Source: an uncultured Verrucomicrobiae bacterium (GTDB taxonomy: Bacteria; Verrucomicrobiota; Verrucomicrobiia; Chthoniobacterales; UBA10450). Taken from it: a stretch of 64,000 nucleotides of DNA. Below are positions 1 to 64,000 of this stretch, piece by piece. Position numbers and translations under genes: made by a program. The notes under the pieces are model-generated. The model made no database searches and was not told the origin of the DNA. It saw only the letters and a program-made list of their open reading frames with translations. Positions within the stretch are counted from its first letter, which is position 1. Each line of letters begins with the position of its first letter. The DNA lies in assembly GCA_963815455.1 (NCBI GenBank), contig CAWFGO010000002.1:320001-384000 (forward strand). Direction: 5' to 3'.

Positions 1-1027
1 CGAGAATTGGCGTCGGAGCGATGGCGCGCTATGCGTCGCAACATCGACATCGGCCGCAAGAGAACTGATGATCGTAACGCTGAGCCGGTTTCCCATTCGT
101 CCGTCAACCGCGGTTCCGAAAAGGATTTGCGTCCGGTCGTTCACGTGACGCCCGAGTTCTTTCATCAGGATTTCCACTTCCGACAACGTCATCGCCGGTC
201 CGCCCGCGACTTGAACCAAAACGTGAGCCGCATCGGAAAGCATTCGGCCTTTATCCATCAACGGATTTTTCAATGCCTGCGTAAGCGCATCATGCGCGCG
301 ATTGTCGGATATCGGCCTCGCCGAATCCGAACAAGCAGCGCCCGTTTTGACTGCGCAAGGCGGCCAGAAGATCGTCGAACCCGATGCGAATAAGGCCGGG
401 GCGTTGAATCAAATTCACAATCGCCCGCACACTTTGGCTGATGGTGATGTCGGCCCCCGCAAAGGCCTGATGAATCCCCGCTTTCGGCGCGACCATGTCA
501 CCCATTCGATCGTTCTCGAAACAGATGACCGCGTTCGCAATTTCGTTCAGGCGGGCCAGAGCATCGTTTGCCTGGGCCGCGCGCCGTTTGCCCTCGAAAG
601 AAAACGGCAGCGTGGCGAACGCGATCACCAACGAACCCGCTTCGCGGGCGAGTTGCGCCACCACTGGCGCCGCGCCTGAGCCGGTGCCGCCACCCAGCCC
701 GGCGCAAATGAAAATCATGCGTCCGCCGGCAAGCGCCTGCCGAATTTCGTCTGCCGATTCCAGCGCGGCCTGGTAACCAAGCTCGGGATCGCCACCGGCG
801 CCAAGGCCGCGAGTCACGCTTCGCCCGAGTTGCACTTTCACGGCCGCAACCGAGCTGGCCAGCGATTGCACATCGGTATTGACCGCCACCAGATCGGCGC
901 GCTCCAGACCATCGAGCACGACGCGATCGAGCGCGTTCGAGCCCGCGCCGCCCACGCCGACAACTTTGATCGGAATAATTTCATCCTGGCGTTCGGGCAG
1001 ACTGTAATTCTTGCTCAGTTGAATCAT
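1..1027 (-). CDS. ftsZ: Cell division protein FtsZ (3' end runs off the window; frameshift near 300)
   Basis: IKVVGVGGAG, NTDVQSL, GLGAGGDPELG and the tubulin motif GGGTGSG are present. After the shift the frame continues as NRAHDALTQALKNPLM...SVTII. Confidence 0.95.
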
Positions 1028-1070
1028 GTCGTTCTTTCCGTTGTTAGTGTGGCACCGCGCAAAACAGCTC

Positions 1071-1213
1071 TGTCATCCTGAGCGAAGCGAAGGATCTCGC
1101 GAATTCGGCCGTTTATTACGAACTTCGACGAATGTTGCTGCCCCGACGACGTGTTGAACGCTTGCGTGATTGATCGGCCCATCGCGAGATCCCTCGCTTC
1201 GCTCGGGATGACA
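1071..1213. repeat. Inverted REP-like pair (TGTCATCCTGAGCGAAGCGAAGGATCTC ... GAGATCCCTCGCTTCGCTCGGGATGACA)
   Basis: Two arms of about 28 nt are near reverse complements. The same family occurs at 44041 and 63393. Confidence 0.85.
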
Positions 1214-1238
1214 AGGTTGGAGTGCGTGTCGTGATACA

Positions 1239-2447
1239 TCATCGCATTCCGCTGAAGAGCTTATTGATAATCCCTCGAATTCCCCGCCGCGGCCGATCGG
1301 CTTGAACGGCCTGGGCGTACTTTAGAAGGCCGATCGCCGTCGAGAATTGCGGGTTCTCGAATGCCGACGTGAGACCCGACATCGTTTGCGCATGGGCCAC
1401 ATGCGCCGGCATTTCGAAAATCTCCTCGGCCAAATGTTCGATGCCGTTTAGCAGACTGCACCCGCCTGTCACGAACACGCCCGCGCCGGTGTAATTGATG
1501 AACGGCTGCTCCTCCAGTGTCCGTTTCAGCAGCTCGAGAATTTCCCGAACGCGCAAATTGACGATCGTGTTGAGCGTCTCGCGTTCAACTTCTTTGCCGG
1601 CAAATCCGGAATCGTCTTTCAGCAGGATCGTTTCGCCAGGAAGACAATTGCCCAGAATCACGCTTCCCTCCTCGATCTTCAGCTTCTCAGCTCGCGCCAT
1701 CGGAATGCGCAGGCCCATCGAAATGTCGTTGGTAATGTGGTCGCCGCCCACGGCCAGAGCGCCGCTTTGTTTACCGCGCCATCAGCATATAAAATGTAAT
1801 CGGTTGTCCCGCCGCCCATGTCGATGACCAAGCGCGCCGAGATCTTTTTGGTGTTGAGTGAGCACAACCTGCGCGGAAGCGAGCGCGCCGAACACCACGT
1901 CCTCGACTTCGAGCGGCAGCTCTTTCACGCATCGGATGGTGTTTTGAATCCGGGTCCTTACGCCGTGGATGATGTGAAAATCAGCCTCTAATTTTTGCCC
2001 GAGCATCCCAATCGGATTGAGCACGCCATCCTGACCATCGACATGGTAATGCTGAATGATCGAGTGCAGGAACGCGTTCTGCGCGGGAATGCTTACTTCA
2101 CGCGCGCTGATCTTCACATCTTCGATGTCCTGTTCGTCGATCTCGTCGCGATCTTCCGGCAACGTAACGGAGCCTCGATTGTTGAAGCTTTGAATGTGCG
2201 ACCCGGCCACGCTCACGAACACGCTGCGAATCATCACGTCGCTTTTTTGTTCGGCATCCACCACGGCCTCATGCACGCATTTCATCGCCGTCTCGAAATC
2301 GACGATCTCGCCTTTGCGCACACCGCGCGAAGGCGACTGGCCGACGCCGAGGATTTTGACCGTGCCATCGGTGCGGCTTTCGCCTACCACCACGCAAATT
2401 TTCGACGTGCCAATTTCCAGACCGACCATCAAATCGCCACTTGCCAT
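1239..2447 (-). CDS. ftsA: Cell division protein FtsA (frameshifted)
   Basis: VGLEIGTSK, VIDMGGGTTD, GGDHITNDI, VTGGCSLL and STAIGLL motifs, split over three ORF pieces. Confidence 0.93.
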
Positions 2448-3534
2448 TGCGTTAGTCTCCTTCCCGTGATCGACTGGAATCGCGCTTGCCGTATCGAGGT
2501 GCGATGACGCTGTCGGGCGCGTTTGATGTCGTTTCGCTTTCGACGGGTCGGTTGGCCGGCGAAGGCAGGTATGGCCTTCAGGATTTGCGGGGCGTGGCCG
2601 CGGGATCAATCGTATCGTTAATCACTGCGGCGGCAGATTTCGTGAAAGTGACTGGAATGTTGCGTTGCACCAGCAGATTCGCAGTGGCGAGTTCTTGTTT
2701 CGTGTCGTCCGAATAAACAAGAAATTGTTCGAGCCGATTCAATTGCATATCGAGATTATCGAATCCGAACGTGACCCGCGTATGATTCTTGTCCGTCACG
2801 ACAAGACTATAACCCCTCGACACATCGATCTCGCGAATTTGAAAGCGCGTCTGCATAAAGCTGCCGGTGCTTAAGCCGCAACAATTCCAGCGCCGCTTTG
2901 GCTTCGAACGACTCGACGATTTTCCCCGCCTCGAGCGATTCGCTCGAGCACCCCAAAATAAGTGGAAGTCCCAGATATTCGGGCAACAATTTCTTTTCTT
3001 TCATCAAAACTCCGCGCCCGTCCACTAGAAAAGCGCCATCAGTCGAAAACGGATCGACGATCTGTTTTTCGCCGGTGATCCACGCGATCGGTTTGCGTTC
3101 GGTAACTTGAATGTCGATCTCGCCAGGCAACTTGCGCACCACTTGCACCTCATCCACTTGCGGAAGCTCCTGCAAACGATCGTGAACACCTCCCGAGATT
3201 CACCGCGAAAATATTTTCTCCCTCGCGCAGATCGGCCGTTTTCAAAATCTGGTCCCGTTGCAACGTGCCGTCGGTCTGCACTTCGATTGCACGCAGCTGG
3301 TAATCAGGATTTTGAAAGAAGAAACGGTCCGCGCCGCGCTTGATTCCGATGATAAGCCCCGAAGGCACAAATTCCGCAGACCAGCGCAAGTTTCGAAACG
3401 AACACCAGAACGCGGCGATTTCGTTGCTGGGTCGCGCTGCGCGAGCGCACTTTCACGTCGAGCAAATGTTGCCCGCGCCGCTGACGCCAACTCGAGACCC
3501 GTTGATTGCGCGCGCGCTTCTGCACGCGTCTCAT
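2440..3534 (-). CDS. ftsQ: Cell division protein FtsQ/DivIB (frameshifted; 3' end approximate)
   Basis: Basic N-terminus, one TM segment and POTRA-like LPQVDEVQVVRKLPGEIDIQVTERKPIAW; lies between ddl and ftsA. Confidence 0.8.
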
Positions 3535-4468
3535 TTCGCGGCTCCTTTCATCCGCTCACGCGAGAGCTCGATAATGCGCAGAACAAAGATCGACATAACT
3601 GATTCCGGCGGCCGCGGCGGCTTCGGGCAGCAGACTCGCTTCGGTCATCCCGGGAATCGTGTTGATTTCCAGCACGAACGGTTCGCCGCTTTCGGGCAGG
3701 ATGACATCGACGCGCCCATACACTTGCAAGTCCAGCGCCCGAAATGCGCGCAACGCCAGCTCCTGGATCTCATGCGTTTTTTCCTTGTCGATCTTGGCCG
3801 GGCAAACGTGCGTCGCGCCGCCTCCCGCCTGCGGATTCAGAAACGGATACTTATTGTTGAAATCGTAAAAACCGCCCTTCGGAATTATCTCGATGATTGG
3901 CAAGGCTTGATCACCGAGGATACCAATCGTCAATTCTCGCCCCAGACACGAATTTTTCGATCAACAATTCGCTTGATCGAATTTCGCAGCCTCGGCAATG
4001 GCGAAATCCAGATGTTCTGCGTTTTTAACAATGACCACGCCGACGGTGGACCCTTCGCGCGGCGTCTTGACCACGAGTGGAAGTGCAATAGTGGGGCGTT
4101 GGCCCGGATGAACGACCTCCCATTCCGGCGTCGTTACACCGTGATCCCGAAATTTTTCCTTCGACCGAATCTTGTCGAAGGCAGTTTCGCTTCCGTCACA
4201 TCTTCGCCCGTATAAGCGAACACCGCGCTTTTCCAGGATTCTTTGGACTTGTCCATCTTCGCCGAAAGTTCCGTGCGAAGGTGATAAAGCCAAGATCGAC
4301 ATCGTTCGGCAGCTGAAAATTTTCGTCCCGAACATCGACATCGACAACTTCCGCGCCTAACGAGCGAAGCGCTTTCGAAACGCCAGCCGCGGTCGCGAGC
4401 GAAACTTTTCTTTCCGATCCCGGGCCGCCCATCAAGACTGCGATTTTTTTTGGTAACTCTCGGTCCAT
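3531..4468 (-). CDS. ddl: D-alanine--D-alanine ligase (frameshifted)
   Basis: AVLMGGPGSERKVSL, HGTFGEDG, REGSTVGV, GRVD and LEINTIPGMTEASLLP motifs. Confidence 0.93.
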
Positions 4469-6771
4469 CACCCTGGTTCCCCCACAATTTGCACTTCTGT
4501 CTTCAACTCAATACCCCGCTTTGCTCGCGCCGTCGCTTTGATCTTGTCGATCAACTCAATCACCTCGGCACGCCGACGCGCCGCCGTCATTCACGATGAA
4601 ATTGCCATGCACCTCCGACACCCGCGCATTGCCAACGCGCGAATTTTTCAATCCGAGCTCATCCACCAGTTTTCCCGCCGGGCACGAATCGGGGTTCTTG
4701 AAAATGCAGCCTGCGCTCCTGGCCGCTGGTTGAGACGTGCGCCGTTTTTCCTGGGACGCCTCCAGCTGCTCGTCGATCTCCTCGGCCGCGCGCCGAGTGC
4801 CCGCGAAAAACAGCCGAGACGGCAAAATTATTCTCGAGCAATGGGAAATGCCGGTAATGCACTTCCAGTTCGTCTCTCGTTTTTTCGTGAGCATTGCCCT
4901 CGGAGTCGAGATACCGAATCCGCACCAGATTTTCAAAAAGCTGCGCGCCCATGGCGCCGGCATTCATCCGCAGCCCGCCGCCAACCGCGCCTGGAATTCC
5001 CTCCATCCATTCCAGTCCGCCCAGACCGGCGCTCTTCCCCGCGTATGCGATCTCCTTCAATTTGGCGCCGACTCCAGCTGTGATCTCGTTCGCCGTCAAT
5101 GTCGATCTTATCGAAATCGCCGCCGCTTGGATGAACCACCACGCCTCGAATCCCGCCATCGCGAACGAGCAGGTTCGATCCGCGGCCAATGACGAAAAGC
5201 GGAAGATTTTCGCGCCGGCAGAAGCGAATCAATTCCGCCAGCGCATTCTCGTTGCGCGGCTCAACCCAAAATTCCGCCGGGCCACCGACGCGCAAGTGTG
5301 GTGTGTTTCGAAAGCGGTTCGTAAAGGCGAACGTCGCCCTCTTCGCCTACGATCGACTTCAATTTTTCCGCGATCACGAGATCTGCCGCGAGGATCGACA
5401 ATTGCTCGTGAATATTTCCCGCGCCCAGACTCAGAACGAGATCGCCGCGTCCAACATGCTGCCTACATCGCGATGCACCCAATCCAAACGCGGCTGATAA
5501 CTGACCCCGCGATGACCGTGCGCCGCGATTTCATCGGCGATCGTTTGGCCGCTAATTCCGGGAATCGGCGGTTCGCTGGCGGGATAAACATCGGTCACCA
5601 CCACGCGGTCGGCGTCGTCGAAAGCCTTGCCAAATTCCTTGCGCCAGCGCTTTGGTGCGCGAATATCGATGCGGTTGAAACATCGTCAGCACGCGCTTGC
5701 GTTTGCGGCCCGGGCCGTCTTCAACGTGGCGCGGATCTCGGTGGGATGATGCGCGTAGTCGTCCACCAGCAAGAAACGATCGCTCTCATATTTGATTTCG
5801 AACCGGCGGCGCGCGTGCTCGAACTTGCGAAGTGAAGCGGCAATTTTTTCGAATGGAATTCCCAGCTCGGTCGCCAGCGCAATCACGCCTACCGCATTGT
5901 GGACGTTATGCCGTCCCGGAACGTTTAGAACCGCCTCGCCCAACTCGCTCGCCGCGCCGGTGAACACAAAAAACAGATGTGAAATCGCGAAGATCGACAT
6001 CGGTGGCGCGATAATCGGCCTGCTCGGAAAATCCATAGGAGATCGAGCCCTGTCGCTGCCGCGCACAGTCGAGCGCAATTTGCGTCATCGGCATTATAAA
6101 AAACTGTGCCGCTCGTTTGCTCGATCAGCTGGACGAAGACTTCTTCGATCGCGGCCAGATCCTCGTAAAAATCGAGATGTTCTTCTTCTATATTTAGAAT
6201 GAGCGCATGCTTCGGGATGGAAATATCGAATCGTTCCGTCGCTCTCGTCGCCTTCGGCCACGAAATATTCGCCGCGCGGGTCCCAGTGCGCATTTGCGCC
6301 AAGAATCGGAATTTCCGCGCCGACGTAATGCGACGGATGCAGTCCGCCTTCACGCAACCCGTGCGCAGCCATGGCCGAGGTGGTGGTTTTGCCGTGCATT
6401 CCCGCGATGACAATGCCGCGCTTGCCGCGCATGATCGCGGCCAGGGCTTCGGCCCGTCGCACGATCCGCTTTCCGGAATCGCGAGCGTCTAAAAGGATCG
6501 GATTGTCGCTCTTGATCGCAGATGAAAAAATCACAAGCTCGGCGTCTTTGGCGTCGTCCGCTCGATGTTCCTGAAAAAAACGCAGGCCAAGTCGCTGCAA
6601 ACGGTCCGTCTCGAGCGAGCTCACTTTGTCCGAGCCTCTCACTTCGTGTCCGAGATCGATCAGAAGCGCAGCGATCCCGCTCATCCCGCTTCCGGCCACG
6701 CCGATGAGATGAATTCTGTGCCGCTCGCGCGTCAGCAACTTGGTCAGTTCCAAATCAGAGTCGCGTTTCAT
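4468..6771 (-). CDS. murC/murB: MurC-MurB fusion (UDP-MurNAc:L-Ala ligase plus UDP-GlcNAc-enolpyruvate reductase), frameshifted
   Basis: MurC motifs IGVAGSGMS, GMHGKTTT, EGDESDG, DDYAHHPTE and LSLGAGNI. The same frame (ORF 5261..5482) continues into MurB EPLSKHTT, followed by VGGPAE, GRGSNLL, GIPGAVGG, MNAGA, SAGCIFKNP and HGNFIVN. Confidence 0.88.
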
Positions 6772-7855
6772 GAGTCGTATATTTTTCCATGGTCGCGACC
6801 ACGAGCCCGGCGGCGTTCTTCGGCGCCAGACGCGCACAATATTCCGACATGCGGTGCAGTTGCTGCGGGTTTGCGTTCAATTCCCCGATCTTGCGCGCGA
6901 GCAAATCAACCGACAATTCCGATTCCTTCAACAGAATTGCCGCGCCCGAGCGAACAAAAATCTCGGCGTTGCGCGTTTGATGATCGTCGGTCGCGTAAGG
7001 GTAAGGGATTAAAATCGACGGGAGCGCAAAGAATGCGATCTCGGCCAGACTGGCTGCGCCGGCCCGGGCAATAACCAGATCCGCCGCGCTGTACGGCTCT
7101 TCCATCTGATGATGGAACGCAGCCACGTAGGCGGGAATATTTTCGCGGCGATAATTGTCGGCCACAAGACGTTCCTCCCGTGCGCCGGTCAGATGGATGA
7201 TCTGCAGCGGCGCGGCCGCGCAATAATGGGATCGCCTTAATCATCGCTTGGTTAATCCCGCTCGCGCCCTGGCTCCCTCCCATTACCAGAACAGTCGGCA
7301 AATTATCGCACAGTCCGAGTTTCAGGCGGGCTGACATGTCGATCCAGGCGTTTGAGGTCGGTCCGAATTGGCGTGCCCGTGATCTCGGTCCGCACTTTCG
7401 GAAAAAAAGTCGCGCGCTTCCTTGAAGCCGAGCATGACCGCGCGAACAAATCGGGCCGTCCACCGATTCGCTTTGCCGGGAATGGCGTTGGATTCGTGAA
7501 TGAAAGTGGCGGCGCCGCGCATCCGGCCGGCCAGGACCGGAGCGGTGGAAGTGAAACCGCCCATGCCGAGCACGACTTGCGGCTTGAACTTGCCATAAAG
7601 CGACCGGCAGATCGACAGACTGCCGGTGAAACGCCTAACGAAACCAAAAATAGCCGGCGAATAGAGCGAAGGGAACCCAACCGTGGGCAATTTTTCGAAT
7701 CGGAGATCGGAATGCCCGGAAAGCGCGAGCATGTCGATCTCCTTTTCCGAGACCAGCAGCATGACTTGATGACCGCGATCACGCAGCACTTCGGCCACGG
7801 CAATGCCGGGAAAGAGATGTCCGCCGGTTCCACCACATGCAATCACTGCGTTCAT
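6755..7855 (-). CDS. murG: MurG glycosyltransferase (frameshifted)
   Basis: GGTGGHLFPG, GMGGF, HESNAIPGKAN, MGGSQGA, RAGAAS and DHQTRNA motifs. Confidence 0.95.
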
Positions 7856-7869
7856 GCGAATAGAGACAT

Positions 7870-7960
7870 AGGTGGATCGGCCGCTCCGCGGGCGATGCCA
7901 GAAATCATGCGGCTTCGCCGCCTAAATTTAGCATCGAGCAAGGGACTGCTCGATCCACCT
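7870..7960. repeat. Palindromic element AGGTGGATCG...GCGGCTTCGCCGC...CGATCCACCT
   Basis: 10-bp terminal inverted repeats with an inner hairpin. The reverse complement of 7870-7923 closely matches 20014-20066. Confidence 0.8.
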
Positions 7961-7992
7961 GGTGTGCGTCTTGCGTTCATGGTCGATCCTGG

Positions 7993-9137
7993 TCAAATCC
8001 GCGGCGTCATTCTCACTTGGAGCGCCGTGCGTCTCTTGTTACCGGGTTCTAAAATCCCCTGGCGATAAATGTTTAGCAGCAGCCCAATCCCGAACAGGCA
8101 GGCGACCAGGTTCGAACCGCCGTAGCTGATGAACGGCAGCGGCAGACCTTTGTTCGGTAGAAGCGACGTGGTTACTCCGATATTCATCGCCGCTTGCAAC
8201 CCAAGCAGCGCGACAATGCCGGAACCGAGCAACAAGACCGAAACGGTCTTTGGCATGTAGCGCGATCATCATCCCGCAAATAATAATCACCACGAACAGG
8301 AACACGATCGCCAGCGTGACGCGCAATCCCAGCTCTTCGCCAATGATCGGGAAAATGAAATCGGTGTGGGCATAAGGAAGATAGAGCATTTTCTGGCGGC
8401 CATTGCCCAAACCGAGCCCTTCGATTCCTCCGCTGCCCAGAGCGATCAACGCCTGCATCTGCTGCAAGCCCGCGTCTTCCTTGAAACGCGCCGGATCAAG
8501 AAACGCGGAAAGACGACCCATGCGTTCCGATATTTGCGTGGCAATAACAAGAATACCGCCCAGACCAGTGAGCGAAACCAGGCCGAGCAAAATCGGATTC
8601 GCTCCGGCGACGAACATCACCACAAACGCCGTCATGGCGAGCAACGCCGTGGTGCCGAGATCGACCTCGAAAAGGATCAGTCCAAGCAGCGGTTCCGACG
8701 ATGGCCAGCGGCAGAACAAAATTGTATAACGGATTGCTACCCGCTTTTTCGTACCGGGTGAACCACCATGCGAGAAAAAATAGGGCGGCGATTTTGGCGA
8801 TTTCCGAGGGTTGAAAACCGAACTGCCCAAAGCCCACCCAACGCCGGGAGCCGTTGATGCGCATCCCGATATGCGGAACGAAACAAAACGCCAGCGCGAC
8901 GAGCGCGATGGCAAACCAAATCCACCAGGTCCGTTGCCAGAAATGGTAATCGATCAGCGCGGCCAGGATGCAGATGGCGAGGCCGATCCCGAACCAAACG
9001 GCCTGACGTTTGATGAAAAATGAAACGTCTCCATGACTGTCGCGCGCGAAAGCGCTGGTGCTGAATAGCATGACGATGCCGACAACGAGCAACGCCAGCA
9101 CAGCGAGAAATAGAAAGTATGCGCTCTTACGATGCAT
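7993..9137 (-). CDS. ftsW: SEDS protein FtsW (frameshifted)
   Basis: NGSRRW, QPSEIAK, GLGNGRQK, LPYAHTDFIF, GEELG and LPFISYGGS motifs. Confidence 0.95.
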
Positions 9138-9151
9138 GATGGATAGAATTT

Positions 9152-9209
9152 GGGAGCGCACGCATCCTGCGTGCAGTCTTCGGCGAGCACGCTGGAAGCG
9201 TGCGCTCCC
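9152..9209. repeat. REP-like palindrome GGGAGCGCACGC...GCGTGCGCTCCC
   Basis: Perfect 12-bp inverted ends enclosing two hairpins; related to 19529-19666. Confidence 0.8.
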
Positions 9210-9227
9210 CTAAATTCCAGCTTCTTC

Positions 9228-9805
9228 TCATTCGTCGGTCTTTCCCTTCGCGGGCTTCGGGATTAGCAGTTTTGTCCCGATCTGTAATTTGCGCGGATCG
9301 TCAATGTGGTTGAGCTCCATTAAATCGTCGTAAGCGACCTTGAATTTCTTCGCGATGGTCACTGGATTATCGCCTTTGACAACCACGTAAACTTTTCCGG
9401 AATCGACGGGCGTCGCCGCGTGCTCGCTCGCTTTGGCGTGATTAGCTCTTGTGTTCTTCCTTTGCGATTGATTTTGCCGGCGCGTGGGACGGCTTCGCTT
9501 CCTCGCTCGGAGCGTCTTGTTTTTCCAGAGCCGTTGTCGATGCTGCGGCGGGAACCGAGCTGCTCGTCGGGCTGGCGGACGCGCTCGGCACCACGGAGAC
9601 CTGTCGCGTCTTGATCGCGTTGAAGGCGATAATCCCGGACACCGCGACGACATGGAGAACCAAAACGATCAGCAAGCGCGCGAGACAGCTTCATGTTCGG
9701 CTCGGACATATCGTCGTAGCCCATTTCGGCGGAAGCGCGCAGGGACGCGGCGCGCGGTGGTTGTCGCCCGAAGTTTTTTGCGACGGAAAACTTTGGGATT
9801 TTCAT
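9228..9805 (-). CDS. Membrane-anchored LysM-domain protein (frameshifted)
   Basis: TM segment LIVLVLHVVAVSGIIAF, a Ser/Ala/Pro linker, and C-terminal LysM YVVVKGDNPVTIAKKFKVAYDDLMELNHIDDPRKLQIGTKLLIP. Confidence 0.85.
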
Positions 9806-11152
9806 TTTGATTTGAGGGAGGGCTTGCACGAGCGCGCGAAATTGATCGCCGCGATCGGCGTAGCTTTTGAACATGTCGAAGGAAGATGTGCCCGGGGAAA
9901 AGAGGACCACCTCGCCCGGTTTGGCGATGGCGTGGGCGCGCTCGACCGCATCGGCCAGCGAACCTGCGATTTCGGTATTGACCGCGCCGTCCCAGGAGTG
10001 CGCGATGCTTTCGGCCATTTCGCCGATTAAAATTGTCGATCTTACTTTTTCTTTCACCAGCGCGCGGAGCGGATCGAAGGTGAAACCCTTGTCCTTGCCA
10101 CCGGCGATCAGGACCACCGGCTTGGTTTGCGCCCGCAGCGCTTTCTCGACCGCATCGAGGTTGGTTGCCTTGGAATCGTTGATGTAACTCACGCCGGCGA
10201 CTCTCCCGCACAAATTCGCACCGATGCGGCTGCGGCTCGTAAGCTGCAGAGCGGCGGCGCCATTTTTTCAAACGACAAGCCGCGCGCCATGCCGGCGGCC
10301 AGCGTTGCCATCAGATTCTCGATGTTGTGCGAGCCGCGCAATTTCGTCGTCGGCCAGACGCAGAACCGGTTCGTTTCGATAAACAATCGCGCCATCGGAA
10401 AGCCGGAAATCGGCCTTGATCGGAATAAGCGCTAAAGGTGATTTTGCGCGGCCGGATTTCCGGCAGACTTTCGAGCCGCGTTGACGACGCGCCACGTCTT
10501 CTCGGTCTGGTTCTCGAAAATCCGCAGTTTCGCTGCGCGATATTCTGCCGACCGAACGATAACGATCGAGATGATCGGGGGCGAAGTTGAGCCAGAGACT
10601 GATCGATGGCCGGAATGTTCGGATCGTCTTCCAGTTGAAACGAACTCACCTCGACCGTGAGCACGTCGAATTGCTTTTTCTCGCGCGCCACTTCGGAAAG
10701 CGGTTTGCCAATGTTGCCGCAGGCAATCGTGCTCTGGCCGCACGCGTTCAACATTTGCGCGAGCAACTCAGTCGTGGTGGTCTTGCCGTTGGTGCCAGTG
10801 ACTGCGATGACCGGCGCTTTCACAAAATTGCCAGCCCAGCTCGAGCTCGCCGATGATGTCGATTTCCGCTCGAAAAAGTTACGGGCCAGGGCCGAGACCG
10901 GATCGATTCCCGGGCTCAACACCGCGAACTGATAGGTGGACGAATCCTTCTCCGCTTCCGGCCCGCAGACGATGCGAATCCCTTGCGCGCGCAAGATTGT
11001 CGAGCGTGGATTTGAGTAAATTTTTTTCTTCCGCGCTGTCGAGGACGGTAACGTTTGCGCCTTCTGTCCGCAGCAAAAGCGCAGCGGCGGTGCCGCTCAA
11101 GCCCGCGCCGAGCACGGCAACGTTTTGGTCTTTGTAACGGGACGGTTTTCAT
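9802..11152 (-). CDS. murD: MurD ligase (frameshifted; stop approximate)
   Basis: [40 protein letters not shown] and [10 protein letters not shown] motifs. Confidence 0.93.
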
Positions 11153-12249
11153 CTCAGTTTCAGCGTGGCCAGACCGAGCAGGGCGAAAATCGGCGGAAAG
11201 AATCCAAAATCGCACGATCACGGTGTTTTCCTTCCAGCCGATCAATTCGAAATGATGATGGATCGGCGACATGGCGAAAATTCGGCGGCCGGTCAGTTTG
11301 AAACTGAGCACCTGCAAAATCACCGAGACCGCTTCGATCACAAAAATCCGCCGACTACGACGAGAAGCAGTTCCTGTTTACAACAGATCGCTACAACGCC
11401 GATCATGCCACCAATGGCGAGCGAGCCGGTGTCGCCCATGAAAACTTTCGCCGGATGACAGTTGAACCAGAGAAAGCCAAGACCCGCGCCGATCAGCGCG
11501 GCACAAACTACCGTGAGCTCGCCGGTAAATGGATAGAATGGGACCTGCAAATATTCGGCGATCCGGAAATTGCCCGCCGCATAGGTAAGCAACGCGTAGG
11601 CGAATGCAACCGTGACCGTGCAACCGATCGCGAGGCCATCAAGACCGTCGGTCAGATTGACCGCGTTGGATGCCCCGACAATGACCAGCGCGAAAAAGAA
11701 AAAAGTAAACCAGCCCATGTTCGTGATGACCGGCGCCTTGATAAACGGCACATAAAGCGAACGCGCCTGGACTTCGAGCAACGGACTGGTGAGAAAAACC
11801 GCCGTGACGATGGCGGCAAGAATGAATTGGAATAGCAGCTTGTAGCGGCCGCTCACACCGGCCGATTTTTTCTTCGTCACTTTCAGGTAGTCGTCCGCGA
11901 AACCCAATGCGCCGAGATAAAGCATGGTGAACAAGGCGAGCCAGACGAAACGATTATCCGGGCGCGCCCAAAGCACGCTGGAAATAACCACGGCGCCAAT
12001 GATGAGCACGCCGCCCATCGTCGGCGTGCCCTGCTTGCCGCCGTGGAGCTCGGCCAGGCGATGAACTTCCGCCGCCAAGCGAATTGGTTGACCCAACTTC
12101 AAGCGCCGTGAGTTTCGAATCACCCAGTTCCCGAACACGAGCGAGATCGCGAACGCGGTCACGGCGCCCGCCACTGCTCGGAACGTGACGTAAAGGAAAA
12201 CGTTGAAGCCGCCGAATTGATCGCTTAGCCGATGAAGGTAATACATCAT
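11149..12249 (-). CDS. mraY: Phospho-N-acetylmuramoyl-pentapeptide transferase (frameshifted)
   Basis: [38 protein letters not shown] and PIHHHFE motifs. Confidence 0.96.
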
Positions 12250-13643
12250 GAGGCGACTCCTCCCGCGGGTTGATGTTTCGAAAACTCGTCGATCACCAAT
12301 TCAGTGCGGGCCAGCCGACTGCCCTTGATCAAAACAAGATCGCCGGGCGCGGCGATCTCGGCCAGCAACTCCGCCGCTTCCGATGTCGATCCTACGGTGA
12401 CGCTATTTTCCAAACCGGCATCTTTGGCCGCCTCGGCAATGGCGGATGCGGCATTTCCGATTGCAATTAGATGATCGATTTTCAGCGCGGCGGCGGCTTC
12501 GCCCACTTCGCGATGATCCCGCTCGGATTCCTCTCCCAGCTCGCGCATCTCGCCCAGCACGGCGATCCGTTTCCCATCCGCGTCCAGTTCCACCAGCGTG
12601 CGCAAAGCTGCCTTCATCGAATCCGGATTGGCATTGTAACTATCGTCGATGAATTGCACGCCGCGAACCTGCCTTGATCTGCAAACGCGCTTTGGTGAGC
12701 GGAGTGCCAGCGAGTCCGGCCGCGCATTCTTCCAGCGAGAGTCCAAACACGCGCCCGGCCGCAATGGCGAGCATCGCGTTTTGCACCATGTGCAGACCCG
12801 GCACCGGCAATTGCCCGCGACAGCGGTGCGCCCCTTCGAGAATCGTAAACTCCGATCCATCGGCGCTCTGGGTGATTTCGCTGGCGCTGAATCGTACCCT
12901 GCGTTGTCCCCGCGAAAACGATCTTCGCCCGCGTCCGCTCCGCAATGCTCTTACTGAATGCATCGTCCGCGTTGAGAATGACCGTTCCCTGCGGGCCAAC
13001 CGCTTCGGCTAATGCGCCTTTTTCATTTGCGATCGCTTCCCGCGATCCCATAAACTCGATGTGCGCGATGCCGACGTTTGTAATAATCGCCGCATCCGGC
13101 GCAGCCAGCTTCGACAGCGCGGCGACCTCGCCAGGGTGATTCATTCCGATTTCCCAAACGCCGATTTCGTCATCGGACGTCGCCTCGAGTATAGTGCGGG
13201 GCAAGTCCAACGTGATTGTTGAAATTGCCTTCCGTCTTCGTGACTCGAAATTTTTTGCCGAGGACCGAGGCGGCAAAATCCTTCGTGCTGGTTTTGCCGT
13301 TGCTTCCAGTAATGGCGAGGACTTTGAGCGGCAGCGATTTTCGATAATTGGCGGCGAGGGTTTGATAAGCCGCCAGCGTATCGGCCGCCCGAATCAAGGC
13401 GAATTCCTTCGGAACTTTCCCCTTCCAATCAAGCTCGACAATCGCTCCAGCCGCGCCTGCCTTCCCCGCCGCTTCGACAAATTTGTGTCCATCGAAATTT
13501 TCGCCGCGCAACGCGACAAATAATTCGCCGCGCTTCAACGTGCGCGAATCGGTACTGATCTTGTTGACGCTAATCTTCCCGTCTCCGGAGGAAAGTTTCG
13601 CACCGGCGAGTTGAGCAATCTGAGAGAGTGGCAGCGAATTCAT
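12246..13643 (-). CDS. murF: MurF ligase (frameshifted)
   Basis: STDSR, GENFDGH, ITGSNGKTSTK, EIGMNHPGE, DDSYNANPDSM and KGSR motifs. Confidence 0.95.
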
Positions 13644-15149
13644 CAAAACTCCATGGGATGATCTTCAATCGCGCGACGGGCCACCTGAATATCGTCGAAC
13701 GGGATCGTGTGATCGGCGAATTCCTGATACGCTTCGTGACCTTTGCCTGCAATCAGAACAATGTCGCGCGGCTCGGCAATTTTCACCGCGCGCGTAATCG
13801 CCTGAGCGCGATCGGTGATTTTTTCATAACGATCGGCGCGAAAACCTTTCTCGATCTCGGCGATGATTGCATCCGGATCTTCCTTGCGCGGATTATCGGA
13901 GGTGACGATCGCGTAATCGGCATGTCGATCCACCGCCTCGGCCATGAGCGGGCGCTTTTGCCGGTCGCGGTCGCCGCCGCAACCGAACACAACAATCAAA
14001 CGGCGGGGCTCGAGCTCGCGAAGTGTCTTGATCACATTCAACAGCGCGTCCGGCGTATGCGCATAATCGACAAAGACCTGGAACTGCCGCTTTGCCGGCA
14101 CGATTTCCAATCGGCCCGGCACTTGCGGCGATTTCGTCAGGCTCAGGACGGCTTCTCGCAGATTGACCCCCAGCGCGTTGGCGGCGGCCAGCGCGGCCAT
14201 TGAATTCGCAACATTGAACCGGCCGATCAATGGCACGCGTACCAGATAACTTCGTCCCCGCGCATCCAGTTGATACGAGGTGCCGCCAAATTCCATTCGG
14301 TAATTCGAGGCGCGAAAATCAGCGCGCGCACCCATCCCGAACGTGACCACCGAAATGCTCCCGCCACCGCGGGTCCGTCCTCCGGCGAACTTGTCGATCT
14401 TCTTAAGCAATTGCTCGCCGTAGCGGTCGTCGATGTTAACGATCGCGACCGCTTTGCGCTTTTTTTGTTGTTGAGCCAGTTGGGTAAACAATTTCGCCTT
14501 CGCCTCGAAATAATTTTCCATGGTGCCGTGAAAATCGAGATGGTCCTGGGTGAGATTGGTGAACACGGCAACGTCCCACTCGATCCCGCCGGTGCGGTCC
14601 TGGGCCAGCGCGTGCGATGAAACTTCCATGGCCGCGGCGCGACAATCTGCGTTCGCCATTTGGGCGAGCAACTCCTGCAAATCGAGCGACTCCGGCGTGG
14701 TGCGCGTGGCCGGCAAAACCCGCTCGCCGATTTCGTAGCGCACGGTGCCGATCAAGCCGCAACGCAAACCGGCCTTCTCGCAAATGTGCTTGATAAGAAA
14801 GTGGTGGTCGTTTTGCCATTCGTGCCGGTAACAGCGGCCAGCTTCAATCGGTCCGCCGGATGCCGGTAAAAGGTGGCGGCGAGATCGGCCAGCGCGCTGC
14901 GGGTATTTTCGACGACGAGACAAGTCGCGCGCGAATGTTTTTCTTCGCGCTCGGTAACGATCACCGTGGCGCCTTTTTCGATAGCCTGCCCGATGAAATT
15001 GTGTCCGTCATTTTTCTCCCCCGCAGCGCCACGAACATGCCATTCCTCTGCACTCGCCGCGAGTCATACGCGATGCTTTCCACCGCGCGATCAAGTGGGC
15101 CGATGATTTCGCGAATTGGAATTGCACCGGCGAGAGACTTGAGCTGCAT
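13643..15149 (-). CDS. murE: MurE ligase, meso-DAP-type motif (frameshifted)
   Basis: [50 protein letters not shown] and AGKGHE motifs. Confidence 0.95.
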
Positions 15150-15177
15150 GAGGATTCAACAACATTGCGCAAAGTGC

Positions 15178-16944
15178 TCAATGGGGCGAAGCATTGCTTG
15201 AGGCGACTCTTCCCACCGGAATGGCTTTGCGGATTTCCTCATGCGGTTGAAGATCGAGATAACGGGCCGCTTTTTCGGCGATCCGGGCAAAAATGGGGCC
15301 GGCCACAAGTCCGCCGTAGTTCAGTTCCGGCGTAGCTGGTGTGGGCATCGTCCAGCACCACCAATCCGACAAACTCCGGATGATCCGCCGGCAAATATCC
15401 GCTGAAAGAGACGACATATCTTCCTTGTTCGTATCCGCCTTTGGGATCGACTTTTTGCGCCGTGCCGGTCTTGCCCGCAATCATAAAACCCGGGACGGCG
15501 GCCGCCGCGGCGGTGCCGCGATCACTCACGACACCGCGCAGCGCATCGCCGATTTGTCTGGCTGTCTGGGGAGAAATTACCTGGCGCAACACGACCGGCG
15601 AAAGCGAGCTGATCGTCTGGCCGTCATCGGAGGTGATTGATTTTACGATCCGTGGCGTGACCAGCTTGCCGCCATTGGCAATGGCCGCCATCGCCAATGT
15701 CATTTGAAGGGGCGTGACTCCGATCTCATGCCCCATCGGGATTCGCGTAATGGAAATCTTGGTCCATGATTGGGGCGGCCGAATCAAGCCGCTGATTTCG
15801 CCGGGCAACTCGATCCCGGTCCGTTCGCCAAAACCGAACCGGCGAATGTATTCGTAAAATTTTTCTTCGCCCAGGCTGATGCGCGAGCTTGGCGGCGCCG
15901 ATGTTGCTCGATTTCACGAGCACATCCTTCACGGTCAAATCGCCGAAAGGCCGGTGATCGTGGAGCGCGGTCCCGCCAAAATGCCCATCGGCCATTCTCG
16001 CAAAAAATGACCGAGTCAGGCCGGAACCTGCGTTCGTTGAGCGCGGCGGCAGCCGCGACGATCTTGAACGTCGAACCGGGCTCCATCATGTCGATGATGG
16101 CGCGGTTTTTCATCTGCTCGGGTTTGGCCTGGGAGCGCAGGTTCAAATCGAAGCTCGGACGATTGGCCATGGCCAGGATCTCGCCGGTTTCGGGGCGCAT
16201 AAGAATGATTGTCGCCTTGTTAGGCGTATATTCGCGCATGGCGGCATCGATCTCGTTCTCCACGATGTTCTGCAGATTAAGATCGACAGTGAGCCGGACG
16301 TTGTAACCGTTGCGGGGCGCGCGTTCCTGCCCGCGATACAGAACGATCTCCTGGCCGGCCCGGTTCCGCTCGGTGAACCGGTAGCCGTCCTGACCGTGCA
16401 GATATTCTTCCATCGACGCTTCCACGCCCTGTATCCCGCGATGATCGAAATCGGTGAACCCGATCACGTGACAGAGCATCGGTCCGTTTGGATAAACGCG
16501 TTTGCTGTCGGGCTCGAAATAGATTCCGCCCAAATCCTGCTTTCGCATTTTTGCCACCAGCGCACCGGCCTCAGTGTCCGGCACTTCGCGCTTGAGCACG
16601 ATGTAACGACGGTCGCTGTGTAGTTTCTCTCTCAATTCCCGGGCCGGGATCTTCAAGGCGCCGCTGAGAAGATCGACAGTCGCCTCTATATTATTAAGAC
16701 GGCTCGCATCGGCCACGACCGTTTGCATCGGCACATTGTCCGCCAGCACGTCTCCGTTCGCGTCGAAAATCGCGCCGCGCTCGGCCCGGATGGTCTGCTT
16801 ATGAACGTGTTTTTCAGCGGCAAGCCCGGCGTATTCGTCGTGCTTGATCATCTGAATATAAACGAGCCGGAATGAGAAAATGCTGAAAAGCGCGGTCAAG
16901 CCGAGGCAAACGACCACGCAACGAATCCGGCTGTTCCACTTCAT
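15178..16944 (-). CDS. ftsI: Class B penicillin-binding protein FtsI/PBP3 (frameshifted)
   Basis: RGAIFD, RVYPNG, EPGSTFK (SxxK), KSSN (SxN) and GKTGTAQ motifs. Confidence 0.93.
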
Positions 16945-17306
16945 CGTCCGGCTCGCTGGTTCGAAATGGGCTGAATCGCGTCCTCGACGCGGCGCGCGGG
17001 AATCGCAAGTCTCACGATGTTACGCTCGGGGATTGGGATCATTTTCAGCTGCCCTTCCTTTAGCCGCCGCTGCAAGGCCGCTCGCGAGGTCAAGGCCGCA
17101 ATCGCTGAGCTGGTGACGTCGTTCTGCGTGCGCAAATTTGCCAGCTCCGTCTCCAGCGCCTTCTTTCTGTCGCCGAGATGATAAAGCTGCACCTTCAGGT
17201 AAAGGTAACCCAGCGCGGTCAGCGCAAAAAACGCCGCCACCACGATCCAACGTGCCAGTGACGGCGCATCGACCATGTTCCAATTCTTTCGGTGGGAACG
17301 GCTCAT
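16941..17306 (-). CDS. ftsL: FtsL-like cell division protein
   Basis: Single TM followed by a leucine-zipper-like coiled coil; canonical position between rsmH and ftsI with 4-bp overlaps. Confidence 0.7.
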   Translation of the reverse strand: MSRSHRKNWNMVDAPSLARWIVVAAFFALTALGYLYLKVQLYHLGDRKKALETELANLRTQNDVTSSAIAALTSRAALQRRLKEGQLKMIPIPERNIVRLAIPARRVEDAIQPISNQRAGR

Positions 17307-18307
17307 GCGATTTTTTCTGCCACGCGCAATTTCGCGCTGCGCGAACGCGGGTTTTGCCGTTGTTCTTCTGCTCCCGGCTCAACCGGCTTCTGGGTGATAA
17401 GATTAAAATGGAAATCCGGATTGCGCCGCGGCTCCGGCCATTCCGGCCGGTCGATCCATTCGCGGCTGCGATCGCGGAAGAAATTTTTGACGATGCGATC
17501 TTCCAGGGAATGAAACGCGATCACGGCAATGCGGGCGCCGATTTCGAGTCGTGACGTTAAGACTCGCAAGCCCTGCTCCAGGGCGCCGAGCTCGTCGTTC
17601 ACTTCCATGCGCAATGCCTGAAAGACCTGCGTCGCCGGATGCCGTCGCCCATGGCGGCCGACTACTTTCTCGATCACGCGCACGAGCGGGAGCGTTTCGC
17701 TAAACGGCGACGTCTTTCGCGTCTTCACGATTAAAGAGGCGATACGGCGCGCCGCCGGTTCCTCGCCCAGTTCGCGAAACAAACGAGTGAGTTGTTCTTC
17801 GGTGTAGTCGTTAATGATGCTGGCCGCGGTCGTAACCTGATGCCACGGGTCCATTCGCATATCGAGCGGGCCGTTGCGCATCATGCTGAAACCGCGCTCG
17901 GCATTTTCCAGCTGCCGCGAGGAAACACCCAGATCGAGCAGCGCGCCGCCGATTGCACCAACACCCAGCTCGTCGAGGATCCTGTCGGCGTAACGAAAAT
18001 TTGCCTGCCGCACGGTGACGCGCCCGCCGAATTTGGTCAGCTCCTCGGTCGCGTGCCGGATCGCATCAGGATCCTGATCGAGCGCCAGAACATCAGCGCC
18101 TGTGCGCAAGATCGCTTCGGTGTGACCGCCGCCGCCGCAGGTGGCATCGACCACAAGCGCGCCGGGGCGCGGGGCCAGCAGCTCGACGACTTCGGTCAGC
18201 AGAACCGGTTGATGATAGGTGTAATCCTCCATTTCCTGCGCCTCCTCTTCGAGAATCAGCGGGCCGGTTGCGAACCAGACTGGCCGTTCGAACAATAATG
18301 CATTCAT
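17303..18307 (-). CDS. rsmH: 16S rRNA m4C1402 methyltransferase RsmH (alternative start at 18232)
   Basis: HQPVLL, DATCGGGGH, DLGVSS, PLDMRM, FQALR, FHSLEDR and NPRSRSAKLR motifs. Confidence 0.96.
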   Translation of the reverse strand: MNALLFERPVWFATGPLILEEEAQEMEDYTYHQPVLLTEVVELLAPRPGALVVDATCGGGGHTEAILRTGADVLALDQDPDAIRHATEELTKFGGRVTVRQANFRYADRILDELGVGAIGGALLDLGVSSRQLENAERGFSMMRNGPLDMRMDPWHQVTTAASIINDYTEEQLTRLFRELGEEPAARRIASLIVKTRKTSPFSETLPLVRVIEKVVGRHGRRHPATQVFQALRMEVNDELGALEQGLRVLTSRLEIGARIAVIAFHSLEDRIVKNFFRDRSREWIDRPEWPEPRRNPDFHFNLITQKPVEPGAEEQRQNPRSRSAKLRVAEKIA

Positions 18308-18328
18308 GTTTCTCCCTTCGCTTGCGCG

Positions 18329-18796
18329 CTACAAACCGATCACATTCGCCACGTGCTGGTAGGTGCCGGTCTCGTCTTCATGGGCCTTCTTCCAGCGCTG
18401 CAGATTCCAAATCTCGAAACGCCCGCGACCGCCGACGAGAGCAACCTCGCCTTTGAGCCCGATTTTTTTGCAAAGGTCCTCGGGGAGAACGAGCCGCCCT
18501 TGTCGATCGGCGCTGCCGTGCTGGGCGCGGGAATGCAAATGCCGCAGGAAAACCCGGCGATCGCGCGCGGAAATGTTAGGCTCGGATTCGGCGGCGGCGC
18601 TCATACGAGAAAATTCCTCAGGCGACATGACCAGGAGAAATTGATCAGTCGCTTCCGAAAGAACGATGAACTCCTCGGAGCCACGGCGACGCCAGCGCGC
18701 GGGAATCGTGATCCGATTTTTTTCGTCGATGAAATGGCGGAACTGGCCTGCGTAGAGAGGCGAAGGGTATCCTGGCGATGTTGTCGTGCTCTCCAT
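18329..18796 (-). CDS. mraZ: Transcriptional regulator MraZ
   Basis: Two AbrB-like halves (IDEKNRITIPARWR and DRQGRLVLP), GRFEIW, first gene of the dcw cluster. Confidence 0.92.
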   Translation of the reverse strand: MESTTTSPGYPSPLYAGQFRHFIDEKNRITIPARWRRRGSEEFIVLSEATDQFLLVMSPEEFSRMSAAAESEPNISARDRRVFLRHLHSRAQHGSADRQGRLVLPEDLCKKIGLKGEVALVGGRGRFEIWNLQRWKKAHEDETGTYQHVANVIGL

Positions 18797-18810
18797 GTCT
18801 GAGTGGTGAA

Positions 18811-18850
18811 TTGGTCCATTCTAACCCACTTTCACCCACTTTTAACCACC
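18811..18850 (-). promoter_or_regulatory. MraZ-binding direct repeats with 10-bp period
   Basis: The minus strand reads GTGGttaaaa GTGGgtgaaa GTGGgttaga ATGGacc just upstream of mraZ, matching the known MraZ operator pattern. Confidence 0.8.
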
Positions 18851-18969
18851 CTCGCCCCAGCTATGTCAACAGAATTTTTACTCTTTTTTCCGGCCGGTTT
18901 CCCGCCCAGGCCTTTTTCTCTTTTATCAAAATCATTTTTGGCACGGAAAATTCCAGATACCGGCTTCAA

Positions 18970-19006
18970 TTGAGCGTTGAAAGTTGAGCGTTAAACGTTG
19001 AGCGTT
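18970..19006. repeat. Heptamer tandem repeat (TTGAGCG-like x5)
   Basis: ttgagcg ttgaaag ttgagcg ttaaacg ttgagcg tt. Confidence 0.85.
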
Positions 19007-19020
19007 GGCTCTTCAGACGC

Positions 19021-19524
19021 ATGCAACTGTTCGCTGTTAGATCGACAATCGCGTTCGCCGCCTTCTTTTTTCTTGAGGCCTCAGCCCTGGCCCAATCTCC
19101 GGAGCAGAGCGATTCCGTTCGCGTGATGGTAACCGTAAACCTGGATGGCTCCCGCACCGCTTACAAATTCGATGATGGCAAGCGCAAGGCTGTCGCCACG
19201 ACCACCAACCCCGACGGCAAACTGCGAGAGAAGATTCGTTACGATCTCGACGAAGCCGGGCGCTTTTCCACCGGACGCATTTTCGGTCCCGATGGCAAAT
19301 TTCGTTTCAAGAGCCGTTACAAATACGACACCGACGGCCGGATGCAGGAGGAAATTCAAATGAGCGAGAAAGACGCGGTCCTGCACAAGATCGTTTACAG
19401 CTACGATCCCAACGGCAAACAGATCGGCTATTCGATTTTCGACGCGAACGGAAAACTCCTCGCCCGAACAACCGGGCCAACCCCCGCCGCCTCGCCTAAA
19501 TCACGCGAGAAAAGCTCGCGGTGA
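19021..19524 (+). CDS. Secreted hypothetical protein with YD-like repeats
   Basis: Signal peptide (ALA-Q) and four repeats: YKFDDGKR, YDLDEAGR, YKYDTDGR, YSYDPNGK. Confidence 0.75.
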   Translation: MQLFAVRSTIAFAAFFFLEASALAQSPEQSDSVRVMVTVNLDGSRTAYKFDDGKRKAVATTTNPDGKLREKIRYDLDEAGRFSTGRIFGPDGKFRFKSRYKYDTDGRMQEEIQMSEKDAVLHKIVYSYDPNGKQIGYSIFDANGKLLARTTGPTPAASPKSREKSSR

Positions 19525-19528
19525 CTCT

Positions 19529-19666
19529 GGGGCGCACAGGCTGCCAGCCTGTAGGTCTCGGCAGCTTGCCGAGACCGGACGTTTCAAGTCAATCCTCTGA
19601 ATCATATGTGCAAAAGATGTTGCCGGCAGGCTGCCGGCAACTGCAGGCTGGCAGCCCGCGCTCCCC
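19529..19666. repeat. Composite REP-like element (GGGGCGCACAGGCTGCCAGCCTG ... CAGGCTGGCAGCCCGCGCTCCCC)
   Basis: Inverted arms with several internal hairpins. Confidence 0.8.
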
Positions 19667-19676
19667 GAAATTCCGA

Positions 19677-19889
19677 TCAGCGCTTCAAATCGTGCAGTGA
19701 CTCGCGGGCGACTTCGGCTTTCTCGATTGGAATTGGAACTGCCGTTCCGATTTTCGATTTCACAGTGGCGACATCCGATGCGCTAATCGTCCCGCTCACA
19801 TTGATGTCAGTGCGGAAATTCGAACTCGTGACCAATTGTCCTACTTGCGCCTTGGTTTGGCTGACGTCGGAAGCGTTGACCAGTTTCAT
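19677..19889 (-). pseudogene. Orphan dockerin-type C-terminal domain fragment
   Basis: VNASDVSQTKAQVGQLVTSSNFRTDINVSGTISASDVATVKSKIG is a duplicated dockerin-like unit whose first Ca-binding loop is truncated; no signal peptide and no parent gene. Confidence 0.6.
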
Positions 19890-20013
19890 CTCTTTCTGGA
19901 TTTGCGGACGAAAGATTACAGAACGGCGACTCAGTTAGGCAAGATTAATCCGCCATGGAACAATGGCTCTGTGGCGAAGGGAACGGGATCGATCAAGACC
20001 CTATGGCCAAATG

Positions 20014-20066
20014 AGGCGGCGAAGCCGCGATTGATCGACATCGCCCGCGGACCGGCCGATCCACCT
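20014..20066. repeat. Partial copy of the 7870 palindromic element
   Basis: AGGCGGCGAAGCCGC...CATCGCCCGCGGACCGGCCGATCCACCT. Confidence 0.75.
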
Positions 20067-20126
20067 TCCCCTACGGCGGCTGCTACGGCGCTTGCCAGCG
20101 AGGGCAAACGACGTTAAAAAAGCCCG

Positions 20127-20810
20127 GTGATTGATTACATCCAGAAGGGCGGGTTGCTAATGTGGCCGATTTTCGTCTGCAGCATTGTTTCCATCGCCGT
20201 TTTCGCGGAGCGCTTTTTCTTTTTGCATCGGGCGACGATCCACGTCGGTGAATTTCTTAAAGGGCTTTCCAATCTCATTCAGCGGCGAAATTTTGCCGAA
20301 GCGTTGCATGAATCGGCGGGGACGCCGGGGCCGGTGGCGCGCGTGATTCATTCGGCCATTATCCGGCACGATGCACCGCGGGCGGAGTTGCGCGATATCG
20401 TGCAGGAAGCCGGTCAATTGGAAGTGCCGAAGCTGGAGCGATTTTTGGGTGTGCTGGCGACGATCGCGTTCCTCGCGCCATTGCTTGGATTGCTCGGGAC
20501 GGTGGCGGGAATGATCGACGCTTTCGGCACGATTTCATCGAGCGGCGGTTACGTCACCGTGACGGAGCTGTCGCGCGGTATCTATAAGAGCCTGCTGACG
20601 ACGGCGGCCGGTCTCGTCGTGGCTACGCCGACGTTTGTGGCCTACAGTTATCTCTCGTCGCGGGTCAACACCATGATGCACGACATGGAACGGGCCGGAA
20701 TCGAGATCGTGCATATGCTGACGGAAACGCGCCCGCTTGGCGGGATCATCAGTTTCCAGCAAGGCGGCGAGTCGCCGGCGCGCGACCGCGACGCCCGTCA
20801 GGACGTCTAA
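20127..20810 (+). CDS. MotA/TolQ/ExbB proton channel family protein
   Basis: GGLLMWPI, APLLGLLGTVAGMI and LLTTAAGLVVA motifs. Confidence 0.9.
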   Translation: MIDYIQKGGLLMWPIFVCSIVSIAVFAERFFFLHRATIHVGEFLKGLSNLIQRRNFAEALHESAGTPGPVARVIHSAIIRHDAPRAELRDIVQEAGQLEVPKLERFLGVLATIAFLAPLLGLLGTVAGMIDAFGTISSSGGYVTVTELSRGIYKSLLTTAAGLVVATPTFVAYSYLSSRVNTMMHDMERAGIEIVHMLTETRPLGGIISFQQGGESPARDRDARQDV

Positions 20811-20930
20811 CAACAGATGGACATGGCAACCAGACCGGATTCTGGAAGGGAAGCTGTCAGCTCCCCCTACAAGAAATTTTCCGGCTATTCGTGTTTATTC
20901 GTGTTCATCGGTGGTTAATTCAGCGCGCGC

Positions 20931-21335
20931 ATGAAGCTTAGCCGGACGAAGGATTATCACTTCGGGTGGCTGGTGGTTTTCCCGATGCTCGATGTGGCGT
21001 TCCTGATGGTTTTCTTCCTCGTGCTCAGTTCGCATTTTATTTTGCAGCACGGCGTTTCCATTTCGATGCCGTTCTCGCGGTTCACGCTCGGGCCGCAGAT
21101 CAATCAGCAAATCATCAGCATCACCGGCGGCGCGGCTCCGGCGATTTATTTTCGGGACCAAAAAGTTACTCTCGAACAGCTCGGGCCGATGCTGGACGCG
21201 GCCAAGCGCGACGGCCAGTCGATCATTATCAAGGCCGACCGGTTCACTCCGTACGAAACCATCATTGAAGTGACCAACGCGGCTCTCGAACACGGGATCA
21301 CGTCCGTAGCGTTGGCGGCAACTCCTCCCCGATGA
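20931..21335 (+). CDS. ExbD/TolR family protein
   Basis: PMLDVAFLMVFF (channel Asp retained) and IIIKADRFTPY. Confidence 0.88.
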   Translation: MKLSRTKDYHFGWLVVFPMLDVAFLMVFFLVLSSHFILQHGVSISMPFSRFTLGPQINQQIISITGGAAPAIYFRDQKVTLEQLGPMLDAAKRDGQSIIIKADRFTPYETIIEVTNAALEHGITSVALAATPPR

Positions 21336-22129
21336 ATGCGCCTGCGTCGGCAACAGCGCCGCTTCTTTTTCATTGGGAATCACAAGGCAGGAGACGAAGA
21401 GCGATCATCGTGTTTCTCGTTGCCTCGTTAGTCGCGCACGCTCTCTGCTTCTATGTTTTTCAGATCGTCTATCCACCCACCGTCGCCCTGGTGCCGCCGC
21501 CGGTTCGGGTGAGTCTGATCACGGCCGATTCGGAGGAAGGACGCACGCTGCTCCGCTGGGTTGAATCAGAAGATCCCGCGCTCGCCTTCGCGACTCATCG
21601 GCCGCCCGAAGCGAGGCTGCATGCGTTACCGAAAATTGCGCACGTGCCGTCGTATCTGACCAAGGAGCCGATCTTGAAGCAGGCGCCACCTTTGGTTGTC
21701 GATCTTCGCCCGCCCAGCCCCCACCAGCCTGGTCCGGTCCCGATGACGCGTCGGTCGGCCGCGCCTGCAATCGGCGCAATCCCTACGGCGGTCTTGTTCT
21801 CCGAGACGCTTGATGAGCTGGGTCCGCCGATTTTGCCCAAGCCAAGATTTATCGCGTCTAATAATGAGCCTGCTCAAAGCACCCGTTTCCGCATTGCGGT
21901 GGGCCCCGCCGGGGAAGTTCGATATTGTTTCCCGCTCGATTCCTCAGGCGATCCTGCCTTGGACGAACAAGCGCGCAATCATCTCATGCTCTGCCGTTTC
22001 CAGCCGGTCCGCGATCAGCCCCTCCCTGGCGGGGCAACGAGCGATTCATTGATCTGGGGCGTAGCGACAATCGAATGGGGCAACGACGTCGCACCGCCGC
22101 CAGGAGCATCGACAAAGAGTTCGCCGTGA
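21332..22129 (+). CDS. TonB-like energy transducer (hypothetical)
   Basis: TM anchor with SLVAH (SxxxH motif), a Pro-rich linker and C-terminal FRIAVGPAGEV...SSGDPALDEQA. Confidence 0.65.
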   Translation: MNAPASATAPLLFHWESQGRRRRAIIVFLVASLVAHALCFYVFQIVYPPTVALVPPPVRVSLITADSEEGRTLLRWVESEDPALAFATHRPPEARLHALPKIAHVPSYLTKEPILKQAPPLVVDLRPPSPHQPGPVPMTRRSAAPAIGAIPTAVLFSETLDELGPPILPKPRFIASNNEPAQSTRFRIAVGPAGEVRYCFPLDSSGDPALDEQARNHLMLCRFQPVRDQPLPGGATSDSLIWGVATIEWGNDVAPPPGASTKSSP

Positions 22130-22365
22130 TCCAGGTCAGCCTCACAACGCTGGTGACGATTTATTTGCTGCTTTTTCTTGCAGCGGTTTTTCTCTTCTGG
22201 ATATTGGAAGAATGGAATCGCCGGCGGCGCGAACGTCGAGCATTACGCTATCGTTTGCGCTGTGTGATTTGCGCGTTCGAATTTGAAGATCGAACCGACG
22301 CATTGCTTCCGCGGTGCCCGCGCTGTGGAAGTTTAAACGAGCGATTCAAACTGGAGCGAATCTAA
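22126..22365 (+). CDS. Small membrane protein with Zn ribbon
   Basis: GTG start overlaps the upstream stop; one TM helix, an Arg-rich segment and CVIC...CPRC. Confidence 0.7.
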   Translation: MIQVSLTTLVTIYLLLFLAAVFLFWILEEWNRRRRERRALRYRLRCVICAFEFEDRTDALLPRCPRCGSLNERFKLERI

Positions 22366-22368
22366 AAA

Positions 22369-23547
22369 ATGGGAATGTGGATCGGCCGCAATCGCAAAGC
22401 ACGGGTGACCTATGGGTTCGACGAAATCGCGCTCGTTCCCGGGCGGGTCACAATCAATCCAAACGAAGTCGACACGAGGTTTCGTTTGCCGCGAAAAAAC
22501 GGGGAGCCGCTCGAACTAAAGATTCCCATCCTGGCCAGCGCCATGGATGGCGTTGTCGATGTTCGATTCGCCATCGCAATGAGCAAACTCGGCGGACTGG
22601 CGGTGCTCAACCTCGAAGGCGTGCAGACCCGCTATAAGAATCCGCAGGAGGTCCTGCAAAAAATCGTCGATGCGGACAAGTCCGAGGTCACGGCGTTGTT
22701 GCAAAAAATTTATCAGGAACCGGTTCAGGAAAACCTGATTGCGGCCCGGATCCGGCAAATCAAAGATGGCGGTGCTCTGGCAGCGGTCAGCTCAATTCCC
22801 CAGCGGGCAGTCGAGTTTGGAAAAATCGCGCAAGAGGCTGGGGCGGACGTGTTCGTGGTGCAAAGCACGGTTTCGACCGTCCGGCACATGTCGTCCGAAT
22901 ATAAATCGCTCGAACTGGAACGGTTTTGCCGTGACATGCGCATTCCGGTGATTGTGGGTAACACCGTTGGATACGATGTGACATTCGAGATCATGGAATG
23001 CGGCCCGGCCGGGGTGTTGATCGGCGTGGGACCGGGAGCGGCTTGCACATCGCGGGGCGTGCTGGGCCTTGGCGTTCCTCAGGTCACGGCCTCGGTCGAT
23101 TGCGCGGCAGCCCGCGACGCTTATTTCAAGAAGACATCGCGTTACGTGCCAATCATCACCGACGGCGGAATGAGCAAGGGCGGCGACGTGTGCAAGGCTC
23201 TCGCTTGCGGCGCGGACGCAGTCATGGTCGGAAGCGCGTTTGCCAAGACGGAGGAAGCGCCGGGCCACGGTTATCATTGGGGAATGGCGACGCCGCACCA
23301 GAATCTCCCGCGCGGAACCCGGATCAAGGTCGGCACCACCGGTTCGTTAAAGCAGATTCTTTTTGGACCGGCCGCGGTCGACGACGGCAGTCAGAACCTC
23401 GTGGGCGCGATCACCACCTGCATGGGGAACGTCGGCGCGCGCGATCTGTCCGAATTTCAGCAGACCGAAATCATCATCGCGCCATCCATCAAGACAGAGG
23501 GAAAACTTTTCCAGACCGTACAAAGCGTCGGAATGGGAACGAACTAG
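22369..23547 (+). CDS. guaB3: GuaB3-family IMP dehydrogenase-related protein
   Basis: YGFDEIALVP, SAMDGVV, VLNLEG, GVGPGAACTSR, DGG and WGMATP motifs; no CBS domains. Confidence 0.9.
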   Translation: MGMWIGRNRKARVTYGFDEIALVPGRVTINPNEVDTRFRLPRKNGEPLELKIPILASAMDGVVDVRFAIAMSKLGGLAVLNLEGVQTRYKNPQEVLQKIVDADKSEVTALLQKIYQEPVQENLIAARIRQIKDGGALAAVSSIPQRAVEFGKIAQEAGADVFVVQSTVSTVRHMSSEYKSLELERFCRDMRIPVIVGNTVGYDVTFEIMECGPAGVLIGVGPGAACTSRGVLGLGVPQVTASVDCAAARDAYFKKTSRYVPIITDGGMSKGGDVCKALACGADAVMVGSAFAKTEEAPGHGYHWGMATPHQNLPRGTRIKVGTTGSLKQILFGPAAVDDGSQNLVGAITTCMGNVGARDLSEFQQTEIIIAPSIKTEGKLFQTVQSVGMGTN

Positions 23548-23552
23548 ATCGA

Positions 23553-23587
23553 AGTGATGAGTGACAAGTGACGAGTGACAAGTTAGT
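23553..23587. repeat. Heptamer tandem repeat (AGTGACA-like)
   Basis: agtgatg agtgaca agtgacg agtgaca agttagt. Reverse-complement copies occur at 38053-38078 and 31126-31143. Confidence 0.8.
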
Positions 23588-23636
23588 GGTTCTCGCCGCT
23601 TTCTAGCCCTTACCCAACAGCAGTCACTCCGCATTT

Positions 23637-24886
23637 ATGAATAACGATCGCAGAGTAGTCATCACTGGCATGGGCGTGATCACGCCGATCGGCAATGATC
23701 TGGAGACTTTCTGGTCGAATCTCAAAAACGGCGTCAGCGGCATTCGCAAGATCGAAGCGTTCGACACCGCTGATTACGATTGCCGAATCGCCGGCGAAGT
23801 GCGCGACTTCGACGCGAAACCATTTTTCAAGAATCCAAAGGACGTTCGGCGCACCGATCGTTTCACCCAATTCGCCATGGCGGCGGCGAAAATGGCGTTG
23901 GAGGACGGCGGCGTTGATGCGGAGAAACTCCAGCGCGATCGCTTCGGGGTGATCGTCAGCAGCGGTATCGGCGGGCTCAAAACGCTCCAGGACCAGCACA
24001 CGATCCTGCTGACGAAAGGGCCGTCGCGAAATTCTCCGTTCACGATCCCGATGCTGATCAGCAACATGGCCAGCGGGATGATCTCGATGGAATACGGTTT
24101 GCAAGGCCCGAACCTTTGCATTGTGACCGCCTGCGCGACTTCCAATAACGCCATTGGCGAATCGTGGCGCATGATTAAGTTCGGCGACGCGGATATGTTT
24201 CTCGCGGGCGGTTCGGAAGCATCGATTGTCGCGATTGGTCTGGCTGGGTTTTCCGCCATGAGAGCGCTTAGCCTCGCAATGACGAACCGGAGCGCGCCTC
24301 GCGCCCGTTCGACCGCGACCGGGATGGCTTTGTCATGGGGGAAGGCGCGGGCGTGGTCGTAGTAGAAGAACTCGAGCACGCCAAAGCGCGCGGCGCGAAG
24401 ATTTATTGCGAACTGGCCGGGTATGGTCTGAGCGCGGATGCTTATCACATGACAGCGCCGCCGCCGGATGGCGAAGGCGCGGCGCGAGCCATGCAAATGG
24501 CGCTCAAGCACGCCGGCATCGCCCCCGAGGAAGTCGATTACATCAACGCGCACGCCACCTCAACGGACATTGGCGACATTTGCGAGACCCGCGCGATCAA
24601 GAAGGTCTTCGGCGAGCATGCGCATAAAGTTGCGATCAGCGCGACGAAATCCATGACCGGTCACTTGCTAGGCGGGGCTGGCGCGATTGAAATGGCAGCC
24701 TGCGCTTTGAGTATTCGTGATTCGGTGATTCCACCAACGATCAATCTGGAAAATCCGGATGAGGCCTGCGATCTCGATTACACGCCAAAAGTTGCCCGGG
24801 AAAAGAAAGTGCGCGTCGCCTTGAATAATGCCTTCGGTTTCGGCGGGCATAATGCCACGCTCATCGCCAAGGCGTTCGAAAGTTAG
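23637..24886 (+). CDS. fabF: 3-oxoacyl-ACP synthase II (one frameshift near 24272)
   Basis: [14 protein letters not shown] (catalytic Cys), [16 protein letters not shown] and FGFGGHN motifs. Confidence 0.95.
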
Positions 24887-24927
24887 CCCCGACGATCCGA
24901 AGGCCCGCAACCACACCGATGTCGATC

Positions 24928-25395
24928 CTACTGATCGACAAAAATGGGCGCGGCGGTAATATCCGCGGCGGTAAACTCCAGACCGTGTCCGCCCTGTTGG
25001 AGATTTTTCAGGAGACCCGCCACACTCTGCGCGGCTTGAGACGCGTAAAAACGCACCAGGCCGACAGTGGTGCGTCCGCCAAACACGGTGATCATGATCG
25101 CATCTTCATCGACTGAATTCATGAACACATGGCTGCCGTTACCCTGATGGTAAAGCGCATTGAACTCGACCTCGCCTATGCGCCGGGCGAGTTCCCGCGT
25201 GGCCGCGAACGAGCCGGCGGCAAGCGCAGCGATGATCGTGACATCCATGGCGTTCATATCGCCGAACTGCGAGATAACGTTGCCGCCGCGATCGATCACG
25301 ACCGTCAATTCGGCTTCCGCCTTTTTCAAAAAATCGGCGAGCACGCCGTCAAGGGAGGCGACGTCTTCAATGGTCAGGACAGGGATCGCGCTCAT
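24928..25395 (-). CDS. mglB: MglB-like roadblock/LC7 protein (putative GAP)
   Basis: VIDRGGNVI, ALAAGSFAATRELARRIGEVEF, YHQG and TVGLVR resemble M. xanthus MglB; 4-bp overlap with mglA. Confidence 0.85.
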   Translation of the reverse strand: MSAIPVLTIEDVASLDGVLADFLKKAEAELTVVIDRGGNVISQFGDMNAMDVTIIAALAAGSFAATRELARRIGEVEFNALYHQGNGSHVFMNSVDEDAIMITVFGGRTTVGLVRFYASQAAQSVAGLLKNLQQGGHGLEFTAADITAAPIFVDQ

Positions 25396-26069
25396 GCAGG
25401 AGTGGGCGCGCTCGATTCGTGCGCCGAAGGCGGCTCGACCGGAATGGCGATCGGCGCCACCGGTCGCTGCGGGACGTCGCTTTGTTTGCTGAACTTATGG
25501 AGCAATATCTGGGAAACAGCGTTTAACGCGGCAAACACGTTCTGGCCGGTGCTGGAAATGACCTCAAAACTCTGGAGCCGCTTCTTCCGGTTGTTCATGG
25601 TGTACTCCATGTAATTCACTGGAGCGATATCGGGCAGGTCGCGCTTGTTGTATTCGAGCACTAATGGGACATCGTCGATGGCGACGTTCTGAAGTGAGAG
25701 ATTTTCCTCCAGATTCCTAAAGCTCTCGACGTTCTCCTCCATTTTTTCCCATTGGGAATCGGCCACGAACACGATGCCGTCGGTGCTGCGCAAAACCAGT
25801 TGGCGGGTGGCGTTGTAGATGACCTGGCCGGGAACGGTGTAGAGCTGAAACTTGGTCACGAAGCCCTTGATGACGACCGCATTGAGCGGCAGAAAATCGA
25901 AAAACAAGGTGCGATCCGATGCGGTCGCCAGCGAAACCATGTCGCCCCGGTTCTTCGGGCTGATCCGCTGGTGGATGTAAGCGAGATTGGTTGTCTTCCC
26001 GCAAAGGGCCGGCCCGTAGTAGACAATCTTAAATTGAATCTCGCGGCTGGCGTAATTGATGATCGACAT
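25392..26069 (-). CDS. mglA: MglA-family small GTPase
   Basis: KIVYYGPALCGKTTNL, DRTLFFDFLP, LYTVPGQV, DGIVFVADS and NKRDL are colinear with M. xanthus MglA; R53 and Q82 are retained. Confidence 0.95.
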   Translation of the reverse strand: MSIINYASREIQFKIVYYGPALCGKTTNLAYIHQRISPKNRGDMVSLATASDRTLFFDFLPLNAVVIKGFVTKFQLYTVPGQVIYNATRQLVLRSTDGIVFVADSQWEKMEENVESFRNLEENLSLQNVAIDDVPLVLEYNKRDLPDIAPVNYMEYTMNNRKKRLQSFEVISSTGQNVFAALNAVSQILLHKFSKQSDVPQRPVAPIAIPVEPPSAHESSAPTPA

Positions 26070-26078
26070 ATTCTCGGC

Positions 26079-28226
26079 TCAATCCCTTCCCTGTGGTCCC
26101 GTTTCGGCCAACTCCGGTTGCGCGTAGGTGCGCGAAAGTTTCTGGACGATGGCCGTGAGTTCCTCTTGCGTTTCGACGGCGAGGCTCGCGCCGCCGGCGT
26201 GCACCGCCGTCAGGCAAATATTGCCTTCCATGAAAAATGTGAGCGACGAATCCGCGCAGTGCAGCGTCATCGCCTTGAAGGCGCCGAGTTTCGTGTCGTT
26301 AACGTGCTGGCCGATTTTCTCCCAAAGCGAGGGCGTCATTGCGCAAACGCCATCGGCGCTCAGTTCGGCTGGAATATTTCCGGCCAGGGATAGGCCATCG
26401 GCAAAACTAATCGCGCAGGCCCCCACCCCCGGCAGCGTCACGGCGCGGGCAACGACTTGTTTGGCATCGATGTCTTCGGTCGGCACGGGCGAAACGTCCG
26501 CCGTTGCGGCGGCTTCTTTTTCTTCCGCTTGAGGTTCGGGGGTGGCAGACTTCTTCTCCGCGGCGGCGATGGCGTCGAAACGTTTCGCGTCTTCCTCCGC
26601 CTGGATCGAAAATGGCGTTTTAAATTCTTCCTTAACTCTGGTTGCGTCCTCCTGATCGGCCCGCGTCCGTAGAGCGCCGGAAGGGAGATGCCTTAAAATT
26701 TCCTGCAACGGCAGCGTCACCGGCGTTTCGTTTTGATCGATTATGAATAATCCGCGATGCATTTCGGGGATCGCGCGGTGGAAAGCCTTGGCCGAAACGA
26801 TCACGCGACCGCTGGCAAGCTGAGGCTCGATTAGCGACATTGGAAATTCGACCAAGACATTCTCGTCAACAGACATCGGGCTGCCGTTCAATTGGAAGGC
26901 CGGCACCTCTTGCAAGAGCAGTTGCAGCGGCACTGCTAACTTGGTCCCGCCATTTCTCGGGCCCGATTTGATAGAAACGGGCGGCGCCTTTTCTTTCGGC
27001 TCGACTCCCGGCACCAAAGTAAACTTCGGACGAATATCCTCGGACGGCGACGTGAACTTGAACGGAATCCGCGGGGTCTTGGCCAACTTGGAGGACTCCG
27101 CGCTGGTGGCGGTTGGTTCCTTCGAGGGCGACTCGTCTTCCGGCTGCTTCGGTTGCTCCGCCGCTGCAGGAGGGACGTCTTTCTCCACAGCGGGCGATTT
27201 CAGAACCGGCGAAGGAGTTGGAACGGGCGGCCCGCTTGAGGCTGGAACTATCTCAGAGGCGGGCACACCCGTCCCGTTCGGTGGAAGATGAAACGGTATT
27301 TTCTGGGGAGAAATTGGCCCAACGTCATGCTGCTTTTTTTCAGGGGACGGGGTCGATGCGCCGGCGGCGATCGATGTCGATCCTAACGCACCCAGATCTC
27401 GCATCGATATGGCCGGACGGGATTGCTGCGGCGTAAGTTGTCGTGCCACTTCGCGAACGGCCGCTTCCGGCTCGGCGGCGGCAAGCGTTAGCGCGGTAGC
27501 GGGCTCAACTTTCACCGGTGGAGCCGCCGAAGCTTGCAGCGGTTTTACCGGAGTCCCAAACCGCTCCGTATCTTCGAGCGTCACCGTGAGGAAAGGGGTC
27601 TCAAGTTGCGGCACCGCCTGTTCGCATACTTGATCGGCGCGCACCTTTAGATTGGCGAACTGTTCCAGCACTTTGGTGAACGGCAGCAAAACCGGGGTGG
27701 AATCGGCCTCGGGGACACTGGTGAGAAAAATTTCCGGCGCTTGCTGGTAGATGCTGGCAAGGGGAACACTCGGTTGACCGGTTGCCATTCCCTTCTCGAT
27801 CTCCGAGGCCTTTAGAATAATGGACCGGGCCGCATCGAAACTGTCCGGCGGCTTGATCGTTTCCCGAGGCAATTGGTCGAGGATGTCGCAAAGCTGAAGC
27901 GAGATAGCGCGTTCCGCGTGCGGCTCTGGCGCAATCGCGGCCGCCTTTGGCGATGAGCGCGAGATTTTTTGAGAAGAATCGAGTGATATTGTGCGCGGCC
28001 CTGGAATCGTCGCGGGCTTTCCTATTGGCGCGGCACCACCGCGGGGTTCGAATCCAGCGGAGGCCATCCGCGCCCGCGCGGTGTTCGGCAACACTGTCTT
28101 GCTCAGGCGCTGGTCGCTCGGTTTTTCGACACGAACGATCCCCGACGGCGTGTGCTTGGTTACATGAACCAGGGGGAACAGCCGCTCTTTCACATTTTTA
28201 AAAAGATCGAGGAATGGAATCGTCAT
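26079..28226 (-). CDS. 715-aa protein: two copies of an unknown domain, Pro-rich linkers and a C-terminal roadblock-like domain
   Basis: Internal duplication (PVLLPFTKVLEQF...RADQ...ETPF...EDTERF versus PVTLPLQEILRHL...RADQ...KTPF...EDAKRF); C-terminal LPGVGACAISFADGLSLAG...CLTAVH. Confidence 0.8.
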   Translation of the reverse strand: MTIPFLDLFKNVKERLFPLVHVTKHTPSGIVRVEKPSDQRLSKTVLPNTARARMASAGFEPRGGAAPIGKPATIPGPRTISLDSSQKISRSSPKAAAIAPEPHAERAISLQLCDILDQLPRETIKPPDSFDAARSIILKASEIEKGMATGQPSVPLASIYQQAPEIFLTSVPEADSTPVLLPFTKVLEQFANLKVRADQVCEQAVPQLETPFLTVTLEDTERFGTPVKPLQASAAPPVKVEPATALTLAAAEPEAAVREVARQLTPQQSRPAISMRDLGALGSTSIAAGASTPSPEKKQHDVGPISPQKIPFHLPPNGTGVPASEIVPASSGPPVPTPSPVLKSPAVEKDVPPAAAEQPKQPEDESPSKEPTATSAESSKLAKTPRIPFKFTSPSEDIRPKFTLVPGVEPKEKAPPVSIKSGPRNGGTKLAVPLQLLLQEVPAFQLNGSPMSVDENVLVEFPMSLIEPQLASGRVIVSAKAFHRAIPEMHRGLFIIDQNETPVTLPLQEILRHLPSGALRTRADQEDATRVKEEFKTPFSIQAEEDAKRFDAIAAAEKKSATPEPQAEEKEAAATADVSPVPTEDIDAKQVVARAVTLPGVGACAISFADGLSLAGNIPAELSADGVCAMTPSLWEKIGQHVNDTKLGAFKAMTLHCADSSLTFFMEGNICLTAVHAGGASLAVETQEELTAIVQKLSRTYAQPELAETGPQGRD

Positions 28227-28229
28227 CTC

Positions 28230-29948
28230 TTAGCGGTCCTCCGATGTTACGCGCCAGATTTCCTCCAGCGTGGTGATTCCTTCGAGCGCTTTTTCAATTC
28301 CAACCATGCGCAACGTCTTCATTCCTTCGGTGACAGCTTGATTCTTGATCACGGCTGCTGAAGCGCGCTTGATCACCAAACGCCGCACCGTCTCGCTCAC
28401 GGGCAAAGCTTCGATAATTGCGACCCGGCCAAGGTAACCGCGCCCTTTGCAACGGTCGCACCCGCTGCCTTGGTAAAAAACTGTTCCGCTCTTGTCCTGG
28501 AGCGCGAGTCTCTCCAGCATTTCCGGTTCGGGGACAAATTCTTCCTGGCAATTGCTACAGATGCGCCGGACGAGACGCTGGGCGCAGCTCATCAGGATGG
28601 AACTCGAAATCAGGAACGGCTCGATGCCCATGTCATCCAAACGGGTAATTGCGCCTGCCGCATCGTTCGTGTGCAACGTGCTCAAGACCTGGTGACCGGT
28701 CAGCGCGGCTTTGACCGCGATATCGGCTGTCTCGTTGTCGCGAATTTCTCCCACCATCACGATGTCCGGGTCCTGGCGCAGGATGGAGCGCAGAGCGGAA
28801 GCAAAATCGAGCCCGATATCGCTGCGCACCGCCACCTGGTTGACGCCCATCAGCTCGTACTCGATCGGGTCTTCCACCGTTACGATGTTATATTCGGGGT
28901 TGTTCAGCTCGTGCAGAACCGAGTAGAGCGTTGTGGTTTTTCCCGAGCCGGTGGGTCCAGTCACCAGAATCATTCCGTGCGGTGCGTCGATCGACTTTTT
29001 GAACTTGGATAGCGTGTCCTGGTCCATACCCAACTGGTCGATCCCGCCGCTCAGAGAAGCCTTGTCCAGAATTCGGATCACGATTTTTTCGCCATGCGCA
29101 GTGGGGAGGATCGAGATACGCAGATCGACTTCCTTGCCCATCACCCGGATCCGGAACCGGCCATCTTGCGGGAGACGGCGCTCGGCGATGTTAAGTCCCG
29201 CCAAAATTTTGATGCGCGACGTGATGGCCAATTGCAACGCCTTCGGCGGCGATTCGGCCGGGATGAGCTCGCCGTCTATTCGGTAGCGTAATTTGAGCGC
29301 GGTGTGAAATGGCTCGATATGAATATCGGAAGCTTTTTCCTTCACCGCCTGGGCCAGGATCAAATTCACGATCTTGATGACCGGCGCGTCTTCGCTGTCG
29401 GAAGCCAGCCGATCGAGATCGATGTCCTCCCGCTTGGCGACCTGCACTTCCACCTCGCCCGCTTGCACCGCTTCGTCGGAAACTTGTTTGAGCACGGCGC
29501 TCATATTGCCCGCGCCGTGAATTCCGCTGAGCGTCTCAACCACGGCTTTTTCCGTGGCAATCATCGGCACGATCTCGAGTTGGACCCGGCGTTTCAGATC
29601 GTCCAGCGCGAGGACGTTCGTGGGATCGGCCATGGCCACGAAAAGTTTTCCATTCAGACGCGCGATCGGCAGCAGCTTGTTCGCTTTGGCCATTTCCCGC
29701 GGCACCAGTTCCATGACCTCCTCGGGTACACGCAACCGCGTCAGATTGATCGGCGGCGTGTTCAGACAACGCCCCATGCTAAAGGCCATGTCCTGCTCGG
29801 TAACGAATTGGCGATCCGTTAAAATCTTTAAGAGCCGGCCGCCTTCGTTCTTCTGAATTTCAACCGCTTCGTGCAGTTGATTGGGCAGAAGCAGTCCGTC
29901 CTCGATCAGGACATCGGCGATGCGTTCTCCGAAAGATTTACTTTTCAT
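28230..29948 (-). CDS. pilB: PilB/GspE-family type IV pilus assembly ATPase
   Basis: N-terminal MshEN/T2SSE_N region, ASDIHIEP, ERRLPQDGR, GPTGSGKTT, TVEDPIE, LRQDPDIVMVGEIRD, His box and Zn motif CSNC...CDRC. Confidence 0.93.
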   Translation of the reverse strand: MKSKSFGERIADVLIEDGLLLPNQLHEAVEIQKNEGGRLLKILTDRQFVTEQDMAFSMGRCLNTPPINLTRLRVPEEVMELVPREMAKANKLLPIARLNGKLFVAMADPTNVLALDDLKRRVQLEIVPMIATEKAVVETLSGIHGAGNMSAVLKQVSDEAVQAGEVEVQVAKREDIDLDRLASDSEDAPVIKIVNLILAQAVKEKASDIHIEPFHTALKLRYRIDGELIPAESPPKALQLAITSRIKILAGLNIAERRLPQDGRFRIRVMGKEVDLRISILPTAHGEKIVIRILDKASLSGGIDQLGMDQDTLSKFKKSIDAPHGMILVTGPTGSGKTTTLYSVLHELNNPEYNIVTVEDPIEYELMGVNQVAVRSDIGLDFASALRSILRQDPDIVMVGEIRDNETADIAVKAALTGHQVLSTLHTNDAAGAITRLDDMGIEPFLISSSILMSCAQRLVRRICSNCQEEFVPEPEMLERLALQDKSGTVFYQGSGCDRCKGRGYLGRVAIIEALPVSETVRRLVIKRASAAVIKNQAVTEGMKTLRMVGIEKALEGITTLEEIWRVTSEDR

Positions 29949-29954
29949 GCACGC

Positions 29955-30839
29955 TTAAGCCCGCGACTCGAGCCGGTAAATTCCCTGTAAACTTTTTACG
30001 ATCGCCGCCGGCCGGGCCAGGTACCAGGTCACGGTGTAATCGACCGATTGTTGCACCGCTTCGCGTCCGGCCGAATCGAACGGATTGCAGCACGCCACCA
30101 TCATCGTGCGACTGACCAGATCGAATGGCACGAAAAGACGACCGAGCGTCAGATAATCAGGCACCATCGGTGCGATCTGCCGGTCGACGTCGTAATATTC
30201 CAACGGCACGTAGGCAAACTTCGTCCGGTCGATCAGCGCCGAAAGCACCTTCTCCAGCTTCTCGACGTTCCCCTTGCAAAGCTGATCCAAAAGGGACTGG
30301 GCCAGCGCCTGGCCGGTCAAGTTCTTGTTCTGGTGCTCCACCACTTCCAGCACCGGCTTCACTTCTTCTTCGGGAAAGAGCTGTTGCACGATCAAAAATT
30401 TCGCCAGTTGATCCGTGCCGCGGTCGTGCAGGTTGGCCAGTTTGCCCACGTGGGAGCCGCCGCGAATGTCGATCAACGCCCCCTCCGTTCCGGTCGCGCC
30501 GTTAGTTCCTCCGGCTTTCGCAATCTCCGCGCCGGATGCTTGCAAACGCACTTCGATTTCGCCCAGCATGGCGAGGATATCTCCCGCGTTCGGTTCCTTC
30601 ACCAGGATCATCTCGCATTCCTCCATCGCCAGCGTGTAAGAACCGGCGGTGAAATAAGCCTCGGCCAATCGCCGGGAAGCACGCAAACAATCGTCGTGCC
30701 GCCCCACTTTTTGGTAAGCTTCCTTCAGAATTTCCAGCGATTGATAGTCGTCGGGTTGAGTTTGAGTGATAGCCTCAAACATCTCGATCGTCTGGACGAT
30801 CTGGTTGTGTTCTTGCTCCGACAGAGGGTGTTCCAGCAC
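29955..30839 (-). CDS. TPR-like plus T2SSE_N-like domain protein
   Basis: N-terminal helical repeats (PDDYQSLEILKEAYQKVG, LAEAYFTAGSY, EPNAGDILAMLGEI). The C-terminus (VPLEYYDVD...LFVPFD...MMVACCNPFD...LARPAAI) parallels the PilB N-domain. Confidence 0.75.
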   Translation of the reverse strand: MLEHPLSEQEHNQIVQTIEMFEAITQTQPDDYQSLEILKEAYQKVGRHDDCLRASRRLAEAYFTAGSYTLAMEECEMILVKEPNAGDILAMLGEIEVRLQASGAEIAKAGGTNGATGTEGALIDIRGGSHVGKLANLHDRGTDQLAKFLIVQQLFPEEEVKPVLEVVEHQNKNLTGQALAQSLLDQLCKGNVEKLEKVLSALIDRTKFAYVPLEYYDVDRQIAPMVPDYLTLGRLFVPFDLVSRTMMVACCNPFDSAGREAVQQSVDYTVTWYLARPAAIVKSLQGIYRLESRA

Positions 30840-31000
30840 AACGGGCTGTAAAAGCCAGAAACATGCCCCGACTGGCTAATCCCCCGAAAATCGCTCTTAA
30901 AATTGCGAATTTCTCAGCGCTGCAACCGAATCGCGCAAAAACGCCGGAAATCAGGGAACCGGTGCGAGGTCGCCTGTGTCGGACGCACATCCGCGCTATT

Positions 31001-31027
31001 TGTAGCGGCGGTGTCTGACCGTCGCAC
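31001..31027. repeat. GTAG-type REP (TGTAGCGGCGGTGTCTGACCGTCGC)
   Basis: Hairpin; near-identical copy at 51549. Confidence 0.75.
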
Positions 31028-31166
31028 TTAAGTCCGGAACCCGCCTGTCCCATTTATCCCAACTACGTTGGACGCATCCCCGCGTTTCCATTCGCCATGG
31101 TTGCCCTCGACCTCCGGTCCCTGATTGCCACTCGTCACTCGTCCGTCCTTTTGATATATTCACGCC

Positions 31167-31826
31167 GTGGAATCGTGCCGCGCTCGTCACTCTGCCTTCA
31201 CCCTGCTCGAACTCCTCGTGGTCATGGGAATAATCGCGCTCCTGCTCCTGGCCGTGATCCCGGCGGTCACGTCGATCTCAAAATCCAGCGGGCGCAAAGG
31301 CGCGATCAACAATCTGCTGGGGGCCATCGAGCAAGCCCGGACCGAAGCGATCAAGACTGGCCAGGCGGCGTATATCGTTTTCCCTGCGTTCGCCACCGGG
31401 TCGCAAACGACACTCGATCGCTACAACTACAAATCGTACGCAATCTTTCAGGACGATCCGGCGAATCCGGCCACGCCGAAACAGCTCGCAAATTGGAAAA
31501 CGTTCGCGACCGGTGTTGCGCTCAGGGCAGCCGGCCCCACCCCTCTCTCCGACCTGGCCGACCCCGCGACGCTCACTCCGGCGGTCACATTCAAGTTCAC
31601 GCCGGAAGAAGGCGCGGACACATCAGGGTTTCGTTGCATCAAGTTCAACGCAAACGGCGAAGTGGAAGGGCCCGCCGGCACTGGTAAGATCACGCTGGCC
31701 ATCTTCGAAGGATATGTAAATGGGGGCACCGAAGTCGTCACATCAGCAAGGACGGGCGGCGAACCAGCAGCCACGGAGTCGATAACCATCGCGCGCCTTA
31801 CCGGCCGCGCCGAACGCGGACCATGA
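31167..31826 (+). CDS. Prepilin, FimU/GspH-like (Verru_Chthon cassette D-like)
   Basis: Class III signal RHSA|FTLLELLVVMGII, AIEQARTEA and IKFNANGE. Confidence 0.85.
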   Translation: MESCRARHSAFTLLELLVVMGIIALLLLAVIPAVTSISKSSGRKGAINNLLGAIEQARTEAIKTGQAAYIVFPAFATGSQTTLDRYNYKSYAIFQDDPANPATPKQLANWKTFATGVALRAAGPTPLSDLADPATLTPAVTFKFTPEEGADTSGFRCIKFNANGEVEGPAGTGKITLAIFEGYVNGGTEVVTSARTGGEPAATESITIARLTGRAERGP

Positions 31827-32344
31827 AACATCGACAAGTTCTCTCTGTAACCGCGGGCGCCGACCGCGGCCCCGTGTCGCATCGATCCGCGTTCAGTCTC
31901 GTCGAAGTCGTGCTCGCGTTGGGCGTCGTTTCATTCGCGATCGTTGCGATTCTCGGCATCCTGCCAACCGGCCTGCAAACCGGCAAGTCATCGCAGGACG
32001 AGACTCGCGCGACCCAGCTGGCCCAGGCCGTTTTGGCGACCATGGCCAGTCAAGCGCCGACCCAGTTCAATCATGTCCAAATAGAGTTGAATGACGGTTC
32101 TCCCGTCCAGTTCGACCTTAGCGGTTCCGAGCCGAAGCCGGCGTTCTACGCCGACAACGATGGGAAAATGATCGGTGCCCCCGCGGGGGCGAGTTACAAA
32201 ATCGCCGTGACTACCAATGGCACCCCGCCCGGTTTCGATCCTGGAAACGCGAATCAAGTAACCGTCCGGGTATCCTGGCCCGCCAATGCGCCTCCGGCAG
32301 CTCAAACCTCACGGGATTATGTGCGAATCATTTCCAAATTCTGA
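31823..32344 (+). CDS. Prepilin, PilV/GspI-like (cassette B-like)
   Basis: RSA|FSLVEVVLALGVVSFAIVAILGILPTGL and VTVRVSWP. Confidence 0.85.
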   Translation: MKHRQVLSVTAGADRGPVSHRSAFSLVEVVLALGVVSFAIVAILGILPTGLQTGKSSQDETRATQLAQAVLATMASQAPTQFNHVQIELNDGSPVQFDLSGSEPKPAFYADNDGKMIGAPAGASYKIAVTTNGTPPGFDPGNANQVTVRVSWPANAPPAAQTSRDYVRIISKF

Positions 32345-33174
32345 CTCATCGGCGATGCGTCGACGGCGATTCTTCTGCGGGATTCACCCTGGTGGAACTG
32401 CTCATCGCGGTCACGATCACCGTCCTGATCGTGGTTCTGCTCGGGACGATGTTTGGATCGCTCACGAAAACGACTTCGCGGGCAAACCAGAGAACCGATG
32501 TTTTCCGCGATGCGCGCGCCGCCTTGCAGATGATCGAGCGCGACCTAACTGGTCTGGTGCGCGCTCAACAGACTGCGTATCTCGCGCTGGATAACATATG
32601 GCAGGCGGGAGACGATCCGTATGCGACCCGGACGAGTGCCACGCCGAACCTGCAACTCTTCGCCCTGATCGCAGCCAGGAACCAGCTGCCGGGCGGTGCG
32701 CCTCCGGGCGATGTTTGCGCGGTCGGTTATTACTGCGCCTGGGACAACACAAAACGTGCATATGTGCTCCGCCGTTTTTTTCGCAACAGCAAAGACATTT
32801 ACGAAGCAATCAAACCGCAGGTTGCCGGAAACACACTTAGCTACACCGGTGCTGCAGCGCTATACGTCCCGGCGGCTACGGACGACATCGTTGCGTCCTA
32901 TGTTTGGAATTTCAAAATCACAGCTTACAAATCCGATGGAACGAAAGACATTTCTTATCCGGGAAATGCCTTGATCGTTGTCGATCCGGGCAACCCTGAT
33001 CTCGTGCCACCGGCGGCGCTTGAGATTTCCTTCAACGCCATCAGTCCCGAAGCGGCACGAACAGTAACGAGCGTCTCCACCGACCCGGCGGATTGGATGA
33101 ACGCGACCTCGTCCAATCACATTCGCTTGATCACACCACACGCGTACGAGTTTCGGACACGAATCAATCTGTAG
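32319..33174 (+). CDS. Prepilin, PilW/GspJ-like (cassette C-like); probable indel in the leader
   Basis: SAG|FTLVELLIAVTIT in frame with ORF 32392, ARAALQMIERDL and AVGYY. The nearest ATGs (32319, 32355) are one base out of frame. Confidence 0.8.
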
Positions 33175-33176
33175 CC

Positions 33177-35782
33177 ATGCGACGCTTCTCGATCTTACCC
33201 AACGCGATCCAGAATGGTTTTGCCCTGATCATTACTCTGATCATGGTCGTGCTGGCTGCTGTGGTGGCTGTCGCCTTTGTCACCAATGCATCGCTGGATC
33301 GTCTTACCGCCAATTCCTTCAGCAAGAGAGCACGCGCGGAAATGGCGGCCCAATCCGGATTAGCCGCTGCCTTGAATGCGCTTTCCGGCGCGACTGGGCC
33401 AAATGATTTTCGATTTATCACCGCAGTCGGCGACGATGACGATCCCGCACACAGCAAGCCCGTTTTGATTCCGCTCAATTCCGATCCGACAACGGGCAAG
33501 GTGACTCTAGACGACGCTGCAAAGCGCGATCTCTATTCAATCGGAGCGGGCGCGACAATCACCCTCTCCGCAACCGCCATTCCCAAGGCGACCCGAACCG
33601 TTGGATTTGTCCCCATTACTACGAACGTTAACGGCGTCGATCAGGAGACAGAACGTTACGCGTTTTATGTCGATGAAGCGGGCAGTCGTCAGAATCTCGC
33701 CGTGCAAGGCGGAAAGGATCGCGTTTATGCCCGAGACCCGAATGAACTCCCGATCGTTACAGCCGAGGCCGCACCAGCACCATTCGCCGTAGCCCAAATC
33801 AGCGCGATACAGGATCAGCGAGCGTTATTGTTCACGCCACCGACGGCGAATCCGGTCCTATCGAATGCCGGCGCACCAACAACCCCGCCGGTTGACGACT
33901 ACGCCTACAGTATCGCTTCGGGGATAACGAATCTTAGTCCCGATAAGAAACCCCGGGTAAATCTGACGAAACTAAAAAATTACGTGGATGGACTCTCTGT
34001 CGATCAGGCGGCAGGCAATCCGAAAGCCGCTCTGGTAGACCGCCTGCTCACCCCGGGAGAGAGCGGACAGCCGAATGGGGCGGCGGCAATTTGTCGATCC
34101 TGACCAAGCTCGGTCACTATTCCACCGCGCAATCCCAACAAATCGTGGCGAATCTCATCGATTATCTGGACGACGATCTAATTCCGCACGACCGACAATG
34201 TCGATAATCCCACTTACTTTGGTGTCGAGGGAAAAGCGGATGCCCCCGGGAAAGTCGATGGTCATCCTTACATCAATTTCGTCGGCACAGGCTTGGTTTT
34301 AAATAAGAGCACGGCCGCCGGATTCCAAGGCGGCCTAAACTCCACACGAGTCCTTGCCGTATTGGGAATCGTGAATCCCTGGAGTCTTCCGACCAAGGAC
34401 TGGCCGACATTTGATAATTAAGCGCGGAGATCGACATCACGGTTCAGGGAGACGCGTCCGGGAGGGAATCTCGGCCCGCGGGCCAGTGACTATTTTCACG
34501 GCGTATTCAATACAACGGACTCGCGGCAATCAATTGTTGACCTTTCCGGTCGCACAGACCGCGGCAAATGCGGGATATTCTTTCCCCGCCCCTGCGAGCG
34601 CACCAACAAATTATGCGACCAATTACGATATTCTCGGCACGGTCGGCCGCCAACCCCCAGGGATGGTCTTCAGCGGCCTCGGTTTCAAAATCAACAAACT
34701 CCGGTTGAAGTATACACCGAGCACGGACGGCCGGAGCGGATACATTCAGGTCCTCGATAACTTGAAAAACAATCGCGCAGCCTGCCAATCCGAGCACGGC
34801 CGATATGGATCATTCTGGAGGGAGTTTGGTCTACAAATTCGCCAGCGGCGCGCCGGACAAGACCGATTTTCATCTCAATTCCGATCCCCGGCTTGGTTTT
34901 GTCGCCACCAACTGGCTGTTGTCAAAATCCACTGAAAGCGGTGCGGCACCCCCAACACCCCAAAGCAACGTCAACGTCTTTGCCGGGCATGACGCGAATA
35001 ACTGGGACTTTGCCGGAGCGGCGCCGAGCACAACAAATCACCTTTGGTACACAAAGACGGACGTCACGGCGAATTTTTACGTCAAGAGTCCTCCCAGCGA
35101 TGGGAGCAATCCCAAATTCGATTCAGCGGGGGAACTCGGTTATCTCCATACCGGTATTCCTTGGGAGACATTCCGCCTCTATGTGACCGGCGACGAAGCG
35201 AGCGGAAAGGAGCGGGACAAGGAACTGCTTGCTCATGTTCAGTCCGGAACATTTACCGATGCCGACTATGGAACAATTCCGACCCACACTGGCCAGGCCG
35301 ATCCCGGAACGCCGGTTCCGTTCCTTCGCGGCCCCTTGAATGTAAATACGAACAAGCGACCTACGTTGCAGGCGCTCTTTCTAGGCGCCAGCGAGAAAAA
35401 CGACAGTGATGCTACCGATAAAGCAAGAAATGGCGGAGACGGCCACGCCGTTGCCATCGCGGACGCGCTTGCTGGAAATGGAGCCGGGGCACCGTTCGCG
35501 CTCCCGGGCGATTTCCTTTCCCTGGCGGGCGTGAAGTCGGTGACGAATGAGCCCACGACGGATTTCGATCGAGAAGTGCTCGCCCGACGGACGGCCAATG
35601 TGCTCGGAACGCAATCGACCCGGTTCACCGTCTATGCTTTGGGCGAAGCCCGCGATAAAGTCGGCGGAACGATCTCGACCACGAGCACGGTAAATCTCCG
35701 TGCCGAAGTCGAGCTGCAAACCGATTCCACTGGCAAACCGGTTCCCAAAGTGCTGAGCACCGCCTACTATCTCACTAACTAA
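33177..35782 (+). CDS. Large PilX/GspK-like protein (cassette A-like), about 860 aa, frameshifted
   Basis: NG|FALIITLIMVV without E5, ARAEMAAQSG, RYAFYVDE, SAGELG, PWET, LNVNT and TQSTRFTVYALGEA; several indels between 34070 and 34800. Confidence 0.78.
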
Positions 35783-35789
35783 ACCTCAT

Positions 35790-36337
35790 ATGCGTTACAT
35801 CTCTTCTCGATCCAGCCTCACCTGCTTGCTCCTCGCGATGTCGATCTTGCCAGGTTTTGCTCAACAGCCCAGTCCGACTCCGAAACAGGTCACGATTCAA
35901 AATGTCACCCTGGAATCGGCGATCATGCCGGGGAGCACCCAGCCGTGGATAAAAGTCGTAACGCAGTTTCAGACTGCTCCGCGCTGGGCGGACGGAATTG
36001 TATTTCGCTATACATGGTTTTACTGGGCGCGGGCGATCAGTATCGAGTGCTTCCCGGAATCGTTCGATACGCCAACGTAAAAGGAGGCGGCAATCGAGCA
36101 GTGATGTACATCAGCCCAAATACGGCGGAAAGCTTTGGCGCGCCAATCACAGCGCACGTCAAAGCCTTCTACAAGGATGAGTTGGCTGACGATTTTGTGA
36201 TGAAGGGCTCAGGCAATATTCCCGCTGGCTGGGAAACGCAATATGACAAGTATCCCGGTCTCTTACTAACGGTCATTCAAACGCCCTGGTTGATCACCGA
36301 TTACTCGAATTCGCCAGACATTTTCGCCACGCAATAA
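35790..36337 (+). CDS. Secreted protein resembling the Amuc_1102 pilus-associated family (frameshift near 36008)
   Basis: Signal peptide and the motif string W.KV..QFQTAPRWAD...YMVLL...VRYANV...AVMYISP...PGLLL....TPW. The family match is from recall, not from a search. Confidence 0.6.
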
Positions 36338-36377
36338 TGGCGGACAACGCTACTACCGACTACGGGACTATACGGGC

Positions 36378-36412
36378 TTGACGATCGTATTTGTGTAGAT
36401 TACATATTTACG
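36378..36412 (+). promoter_or_regulatory. Putative toxin-antitoxin promoter with palindromic operator
   Basis: TTGACG at 36378, then the imperfect palindrome CGTATTTGTGTA-GAT-TACATATTTACG ending just before the antitoxin ATG. Confidence 0.5.
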
Positions 36413-36413
36413 C

Positions 36414-36674
36414 ATGGCGATTACCATTTCTGCTACCGAGGCCGCGCGCAACTTTGGCGATTGTCTCGCCCGGATTAAACATACCGGGGAAACCTTCATC
36501 TTGAGCAAAAACGAAAAGCCGGTCGCCGCGCTCGGCCCGTTGCCCGGCACTAGAACAGTGACTTTTCGCGAACTGTGGGACGCATGGCGAAAATTGCCGG
36601 CGGATCCGAAGTTCGCCGACGATCTCGAATCGGTGAACGAGGCCGATCAACCTCCAAAAAATCCGTGGGATTAG
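36414..36674 (+). CDS. Phd/YefM-family antitoxin
   Basis: ISATEAARNFGDCLARI...FILSKNEKPVA; ends NPWD. Confidence 0.85.
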   Translation: MAITISATEAARNFGDCLARIKHTGETFILSKNEKPVAALGPLPGTRTVTFRELWDAWRKLPADPKFADDLESVNEADQPPKNPWD

Positions 36675-37084
36675 TCCTCGACACCTCGGCGCTGGTCGAG
36701 CTCGAACGGATGGGTCCAAACGGGCCAACCGGCGACCTGCCTTGGGACGAGGAACTAATTCTACCGGCGATTGTCTGGGCCGAGGCATTGGTTGGCGTGA
36801 GGCTGGCCGATACGCCGCTGCGAGCGGCGCAACGCCGGGCGCGTTTGGAGTCCCTTCGCGTTCGTTTGGCGATTGAGCCGTTCTCTATCGAAGTCGCGGA
36901 ACATTACGCGGATATCTTTGCGGAGTTAATGCAGTCTGGGACTATGATTCCGCAGAACGATATTGCGGTGGCAGCGACGGCTCGGGCCGCAAGTTTCGGT
37001 GTCCTTACGGGGCCGAATGATGAGAAACATTTTCAGCGCGTAACCGGTATGATCGTGCGCGTCCTGCGCGCGCAGCCGAGTTGA
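36665..37084 (+). CDS. vapC: PIN-domain (VapC) toxin
   Basis: GTG start overlaps the antitoxin; LVLDTSAL, IVWAE, IPQNDIAVAATA and DEKHF motifs. Confidence 0.85.
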   Translation: MGLVLDTSALVELERMGPNGPTGDLPWDEELILPAIVWAEALVGVRLADTPLRAAQRRARLESLRVRLAIEPFSIEVAEHYADIFAELMQSGTMIPQNDIAVAATARAASFGVLTGPNDEKHFQRVTGMIVRVLRAQPS

Positions 37085-37097
37085 TTCGAAGCCGTTA

Positions 37098-37130
37098 CAG
37101 GGCCCGGACGCGCGGAAGCGCGTCCCTCCG
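37098..37130. repeat. REP-like hairpin GGACGCGC-GGAA-GCGCGTCC-CTCC
   Basis: 32 of 33 nt identical to 62445-62477; lies between convergent genes. Confidence 0.85.
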
Positions 37131-37198
37131 GTTGGCTGACTTGTCCTCAGAGTTGCGGCCGACACGGCCGCCTCTACACCGGAATAACGCGCGAAGCG

Positions 37199-37950
37199 TC
37201 AGTGCACTTGCGTTTTGAGCTGTCGGATGGCGTCGCGCAATTCGGCAGCCCGCTCGTAGAGTTCCTTGGCAATCGCGCTTTCCATCTCTCGCTCCATGAT
37301 CTCGACCTTCGAGAGCGGCCGTTTCGCCCGCACTTCGTTGAGCCATTCGTCCAGGAATGCGATTTCGGAGTTTTTCGCGGCCAGCTCGGGGAAGTTTGAT
37401 CGCTCAAAGAATTCCGTGATCGCGTCGCGTCCGTGCTGAATTTCGCGCATGGCGTCGGGAAATTTTCCCAGGCCCAGAAGGATCGAGGCCCGGGCCCGCG
37501 TGTTCATCATCAAAACGTAGGGACGAAATTGCTGCATGTTCCAGGAAAGATCTTCGCGATCGGTATGGGCGGCTACGAAGTCGAATAGATCGAGGTTGCG
37601 TTGGGTATCGCGAACAACGCCGGCGAAATCGTTGATCTGAAACAAGCTGAGATACCGGTGATAATATTGGATCCCTTCCTGTTGCAGCTCGGCGCATTGC
37701 TCGATGCTGAGCTCGTAATTTTCTCCCCGCTGCACCGAACGGGCTGCCCGCTGTTGATGAAATTCAAGGAGCGATTCGCAACCGTGCGGGCGCACCCCGT
37801 CGGGGCGGCCGGTCATCTCCATTTGCAGCACGCCCAAGTCGACCCGCAGTTGAATTTCTCGCGGCCATCGAGCCCGGCGATCTTGCGGACCTTAACTTTC
37901 CCGTTCTCGTGACCCCATTCCCCTAAGACCGTGTTCAAATCCAAGCTCAT
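37199..37950 (-). CDS. UvrB/UvrC-motif-containing protein (frameshift near 37852)
   Basis: GVLQMEMTGRPDG.RPHG, E..QYYHRY and RDTQRNL motifs; C-terminal UVR motif AIAKELYERAAELRDAI. Confidence 0.8.
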
Positions 37951-38024
37951 CCGGCAAGAAGCATCGGATATTTGGGCTTCGCTTGTCAATAACTCCCCGA
38001 TTTGGCGGCCGGGAATCGGGGCAA

Positions 38025-38050
38025 CGCCTCGACAGAGCGAGGCGGCTACA
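38025..38050. repeat. GTAG-type REP (minus strand TGTAGCCGCCTCGCTCTGTCGAGGCG)
   Basis: CGCCTCG-ACAGAG-CGAGGCG hairpin followed by GCTACA. Confidence 0.7.
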
Positions 38051-38090
38051 GCTTCACTTGTCACTGGTCACTGGTCACCTAGCTTCTCCC

Positions 38091-38981
38091 GTGGAGCAGG
38101 CCATCGACTCGTTCATCCGCTTCCTCGCGGTCGAGCGCGGGCTTTCGGAAAATTACCAGCTTTCGACGCAGCGATCCCTCACCGAATTTGCCCGCTGGTC
38201 CAACCAGAAATGCAAGATCGACAGGGCCAATGCAGTCACGCTGCCACTCATCAGTGAATACCTGGCCGAGCGGAAACAGGCGGGGCTTTCGGCTTCGTCG
38301 ATCAAGTTGATCGTGGTCGCGCTCAAGATTTTCTTCCGTTTCCTGGCGGAGAAAGGCGTTGTGAAACGCGATCCGGCCGAGGCGCTGGCGTTGCCGCGAA
38401 TCGAACGTTACCTGCCCGAGACATTGAACGAATTACAGGTCGAACAGTTGATCGAGAGCATCGACACGAAGGTTCCGCTGGGCTTGCGCGACCGGGCGAT
38501 GATCGAGCTGCTGTATGCCAGCGGGTTGCGCATTGCCGAGCTGGCCAACGCGCGGCTGGAGAATTTTAGTTCGGAAGAGCGCATCTTGCGCGTTACCGGC
38601 AAAGGGAACAAGACGCGCCTCGTGCCGGTGGGCGGCAAAGCGTGCGAGGCGCTGGCGGCATATTTATCGGCGGAGCGCCCCAAACTGGTGAAGCGCCGCA
38701 GCAGCAGCGAAATTTTCCTTTCCGCGCGCGGCACGAAATTAACCACTGCGCGGATCTGGCAGATCGTGAAAAGGATTTCGCGGCAATCCGGCCTGGAAAA
38801 AAACATTTATCCGCATTTGCTCCGGCACAGTTTCGCCACGCATTTGCTCGGGAACGGGGCCGATCTTCGGATCATTCAAGAGATGCTGGGCCATGCCGAT
38901 ATTTCTACGACGCAGGTTTATACGCACGTCGATCAACAGCGTCTCAAGGCCGTGCATCGGCAGTTTCATCCGCGCGCATAG
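38091..38981 (+). CDS. xerD: Tyrosine recombinase XerD/XerC
   Basis: VERGLSEN, LYASGLR, GKGNK, HLLRHSFATHLL, GADLR and LGHADISTTQVYTH; ends HPRA. Confidence 0.88.
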   Translation: MEQAIDSFIRFLAVERGLSENYQLSTQRSLTEFARWSNQKCKIDRANAVTLPLISEYLAERKQAGLSASSIKLIVVALKIFFRFLAEKGVVKRDPAEALALPRIERYLPETLNELQVEQLIESIDTKVPLGLRDRAMIELLYASGLRIAELANARLENFSSEERILRVTGKGNKTRLVPVGGKACEALAAYLSAERPKLVKRRSSSEIFLSARGTKLTTARIWQIVKRISRQSGLEKNIYPHLLRHSFATHLLGNGADLRIIQEMLGHADISTTQVYTHVDQQRLKAVHRQFHPRA

Positions 38982-39040
38982 CGAAATGAAATCTGACTTT
39001 CCTGTTTTCCTGGGTTCCTGATTCGTCCACATTCCCGTTC

Positions 39041-40807
39041 ATGAAACGCGCCTTGCTCCTGGTGATCGCCGCAGCCGGGGTGGCCGTCGCCGCCTGGTAC
39101 GCCGTGCGCCTGGCCACAACGACCTCGACGGAGGCGGTGGCCGCGCTGCTTCCCCGGGAGACAATTCTTCTGCTCCACCTGCCGGACATTAATCGGACAC
39201 GCGACCGGTGGCATAACTCCGATGTCTACCAGCTGTATCGCGAACCGGCGGTGCAGGATTTTCTTCGGAAGCCGTTGAGCCGGGTCCCAAAAGCAGGCGC
39301 GGCTTCACAAACCCTCCACGATTTCGAGCAGCTCGATCCCAAGGACACCTTCTTTGCGCTTACTTCAGTCGATCAAACCAGCCCGAAGTACGTTGCCGGT
39401 TTTCGTTTTCGCGGAAGCGAGCAGGAGGCCGAGCGAGTGATCGGCAAGTGGCGATCGAAGTTGCTCGAGAGAAACCCGAATGCCCAAGCCGAGAAGATCG
39501 AATACCTGCGGCACAAGATCGACATCGTTACAATTCCGCCGTTTGCTTTCGCCTCCACCTATGACGGTCAATGGTTCTTTCTGGCGAACGACCGTGAGAA
39601 CCTGAAAGCCGTTCTCGATCGCGCAGACCAGCGCGGCAAGGACCGAACGCCGGCTCTCGACACGGATGAAGCGTATCGGGCCGCCACGGCGCACATGCCA
39701 TCCAGTTACGCAGCGCTTGTTTATCTGCAGCCGAAAACGTTCGCCGACCAACTACAGGCACTCCGGGCTGCGATCGGATCGCCGATGTCCCCAAGCGAAC
39801 GTCCGTTACTCGAGCAACTACGCAGTGTTTGCGGGACCATGTATTTCGATAATGGCAAGATCCACGACGTGCTGTTCGTGGGAATGTCAAAGATCGAACA
39901 AGCTCCGCCCCTTACCCGCTCGTCTCTAACGCTGGGAACCAAAAACACGGCCTTTTATCTGGCCGCTGTGCTCAATCTCGGCGACAAGATCAATGCGATC
40001 GGCCAGGCACCGGGCATCGGTGACAGAATCCAGCGGCTATTTCAAACGTTTATCGAGGGCGGAGTTACGGCGGATGATTGGAAGGCTGCATTCGGCCTGG
40101 AGCTCGGGGCGTTGGCGGATTGGCCGCAGACTTCGCACTGGCCGGCGCTGCTTGCGACTCTTCCTGTGCGCGACGTCGGCAAGGCGAGCAAGATCGTGGA
40201 AGCGGCGATGCGTATCGACGAGGATTCGTTCTGGGCGCGGACGGAACGCGACGGAGTGCGCTATTTTTCAATGCAGTCGCCGGCCAGCCTCATCGCTATC
40301 ACTCCGACCATTGCGTTATCGGACCGCATCCTGATTGCCGGCCTGGATGCCAGCGCGGTCGAAGCGGCGATCAACCGCAGCCGCAATTCGGATTCCGAAC
40401 TGGCGAACGGCGAAACTTACAGAACAGCCGCGCGATTGGTGCCGGCTCCGACAAATTTTTTCGCCTATGTCGATACCGGAATGCTTTATCAGCGGCTCGA
40501 TACCACCGTGCGGCCCATGCTGTTGATGGCGGCGGCGTTCATGCCGGGCGTAAACGATTATGTCGATCTTGATAAATTTCCGGGGCCGGAAGTGATCACG
40601 AAACATCTCAGCCCGATCGTTTCGTCGCAACGATACGACCGCGACGGTTACGTGGCCGAATCGGCCGGGCCGGTCACATTGAACCAGGCCGCCATTGGAC
40701 TGGCCGTTCTCGGAATCGGAATTGCGAACGACGCCAAGGATCGGGGCAGTTTTCTTGGAACAACCAAGCTGCTGCCACCTTCGCCGAGCCCCAGCGGGAC
40801 ACCGTGA
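39041..40807 (+). CDS. Membrane-anchored hypothetical protein (DUF3352-like)
   Basis: Intact 588-aa ORF, N-terminal TM followed by AALLPRET; family assignment tentative. Confidence 0.7.
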   Translation: MKRALLLVIAAAGVAVAAWYAVRLATTTSTEAVAALLPRETILLLHLPDINRTRDRWHNSDVYQLYREPAVQDFLRKPLSRVPKAGAASQTLHDFEQLDPKDTFFALTSVDQTSPKYVAGFRFRGSEQEAERVIGKWRSKLLERNPNAQAEKIEYLRHKIDIVTIPPFAFASTYDGQWFFLANDRENLKAVLDRADQRGKDRTPALDTDEAYRAATAHMPSSYAALVYLQPKTFADQLQALRAAIGSPMSPSERPLLEQLRSVCGTMYFDNGKIHDVLFVGMSKIEQAPPLTRSSLTLGTKNTAFYLAAVLNLGDKINAIGQAPGIGDRIQRLFQTFIEGGVTADDWKAAFGLELGALADWPQTSHWPALLATLPVRDVGKASKIVEAAMRIDEDSFWARTERDGVRYFSMQSPASLIAITPTIALSDRILIAGLDASAVEAAINRSRNSDSELANGETYRTAARLVPAPTNFFAYVDTGMLYQRLDTTVRPMLLMAAAFMPGVNDYVDLDKFPGPEVITKHLSPIVSSQRYDRDGYVAESAGPVTLNQAAIGLAVLGIGIANDAKDRGSFLGTTKLLPPSPSPSGTP

Positions 40808-40941
40808 ACCGGCAGCCTCTTGGTAAGCCGTAGCTCGCCAAGGGAGTGGGTGAGGGGCAAGGGCCGCTGATTGCGCCATTTCGACCCAATCTTCCGGGGG
40901 CAAAACGCGGCTAAGAAATGTGCTGCTAACCGGCGAAAATA

Positions 40942-40950
40942 TGCTATCCT
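40942..40950 (+). promoter_or_regulatory. Extended -10 element (TGcTATCCT), implying a nearly leaderless transcript
   Basis: Ends 9 nt before the ATG at 40960; no Shine-Dalgarno sequence. Confidence 0.4.
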
Positions 40951-40959
40951 TGCCGGTCT

Positions 40960-41274
40960 ATGGCTATCCTCAAGAAAAACGCATTCTCCCGCCGAGTTCC
41001 CGATCTCGTGACCGAGGAACTTGTTGCCGTGCTCTCACGACGCGCGTCGTTTGAGTTTAAGCAACTTTTCGACATTGTTCACGAAAACCTCAGGGCCCGG
41101 AACGCCGCCAGCGGTGGCGAGGAAATGCTGCGCCTGCGCGCCTATGAGAAACTGCAAAACCTGGTTGCCCGCGGCGCGGTCAAAAAGAACGGCAAGAAAT
41201 ACAAGGGACTTCCTTCGGCGTTGGCAGCGGCCATTGCACCTCAAAACGGACATTTTCCGACGCCAGTAAGGTAA
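40960..41274 (+). CDS. Small basic hypothetical protein (possible winged helix)
   Basis: Intact ORF; helix GGEEMLRLRAYEKLQNLV followed by a beta hairpin, VKKNGKKY. Confidence 0.7.
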   Translation: MAILKKNAFSRRVPDLVTEELVAVLSRRASFEFKQLFDIVHENLRARNAASGGEEMLRLRAYEKLQNLVARGAVKKNGKKYKGLPSALAAAIAPQNGHFPTPVR

Positions 41275-41319
41275 TCGATTCGGACAAGGCCCGGCGAAAA
41301 GCTCTCAGACAAATCGCCG

Positions 41320-41691
41320 ATGTTGCGAGAATATCTGCCGATCTTGCTACAGATCGCGGTGGCGATCGGGTTTGCTGCCTCGGCATTGCTGGTGAGCGTC
41401 ATTGTCGGGAAAAGCGGCAAACGGACTCGGGCTAAGGACACGGCTTACGAATGCGGGATGATTCCACAGGGCGAAGCGCAGCCCCGCTTCAGCGTGAAGT
41501 TTTATCTGGTGGCGATGCTCTTTATCCTGTTCGACCTGGAGATCGTGTTCATGTACCCGTGGGCGGTGGTTTACCGGGATGCGATCCAGCAGAGCAGCGT
41601 CATCTTTTGGAGCATGCTCAGCTTCATCTCGATCCTGATGGTGGGCTACATCTACGCGCTGAAAAAAGGCGCGCTCGATTTCAGACGGTAG
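41320..41691 (+). CDS. nuoA: NADH-quinone oxidoreductase subunit A
   Basis: YECG, RFSVKFYLVAMLFILFDLE, YPWA and KKGALD motifs. Confidence 0.95.
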   Translation: MLREYLPILLQIAVAIGFAASALLVSVIVGKSGKRTRAKDTAYECGMIPQGEAQPRFSVKFYLVAMLFILFDLEIVFMYPWAVVYRDAIQQSSVIFWSMLSFISILMVGYIYALKKGALDFRR

Positions 41692-41743
41692 AAGGGCATC
41701 CGGCGCAGACGTCCCGTCAGTCCGTCCATCACCTGAGGTCTGG

Positions 41744-42895
41744 TTAAAACGCCCACCAGCCGCGCACGAACAGGCTGGCGAAGAGGGCCAGGAAAAGCAG
41801 CGACCAGACGGTGATGACCGCGTTCCAAAACCGGCTCCTGCCCAGCAGCGCCAGGAAAACGAACATCGGAAAGAGCGAAAGTGTGTAACGCGGCATGCTG
41901 GCGACAAAATTCACACAGCCAAAAAGAATCCAGTTGCCCGTCATCCAGACAGCGTAGGCTGGACGCATCTTGATCCAAGCCAGCAAAGTGCAGATGAGAC
42001 TCAGGATGGTGAACAGAAGTTCCTGAACCCCGACGATTTCTGCCTGGCTGGGAGTTCGGCGCATGCTGCCGAATAATTCGCTGATCGCGTGCCAGGGCGA
42101 TGTCGGCCAGATCGCGAAGAGCCGGCGCCGGGCGGGAAGAAACCAAAACGGATCGCCGGTGACGTGCCAATTCACGAAGAGGTAGACCCCGAAACCGAGG
42201 GGTACGAGCCCGATCCACAGCCAGCGCCAATCCCATTTTCGCGTCGTCCAAAATCGCTGGCCGACCTCGGCCAGAAGAGTCGGCACGAGAATCATACCGT
42301 TGGGGCGCGTCATCCAGGCCAGCGCTCCGAGGATTCCGCAGAACTCCCACTGATTCGTGCGCGCGGCCAAGATCGAACCGATTGCCAGCGCTATGAACAA
42401 ACTTTCGGTGTAACCGATGTGGAGAAAGTACGCCCCGGGGAAGATCAGAAAAAACCAGACGGCGCGCTGCGCGACGGCCCTCGAAAAATCGAGAGCGACG
42501 AGCCGCCGCATCACCACCACCGCCACGATAGAAGCGACGGCCGAAACGACGAACGCGCCGACAAGATAATCGCCGGTGAGAAAGGCAAATGCCCGCGTCA
42601 TCCATGGGAAAAATGGATAGAACCACGATTTGACCGGATTGGTCGCGCGGTAGCCAAACTCGGCAATTCGCTGGTAGTGCAGAGAATCCCAACGGTTCCA
42701 GATGTCGAGCCAAGCGTGCGGGGTAGGGAGCTGTTTGTTCTCGAGGATCTTGTAGGCTGTGGCCCCGAAGAGAAGGACCAATATCTTGATCGCCACCACC
42801 CAGCCGATCACAATCCGGTCTTGTGTTGGCAATAACGAACGGAAAGATCGAGGCGTCTGGTTCGCGGCAGTATCGTTTGGGATCAGTTTACTCAT
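41744..42895 (-). CDS. GT-C fold glycosyltransferase (PIG-V/mannosyltransferase-like)
   Basis: WNRWDSLHYQRIAEFGY, FYPFFP, YTESLF, RPNG and SMPRY motifs; multiple TM segments. Confidence 0.8.
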   Translation of the reverse strand: MSKLIPNDTAANQTPRSFRSLLPTQDRIVIGWVVAIKILVLLFGATAYKILENKQLPTPHAWLDIWNRWDSLHYQRIAEFGYRATNPVKSWFYPFFPWMTRAFAFLTGDYLVGAFVVSAVASIVAVVVMRRLVALDFSRAVAQRAVWFFLIFPGAYFLHIGYTESLFIALAIGSILAARTNQWEFCGILGALAWMTRPNGMILVPTLLAEVGQRFWTTRKWDWRWLWIGLVPLGFGVYLFVNWHVTGDPFWFLPARRRLFAIWPTSPWHAISELFGSMRRTPSQAEIVGVQELLFTILSLICTLLAWIKMRPAYAVWMTGNWILFGCVNFVASMPRYTLSLFPMFVFLALLGRSRFWNAVITVWSLLFLALFASLFVRGWWAF

Positions 42896-42904
42896 TAATC
42901 GGGC

Positions 42905-43639
42905 ATGAAGCTTAGCGTCGTCATCCCGTGTTTGAACGAGAGCGGTACCGTCGCCAAATGCGTCACAACCGCGCTGGCCACTATGGCGAAGATCGACATC
43001 AAAGGCGAGACCATTGTAGCCGACAACGGGAGTACCGACGGATCGCCCGGGGTTGCGGCCGCGGCCGGAGCAAGAATCGTAGCGGTGCCGCAACGAGGAT
43101 ACGGAAACGCGCTGATGGCGGGGATCCGGGAAGCGGAGGGCGCTTACATTGTCATGGGAGACGCCGACGACAGCTACGATTTTCGCCAAATTCCCTTGTT
43201 CCTGGAGAAGCTGGAAGAGGGAAACGAACTCGTGATGGGGTGCCGATTACATTCAGGCGGTGGCACGATTCTGCCACGGGCAATGCCTTTTCTGCATCGG
43301 CACGTGGGCAATCCGTTATTTTCATTTCTAGCGCGGTGGTGGTTTTCCGCTCCGGTTCACGACGTCAATTGCGGCATGCGCGCGATCACGGCCGACCTTT
43401 ATCGACGCCTCGACCAGGAATGTGCCGGAATGGAATTCGCAGCCGAGATGGTCATCAAAGCGAGCCTGCTTGGCGCCAAGATAACCGAATTACCGATCGC
43501 CCTGCGCCGGGACGGGCGAAAACAACAACCTCCCCATCTGAGAACATTCCGCGACGGATGGAAAACGCTCGGGATTTTCCTTGCCCTTGCCCCCAGAGCG
43601 CCGGGTTTTCGCCGTATTTTCAAGGCCACCTCGGCGTGA
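42905..43639 (+). CDS. GT2 glycosyltransferase (DPM1-like)
   Basis: SVVIPCLNE, DNGSTDGS, RGYG, GDADDSYD and LRTFRDGW motifs. Confidence 0.9.
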   Translation: MKLSVVIPCLNESGTVAKCVTTALATMAKIDIKGETIVADNGSTDGSPGVAAAAGARIVAVPQRGYGNALMAGIREAEGAYIVMGDADDSYDFRQIPLFLEKLEEGNELVMGCRLHSGGGTILPRAMPFLHRHVGNPLFSFLARWWFSAPVHDVNCGMRAITADLYRRLDQECAGMEFAAEMVIKASLLGAKITELPIALRRDGRKQQPPHLRTFRDGWKTLGIFLALAPRAPGFRRIFKATSA

Positions 43640-43715
43640 ATCTTCATCCGGCCGAACCTCCACCCTATTCGGACTTGCGCGGCCCGCCGGAACCGCCTAA
43701 TAGCTTTAGCTTTCA

Positions 43716-44033
43716 ATGATTCACCACATTGTCCTCTATAAGCTCAAACCCGAGGTTACCCCCGCGCGTGTCGAGGAGATGATGATGAACACCCGGATGC
43801 AGCTGTTGAAGATTCCGGAAGTTCTGAGCATCAAGTGCGGTAAACGGGTCGATCCGGAATTGCCCTGGCCGTTCTTCATCGCCATCGATTTCGAGTCGAT
43901 GGACAAATACGCCATCTTCCGCGACGACTCCATCTTCGTGAAGTTCATGGAGGAAATCATCAAACCGAATACGTCGGAATCCCTGACCCTCGATTTCGAG
44001 ATGGACCCTGGAAAAGACGTGCGGTTTTCCTGA
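43716..44033 (+). CDS. Dabb (stress-responsive A/B barrel) protein
   Basis: MIHHIVLYKLK...KIPEV...LDFE pattern. Confidence 0.8.
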   Translation: MIHHIVLYKLKPEVTPARVEEMMMNTRMQLLKIPEVLSIKCGKRVDPELPWPFFIAIDFESMDKYAIFRDDSIFVKFMEEIIKPNTSESLTLDFEMDPGKDVRFS

Positions 44034-44040
44034 ATAACTT

Positions 44041-44123
44041 TGTCATTCCGAGCGAAGTCGAAAAATCTCGCGGCAAAGCTTTAAGGTAATATCGCGGGAT
44101 GTCTCGGCTTAGCTCGACATGAC
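44041..44123. repeat. Inverted REP-like pair (TGTCATTCCGAGCGAAGTCGA ... GCTCGACATGAC)
   Basis: Same family as 1071-1213. Confidence 0.8.
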
Positions 44124-44135
44124 CGAAAAGAGGCA

Positions 44136-45011
44136 ATGAAAAAAGCGATTCTCTTGGCCGGCGGCGCGGGAACGCGGCTCTATCCGATCACCAAGATCGT
44201 CTGCAAGCAGCTCCTGCCGGTTTACGACAAGCCGATGATCTGTTATCCGCTGGCCACGCTCATGCTCGGCGGCTTGCGCGAAGTCCTGATCATTTCCACA
44301 CCGAAGGATCTGCCGATGCTGCGCGATTTTCTGGGCGACGGCTCAAAACTCGGTATCCGGATCGAATATGCTGAACAACCAAAACCGGAGGGTATCGCCC
44401 AGGCTTTCTTGATCGGCGCCAATTTCGTCGGCAACTCCGGCGCAGCGCTCATCCTGGGCGACAATATTTTTTACGGGAAGCTCGATTTCTTTCGCGATGC
44501 GCTCTCAATCGACAAGGGCGCCTGCGTATTTGCCTATCAAGTCCGCGATCCACAACGCTACGGGGTGGTCGAGTTCGACGCCGCGGGTAGGGCGATCAGT
44601 CTAGAGGAAAAGCCGGCCCGGCCCAAGAGCCAATTCGCCGTGCCGGGCCTGTACGTTTACGACGAGCGCGTTGTCGATCTTTGTCGAACACTTCGTCCTT
44701 CAGCGCGGGGCGAGCTCGAGATCACCGATTTGAATCTGCTTTATCTCAAGGAGAAGCAGCTGCATGTGAAATTACTTAGCCGCGGCATGGCCTGGCTCGA
44801 TACCGGGACGCAGACCAGCTTGCTCGAGGCGGCTAACTACATCGCAACGATCGAGCATCGACAGGGATTAAAGATAGCTTGCCTGGAAGAGGTGGCTTTC
44901 CGTATGGGCTTTATGAGCCAGTCCCAACTTTCGGCCGCCATCGATCGGCTGCCGAACGGCGAGTATCGAGACTATCTGCGCATGGTCTGCGACGAGGGGC
45001 CGCGTTCCTAA
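44136..45011 (+). CDS. rfbA: Glucose-1-phosphate thymidylyltransferase
   Basis: LAGGAGTRLYP, KQLLPVYDKPM, LGDNIF, EEKP, SARGELEITD and WLDTGT motifs. Confidence 0.96.
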   Translation: MKKAILLAGGAGTRLYPITKIVCKQLLPVYDKPMICYPLATLMLGGLREVLIISTPKDLPMLRDFLGDGSKLGIRIEYAEQPKPEGIAQAFLIGANFVGNSGAALILGDNIFYGKLDFFRDALSIDKGACVFAYQVRDPQRYGVVEFDAAGRAISLEEKPARPKSQFAVPGLYVYDERVVDLCRTLRPSARGELEITDLNLLYLKEKQLHVKLLSRGMAWLDTGTQTSLLEAANYIATIEHRQGLKIACLEEVAFRMGFMSQSQLSAAIDRLPNGEYRDYLRMVCDEGPRS

Positions 45012-45240
45012 TCGGTCAACCAAGGGGACAGGCAAAGTTGGCATCGATTGCCCTGGATGAACATTCCATGGGATACCAAAGCCACTATTTGGCTATCACT
45101 CCTGAGAAAATGGGTCGATTTTGTCTCAAATGTGATTAGAGACTTGGCAAATTCTCACGGGAGAGAAGAAAAACAGCCTGGTAATTATGGAAATTATATA
45201 TATAGGCATGTCCGGTGCTACCTTTTGTTGGCATCCTCAC

Positions 45241-45783
45241 ATGACAGCAATTCGACAAATTCCACCTCGACCAAGCGCGGCGAACGCGACTCGATTCGCG
45301 GTATCTAGCTCCAGCCGTGGCGCGGCAGGATTCAGTTTACCTGAAGCGGTAATCGGGATCGCCGTTATGGGTCTCGGAGTGGTTTGCATGGTAGGAGCGC
45401 TTAGCAAGTTCAACACCATCGCCAGCGTCGCCCGCAATACCACCGGCGCTTATACGGCGGTGATGAACCAGATCGACCTCATTCAATCCGACGGGCCGTT
45501 CAATCCCCAGAAGACAAACACCGACGGAACTCAACAGATCCCACCGGAGCTACGACTTGGTACTCAAACGCAGGCCAACGTCCCTGTCTATAGGGACCCC
45601 AATAGCGGAGTGGTCGTGGCCGGAACAATGACCACGACCGTCACGGATATCAGTTCCACATATACCAGCGGGTCCACCACCTTTTCGCTGATCATGTACA
45701 AAGCCATTGTCACCATTAACTATACCTATCTCAACAAAAACTACTCACTTTCCATGAGTACAATCCGGACATCTGACATATGA
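45241..45783 (+). CDS. Prepilin, PilV-like (second cassette)
   Basis: RGAAG|FSLPEAVIGIAVMGL; C-terminal beta strands. Confidence 0.8.
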   Translation: MTAIRQIPPRPSAANATRFAVSSSSRGAAGFSLPEAVIGIAVMGLGVVCMVGALSKFNTIASVARNTTGAYTAVMNQIDLIQSDGPFNPQKTNTDGTQQIPPELRLGTQTQANVPVYRDPNSGVVVAGTMTTTVTDISSTYTSGSTTFSLIMYKAIVTINYTYLNKNYSLSMSTIRTSDI

Positions 45784-46580
45784 AACTGGTTAAAATGAAT
45801 CGTGGATACACCATTGTGGAGATGGCAGTTTCAAGCGCCGTCTTTAGCACCCTTGGACTGACCCTCTGCTCCCTCCTGAACGTCACAACCATTCTCGGAG
45901 CCAAGAATTCCGCTTTGATCACAGCCCATCAGCAAGCTCGAACGGCCATGGTCGAGATGTTGGGAGATCTGCATTCGGCGATCTCCTTGCCCTACCTGGT
46001 CGATGCCGACGGCAATCAGGTTTCCGCAGCGGGTCCGGCCGCCGGCATCGCTTTTCAAACCTGGTCGAGCGGTCCCCACAAGATCAAAACGGATGCCACG
46101 ACCAATAATAATCAGATTACTCTGAAATTAACCTCTGGCAGCGGTCCAACACCGGTAGTCGGCCAGCGCTTGATTGTTCCCACGCACCAGATTGAGGACG
46201 ACATCACCGCAGTCAGTGGAAGCGCCGACAGCTTCACCGTCACCCTGGCGCATAATCTGCCGGTGGCGATCGCCGGGACGAGCACCTACACCATCGTCGC
46301 CTTCATCGCTGATCGCTGCTCCTACATTGTTTCAAACGGTTCGCTGGAATGGAGGGGCCCGACCACAGCGAGATCCTTCGCTGTGCTGAGCAATGGAATT
46401 ACCAATGCGACCCCCTTCAGCACGCCGCTCACGCCGGCTGGGGCGCTCTACTACCGGTTCGTTTCGGCAATCGACCTTTCCACCGCAGACTCCAATTACA
46501 GCAACCGCGGATTCAAGGCAGCCAACATTTTCCTCAATGGACAGGTCCCCATGAAGGCGCGGCTGACAACCTATCAATGA
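45780..46580 (+). CDS. Prepilin, PilW-like
   Basis: NRG|YTIVEMAVSSAV and QARTAMVEMLGDLHSA; 4-bp overlaps at both ends. Confidence 0.8.
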   Translation: MKLVKMNRGYTIVEMAVSSAVFSTLGLTLCSLLNVTTILGAKNSALITAHQQARTAMVEMLGDLHSAISLPYLVDADGNQVSAAGPAAGIAFQTWSSGPHKIKTDATTNNNQITLKLTSGSGPTPVVGQRLIVPTHQIEDDITAVSGSADSFTVTLAHNLPVAIAGTSTYTIVAFIADRCSYIVSNGSLEWRGPTTARSFAVLSNGITNATPFSTPLTPAGALYYRFVSAIDLSTADSNYSNRGFKAANIFLNGQVPMKARLTTYQ

Positions 46581-48403
46581 AAAACCTCAAAACGCACTCA
46601 GCCGCCAGTTCGCTCGTCGTTGTCCTGGTGACAATATCAACCCTGATGGTGGTTGTTGCCATCGCAGCAGAATACACGACGAATATCAGCCGGCTTGTCC
46701 AGCGCACAAGCAATCTACAAAGTGCCATCTCTGTCGCTGATGCCACCCTCGAACAGCTCTTTACCAACTGGCGAGCCATCTGCCGAGCAACTCCTACAGC
46801 CCCCTTGCCGACCAGTTCGTTTTCCGGGATCCCGCTTCCGACTGCTTCGCAGTTAAATCTGCCCAGCTCTCCAACCTTGGTCAAAGCGGGGACAGCTCCC
46901 AATTTAACCGACGAATACAATCCGGCCTACACAGTTTCCAACATCAAAGTCGTTGCTGTCGATGGAACCCTGCAACCTGTCGCGTCCGCCGGAACTCCGC
47001 CGACACCCGCCGTGGGCATGGGACAGACCGGCACGATCAACACGACAGCCGCGACTTATAATTATATCGCCTCGGCGGATGTCACGTTGTCCGCGGTCAC
47101 GACCAATATCGTGGCCAAGGTGCGTCGCGTTTTCTCCAAGCAACAGCTTTCGCCGTGGAACTGGGCGATCTTCTATGTTGATCCGCTGGAGATTCATCCC
47201 GGTCCGTCCTTTACCGTCACGGGATGGGTTCACACAAACTTCAATCTCTACACCGCACACGATACCCTCACGTTCGCTGACAAGGTTACCTATGCCTCCG
47301 ATTGGTTCATGAACTTCATGCCTGGGGACGGACAACATTCGGAGACTCCAACCAATCCGCATTGGCTTAGCAATCTCCCGCCGGCAAGAGATATCGCCTT
47401 GCAGCCTTTCGGTCTGGATTCGACGGCGATTTTTAGCACGAGTGACAGCAATCCGAATAATGACAGCTATCTCGAGCTCATTCAGCCCCCGGTGTCCGGA
47501 GTTGCCGATCCAATGTCCAGCCAGCGTTATTGGAACCAGGCCAGCGTAGCCATCAAGGTGGATTCCGGCAACAACCTGACCATAGGTCAGCCCAATACCA
47601 ATGGAACAATCACCGCCTTCAACACATCGAATCCGCTCTATCAGATGTTCTCCGGTGCGATCATTACGAATCAAACCATTCAGGACAATCGCGAGGCTGC
47701 CCCGATCCGGCTCGTGACTCTGGACATTAACCAGATTGAAAACAATACCAGCGGTCTCTCCCCCACTTACAAGGCATCGGGCTTTAATGGGATCGTGTTT
47801 ATTTACGACAGCAGCAACTCCTCATCTTCCCGAAGGGGAGTCCGGCTGATCAACGGCTCAAAAATTCCATCGCTCGGACTTACCGTTGTGAGTCCAAATG
47901 CGATCTACGTGAAGGGGGACTTCAATACCGGCGGCAGTCCGGCCTCGAACAACCCGGGCGATCCCACCATGCCCCAGGTCTCGGGCTACACGCGAGCGCC
48001 CTGCGCCATCATCGGGGATGCCGTCAACATCCTCTCCAACTCCTGGAATGATTCCGATTCGTCCGCCGGACTCAGCTCACGCGTGGCCAGCAATACGACG
48101 ATCAACTCGGCAATCCTGGCTGGCATTGTGCCGACCGCGCCCGTGGGAGGCGACGGCACCTATAGTGGCGGGGCCGAAAATTTCCCGCGCTTTATCGAAG
48201 ACTGGTCTCATGCGGTCCTCACTTACTACGGTTCAATGGTGGAACTCTACCAAAGCCAGCAATCGAACGGAAAATGGGGAAGGGCCAACGTTTATAATCC
48301 CCCCACCCGTCGCTGGTATTTCGATCCGAACTTCAAGACCAAGCCGCCCCCGGGATCGCTCATGGTCTACAGCTACCAAAAAGGCCGATGGTATTTGCAG
48401 TAA
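46577..48403 (+). CDS. Large PilX-like protein with HpsA-like C-terminal domain
   Basis: Hydrophobic pilin-like N-terminus without E5; LEIHPGP.F.VTGWVHTN and YSGGAENFPRFIEDW...YYGSMV...YNPPTRRWYFD...PPPG. Confidence 0.75.
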   Translation: MKNLKTHSAASSLVVVLVTISTLMVVVAIAAEYTTNISRLVQRTSNLQSAISVADATLEQLFTNWRAICRATPTAPLPTSSFSGIPLPTASQLNLPSSPTLVKAGTAPNLTDEYNPAYTVSNIKVVAVDGTLQPVASAGTPPTPAVGMGQTGTINTTAATYNYIASADVTLSAVTTNIVAKVRRVFSKQQLSPWNWAIFYVDPLEIHPGPSFTVTGWVHTNFNLYTAHDTLTFADKVTYASDWFMNFMPGDGQHSETPTNPHWLSNLPPARDIALQPFGLDSTAIFSTSDSNPNNDSYLELIQPPVSGVADPMSSQRYWNQASVAIKVDSGNNLTIGQPNTNGTITAFNTSNPLYQMFSGAIITNQTIQDNREAAPIRLVTLDINQIENNTSGLSPTYKASGFNGIVFIYDSSNSSSSRRGVRLINGSKIPSLGLTVVSPNAIYVKGDFNTGGSPASNNPGDPTMPQVSGYTRAPCAIIGDAVNILSNSWNDSDSSAGLSSRVASNTTINSAILAGIVPTAPVGGDGTYSGGAENFPRFIEDWSHAVLTYYGSMVELYQSQQSNGKWGRANVYNPPTRRWYFDPNFKTKPPPGSLMVYSYQKGRWYLQ

Positions 48404-48960
48404 GAGTCACATTTGTTCTTCTTCTGTTGGGAATTACCGCCGGCGCGGGTTTGCAGATCGTTCCGGAAACGATCGAGTATGAGCTCGAGGGGATAAAATT
48501 TCACCAACTAGCATTTCCGGATAGCGGACAAAGCGCCCCGGTTAAATATGCCCCACCGCGCGGCTGGCGTTATTCTACTCGCGCTTCCCAGTTGTTGCTC
48601 GAGCCGCCACGGGTTCCGGAAGCCGAGGGGATAATTCGCGTAGTCAAGCTTCCACATCCTCAGGTTCTTGATGAACCGACAATCAAAAACCTTTGCCAAG
48701 AAGCAACCGCTTCGATTCCCGGTGGCGCGACAAATGTCACGATTGTTTCGCAGCAGAAAAATCCAATGCTGATTGAAAGGAAGGAGACTGCTCTCGTCGT
48801 GATCAATTATGAATTCTACGGCGTGCCCTACACGCGCTCAGTGATGTTTCTCGACCGTGGGAATGAACAAGTGCAATTCCAGCTGACGTCGCCCCGTGCG
48901 AAATTCAGCGAGCTTCAAAAGGAATTCATGGCGAGTCATTTCACGTGGCAAAATCTCTAG
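48388..48960 (+). CDS. Secreted hypothetical protein
   Basis: Signal-peptide-like N-terminus, intact 190-aa ORF overlapping the upstream gene. Confidence 0.7.
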   Translation: MVFAVRVTFVLLLLGITAGAGLQIVPETIEYELEGIKFHQLAFPDSGQSAPVKYAPPRGWRYSTRASQLLLEPPRVPEAEGIIRVVKLPHPQVLDEPTIKNLCQEATASIPGGATNVTIVSQQKNPMLIERKETALVVINYEFYGVPYTRSVMFLDRGNEQVQFQLTSPRAKFSELQKEFMASHFTWQNL

Positions 48961-49013
48961 GTCCGGAGCGTTATTGGTTCGCTTGAGGACGATCGGTTCC
49001 TAACTTCAGGCGC

Positions 49014-49667
49014 TTACTTTGGTTGCTCGCGCAGGAGATGATTTGTGTCGGCTAACAACTTCGTGATCGAATCGGCCTCGATCGCTTCGTAGTAGCCGCG
49101 GATTTGACCATGTCGATCCACCAGCACCATGCGCGTGCTGTGCACCGGAACGCCGGTTTCTTGGCTGCCATCAGAAACCGCAAGCTTGAATCCATCATGG
49201 GAAAGCCGGTAGATGGCCGGTTTGGCTCCGGTTAAAAAATCCCAGCGCTTAGGATCGGCTCGCAACTTTTCGGCGTAACTGCGCAGAACTTCCGGCGTAT
49301 CCTTTTCCGGGTCGACAGTAAACGAAACGAGATGCACATCCGTCTTTTCCAACGGCTTTTGCAGTTCACTCATCCGGCTGCTGATTATTGGGCATGGCCC
49401 AGGACAACTGGTGAAAATGAAATCGGCGATCCAAATCTTGCCGGCTAACTGCGCCGAGCCGAACGGCTGACCATTCTGGTTCACCAATTGAAAAGAGGGA
49501 ACGGTGCCGTAAGAAGAAACGGTGCGTTGTCGAAGCGCGCTCACCTCGACGTAACGCAGCCAGAGCAACAGCGCCAGGGTAACGAAAGGAATGAGAACCA
49601 GCATGACCTTCCACATGGTGGCGTTGCGCAAAGGCGGTCGTTTCATCGCTGCGGCGGTCGTATTCAT
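49014..49667 (-). CDS. SCO-family copper chaperone
   Basis: FIFTSCPGPCP, VDPEKDTPE and HS motifs. Confidence 0.93.
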   Translation of the reverse strand: MNTTAAAMKRPPLRNATMWKVMLVLIPFVTLALLLWLRYVEVSALRQRTVSSYGTVPSFQLVNQNGQPFGSAQLAGKIWIADFIFTSCPGPCPIISSRMSELQKPLEKTDVHLVSFTVDPEKDTPEVLRSYAEKLRADPKRWDFLTGAKPAIYRLSHDGFKLAVSDGSQETGVPVHSTRMVLVDRHGQIRGYYEAIEADSITKLLADTNHLLREQPK

Positions 49668-50563
49668 GATTTCGTCAGGACCAAAGCACCTAAAAGAAGT
49701 GGCAGATAGATAATTGAAGTAATAAACAGAACGCGCGCGGAGGCGGCCGTCCGCAGTCGCAGAAAGCGCATGGCGATGGCGATAAATGATCCGCCAAGAG
49801 CGAGCTCAACGGGAACATAAAACATCGTCACGACTCGGAGAGAGGCGGGCAACCCAGCCACAATGAGAAGCAAAATGCAGAACAACACGCTTTGGCTGGC
49901 GCTGCGTTCGCCGGTCTTGTCGTCGGTCGAGACCATTCGAAATCCAGCGCGCGAATAATCATCCCGGTACATCCAGGCGATTGCGAAAAAATGGGGAAGT
50001 TGCCACAAAGCAAGGATGCCAAATAAACTCCATGCGCCGGCGTCAATCGTCCCGCGGGCCGCGGCCCAGCCAATCATTGGGGGAATCGCGCCCGGGATCG
50101 CACCGACGAGCGTGTTCGCCGTGCTGGTGCGCTTCAGAGGAGTGTAACCAAAGATATAAATTCCGATCGTGATCGCCGCCAGAACGGCGCTAAGGGCGTT
50201 GCAGACAACGGCCAGATAAACAACTCCGAAAATTGACAGAGTCGCACCCAGAACGAGTGCTTCGACAGGACGCATCCGGCCAGCCGGGATCGGGCGGGAC
50301 CTTGTTCGATGCATTAAGGCGTCGAGCCCGTGCTCCCACCATTGGTTAAGCGCGGCTGCGCCCGCAGCCGCGGCGGCCGTGCCGAGGACTGCATGGAAAA
50401 GCGCAATGTAATCAACGGGCGGTTCCGCCCCGAGATAGAAACCGACCGCGGTGGTGAGAAGAACAAGCAAAGTCAGCCGTGCTTTCACCAACTCGACCAG
50501 ATCGGCGGCCAGCCGGTTCCGCGACGGTGTAAGATCGGTTGGTTCAATCGCAGCCGTCTTCAT
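49664..50563 (-). CDS. ctaB: Heme O synthase (protoheme IX farnesyltransferase)
   Basis: ELVKARL, DALMHRTRSRPIPAGR, YTPLKR, WQLPHF and YRDDY motifs. Confidence 0.95.
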   Translation of the reverse strand: MKTAAIEPTDLTPSRNRLAADLVELVKARLTLLVLLTTAVGFYLGAEPPVDYIALFHAVLGTAAAAAGAAALNQWWEHGLDALMHRTRSRPIPAGRMRPVEALVLGATLSIFGVVYLAVVCNALSAVLAAITIGIYIFGYTPLKRTSTANTLVGAIPGAIPPMIGWAAARGTIDAGAWSLFGILALWQLPHFFAIAWMYRDDYSRAGFRMVSTDDKTGERSASQSVLFCILLLIVAGLPASLRVVTMFYVPVELALGGSFIAIAMRFLRLRTAASARVLFITSIIYLPLLLGALVLTKS

Positions 50564-51597
50564 GACGTGAAAGTTTCGCGGCGAGAAACCTGCAGACAAA
50601 TCGCGGAAATGCTCACCCCGAAAGATAGCATGATCGCGCCGACGGCGACATGGGCGGTGGCGACATCAGCGGCTTTGTTGCTCCAAATCGTCCAGGCGCC
50701 GAGAGCCAGCTGACAGAAGAGCAAAACGATCCAGAGGATCGACAACCCCGAAAGCATCGGGGCTCGCGAAGAATTTCGGAGTCGCCTCAACTGAAGAAAG
50801 AACATGATTACTCCGATCGCAATCAACACTGCTAGATAACGATGGGCCATTTGCAGCCAGATTTGGAACGCAGTGACATCAGAGAGCGCGCGCGTATCGC
50901 GCCAGGCATTGATCTTGGCCAGGGCATTTTCACTTGTATCGGGAATCCATGCACCGTTCGCGGTCGGAAAATCGAGAATGGCCAGGTCGCGGTGCTGATG
51001 GCGCATCGCCGCGCCAAGCGCCAACTGTCCGTAGATCGCGATGGTGATGGCGAGGGCCAATCTTCTCGTTGCGGCAAATTTCATTGGATCGACAACCGCA
51101 CGCGAGAGCGACCGCCAAAAATTTGTGGTCGCGAGCGCGATTACGACGAGCAGACCCAGAAACGCCTGGGCGATGCAGGCGTGGAAAATTCCGATTTCAT
51201 CTTTCAACATGGTAACGCGCAGCCCGCCAAGAATTCCCTGCAAGATCACGCCGCCGAGAGCGATCACGCCCAGGTTGCGGAGCCATCGTCGATCTTCGCA
51301 AAGCCAAAGCCAGACCGCGAGAATGATGGTGAGAAAACCGACCAGCGAGCCCATCAAACGATGGGTATGCTCAAACAAGATTCCTCCGACCCATTTGGAA
51401 ACGGGAAACAGGAACATGTTGTAGCCGAATGTGGTTGGCCAATCGGGCACGGCCAAACCGACTCCTTTGCTGGTGACCATCCCGCCGCTGCAAATGAGCA
51501 ACAGGGTGGCGATGCACGTAAACCATGCGAACCGGCTAAGCCATTTGCTGTAGCGGCGGTCTCCGACCGTCGCGTTTTTTGGAAGCGGCGTTGCCAC
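50560..51597 (-). CDS. ctaA: Heme A synthase COX15/CtaA (GTG start approximate)
   Basis: GGMVTSKGVGLAVPDWPT, EHTHR, QGILGGLRV, AHR and TAHV motifs. Confidence 0.9.
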   Translation of the reverse strand: MATPLPKNATVGDRRYSKWLSRFAWFTCIATLLLICSGGMVTSKGVGLAVPDWPTTFGYNMFLFPVSKWVGGILFEHTHRLMGSLVGFLTIILAVWLWLCEDRRWLRNLGVIALGGVILQGILGGLRVTMLKDEIGIFHACIAQAFLGLLVVIALATTNFWRSLSRAVVDPMKFAATRRLALAITIAIYGQLALGAAMRHQHRDLAILDFPTANGAWIPDTSENALAKINAWRDTRALSDVTAFQIWLQMAHRYLAVLIAIGVIMFFLQLRRLRNSSRAPMLSGLSILWIVLLFCQLALGAWTIWSNKAADVATAHVAVGAIMLSFGVSISAICLQVSRRETFTS

Positions 51598-51634
51598 AAG
51601 AGAAATTGCGGCGGTCGAAGACCCGCCGCTACAG
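51549..51634. repeat. Inverted GTAG-type REP pair overlapping the ctaA 5' end
   Basis: TGTAGCGGCGGTCTCCGACCGTCGC ... GCGGCGGTCGAAGACCCGCCGCTACA. Confidence 0.8.
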
Positions 51635-51646
51635 GAAAGCAAAATT

Positions 51647-52465
51647 CTACCCGCCCGGAGAGGGTGAGGGCTCAGGCGGTTTGCTTTCCGCGGAGGGCGC
51701 CGCCGCATTTCCAGCAAGTTCAGCGCGTTCTTTTAACCACGCCTGATATTCCTCCGGCGCATCGACAACGAGTGTTCCCTTCATTCCGGCGTGGCCCAGA
51801 CCACAAAGCTGACCACAAATCACTTCATAGGTGCCGGTGCGCATTGGCTTGAACCACATAGGGATGAGTGAACCCGGAATGGCATCGGCCGCAATCCGCA
51901 TGGACGGCAAACAAAAGTTGTGGATCACATCTTTTGAAGACAGCTCGATGATGACCGGACGATTAACCGGGACATGCAATTCGCCGAGCGTCACGATGTC
52001 ATCCTTGCCGGCCGGATCGCTCGGATCGACTCCCATCGGATTGGAATTGCTGACCAGCTCGACATTGCGACGGCCAAATAGGCCATCGGGGCCGGGCAAA
52101 TGGAAGTTCCAATTAAATTGCTGCCCGGCGACGTGGACCAGAATCACGTCGCTCGTCGTGGGAAATTCGTTCACACGTTTCGCCCAGAGCGGAATCGCGA
52201 ATCCGACCAGGAGCACTGCCTCGATCAAGACAACGGAAAATTCCAGATGGGTCGAAATTCCACTCGTCACTCCCTCGTGATTGGCCACCGGCTGCCGGCC
52301 CTTGCGAAAGCGAAACAAAACAAAAATGAAAAAGGCCGACCAGCCCACAAACAACGCCCCCATGAACCAGTGGCAGAACTCGAGGATGTGATCAATCTGG
52401 TAGCCGTGCTCAGACACGTTGGGTTGCTGACCCAGAAACTCGTTGATCAGCGCCAGGCTATTCAT
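51647..52465 (-). CDS. coxB: Cytochrome c oxidase subunit II
   Basis: GQQFNWNF, SKDVIHNF, DAIPG and the CuA motif CGQLCGLGHAGM. Confidence 0.93.
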   Translation of the reverse strand: MNSLALINEFLGQQPNVSEHGYQIDHILEFCHWFMGALFVGWSAFFIFVLFRFRKGRQPVANHEGVTSGISTHLEFSVVLIEAVLLVGFAIPLWAKRVNEFPTTSDVILVHVAGQQFNWNFHLPGPDGLFGRRNVELVSNSNPMGVDPSDPAGKDDIVTLGELHVPVNRPVIIELSSKDVIHNFCLPSMRIAADAIPGSLIPMWFKPMRTGTYEVICGQLCGLGHAGMKGTLVVDAPEEYQAWLKERAELAGNAAAPSAESKPPEPSPSPGG

Positions 52466-52748
52466 CGGCGTTCAGATCTTCCTCGGTAAGTTCCTGGTAA
52501 GGTTCGATCGGCATTCTTCCGTGACGCCAAAGATGGAAGCTGAAGGCGCCGATCCCACCAAGAACCGACATCACGGCGCCAAAAAGAAACCAGATTGCCA
52601 CAGCGATGTGCTCGGCCGATTTCCCGTCCTTAGCGCCGTAACAAAAGGGACACGCCGCAACGTGTTGCGCCGAAAATAGGATCGACCCGCCTACGCTCAA
52701 GGCTACGGCGCGGCAGGCGAGGGAAAGGATGGTGGCGAGTTTCTTCAT
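52458..52748 (-). CDS. Small membrane protein with CxxC in the cox operon
   Basis: Signal-like N-terminus, ACPFCYG and one TM; overlaps both neighbours. Confidence 0.7.
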   Translation of the reverse strand: MKKLATILSLACRAVALSVGGSILFSAQHVAACPFCYGAKDGKSAEHIAVAIWFLFGAVMSVLGGIGAFSFHLWRHGRMPIEPYQELTEEDLNADE

Positions 52749-52954
52749 GTGATGAGACGCAGCCGTTTCATTTTTCGATAGAACCAAATACCGTAAATCA
52801 CCAGCGCGATCGCCGCGGCAAATGAGGCGATTGCCCCGGCCAGGAAAATGGGCGCGCCTTCGACGAGATTGGTCCAAACGCACCACACGCCCAATCCGAG
52901 CGCGAGCAGCGTCGAAAAAACGATAAAAACGATGTGAAATCCTTTAAGCGACAT
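52745..52954 (-). CDS. Small two-TM protein in the cox operon
   Basis: MSLKGFHIVFI...YGIWFYRKMK; abuts or overlaps its neighbours. Confidence 0.75.
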   Translation of the reverse strand: MSLKGFHIVFIVFSTLLALGLGVWCVWTNLVEGAPIFLAGAIASFAAAIALVIYGIWFYRKMKRLRLIT

Positions 52955-53296
52955 TTACCGCACAACGGGGTTGTACCACGCCAAAAACGTAAGCCAGAAA
53001 AGGCCGAGCACAAAAAATCCGGTGAAGATGAGGACCCGATAGATGAGGCGCTTTTCCGCGGCCAGATGCATGAAAATCGCGGCGACCAAGCCAGCTTTCA
53101 GTGTGGCAACGAGCATGGCGACCGCGATGTTCGCCTTTTGAGTTCCGAAGTTCACGTAGGAAAGCGCAACCGTGACGGCGGTAAAGGTGAGCAGGATCGC
53201 GCCCACCATGAGATAGCCGCGGACGTGCTTTTGCACATTGTGCGCATATTCCTCGTGCTCGGCCGGATCTTGTGAAACGTCAGGCGGATTGTTCAT
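52955..53296 (-). CDS. Cytochrome c oxidase subunit IV family protein
   Basis: LLTFTAVTV and ATLKAGLVAAIFMHL motifs. Confidence 0.88.
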   Translation of the reverse strand: MNNPPDVSQDPAEHEEYAHNVQKHVRGYLMVGAILLTFTAVTVALSYVNFGTQKANIAVAMLVATLKAGLVAAIFMHLAAEKRLIYRVLIFTGFFVLGLFWLTFLAWYNPVVR

Positions 53297-53299
53297 GGC

Positions 53300-54175
53300 T
53301 TAAAGCAGATAAAAAAGCGGGAAGACAAAAATCCAGACAAGATCGACAAAGTGCCAAAACAGGCCGGCTACCTCGACGCGATTAGCCAGATGCTCGGGGT
53401 TGCGCTGGTAAAGCCGTTTGCTGACCGGCAACCACATGTAAATGAAGACGAGCACGCCGCCGAGCACGTGCGCTCCGTGCAACCCGGTGATCGTAAAATA
53501 GCTGGCAAAATAGGAGCTGTGTTTTGGAAAGAACATGCTGGCACGCTGGACGTCCTCCTTCTCGATCGTGGCGATCTTGTCGGTGGCGGGCTTGGGCCAA
53601 AAGTGCGGCCGATCGGTCTGAGGATTCGTCGGCTCCGCATTCAACGGATCGAGAGCGATTTCATACTCCTTAATGTTCGGATTGGTTAAAGCCTCCTTGT
53701 TGTGCAAGTGCCCGGTAATTTCGAGCCGCGGCGCAAGACCTTTGGCGGCGGCGTGCTCGTTGCCGAGATATTTTTCATACTTGGCCAGGGCCTCCGGCTT
53801 AATGAAAACGCCGAAGTGGTCAAACTTCTGCGGCCATTCGTAGCTCAGCTTGACTGCGAGGAAGATTACTCCGCATAAGATCGTGATGAGCATGTACCAC
53901 CAGTAAGCGCGGTACCGGCGCATCTTGAGCGCGGCCCAGGCCAGCACCACCGTGACCGATGAGGCAATGAGGATAGCGGTGTTCATCGTTCCCACCGGAA
54001 CGTTGAGCAAGCCATGCGGCCATTCACCGGGCAACGCATCCAACCGCAAAAAAATGTAGGCGGAAAAAAGCCCGCCGAAGAGCATCACTTCCGAGGCGAG
54101 GAAAAGCCAGATACCGATCTTGGCGTTCCACAGGCCGGTATCGGGCCGGTTGGAGACTGTGTAGGGGATCTCCAT
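53300..54175 (-). CDS. coxC: Cytochrome c oxidase subunit III (short form with soluble insertion)
   Basis: WLFLASEVMLFGGLF, NTAILIASS, TGLHGAHV and FWHFVDLVW motifs. Confidence 0.93.
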   Translation of the reverse strand: MEIPYTVSNRPDTGLWNAKIGIWLFLASEVMLFGGLFSAYIFLRLDALPGEWPHGLLNVPVGTMNTAILIASSVTVVLAWAALKMRRYRAYWWYMLITILCGVIFLAVKLSYEWPQKFDHFGVFIKPEALAKYEKYLGNEHAAAKGLAPRLEITGHLHNKEALTNPNIKEYEIALDPLNAEPTNPQTDRPHFWPKPATDKIATIEKEDVQRASMFFPKHSSYFASYFTITGLHGAHVLGGVLVFIYMWLPVSKRLYQRNPEHLANRVEVAGLFWHFVDLVWIFVFPLFYLL

Positions 54176-54177
54176 TT

Positions 54178-56073
54178 CTACAAAGGCGTAAGAAGCGCTG
54201 GAGGCTCAACCGGCTCAGGAGGGGGGCTCGGTTTCCGTGGCGCCCGCTCGGCTACGGGCTCATTTTGCATCGTGTAATCGCGATCGGCCCCGGGCAGACT
54301 GTATTCATACGGGCCGCGATAGGCGACGGGAGTCGTGACGAAGTTTCCGTGGGGCGGCGGCGAAGGCGCGGTCCACTCCAGCGTCGTCGCTTCCCATGGG
54401 TTGTCGTTTACTTTTTCACCGTGCTTGATACTCCAGAAGAAATTAATGATGAATGGAATTTGGGCGAGGCCCATGGTCCAGGCCGCCCACGAAATCGGCA
54501 CGTTCCATTGAAAACCGGTCAATCCCCAAATGGTGTGTTCATTGGCCACGCCCCACCCCTGGCCGCCGTCATACCAGCGCCGATGCATCCCGGCCATTCC
54601 CTGCAAAAACATCGGCAGAAAAATCACGTTCATGCAGATGAGCGTCGGCCAGAAATGCACTTTGCCCCAAAACTCGCTCATTCTTCGACCAGTCGCTTTC
54701 GGGAACCAGAAATAAACGCCGGCGAAAAGCCCGAAGATTGTTCCCGGTGCCACAATGTAATGGAAATGCGCAATCACGTAATAAGTGTCGTGCAGATAGA
54801 GATCGGCGGAATTAAAGGCCAGGGGAATGCCAGTTAGGCCGCCGATGCCAAACATCGGTAGAAACGCGACGACGAACAGCATCGGCACGTTGAAACGGAT
54901 CGAGCCGCCCCACAGAGAAATGAAAAAGGCGCTCAGAATGATGACCGACGGGATCGAAATCAACAGAGTCGTAGTCTGGAAAAACGCGCTGACCGTCGAG
55001 CCCATCCCGGTGAGCCACATGTGGTGGGCCCAAACGATGAAGGACAAAAAGCCGAGCACCAGCACTGAAAAAACGAGCGACTTGTAACCCCAAAGCGGCT
55101 TGCGCGAGTTATTGGCCAGGATTTCGCCGACGATCCCGAATGCGGGCAGGATCAAGACGTAAACTTCCGGGTGACCGAGGAACCAGAACAAATGCTGCCA
55201 CAAAATCGGGCTGCCGCCGCCGCTGTTGTGCAGTTGCGTGCCGTTTACCACCAGACCAGCGGGCAGGAAAAAGCTGGTGTCGAAAACGCGATCCATTATC
55301 TGCATGACGATGGCGGCTTCCAGCGGCGGGAAAGCGAGGAGCAACAGGAACGCGGTTACGAATTGCGCCCACACGAAAAACGGCAGCCGCATCCAGGTGA
55401 GCCCCTTGGCCCGCAATTGAATGATGGTGGTGATAAAATTAACCGCGCCCAGCAACGACGAGGTGATAAGAAAAATAAACCCGATCAGCCAGAGCGTTTG
55501 CCCGTTCAAGATCGGAAGATGGCCCGGGCCGGAATCGGCAATTGCCGCCAGCGGAGTATAGGAAGTCCAGCCGCTCTTGGCCGCGCCGCCCGGCACGAAG
55601 AAACTGATCAGCATGATCACTCCGCCGACGTAAAACGCCCAAAAACTTGCGGCATTTACTTTGGGGAAGGTCATGTCCGGCGCGCCGATCTGGAGTGGCA
55701 CAACGAAATTGCCGAAGGCGGCAAATGCCAGCGGCACTACGCCGAGGAAGATCATAATGGTGCCGTGCATGGCCCCGAGCGAGTTGTAAAAATCGGGCGC
55801 CATTTTGCCGTCCGGCATGGTGTTGGCGCCGAAAATGTGAGGGATCCACTTGCCAATGACTGGGAGGGTCTGCCCGGGATAAGCGAGTTGCCAGCGCATC
55901 AGCATCATCAGGCAAAAGCCCATGAACAGGAAAGCCAGGCCGCAAATGCCGTATTGGATGCCGATGACCTTGTGGTCGGTGGAGAAGATGTATTTTCGCC
56001 ACCACCCGAGCTCGTGATGCTCATGGTCGGCCGCGTGCGGATGGTGCGTATCGAGAGAAGCAGAAGCGTCCAT
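54178..56073 (-). CDS. coxA: Cytochrome c oxidase subunit I, A1 type
   Basis: STDHKVIG, HGTIMIF, GWTSY, HLFWFLGHPEVY, WAHHM, HDTYYVIAHFHY and GMHRR motifs. Confidence 0.96.
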   Translation of the reverse strand: MDASASLDTHHPHAADHEHHELGWWRKYIFSTDHKVIGIQYGICGLAFLFMGFCLMMLMRWQLAYPGQTLPVIGKWIPHIFGANTMPDGKMAPDFYNSLGAMHGTIMIFLGVVPLAFAAFGNFVVPLQIGAPDMTFPKVNAASFWAFYVGGVIMLISFFVPGGAAKSGWTSYTPLAAIADSGPGHLPILNGQTLWLIGFIFLITSSLLGAVNFITTIIQLRAKGLTWMRLPFFVWAQFVTAFLLLLAFPPLEAAIVMQIMDRVFDTSFFLPAGLVVNGTQLHNSGGGSPILWQHLFWFLGHPEVYVLILPAFGIVGEILANNSRKPLWGYKSLVFSVLVLGFLSFIVWAHHMWLTGMGSTVSAFFQTTTLLISIPSVIILSAFFISLWGGSIRFNVPMLFVVAFLPMFGIGGLTGIPLAFNSADLYLHDTYYVIAHFHYIVAPGTIFGLFAGVYFWFPKATGRRMSEFWGKVHFWPTLICMNVIFLPMFLQGMAGMHRRWYDGGQGWGVANEHTIWGLTGFQWNVPISWAAWTMGLAQIPFIINFFWSIKHGEKVNDNPWEATTLEWTAPSPPPHGNFVTTPVAYRGPYEYSLPGADRDYTMQNEPVAERAPRKPSPPPEPVEPPALLTPL

Positions 56074-56170
56074 TGTGAAAATTACCGTTCCAATATCGAA
56101 AGAGAACGGCTCATTGCAAAGCCCGAAATTCGGAAAAAATACATGTCGATCTTGCCTGAATAAACCTGGT

Positions 56171-56443
56171 TTACCGCATACGCGCCTGGCGCTCCATCTC
56201 CCGCTGGATCATCCGTTCGCGGCTTCCCTCTCTCCAGCGATAGGAATAGACACTTATCCCGTGCGCGACCAGCCCAATTCCCCAGCCAAAAACCGACCAC
56301 TTAAACCACAAATGGTCGGGAGTGCGGATGAGATTGAGGATGGCGAGAAATGAATTTACCAGCAGGTAAATGATGACGTGCCGGTAAAAGGCCAGGCGCA
56401 TTTCCACCCGGGCGGCCGCTCGCCGATAAGCAATTTCGTCCAT
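56171..56443 (-). CDS. 2TM-domain protein
   Basis: AFYRHVIIYLLVN...WFKW...GWGIGLVAH pattern. Confidence 0.85.
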   Translation of the reverse strand: MDEIAYRRAAARVEMRLAFYRHVIIYLLVNSFLAILNLIRTPDHLWFKWSVFGWGIGLVAHGISVYSYRWREGSRERMIQREMERQARMR

Positions 56444-56552
56444 AACGCAGACTTCAACATGTCGATCCTAAAATGACCAGCGGAAAACGCACGAAGTAGA
56501 GTCCGCCGATTTGGGATTGGTCCGGGCCGGCGATTCCGGCACGATCTCACTC

Positions 56553-57068
56553 ATGAAATGGATTCTTCGAATCGTCGTTTTGATTCTGGCCCTGATCGCA
56601 ATTGTGGTGGCAATCGGCTACGCATTGCCCGCGCATCATACGCTCACTCGCACAATCAACCTGAAACAAACGCCCGAGGCGGTTTTTGCCGTGCTGGCCG
56701 ATATTCGGAAGATGCCGGAGTGGAACCACGGCATGGAAAGAGTCGAGATGCTCGACCCGATAGACGGCAAGGAGGCGACGAAACAAACATTCAAGGGCGG
56801 AATGACGATGACGATCGTCACCGCGGAGAGCTCGCCGCCCAATCATCTCGTGCGCGAAATGAGCGACGTGGGCGGGCCGATGGTCGGTTCCTGGACTTAC
56901 GAGATCACGCCGGCAGCGGATGGCTGCCAGGTCGCGCTCACCGAACGGGCAACGTTTAAGAACCCGTTCTTTCGAGTGATGATCAAGATTTTCGGTCCGA
57001 CCAAATACATGGATGCACACCTTGTCGATCTTGCCCGGCATTTTGGCGAGACCGCGGAGCCACGATAA
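56553..57068 (+). CDS. SRPBCC-family protein
   Basis: N-terminal TM, LPAHH, PEAVFAVLAD...PEW and GSWTYEI motifs. Confidence 0.8.
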   Translation: MKWILRIVVLILALIAIVVAIGYALPAHHTLTRTINLKQTPEAVFAVLADIRKMPEWNHGMERVEMLDPIDGKEATKQTFKGGMTMTIVTAESSPPNHLVREMSDVGGPMVGSWTYEITPAADGCQVALTERATFKNPFFRVMIKIFGPTKYMDAHLVDLARHFGETAEPR

Positions 57069-57098
57069 CGGCACGAATTGTGGCTGAGACAGCCGCCT

Positions 57099-57788
57099 CT
57101 ACATCTTTTGATTCCACCACTTCGATAACCGGGACTGGGGAATGTTCGGAATGGCTCTGCCGGCCGCGTCGTAATGTGAGGTGTCGTTGAACAAGGTCAA
57201 TCGCGCCCGCGTCGGGTCGCGAAAATCGACAATGTTCAGCGCCGCCGGTTTTTGATCGAGATTGTCCCGGTACCGGCGCGGATCGAACCCGAGCAGCGAG
57301 CTAAGCAGCAGCCGAATGGTGGCCTTGTGTGACGCGACCAGAATGCATTCGCCCGGATGCTGGCGCACCAGATCAATGAGCACCGGCAGGGCGCGGGCAG
57401 TTACAGTCAGGCCGCTCTCGCCGCCCATCGGGGCGAACGTGTAGGGATCCTTCTCCCACTCCGCGGCTTCCTCGGGAAATTTTTCCTCCACTTCACGCCG
57501 GGTCATTTGCTCCCAGCGCCCGTGTGAAATTTCGCGCAGCCCATCACGCGGTTGTACTTCGAGTTTGTGCGGTGCGGCCAGAATCTGCGCGGTCTCAATG
57601 GTACGGCCCAATGGCGAGGCGTAGATGGCCGCGATTTTTTCGTGACTCAACCGTTCCGCCAAACGCCGCGTTTGTTCGCGGCCCTCATCGGAAAGCTCGA
57701 CATCGGTCGCGCCGGCAAAGCGGTCCTCGGCGGTCAAGACGGTCGCGCCGTGTCTGACCATGAAAACGCGGGTAACAGAAGTCGCCAT
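57099..57788 (-). CDS. Histidine phosphatase (phosphoglycerate mutase family)
   Basis: VRHG, ASPLGR, LREISHGRWE, GES, ASH and NDTSH motifs. Confidence 0.9.
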   Translation of the reverse strand: MATSVTRVFMVRHGATVLTAEDRFAGATDVELSDEGREQTRRLAERLSHEKIAAIYASPLGRTIETAQILAAPHKLEVQPRDGLREISHGRWEQMTRREVEEKFPEEAAEWEKDPYTFAPMGGESGLTVTARALPVLIDLVRQHPGECILVASHKATIRLLLSSLLGFDPRRYRDNLDQKPAALNIVDFRDPTRARLTLFNDTSHYDAAGRAIPNIPQSRLSKWWNQKM

Positions 57789-57866
57789 AGGCCAGCCTGG
57801 TCATGACGCAAATTTCGGCAAAACGCAATCCTGTAGCCGTGCCGGGCTACGAAAACGGAATCGAAG

Positions 57867-58706
57867 TCAGCGCCGGCTGGGCGGCAGCGTCGGAGGCAAG
57901 GCGAAAAAAATCACGGGAATAGCTGCCATCGCAATCACCGCCACCGCCATCAGGGCTTTGTACAAGGTCGTAAGCGAGTTTTCCGAGAACTGATCGGCCA
58001 CTTCGAGCTTGGTCGAAACAATAAGAAGCGCGAAGGCCAGCGCCTCGAGGAAAATGAATCGAATGACCTTGTTGCGACGGCGCCTTTTCGTCAGACGAGG
58101 TTCCTCGCCCCAGCCCGGGAATTGAAAGTCGGGAATATCCGCTTCCGCTGTTTCGATTATCTCCGGCGCCAGGCCGGGCTCATCGTAACTCGCGAAAGGC
58201 TGGGCCAGTTCATCCGGGACGGTTGGCATCACGGGCGTTGCCGGTAACACCCGTTTGGATGTCTGGACCGGTCGAGTTGGTTGGGCTCGCTGGACCGGCG
58301 CAGGAGCAGCCGGTTGCGGTCGCTGGCCCGGTCGTATCGGTCGCACTGGTCGAGCCGGCCGAGGCGCGGCTGCTGGCGGGACCGGAGCTGCCGGCGCGCT
58401 GGGAATTGGCGGCGCAACGGGGACTTTCGGAATGACGGGAGCCGATCGTGCGACCGGAGTCAGGGGCACTAGCGGATTCGACGGCGGCGGAAACCCGCTT
58501 ACATCGAAAGGTTCCTCCGGTCGCGGCGCTTCTATGGGCGCGCTGTTGTTGGTCGCATTCTCCGGTTGCGTCACCGCGGGCAATGTTGGCTGCGACTCGG
58601 CTTGCGCGCCCGGCTCCGGTGCCGATTCCTCCTGCCGCCGTTTCTTCGGTACCGCTCCCTCAGAAAGATCGGGGAAACTGTAGGATTCGCTGGGAATTAG
58701 AGACAT
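57867..58706 (-). CDS. Pro-rich hypothetical protein with two C-terminal TM helices
   Basis: Intact 279-aa ORF with a low-complexity middle, then an RRRR cluster and two hydrophobic helices. Confidence 0.7.
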   Translation of the reverse strand: MSLIPSESYSFPDLSEGAVPKKRRQEESAPEPGAQAESQPTLPAVTQPENATNNSAPIEAPRPEEPFDVSGFPPPSNPLVPLTPVARSAPVIPKVPVAPPIPSAPAAPVPPAAAPRPARPVRPIRPGQRPQPAAPAPVQRAQPTRPVQTSKRVLPATPVMPTVPDELAQPFASYDEPGLAPEIIETAEADIPDFQFPGWGEEPRLTKRRRRNKVIRFIFLEALAFALLIVSTKLEVADQFSENSLTTLYKALMAVAVIAMAAIPVIFFALPPTLPPSRR

Positions 58707-58828
58707 TTGACGGGAATCCGCTGGAACTACCGTAGTTCCAATTGTTATGACCTATTATAGGCTTTTATCTCTTCCTGATCAACGGCTACCCTCCCTAACG
58801 CGAGACTCAAGCAAGACCCGAACGGGTT

Positions 58829-59035
58829 TCATTTTCGTCCGATAAGGAATGCCACGAAAAGCGACGAAGCCAGCAAGAGAATGGTGCGGAGTTGCTTCCT
58901 GGTCAGATGCACGCCCATTCCCCCGATCGGGAGCGTAACGCGTCCGTTGTTCTGCACGAGGTCGAATTCGTCGTCGTAAAAAGCCTGCCTCTGCGCTCCG
59001 TTACGAGGCTCGCGACGTTTGCCTTTGAGATTCAT
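58829..59035 (-). CDS. Small hypothetical membrane protein
   Basis: 68-aa ORF with a C-terminal hydrophobic helix; no recognised family. Confidence 0.45.
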   Translation of the reverse strand: MNLKGKRREPRNGAQRQAFYDDEFDLVQNNGRVTLPIGGMGVHLTRKQLRTILLLASSLFVAFLIGRK

Positions 59036-59132
59036 ATCTGCCGTCCAAAACAACTCCAAGCAAAGCATTTCATCTGCCATTTGCCCGACATGCTTTTGGG
59101 AGATATGCCCCCGGTGCCACTTCATCACTCTT

Positions 59133-60206
59133 ATGCAAGATTCGAGCGTGGAAGATCGACATCCGCCCCGCGCGATTATCCATCTCGACATGGATTGTTT
59201 TTACGCCGCGATCGAGGTGCGGGACAACCCGGCCTTGCGTGGGAAACCGGTGGGAGTGGGCGGGGCGCGCGACCGGCGGGGCGTGCTGACGACATGCAAT
59301 TACGAAGCGCGCAAGTTCGGCGTGCGCTCGGCCATGCCCACCTTCATGGCGCTGCAACGCTGTCCGCAGCTCATCGTGCTTCCTACCCGATTCGATGTTT
59401 ACCGGCGCGAAGCCGCCGTCATCCGCGGAATCCTGCACCGGTTCACGCCGTTAATTGAGCCGCTGTCTCTCGATGAAGCCTATCTCGATGTTACCGCACA
59501 TCCGGGCGCTCCCGGCCCGCTCGCCCAGGTGATCCGCGGCATGATTTTTCGCAAAACGAAGCTGACCTCCTCCGCCGGAATCGGTCCAAACAAATTGATC
59601 GCCAAGATCGCCAGCGAAATAAACAAGCCCAACGGACAACTCGAAATCGGTCCGGGCCAGGTGGCCGATTTCATCGCGAAACTGCCTGTCCGAAAAATCT
59701 GGGGAATCGGCGAGAAAACCGAAAAGAAACTGGAAGAGCTGGGCGTTAAAACCTGCGGCGAATTGCAACGCTTCTCCCGGGCCAGGCTGGTCGATCTTTT
59801 CGGCAAGTTCGGTCTCGAACTTTACGATCTTTGCCGCGGGATCGATGACCGGCAAGTCGAGCCGGATCGTCCGCGCAAATCGCTCAGCACCGAGGAAACC
59901 TTCGTTGTCGATCTTGCCACTCTCGAACAATGCGAAGAGAAATTGGAGGAGCTCTTTCAGGATTTGATGGCCGAGCTGGCCCAGAAAGAATCGACCCGGG
60001 TCATCATGAAAATTTTTGTAAAACTGAAGTTCCACGATTTCACCCGCACCACCGCCGAACGCGCCGGGCTCGCGCCGACGCTACCCGATTTTCGAGCATT
60101 GCTCGCCGAAGCGTTTGCCCGCACAGGCAAACCGGTCCGTCTCATCGGCGTCGGTGTCCGGTTCGCCGACCCCGCGCCGGCCGACGCGCAAATTCCGTTG
60201 TTGTAG
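59133..60206 (+). CDS. dinB: DNA polymerase IV
   Basis: IIHLDMDCFYAAIE, CNYEARKFGVRSAM, SLDEAYLD, NKLIAKIAS, KPNG and RLIGVGV motifs. Confidence 0.96.
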   Translation: MQDSSVEDRHPPRAIIHLDMDCFYAAIEVRDNPALRGKPVGVGGARDRRGVLTTCNYEARKFGVRSAMPTFMALQRCPQLIVLPTRFDVYRREAAVIRGILHRFTPLIEPLSLDEAYLDVTAHPGAPGPLAQVIRGMIFRKTKLTSSAGIGPNKLIAKIASEINKPNGQLEIGPGQVADFIAKLPVRKIWGIGEKTEKKLEELGVKTCGELQRFSRARLVDLFGKFGLELYDLCRGIDDRQVEPDRPRKSLSTEETFVVDLATLEQCEEKLEELFQDLMAELAQKESTRVIMKIFVKLKFHDFTRTTAERAGLAPTLPDFRALLAEAFARTGKPVRLIGVGVRFADPAPADAQIPLL

Positions 60207-60311
60207 CACAGCCATCCTGGCTGTGGGGCCGGCGGGCTTCCAGCCTGCCGATTCATTGACAAAGCCCAGGCGAGACGCCCGGCGGCCCCACAGGCTGGAA
60301 GCCTGTGCTAC
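60203..60311. repeat. Inverted GTAG-type REP pair; supplies the dinB stop codon
   Basis: GTAGCACAGCCATCCTGGCTGTG ... CACAGGCTGGAAGCCTGTGCTAC; the TAG at 60204-60206 lies inside the GTAG. Confidence 0.85.
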
Positions 60312-60328
60312 GATTTCGCCTGACGGTT

Positions 60329-63239
60329 ATGACCTCGACGCAGCAAAGCAGAATCGCCGCCACCGGTTCCGACGTGCGGTTCGATGATCTGACCCGGCAA
60401 CTTTACGCGACCGACGCGTCGATTTATCAGATCAAACCGGCGGGCGTTGCTTTTCCCCGCAGCCCGCAAGAAGCGAGCGCAATCATTCGAGCGGCAGCCG
60501 ATGCTGGTGTTGCGGTTACGCCGCGCGGGGCGGGCACGAGCCTGGTTGGAAATGCAATCGGTGACGGCTTGATCGTCGAGTTTTCGCGGTACAATCGGCA
60601 GATCGCCGGCCTCAACATCGACAATCGCACGGTGCGGGTCGGCGCCGGTGTGGTGCTGGATCAGTTAAATGCGTTTCTCCGCCCGCACGGATTCTGTTTC
60701 GGCCCCGATGTCGCAACCAGCGCACGCGCGACGCTGGGCGGAATGATTGCCAACAATTCCTCCGGCGCCCGGGTCCCGATTTACGGAACAACGGCCGATC
60801 ACGTTGTCTCGCTCGAAATCGTGATGGCCGATGGACGGATTGCGACCGTAGCGGCGTCGCTCGAAACCGAGCGGCAACAAATTCTCGGCATTGTTCGGGA
60901 GCATTCGGCCGCCATGGCCCAGCGCTGGCCGCCGGGTTTGCTCAAGCGATGGCCCGGTTACGGCATCGAACGTTTTCTGCGCGCGCCGAACGATCTCACC
61001 AATATTCTCGCGGGAAGCGAAGGCACGCTCGCCGCAATTTTTTCCGCCGAGCTAAAAATCTCGCCGTTGCCGCACGAAAAGGGACTCGGGCTGATCTTTT
61101 TCGCGTCTATCGGCGAGGCGATGCAAGCCACAGTCGAGCTTCTCGATCTTAAACCGGCTGCGATCGAGCACATTGATCGTCCGCTGCTCAATCAAACAAA
61201 GGGACAACTTCTGTTTCAACCGGCTCGCGATTTGTTGGAACTGGACACGAACCCATGCGAATCGATCCTGCTCGTCGAATTCTACCACGATGTGACCGAG
61301 CGATTGTCGATCCTGCAATCGAGAAAACTGGGATTGCGCACGAAAATCCTGACCGACCCGGCCCAGATGGAGCTGGCCTGGTCGGTGCGTAAAGCGGGCT
61401 TGTCGCTTCTGACCGGGTGCGTCGGGCCGGCCAAACCAGTCGCGTTCATCGAGGATGCCGCCGTCCGTCCCGCGCAGTTGCCTGATTACGTGCGCGGGCT
61501 TGCAATCGATCATGAAACCGCTCGGCCTCGAAGCCAGCTACTATGGCCATGCCGCCAGCGGATTGTTGCACGTGCGGCCGGTTCTCGATCTGCACGATGC
61601 CAACGATCGGAAAAAGCTTCGGCAAGTCGCGGATCAAACTTCGGCGCTGGTCCGGCAATTCAAGGGCTCGCTTTCAGCCGAGCACGGCGTCGGCATCGCT
61701 CGCACCGAATACATGCGCGAACAACTGGGCGACGAGCTGCTCGGAGTCATGCGCGAGATCAAGCGGACGTTCGATCCGAAAAACATTTTTAATCCCGGAA
61801 AGATTTTCAGCGTATTGGGGCCGCATGAGCGTCAGCACAGGATCGACAATTTCCTGCGCGAAAATTTCACGCGCCGATCGAGCTGCCATTCGAGCCGCGC
61901 CTGGCGTTTGCGTTTAAAGACGGCTCGTTCATCGGCAACCTGGAGCAATGCAACGGGTGCGGCGGCTGCCGCAAAGATGCGCCAACGATGTGCCCAACAT
62001 TCCTCGCCACCGGCGAAGAGATCATGTCCACGCGCGGACGGGCCAACATCATCCGGGCCGCCTTGGAACTGCGAGTAAACGGTCACGACCCGCTCAAATC
62101 GGCGGAGTTGGATGCGGCGCTGAGCAATTGTCTCTCCTGCAAGGGATGCACTCCGGAATGCCCATCCAACGTGAATCTGGCGTTGCTGAAAGCCGAGATG
62201 ATGTACGCGCGACATCGACGCGACGGTTTGCCATTGCGCGAACGAATTCTGAGCAATGTCGATCTTCTCGGGCGCATCGGGTGCGCGATGCCGTCGCTGG
62301 CAAATGCGATTGTCGATCTCAAACCGATGCGGCTACTGATGGAAAAGACAATCGGGATTTCGGCGAAACGGTCGTTGCCGCATTATGCGCAAGAGCGATT
62401 CGATCGCTGGTTTGCGAGGCGCACACCGGAGGGCCCTGCTTCCGCAGGGCCAGGACGCGCGGAAGCGCGTCCCTCCGATAGAAGAGGCAGAGTCATTCTC
62501 TGGGACGATACGTTCGTTCGTTACCACGAACCGCACATCGGAATCGCGGCGGTCAAAGTGCTCGAAGCACTCGGATTCGAGGTCGAGCTAATTCAAAATC
62601 GTCGATGCTGCGGACGTCCGGCATTTAGCCAAGGAAACCTGGATGCCGCAGCGGAGCTTGGAAAACACAATGTCGATCTTCTGAGTAATGTCAGTCCGGT
62701 CGAAGACTCGCGGTGGCGAGTTCGGACCTCGACCTCTCAATCGGCTCCGATCCTTTTTCTCGAGCCATCATGCTATTCGATGTTCGTGGAAGATTATCGC
62801 GAGTTGAAGATCGAAAACGCCGAGGAGGTGGCGAAGCGCTGTTTTCTTTTCGAGAAATTCGTGGATGATCTGCTGGTGCGCGAACCGGATGCGTTCCGAT
62901 TCAAACATCGCGGAGGCGAACGTCGCGATCCATGCGCATTGCCACGCCAAGTCGCTGATGAATCCGGCATTCATGTCACGATTGGCCGAGCGATTGCCCG
63001 GACGAAAAGCGACCGTGCTCGACACCGGCTGTTGCGGAATGGCCGGCGCGTTCGGCGCGCTGACGGAGAAATACGATTTATCTCTTCAAGTAGCCGCGCA
63101 CATGATCGACAAGATCGACAATCAACCACCAGGGACAGAGATCGTCGCTTCGGGAACAAGTTGCCGGCATCAGATTGTCGATCTTACCAACACGCGGCCC
63201 AAACACATGGCCGAGTTGTTAGCGGAAGCGATCGATTAG
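60329..63239 (+). CDS. FAD-binding and Fe-S-binding oxidoreductase (GlcD/GlcF-like fusion), frameshifted
   Basis: YATDAS, RGAGTSL, GGMIANNS, GSEGTL, GHA, AEHGVG and NPGK motifs; CNGCGGC, CLSCKGCTPECP and two CCG domains. Confidence 0.88.
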
Positions 63240-63392
63240 CCCTTCGGCTTCGCCGCGCTTTGACCCTTTGCCCACTGTCCGTCAAATCAATGCAATTCTA
63301 CTCTGACCCCTATTCATTCTACGCAACGGCACAGAGCATATAGCGCGTCGTTAGCCGAAGCGATAGCAACCATCACATGAGCAACCAAGTCA

Positions 63393-63592
63393 TGTTATCC
63401 CGAAGTGCAACAAGGGATCTAACAGGCGATACGCGGGGTGGTTCGCGGGGTTCTTCGCTGCGCTCAGAATGACAGCCCAATGGCTTTTTTTAATCAACCG
63501 ACTTTCCTGACTGGCAAGGCTCGACGACAAGGCGGAAGTAATGAGGTTCCTCCCGCCACGGCGGGCAAGCTGTTGCTTCGCTCGGGATGACA
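63393..63592. repeat. Cluster of TGTCAT-family REP arms
   Basis: TGTTATCCCGAAG...GGGATCT, TTCTTCGCTGCGCTCAGAATGACA and CTTCGCTCGGGATGACA. Confidence 0.75.
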
Positions 63593-63601
63593 AAAGGGGC
63601 G

Positions 63602-64000
63602 CTACTTCTTCGGAGATTCGGCGGGTTTTGCGGCTTCGCCGGGTTTTGCCGGAGCTGCTTCGCCGCCGGGAAGATCTTCATCGGGAGCGGCCAAGAGGTC
63701 ATGCTCGACGAATGATTCCGGATGATTGGCCAGCTCTTTGCGTAAAGCAGCGATTTGTTCGGCGGTGACGGGACTGGCGTTGTTCCCCCACTCGCTCCGT
63801 TCGTAGGTCATCACATCGGCAATTTTTTGGTCGGTCAAAGTTTTATCCCACGGCTGCATCACCGCGCTGCCGTACTGCTGACCCTTGACCGTAACCGGGC
63901 CTTGCAACCCTTTGAGGACAATCATCGCCATACGCCGGGAGCCGCCAATGGTGAACTCCGAGCCGGCCAGCGGCGGATATTGGCCGGCGATGCCGAGCCC
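63602..64000 (-). CDS. c-type cytochrome, C-terminal part (5' end outside the window)
   Basis: G.GIAGQYPPLAGSE, IVLKGLQGP, the axial Met region (VMQPW) and LTDQKIADVMTY.R..WGN. The CxxCH motif is not inside the window. Confidence 0.8.
   Translation of the reverse strand, partial: GLGIAGQYPPLAGSEFTIGGSRRMAMIVLKGLQGPVTVKGQQYGSAVMQPWDKTLTDQKIADVMTYERSEWGNNASPVTAEQIAALRKELANHPESFVEHDLLAAPDEDLPGGEAAPAKPGEAAKPAESPKK

Follow-up and report, generated by a model that had tools for sequence, protein, structure and literature searches.

A conserved operon of Chthoniobacterales that may place a type IVa pilus motor under an MglA switch

In a 64,000-nucleotide stretch of DNA from an uncultured bacterium of the Verrucomicrobiae (the window), we identified a minus-strand operon of five genes encoding a TPR protein with a PilB N-terminal domain, PilB, a 715-aa protein here called X, MglA and MglB (Table 1). 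We lean towards reading this operon as an MglA switch with an X scaffold that would steer a type IVa PilB motor, and as the union of two older modules, one made of the TPR-N-domain protein and PilB and the other of X, MglA and MglB. A literature search found no published description of such an MglA/MglB-pilus operon.

The ORF calls agree with a preliminary description of this DNA in reading frames, strands, lengths and tight packing; the gaps within the unit are 6, 3, 9 and -4 bp, and the divergent intergenic region (30840-31166) spans 327 bp. Pfam assigned TPR and MshEN to the first protein, T2SSE and MshEN to the second, Arf/Ras to MglA and Robl_LC7 to MglB, and no family to X. Gene linkage, the ATPase clade, co-occurrence and a common promoter motif were all computed. 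Linkage in relatives had been named beforehand as a check, and it held: among the best 80 of 387 MglA matches, all five genes were complete in 54/54 close Chthoniobacterales loci with sufficient flank, and mglB lay directly downstream of mglA in 79/79 loci with flank. The order mglA-then-mglB, previously noted as the reverse of that in Myxococcus, proved to be the usual one in the loci of the phylum and is not peculiar to the five-gene unit.

Table 1 Features of the operon and of the divergent cassette (window positions)
Feature	Position	Strand	Basis or remark
MglB, GAP candidate	24928..25395	-	PF03259 over cut-off
Group 1 MglA small GTPase	25392..26069	-	Intrinsic Arg53 and Gln82
Protein X, 715 aa, putative dedicated MglA/MglB companion	26079..28226	-	Profiles, distribution
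X Roadblock/LC7 domain	26100..26483	-	Profile matches solved Robl_LC7 proteins, E 8.8e-12
X repeat 2 (residues 426-567), predicted MglA-binding unit	26526..26951	-	AF2 and complex prediction
X repeat 1 (residues about 103-245), no Pfam family	27492..27920	-	Shares 24% identity with repeat 2
PilB-type extension ATPase, 572 aa	28230..29948	-	HMM scores, tree; Zn motif present, c-di-GMP-binding motif degenerate
TPR+PilB-N-domain protein, 294 aa	29955..30839	-	Domain calls; companion of this PilB clade (distribution)
Sigma-54-type (GG-N10-GC) promoter-like site	30853..30868	-	Ends 13 nt before first start codon
FimU/GspH-like minor pilin	31167..31826	+	Adjacent to operon, probably not co-regulated
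PilV/GspI-like minor pilin	31823..32344	+	TIGR02598 39 bits, below cut-off 51.4
PilW/GspJ-like minor pilin	32355..33174	+	Pilin motif not in frame with likely ATG (32355)
Large PilX/GspK-like gene	33177..35782	+	Spread over three reading frames; G001 copy intact, 888 aa
Distant Amuc_1102 paralogue	35790..36337	+	Spread over two reading frames; G001 copy intact, 181 aa

In the proposed mechanism, the first module would drive extension of a type IVa pilus, the other parts of which are scattered in the genome, and the second would be a GTPase switch. X would most likely act as a membrane-attached scaffold, held at the membrane by its N-terminal amphipathic segment; its repeat domain is predicted to grip the alpha4/alpha5 and beta2-beta3 face of MglA, away from the switch loops, and its Roadblock domain may pair with MglB or with itself. 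X could gather or activate MglA at a given place and MglB turn it off, with MglA-GTP licensing PilB there, directly or via the TPR-N-domain protein. It is in this sense that we infer MglA control of PilB, and polarity.

X consists of an N-terminal amphipathic-looking segment, two repeat domains set in Pro/Ser/Ala/Thr-rich linkers and a C-terminal Roadblock domain. The amphipathicity of the N-terminus is moderate (46/93 in the top 5%, vs 24% for control blocks), and repeat 2 folds in the AF2 model (mean pLDDT 88.8) as a compact beta/alpha domain plus a conserved tail helix. An hhalign comparison of the X Roadblock profile with MglB alone gave no match. The top homologues are named only ‘hypothetical’ or Roadblock, and the ESM Atlas returned only hypothetical Verrucomicrobiota clusters, under 0.9. 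Foldseek matched nothing to the repeat model at E<=0.001, and none of 48,161 chains reached Z>=5; the rows covered residues 94-142 only and the globular part barely, which is not proof of a new fold. The repeat occurs in 17/301 genomes of the phylum, each of them one of the 19 that match MglA strongly, and within the order in all 42 MglA genomes of 81 (one weakly), plus one weak extra. Because all 17 X-bearing phylum genomes have MglA, X appears from its distribution to be the dedicated MglA partner in the operon.

Pairwise interaction among the five proteins had also been named beforehand, and one pair, the X repeat with MglA, passed a controlled complex prediction: it scored 0.85, the best of three controls scored 0.36, contacts agreed in at least 98%, and partner pLDDT was at least 88. 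The pass mark is reached by 116/157 solved and 2/215 mismatched pairs, counts that serve only as a rough guide here. Part of this pass may reflect likeness to the solved helix-on-alpha5 MglA-MglB complex, since the control with the repeat retained but MglA exchanged still reached 0.36. The columns of the repeat interface are more conserved than the rest of the domain (0.58 vs 0.42); those of the MglA interface are not (0.78 vs 0.83), and the tail motif of the repeat decays in distant X homologues. The X repeat domain is predicted to bind MglA, at MglA residues 62-67 and 174-194, on the face taken by the Myxococcus MglB tail. There, the C-terminal helix of MglB binds a pocket of alpha5 and the beta2-beta3 loop (L64, I67, K181, K185) (Baranwal 2019, PMC6785124), with which the predicted X contact overlaps. 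Unlike that site, the lysines K181/K185 are replaced by N183 (51/52 rows) and Q187 (37/52 rows), the MglB tail is without the acidic triad of Myxococcus MglB, with just one Asp conserved among close relatives, and the ligand predicted here is not MglB but X.

MglA itself matches the solved Myxococcus/Thermus proteins at E 1e-63. Group 1 MglA is defined, in the accessible text of PMC4316618, by an intrinsic arginine next to the G2 Thr, a TVPGQ G3 motif and a coupled mglB, and all three were found: R53 and Q82 are present in 52/52 aligned rows, and T78-Q82 is invariant. The Roadblock fold of MglB matches 6h5b_B of the solved Myxococcus/Thermus set (E 2e-17), and MglB probably acts as the GAP of MglA; judging by its tail and by N183/Q187, it is not of the GAP+GEF type with an acidic Ct-helix. 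Only one PF03259 match besides X was found in the genome, which is 90% complete. As in Myxococcus, a Group 1 MglA (Arg53/Gln82) and a Roadblock MglB are accompanied by a PilB of type IVa, and the genome also encodes PilC, PilM and PilT. Here, unlike in Myxococcus, MglA has as its constant companion a repeat+Roadblock protein without a Pfam family, and neither CheW nor GGDEF was found in the 90% complete genome. Since CheW was not found in a genome of that completeness, there is no evident sign of a Frz-like input for reversals.

Taken jointly, these features allow a bolder reading, which we offer tentatively. It is possible that X is a new class of MglA regulator, membrane-attached, with its repeat in the MglA allosteric pocket in place of the MglB tail and of RomR/RomX and its Roadblock domain recruiting MglB. 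Together with the free-standing PilB-N-domain protein, X would make up a five-protein, SgmX-independent circuit by which these abundant soil Verrucomicrobiota place and switch their type IVa pili; polar control of pili would then have been solved here independently. The activation of MglA is debated even in Myxococcus, because PMC13408092, in its accessible part, disputes RomRX as a GEF.

Co-expression could also exist without control. X, MglA and MglB might organize another localized process, such as a hub at the cell pole or envelope, a second motor of PilT/PilB type or DNA uptake, and have only the sigma-54 promoter in common with the pilus motor. We find this doubtful, although each half of the operon has been lost independently: in family f7, 8/8 genomes have retained MglA and X, and neither a TPR protein nor a close PilB was found in them, and G351 and G394 retain the TPR protein and PilB without MglA or X. 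The modules are also unlinked in most other classes (G089, G196 and G306 have both, unlinked), and distant X homologues bear a ComEA-type helix-hairpin-helix domain and adjoin DUF4388/receiver genes. Against it, the tight packing is preserved over several families, and pilB, pilC or a pilin recurs beside mglA in G044, G101, G030 and six f1 genomes, G044 having the full five-gene unit and G101 a rearranged cluster including pilB, both in other classes. Loss has also been joint in g10, where MglA, PilM2 and the lone PilC are all missing from G010 and G404 and Amuc_1101 is kept; this co-loss counts as one event. Finally, Myxococcus MglA acts on pili (PMC7668184). Within the order, 34 genomes have both the TPR protein and MglA, on the same contig and at most 8 kb apart in 28 of them.

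The promoter motif lies 12-15 nt upstream of the start in 60/61 distinct upstream regions of relatives (0.4% in shuffles), and the genome encodes rpoN and sigma-54 activators. The operon transcript would be nearly leaderless, since the site ends so close to the start codon. The motif also precedes pilM2 in 27/27 relatives and pilC in 18/27 (shuffles about 0.055); with the strict pattern, it lies between the TPR gene and pilB in only 2/9 other-class loci. The motif was not found upstream of the C2 secretin or of the second pilA, and scans for sigma-70 promoters and terminators gave chance level.

The preliminary description had cast the TPR protein as an SgmX-like effector of MglA-GTP, and the operon plus the divergent cassette as one self-contained system. 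In M. xanthus, MglA-GTP recruits PilB through SgmX (PMC11580455, PMC7668184), by a mechanism that the accessible text gives as unknown; the pathway runs from MglA/MglB through SgmX and FrzS/SopA to PilB (PMC11580455, PMC7668184, PMC7519303, PMC9811614), and unlike here its genes are not in one operon. The TPRs of SgmX bind MglA-GTP, and SgmX consists solely of 14 TPRs (PMC7668184). The protein described here has five TPR-type helices (residues 8-109), a linker and a free-standing PilB N-terminal domain (residues about 142-290). Its TPR helices are strongly conserved, and a lineage-specific gain of MglA binding by the TPR domain is possible. However, 45/60 phylum genomes with the TPR protein are without MglA, so that it is hardly a dedicated MglA effector, and its gene faces pilB-pilC in 12/19 distant loci. 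In sequence and distribution, the protein thus seems to track pilB, not MglA, and not to be SgmX-like. Nor is the module self-contained, as the platform (pilC, C1:504911), the alignment complex (pilMNO, C3:451497), pilA (C1:1446k), the secretin (C2:193-195k), other minor pilins (C1:1000-1003k) and PilT (five PilT/PilU exceed the TIGR01420 cut-off) are all elsewhere in the genome. Adjacency of the cassette in 42/49 close loci (among the best 80 of 387 MglA matches) speaks for a single system, but the cassette is not next to the operon in 4/18 f1 regions, nor in four other-family regions with flank (L046-L048, L052), and the sigma-54-type motif stands ahead of it in only 2/42. Being variable and without the motif, the cassette is probably a neighbor and not a component, and we regard the SgmX-like model as quite improbable.

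The cassette, a plus-strand run of three pilin N-termini and a PilX/GspK-like gene, is likely a distant variant of the Verru_Chthon cassette. All matches to TIGR02596-02600 in the window, in G001 and in the large genes of four relatives were below cut-off. The last gene, called Amuc_1102-like in the preliminary description, stands as a distant paralogue: its G001 copy is 30% identical over 122 aa to the NF042424 member of the genome, but this intact copy has no NF042424 match at E 1e-5, and among the fetched loci the gene occurs only in G001. The frame breaks in the cassette are most likely assembly indels, since fabF and ftsI in the window also look broken. Protein similarity did not assign any of the three minor-pilin cassettes to a machine.

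The window ATPase groups (97/97) with pilC-linked ATPases of other Verrucomicrobiota and, on this tree, appears to belong to the type IVa pilus clade and not with the GspE of the genome, and pilT, pilM and secretins are present. That it serves a type II secretion system or the Amuc_1098-1102 machine, and not a retractile type IVa pilus, is very unlikely: its scores for PilB (TIGR02538, 635.5 bits; cut-off 675.65) and GspE (TIGR02533, 616.7; cut-off 630.25) are close and both under cut-off, and the cassette genes match GspH/I/J/K models weakly, but the genome has its own GspE, adjacent to GspD, and tandem ATPases next to a different pilC, the tree separates the window ATPase from this GspE and from the single tandem ATPase sampled, orthologues of the window ATPase are encoded alongside pilC, a sigma-54 activator and pilA (in G110 and G240 also with pilM-type genes), and MglA was lost along with PilM2/PilC, not with Amuc_1101. 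The lone pilC is the best match of 12/12 PilC proteins from distant TPR-pilB-pilC loci, and lies within about 5 kb of mglA in 6/27 relatives.

MshEN domains that bind c-di-GMP carry an RLG-type motif. This motif was unmatched in the 18 ATPases scanned, the window ATPase scored 37.1 with NF053729 (cut-off 38), and control of PilB by c-di-GMP was rejected on this ground and on the missing GGDEF.

Outside Myxococcus, MglA is also linked to a TPR protein, and possibly to pili, in Bdellovibrio, where MglA and Bd2492, a remote SgmX homologue, form a polar hub (PMC7668184); unlike here, the accessible description in that paper mentions no operon with pilB. The Akkermansia Amuc_1098-1102/Verru_Chthon system resembles the cassette, which weakly matches Verru_Chthon A-D and ends in the Amuc_1102 paralogue. 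Unlike in that system, the ATPase of the operon tracks a second machine (PilM2, lone PilC), and the cassette scores below all cut-offs; the full Amuc_1098-1102 cluster of this genome is at C1:630-638k.

From a biological perspective, common soil Verrucomicrobia may have a compact switch-to-pilus route different from that of Myxococcus, and the operon would imply that a dominant soil lineage regulates its surface motility, adhesion or DNA uptake, of which the literature search found no description there. Both the path from MglA to the pilus motor and the activation of MglA, debated even in Myxococcus, could be tested in vitro, as the operon supplies a few soluble proteins, encoded together, and for them one specific predicted interface that can be mutated. 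The X repeat adds an uncharacterized domain with predicted GTPase binding, in a family of 1,777 representatives at 50% identity.

The five packed minus-strand genes of the MglA operon lie where the preliminary description had placed them, separated by gaps of 6, 3, 9 and -4 bp. MglA and MglB match solved proteins of Myxococcus and Thermus, and as R53 and Q82 are present in 52/52 aligned rows, we assign this MglA to Group 1, as defined in the accessible part of PMC4316618. The only Verrucomicrobia entry in that part of the survey is the Group 5 MglA of Methylacidiphilum, and the closest named relatives by MglA match are Chthoniobacterales/Spartobacteria MAGs. In line with the earlier statement for this phylum, no description of a system of this kind, looked for through MglA, MglB or pili in Verrucomicrobia, Chthoniobacterales or Udaeobacter, was found among the matches listed from a mostly open literature.

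Features of the operon, its surroundings and the source genome (C1, contig of that genome)
Feature	Location	Strand	Size	Remark
TPR protein	window 29955-30839 (whole operon, 24928-30839)	-	294 aa	TPR+MshEN
ATPase (PilB)	window, operon	-	572 aa	T2SSE
X	window, operon	-	715 aa	no Pfam family
MglA	window, operon	-	225 aa	small GTPase
MglB	window, operon	-	155 aa	Roadblock
Sigma-54-type site	window 30853-30868	-		GG-N10-GC
Short inverted repeat	window 30900-30912			~45 nt 5' of promoter
Divergent minor-pilin cassette	window 31167-36337	+
VapC-like PIN toxin gene	window 36575-37084	+		just 3' of divergent cassette
Second minor-pilin cassette	window 45187-48403	+		PilV/PilW/PilX-like; large gene with weak HpsA match
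Third minor-pilin cassette	C1:1000227-1002989	-		sigma-54-type site 31 nt 5'
Lone pilC	C1:504911
Amuc_1102-1098 pilus-like cluster	C1:630772-638257			complete; five/five over NCBIfam cut-offs
Apparent frameshifts (ftsI, fabF)	window 15784-16944, 23637-24886
Apparent frameshifts (divergent cassette)	window 32355, 33177-36337

The proposed operon linkage is borne out in relatives. GTDB genomes gave 387 MglA matches; among the best 80 of these, counted per gene at loci with enough flank, mglB follows mglA in 79/79, the gene for X (the repeat/Roadblock protein) precedes it in 70/70, and pilB and the TPR gene accompany it in 61/61 and 55/55; the complete five-gene set occurs in 54/54, these loci being close kin and not independent cases. 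Within the order, 34/81 genomes encode both the TPR protein and MglA, at most 8 kb apart in 28 of the 34. Beyond the class, one genome (G044) carries the whole unit and another (G101) a rearranged cluster including pilB. The gene order mglA-mglB, described as reversed relative to Myxococcus, is real but not special to this operon: mglA lies ahead of mglB in every locus of the phylum set where both were detected, and the order is therefore a phylum trait.

X contains two copies of a domain of ~125 residues, low-complexity linkers and a Roadblock domain, and a profile search yields 1,777 representatives. No transmembrane segment was found in X, and its N-terminus looks amphipathic in 46/93 cases (vs 24% of control blocks). 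The second repeat has a confident predicted fold. Modeled with MglA(1-198), GTP and Mg, it scored 0.85 (best control, 0.36), with contact agreement across runs of at least 98% and a partner pLDDT of at least 88, passing a mark reached by 116/157 solved complexes and 2/215 mismatched pairs, counts that apply only roughly here given the custom alignments and ligands. Among the pairwise interactions suggested for checking, a putative binding of MglA by repeat 2 is thus supported by the model. The predicted interface sets the conserved tail of the repeat (94-125) against MglA 35-40, 62-67, 107-114 and 147-194, and the switch loops are not used. This contact overlaps the pocket that, according to the accessible part of PMC6785124, receives the C-terminal helix of MglB in Myxococcus, so part of the score may reflect likeness to the solved MglA-MglB complex. 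The pocket lysines of Myxococcus are N183 and Q187 in the operon MglA, and the acidic triad is absent from the operon MglB tail, which is consistent with a change of ligand. Conservation is 0.58 in interface columns of the repeat vs 0.42 elsewhere, and 0.78 vs 0.83 in MglA. Distant X homologues (L053, L056, L059-L062) carry a ComEA-type HhH domain, are often divergent from mglAB and adjoin DUF4388, receiver and MshEN genes. Two giant proteins (P0077, P0104) have seven X-repeat matches each; in one of them there are membrane-like segments at the N-terminus and Roadblock-like ends, and in the other a receiver domain.

A single sample of 301 genomes from the phylum gave MglA matches in 20 (19 strong) and the X repeat in 17, all inside the 19; in the order sample, the repeat occurs in all 42 MglA genomes (weakly in one) and in one further genome (E 3.6e-4). 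By contrast, the TPR protein was matched in 72/301 genomes at E<=1e-6, and after removal of 12 weak matches, which resemble N-termini of PilB or proteins made of the N-domain alone, MglA is absent from 45 of the 60 left. Twenty of these TPR loci, mostly top-scoring, were retrieved: 19 encode the full protein, and 12 have it facing a pilB-pilC operon, after which a sigma-54 activator and pilins are often encoded; G110 has pilM-type genes and a secretin close by, and G240 a pilM-like gene (some labels by eye). From these contrasting distributions and neighbors we conclude that the TPR protein is a companion of PilB, and X one of MglA/MglB. The earlier parallel with SgmX is not supported: besides occurring so often without MglA, the TPR protein is modeled with five TPR-type helices and a free PilB N-terminal domain, whereas SgmX has 14 TPRs (PMC7668184, accessible part).

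We lean towards a mechanism in which X would anchor and possibly activate MglA, MglB would switch it off, and this switch would license the co-transcribed PilB, the motor of a type IVa pilus with scattered genes. The leading alternative, that X, MglA and MglB are co-expressed with the motor and exert no control over it, seems to us rather unlikely. In its favor, all eight genomes of family f7 have MglA and X, with no TPR protein and no PilB found in them at E<=1e-190, and two others (G351, G394) have the TPR protein and PilB without MglA or X; moreover, the step from switch to motor is one that we only infer. Control of PilB by the switch would resemble, in working principle, the path from GTPase to PilB of the Myxococcus MglA-SgmX-PilB pathway (PMC11580455, accessible part), but the operon is not a member of it, having no SgmX architecture and another constant MglA partner. 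The source genome (90% complete) yielded no match for CheW, flagellin or GGDEF, and Myxococcus-type reversals are therefore not implied. Possible inputs are the five DUF4388/PATAN matches in this genome that exceed the cut-off.

Several variant loci were also observed. In family f8 (L186 in G372, L187 in G362), TPR-PilB is followed by a degenerate MglA without catalytic motifs, and mglB was not detected at either locus; in G372, a single case, a short one-repeat X lies between them and MglA keeps the predicted X-binding face. In f7, the place of mglB after a second MglA copy (L068, G030) is taken by a pilin and a T2SSE-family ATPase. At four loci of other classes (L174, L177, L166, L165), the genes after the TPR gene encode a Pro-rich protein and an ATPase that by eye is ExeA/MshM-like. 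At L063 and L064, a gene of 211-214 aa directly 5' of mglA resembles, by eye, a shortened TPR-N-domain protein, without a profile match.

The source genome encodes four PilB/GspE ATPases, five PilT/PilU, three PilC/GspF, three clear secretins, two PilM loci and one prepilin peptidase, and thus does not lack the pilus genes whose absence had been named as a counter-sign, together with a grouping of the ATPase with GspE. The window ATPase scores under both curated cut-offs; in a tree of 21 rows, from which the second tandem ATPase (split) was omitted and in which the GspE row sits on a long branch, it joins the TPR-linked ATPases (support 97/97) and is separate from both the C1:391k ATPase and the GspE encoded next to GspD. 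The proposal of a self-contained module does not hold, because the lone pilC of this genome is the best match of 12/12 PilC from TPR-linked operons. Among 31 family genomes, G010 and G404 are without MglA, PilM2 and this PilC, yet keep Amuc_1101, a co-loss that counts as one event. This PilC was not found in G008. The family tallies include G003 or G008, both unpublished, and none of the claims depends on these two alone.

A GG-N10-GC site lies 12-15 nt 5' of the TPR gene start in 60/61 distinct upstream regions (shuffles, 0.4%), a pattern composed after the motif had been noticed. By the sigma-54 consensus, we read this site as a sigma-54-type promoter. The source genome encodes rpoN and several sigma-54 activators. 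One example of such a promoter appears in the accessible part of PMC6211767. A looser pattern was fixed before the partner genes were inspected; its background is 6.2% of 1,915 long ORFs. Of five additional genes predicted as partners, three (pilA, lone pilC, pilM2) have it and two (the secretin and second pilA) do not, and it occurs at 0/4 other genes, the divergent cassette included. In relatives, the site precedes pilM2 in 27/27, pilC in 18/27 and the Amuc_1102 gene in 2/11. The inverted repeat, loosely conserved in 16/61 relatives, is possibly a regulator or IHF site.

The divergent cassette is indeed adjacent to the operon (42/49 close loci), but its membership in the system is not supported: the promoter site precedes it in 2/42 relatives, and it is missing in 4/18 family regions and in all four other-family regions with flank. 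Beyond the genus its genes are mostly 24-58% identical, and it falls under every Verru_Chthon cut-off. Two or three of its genes are frameshifted relative to G001, a relative with intact copies; since fabF and ftsI of the window also look broken, these are probably long-read indel errors. The sigma-54-type site is absent from the second cassette. The third, which sits amid PEP-CTERM-like and TPR genes, may encode the tip complex of the pilus that the operon serves.
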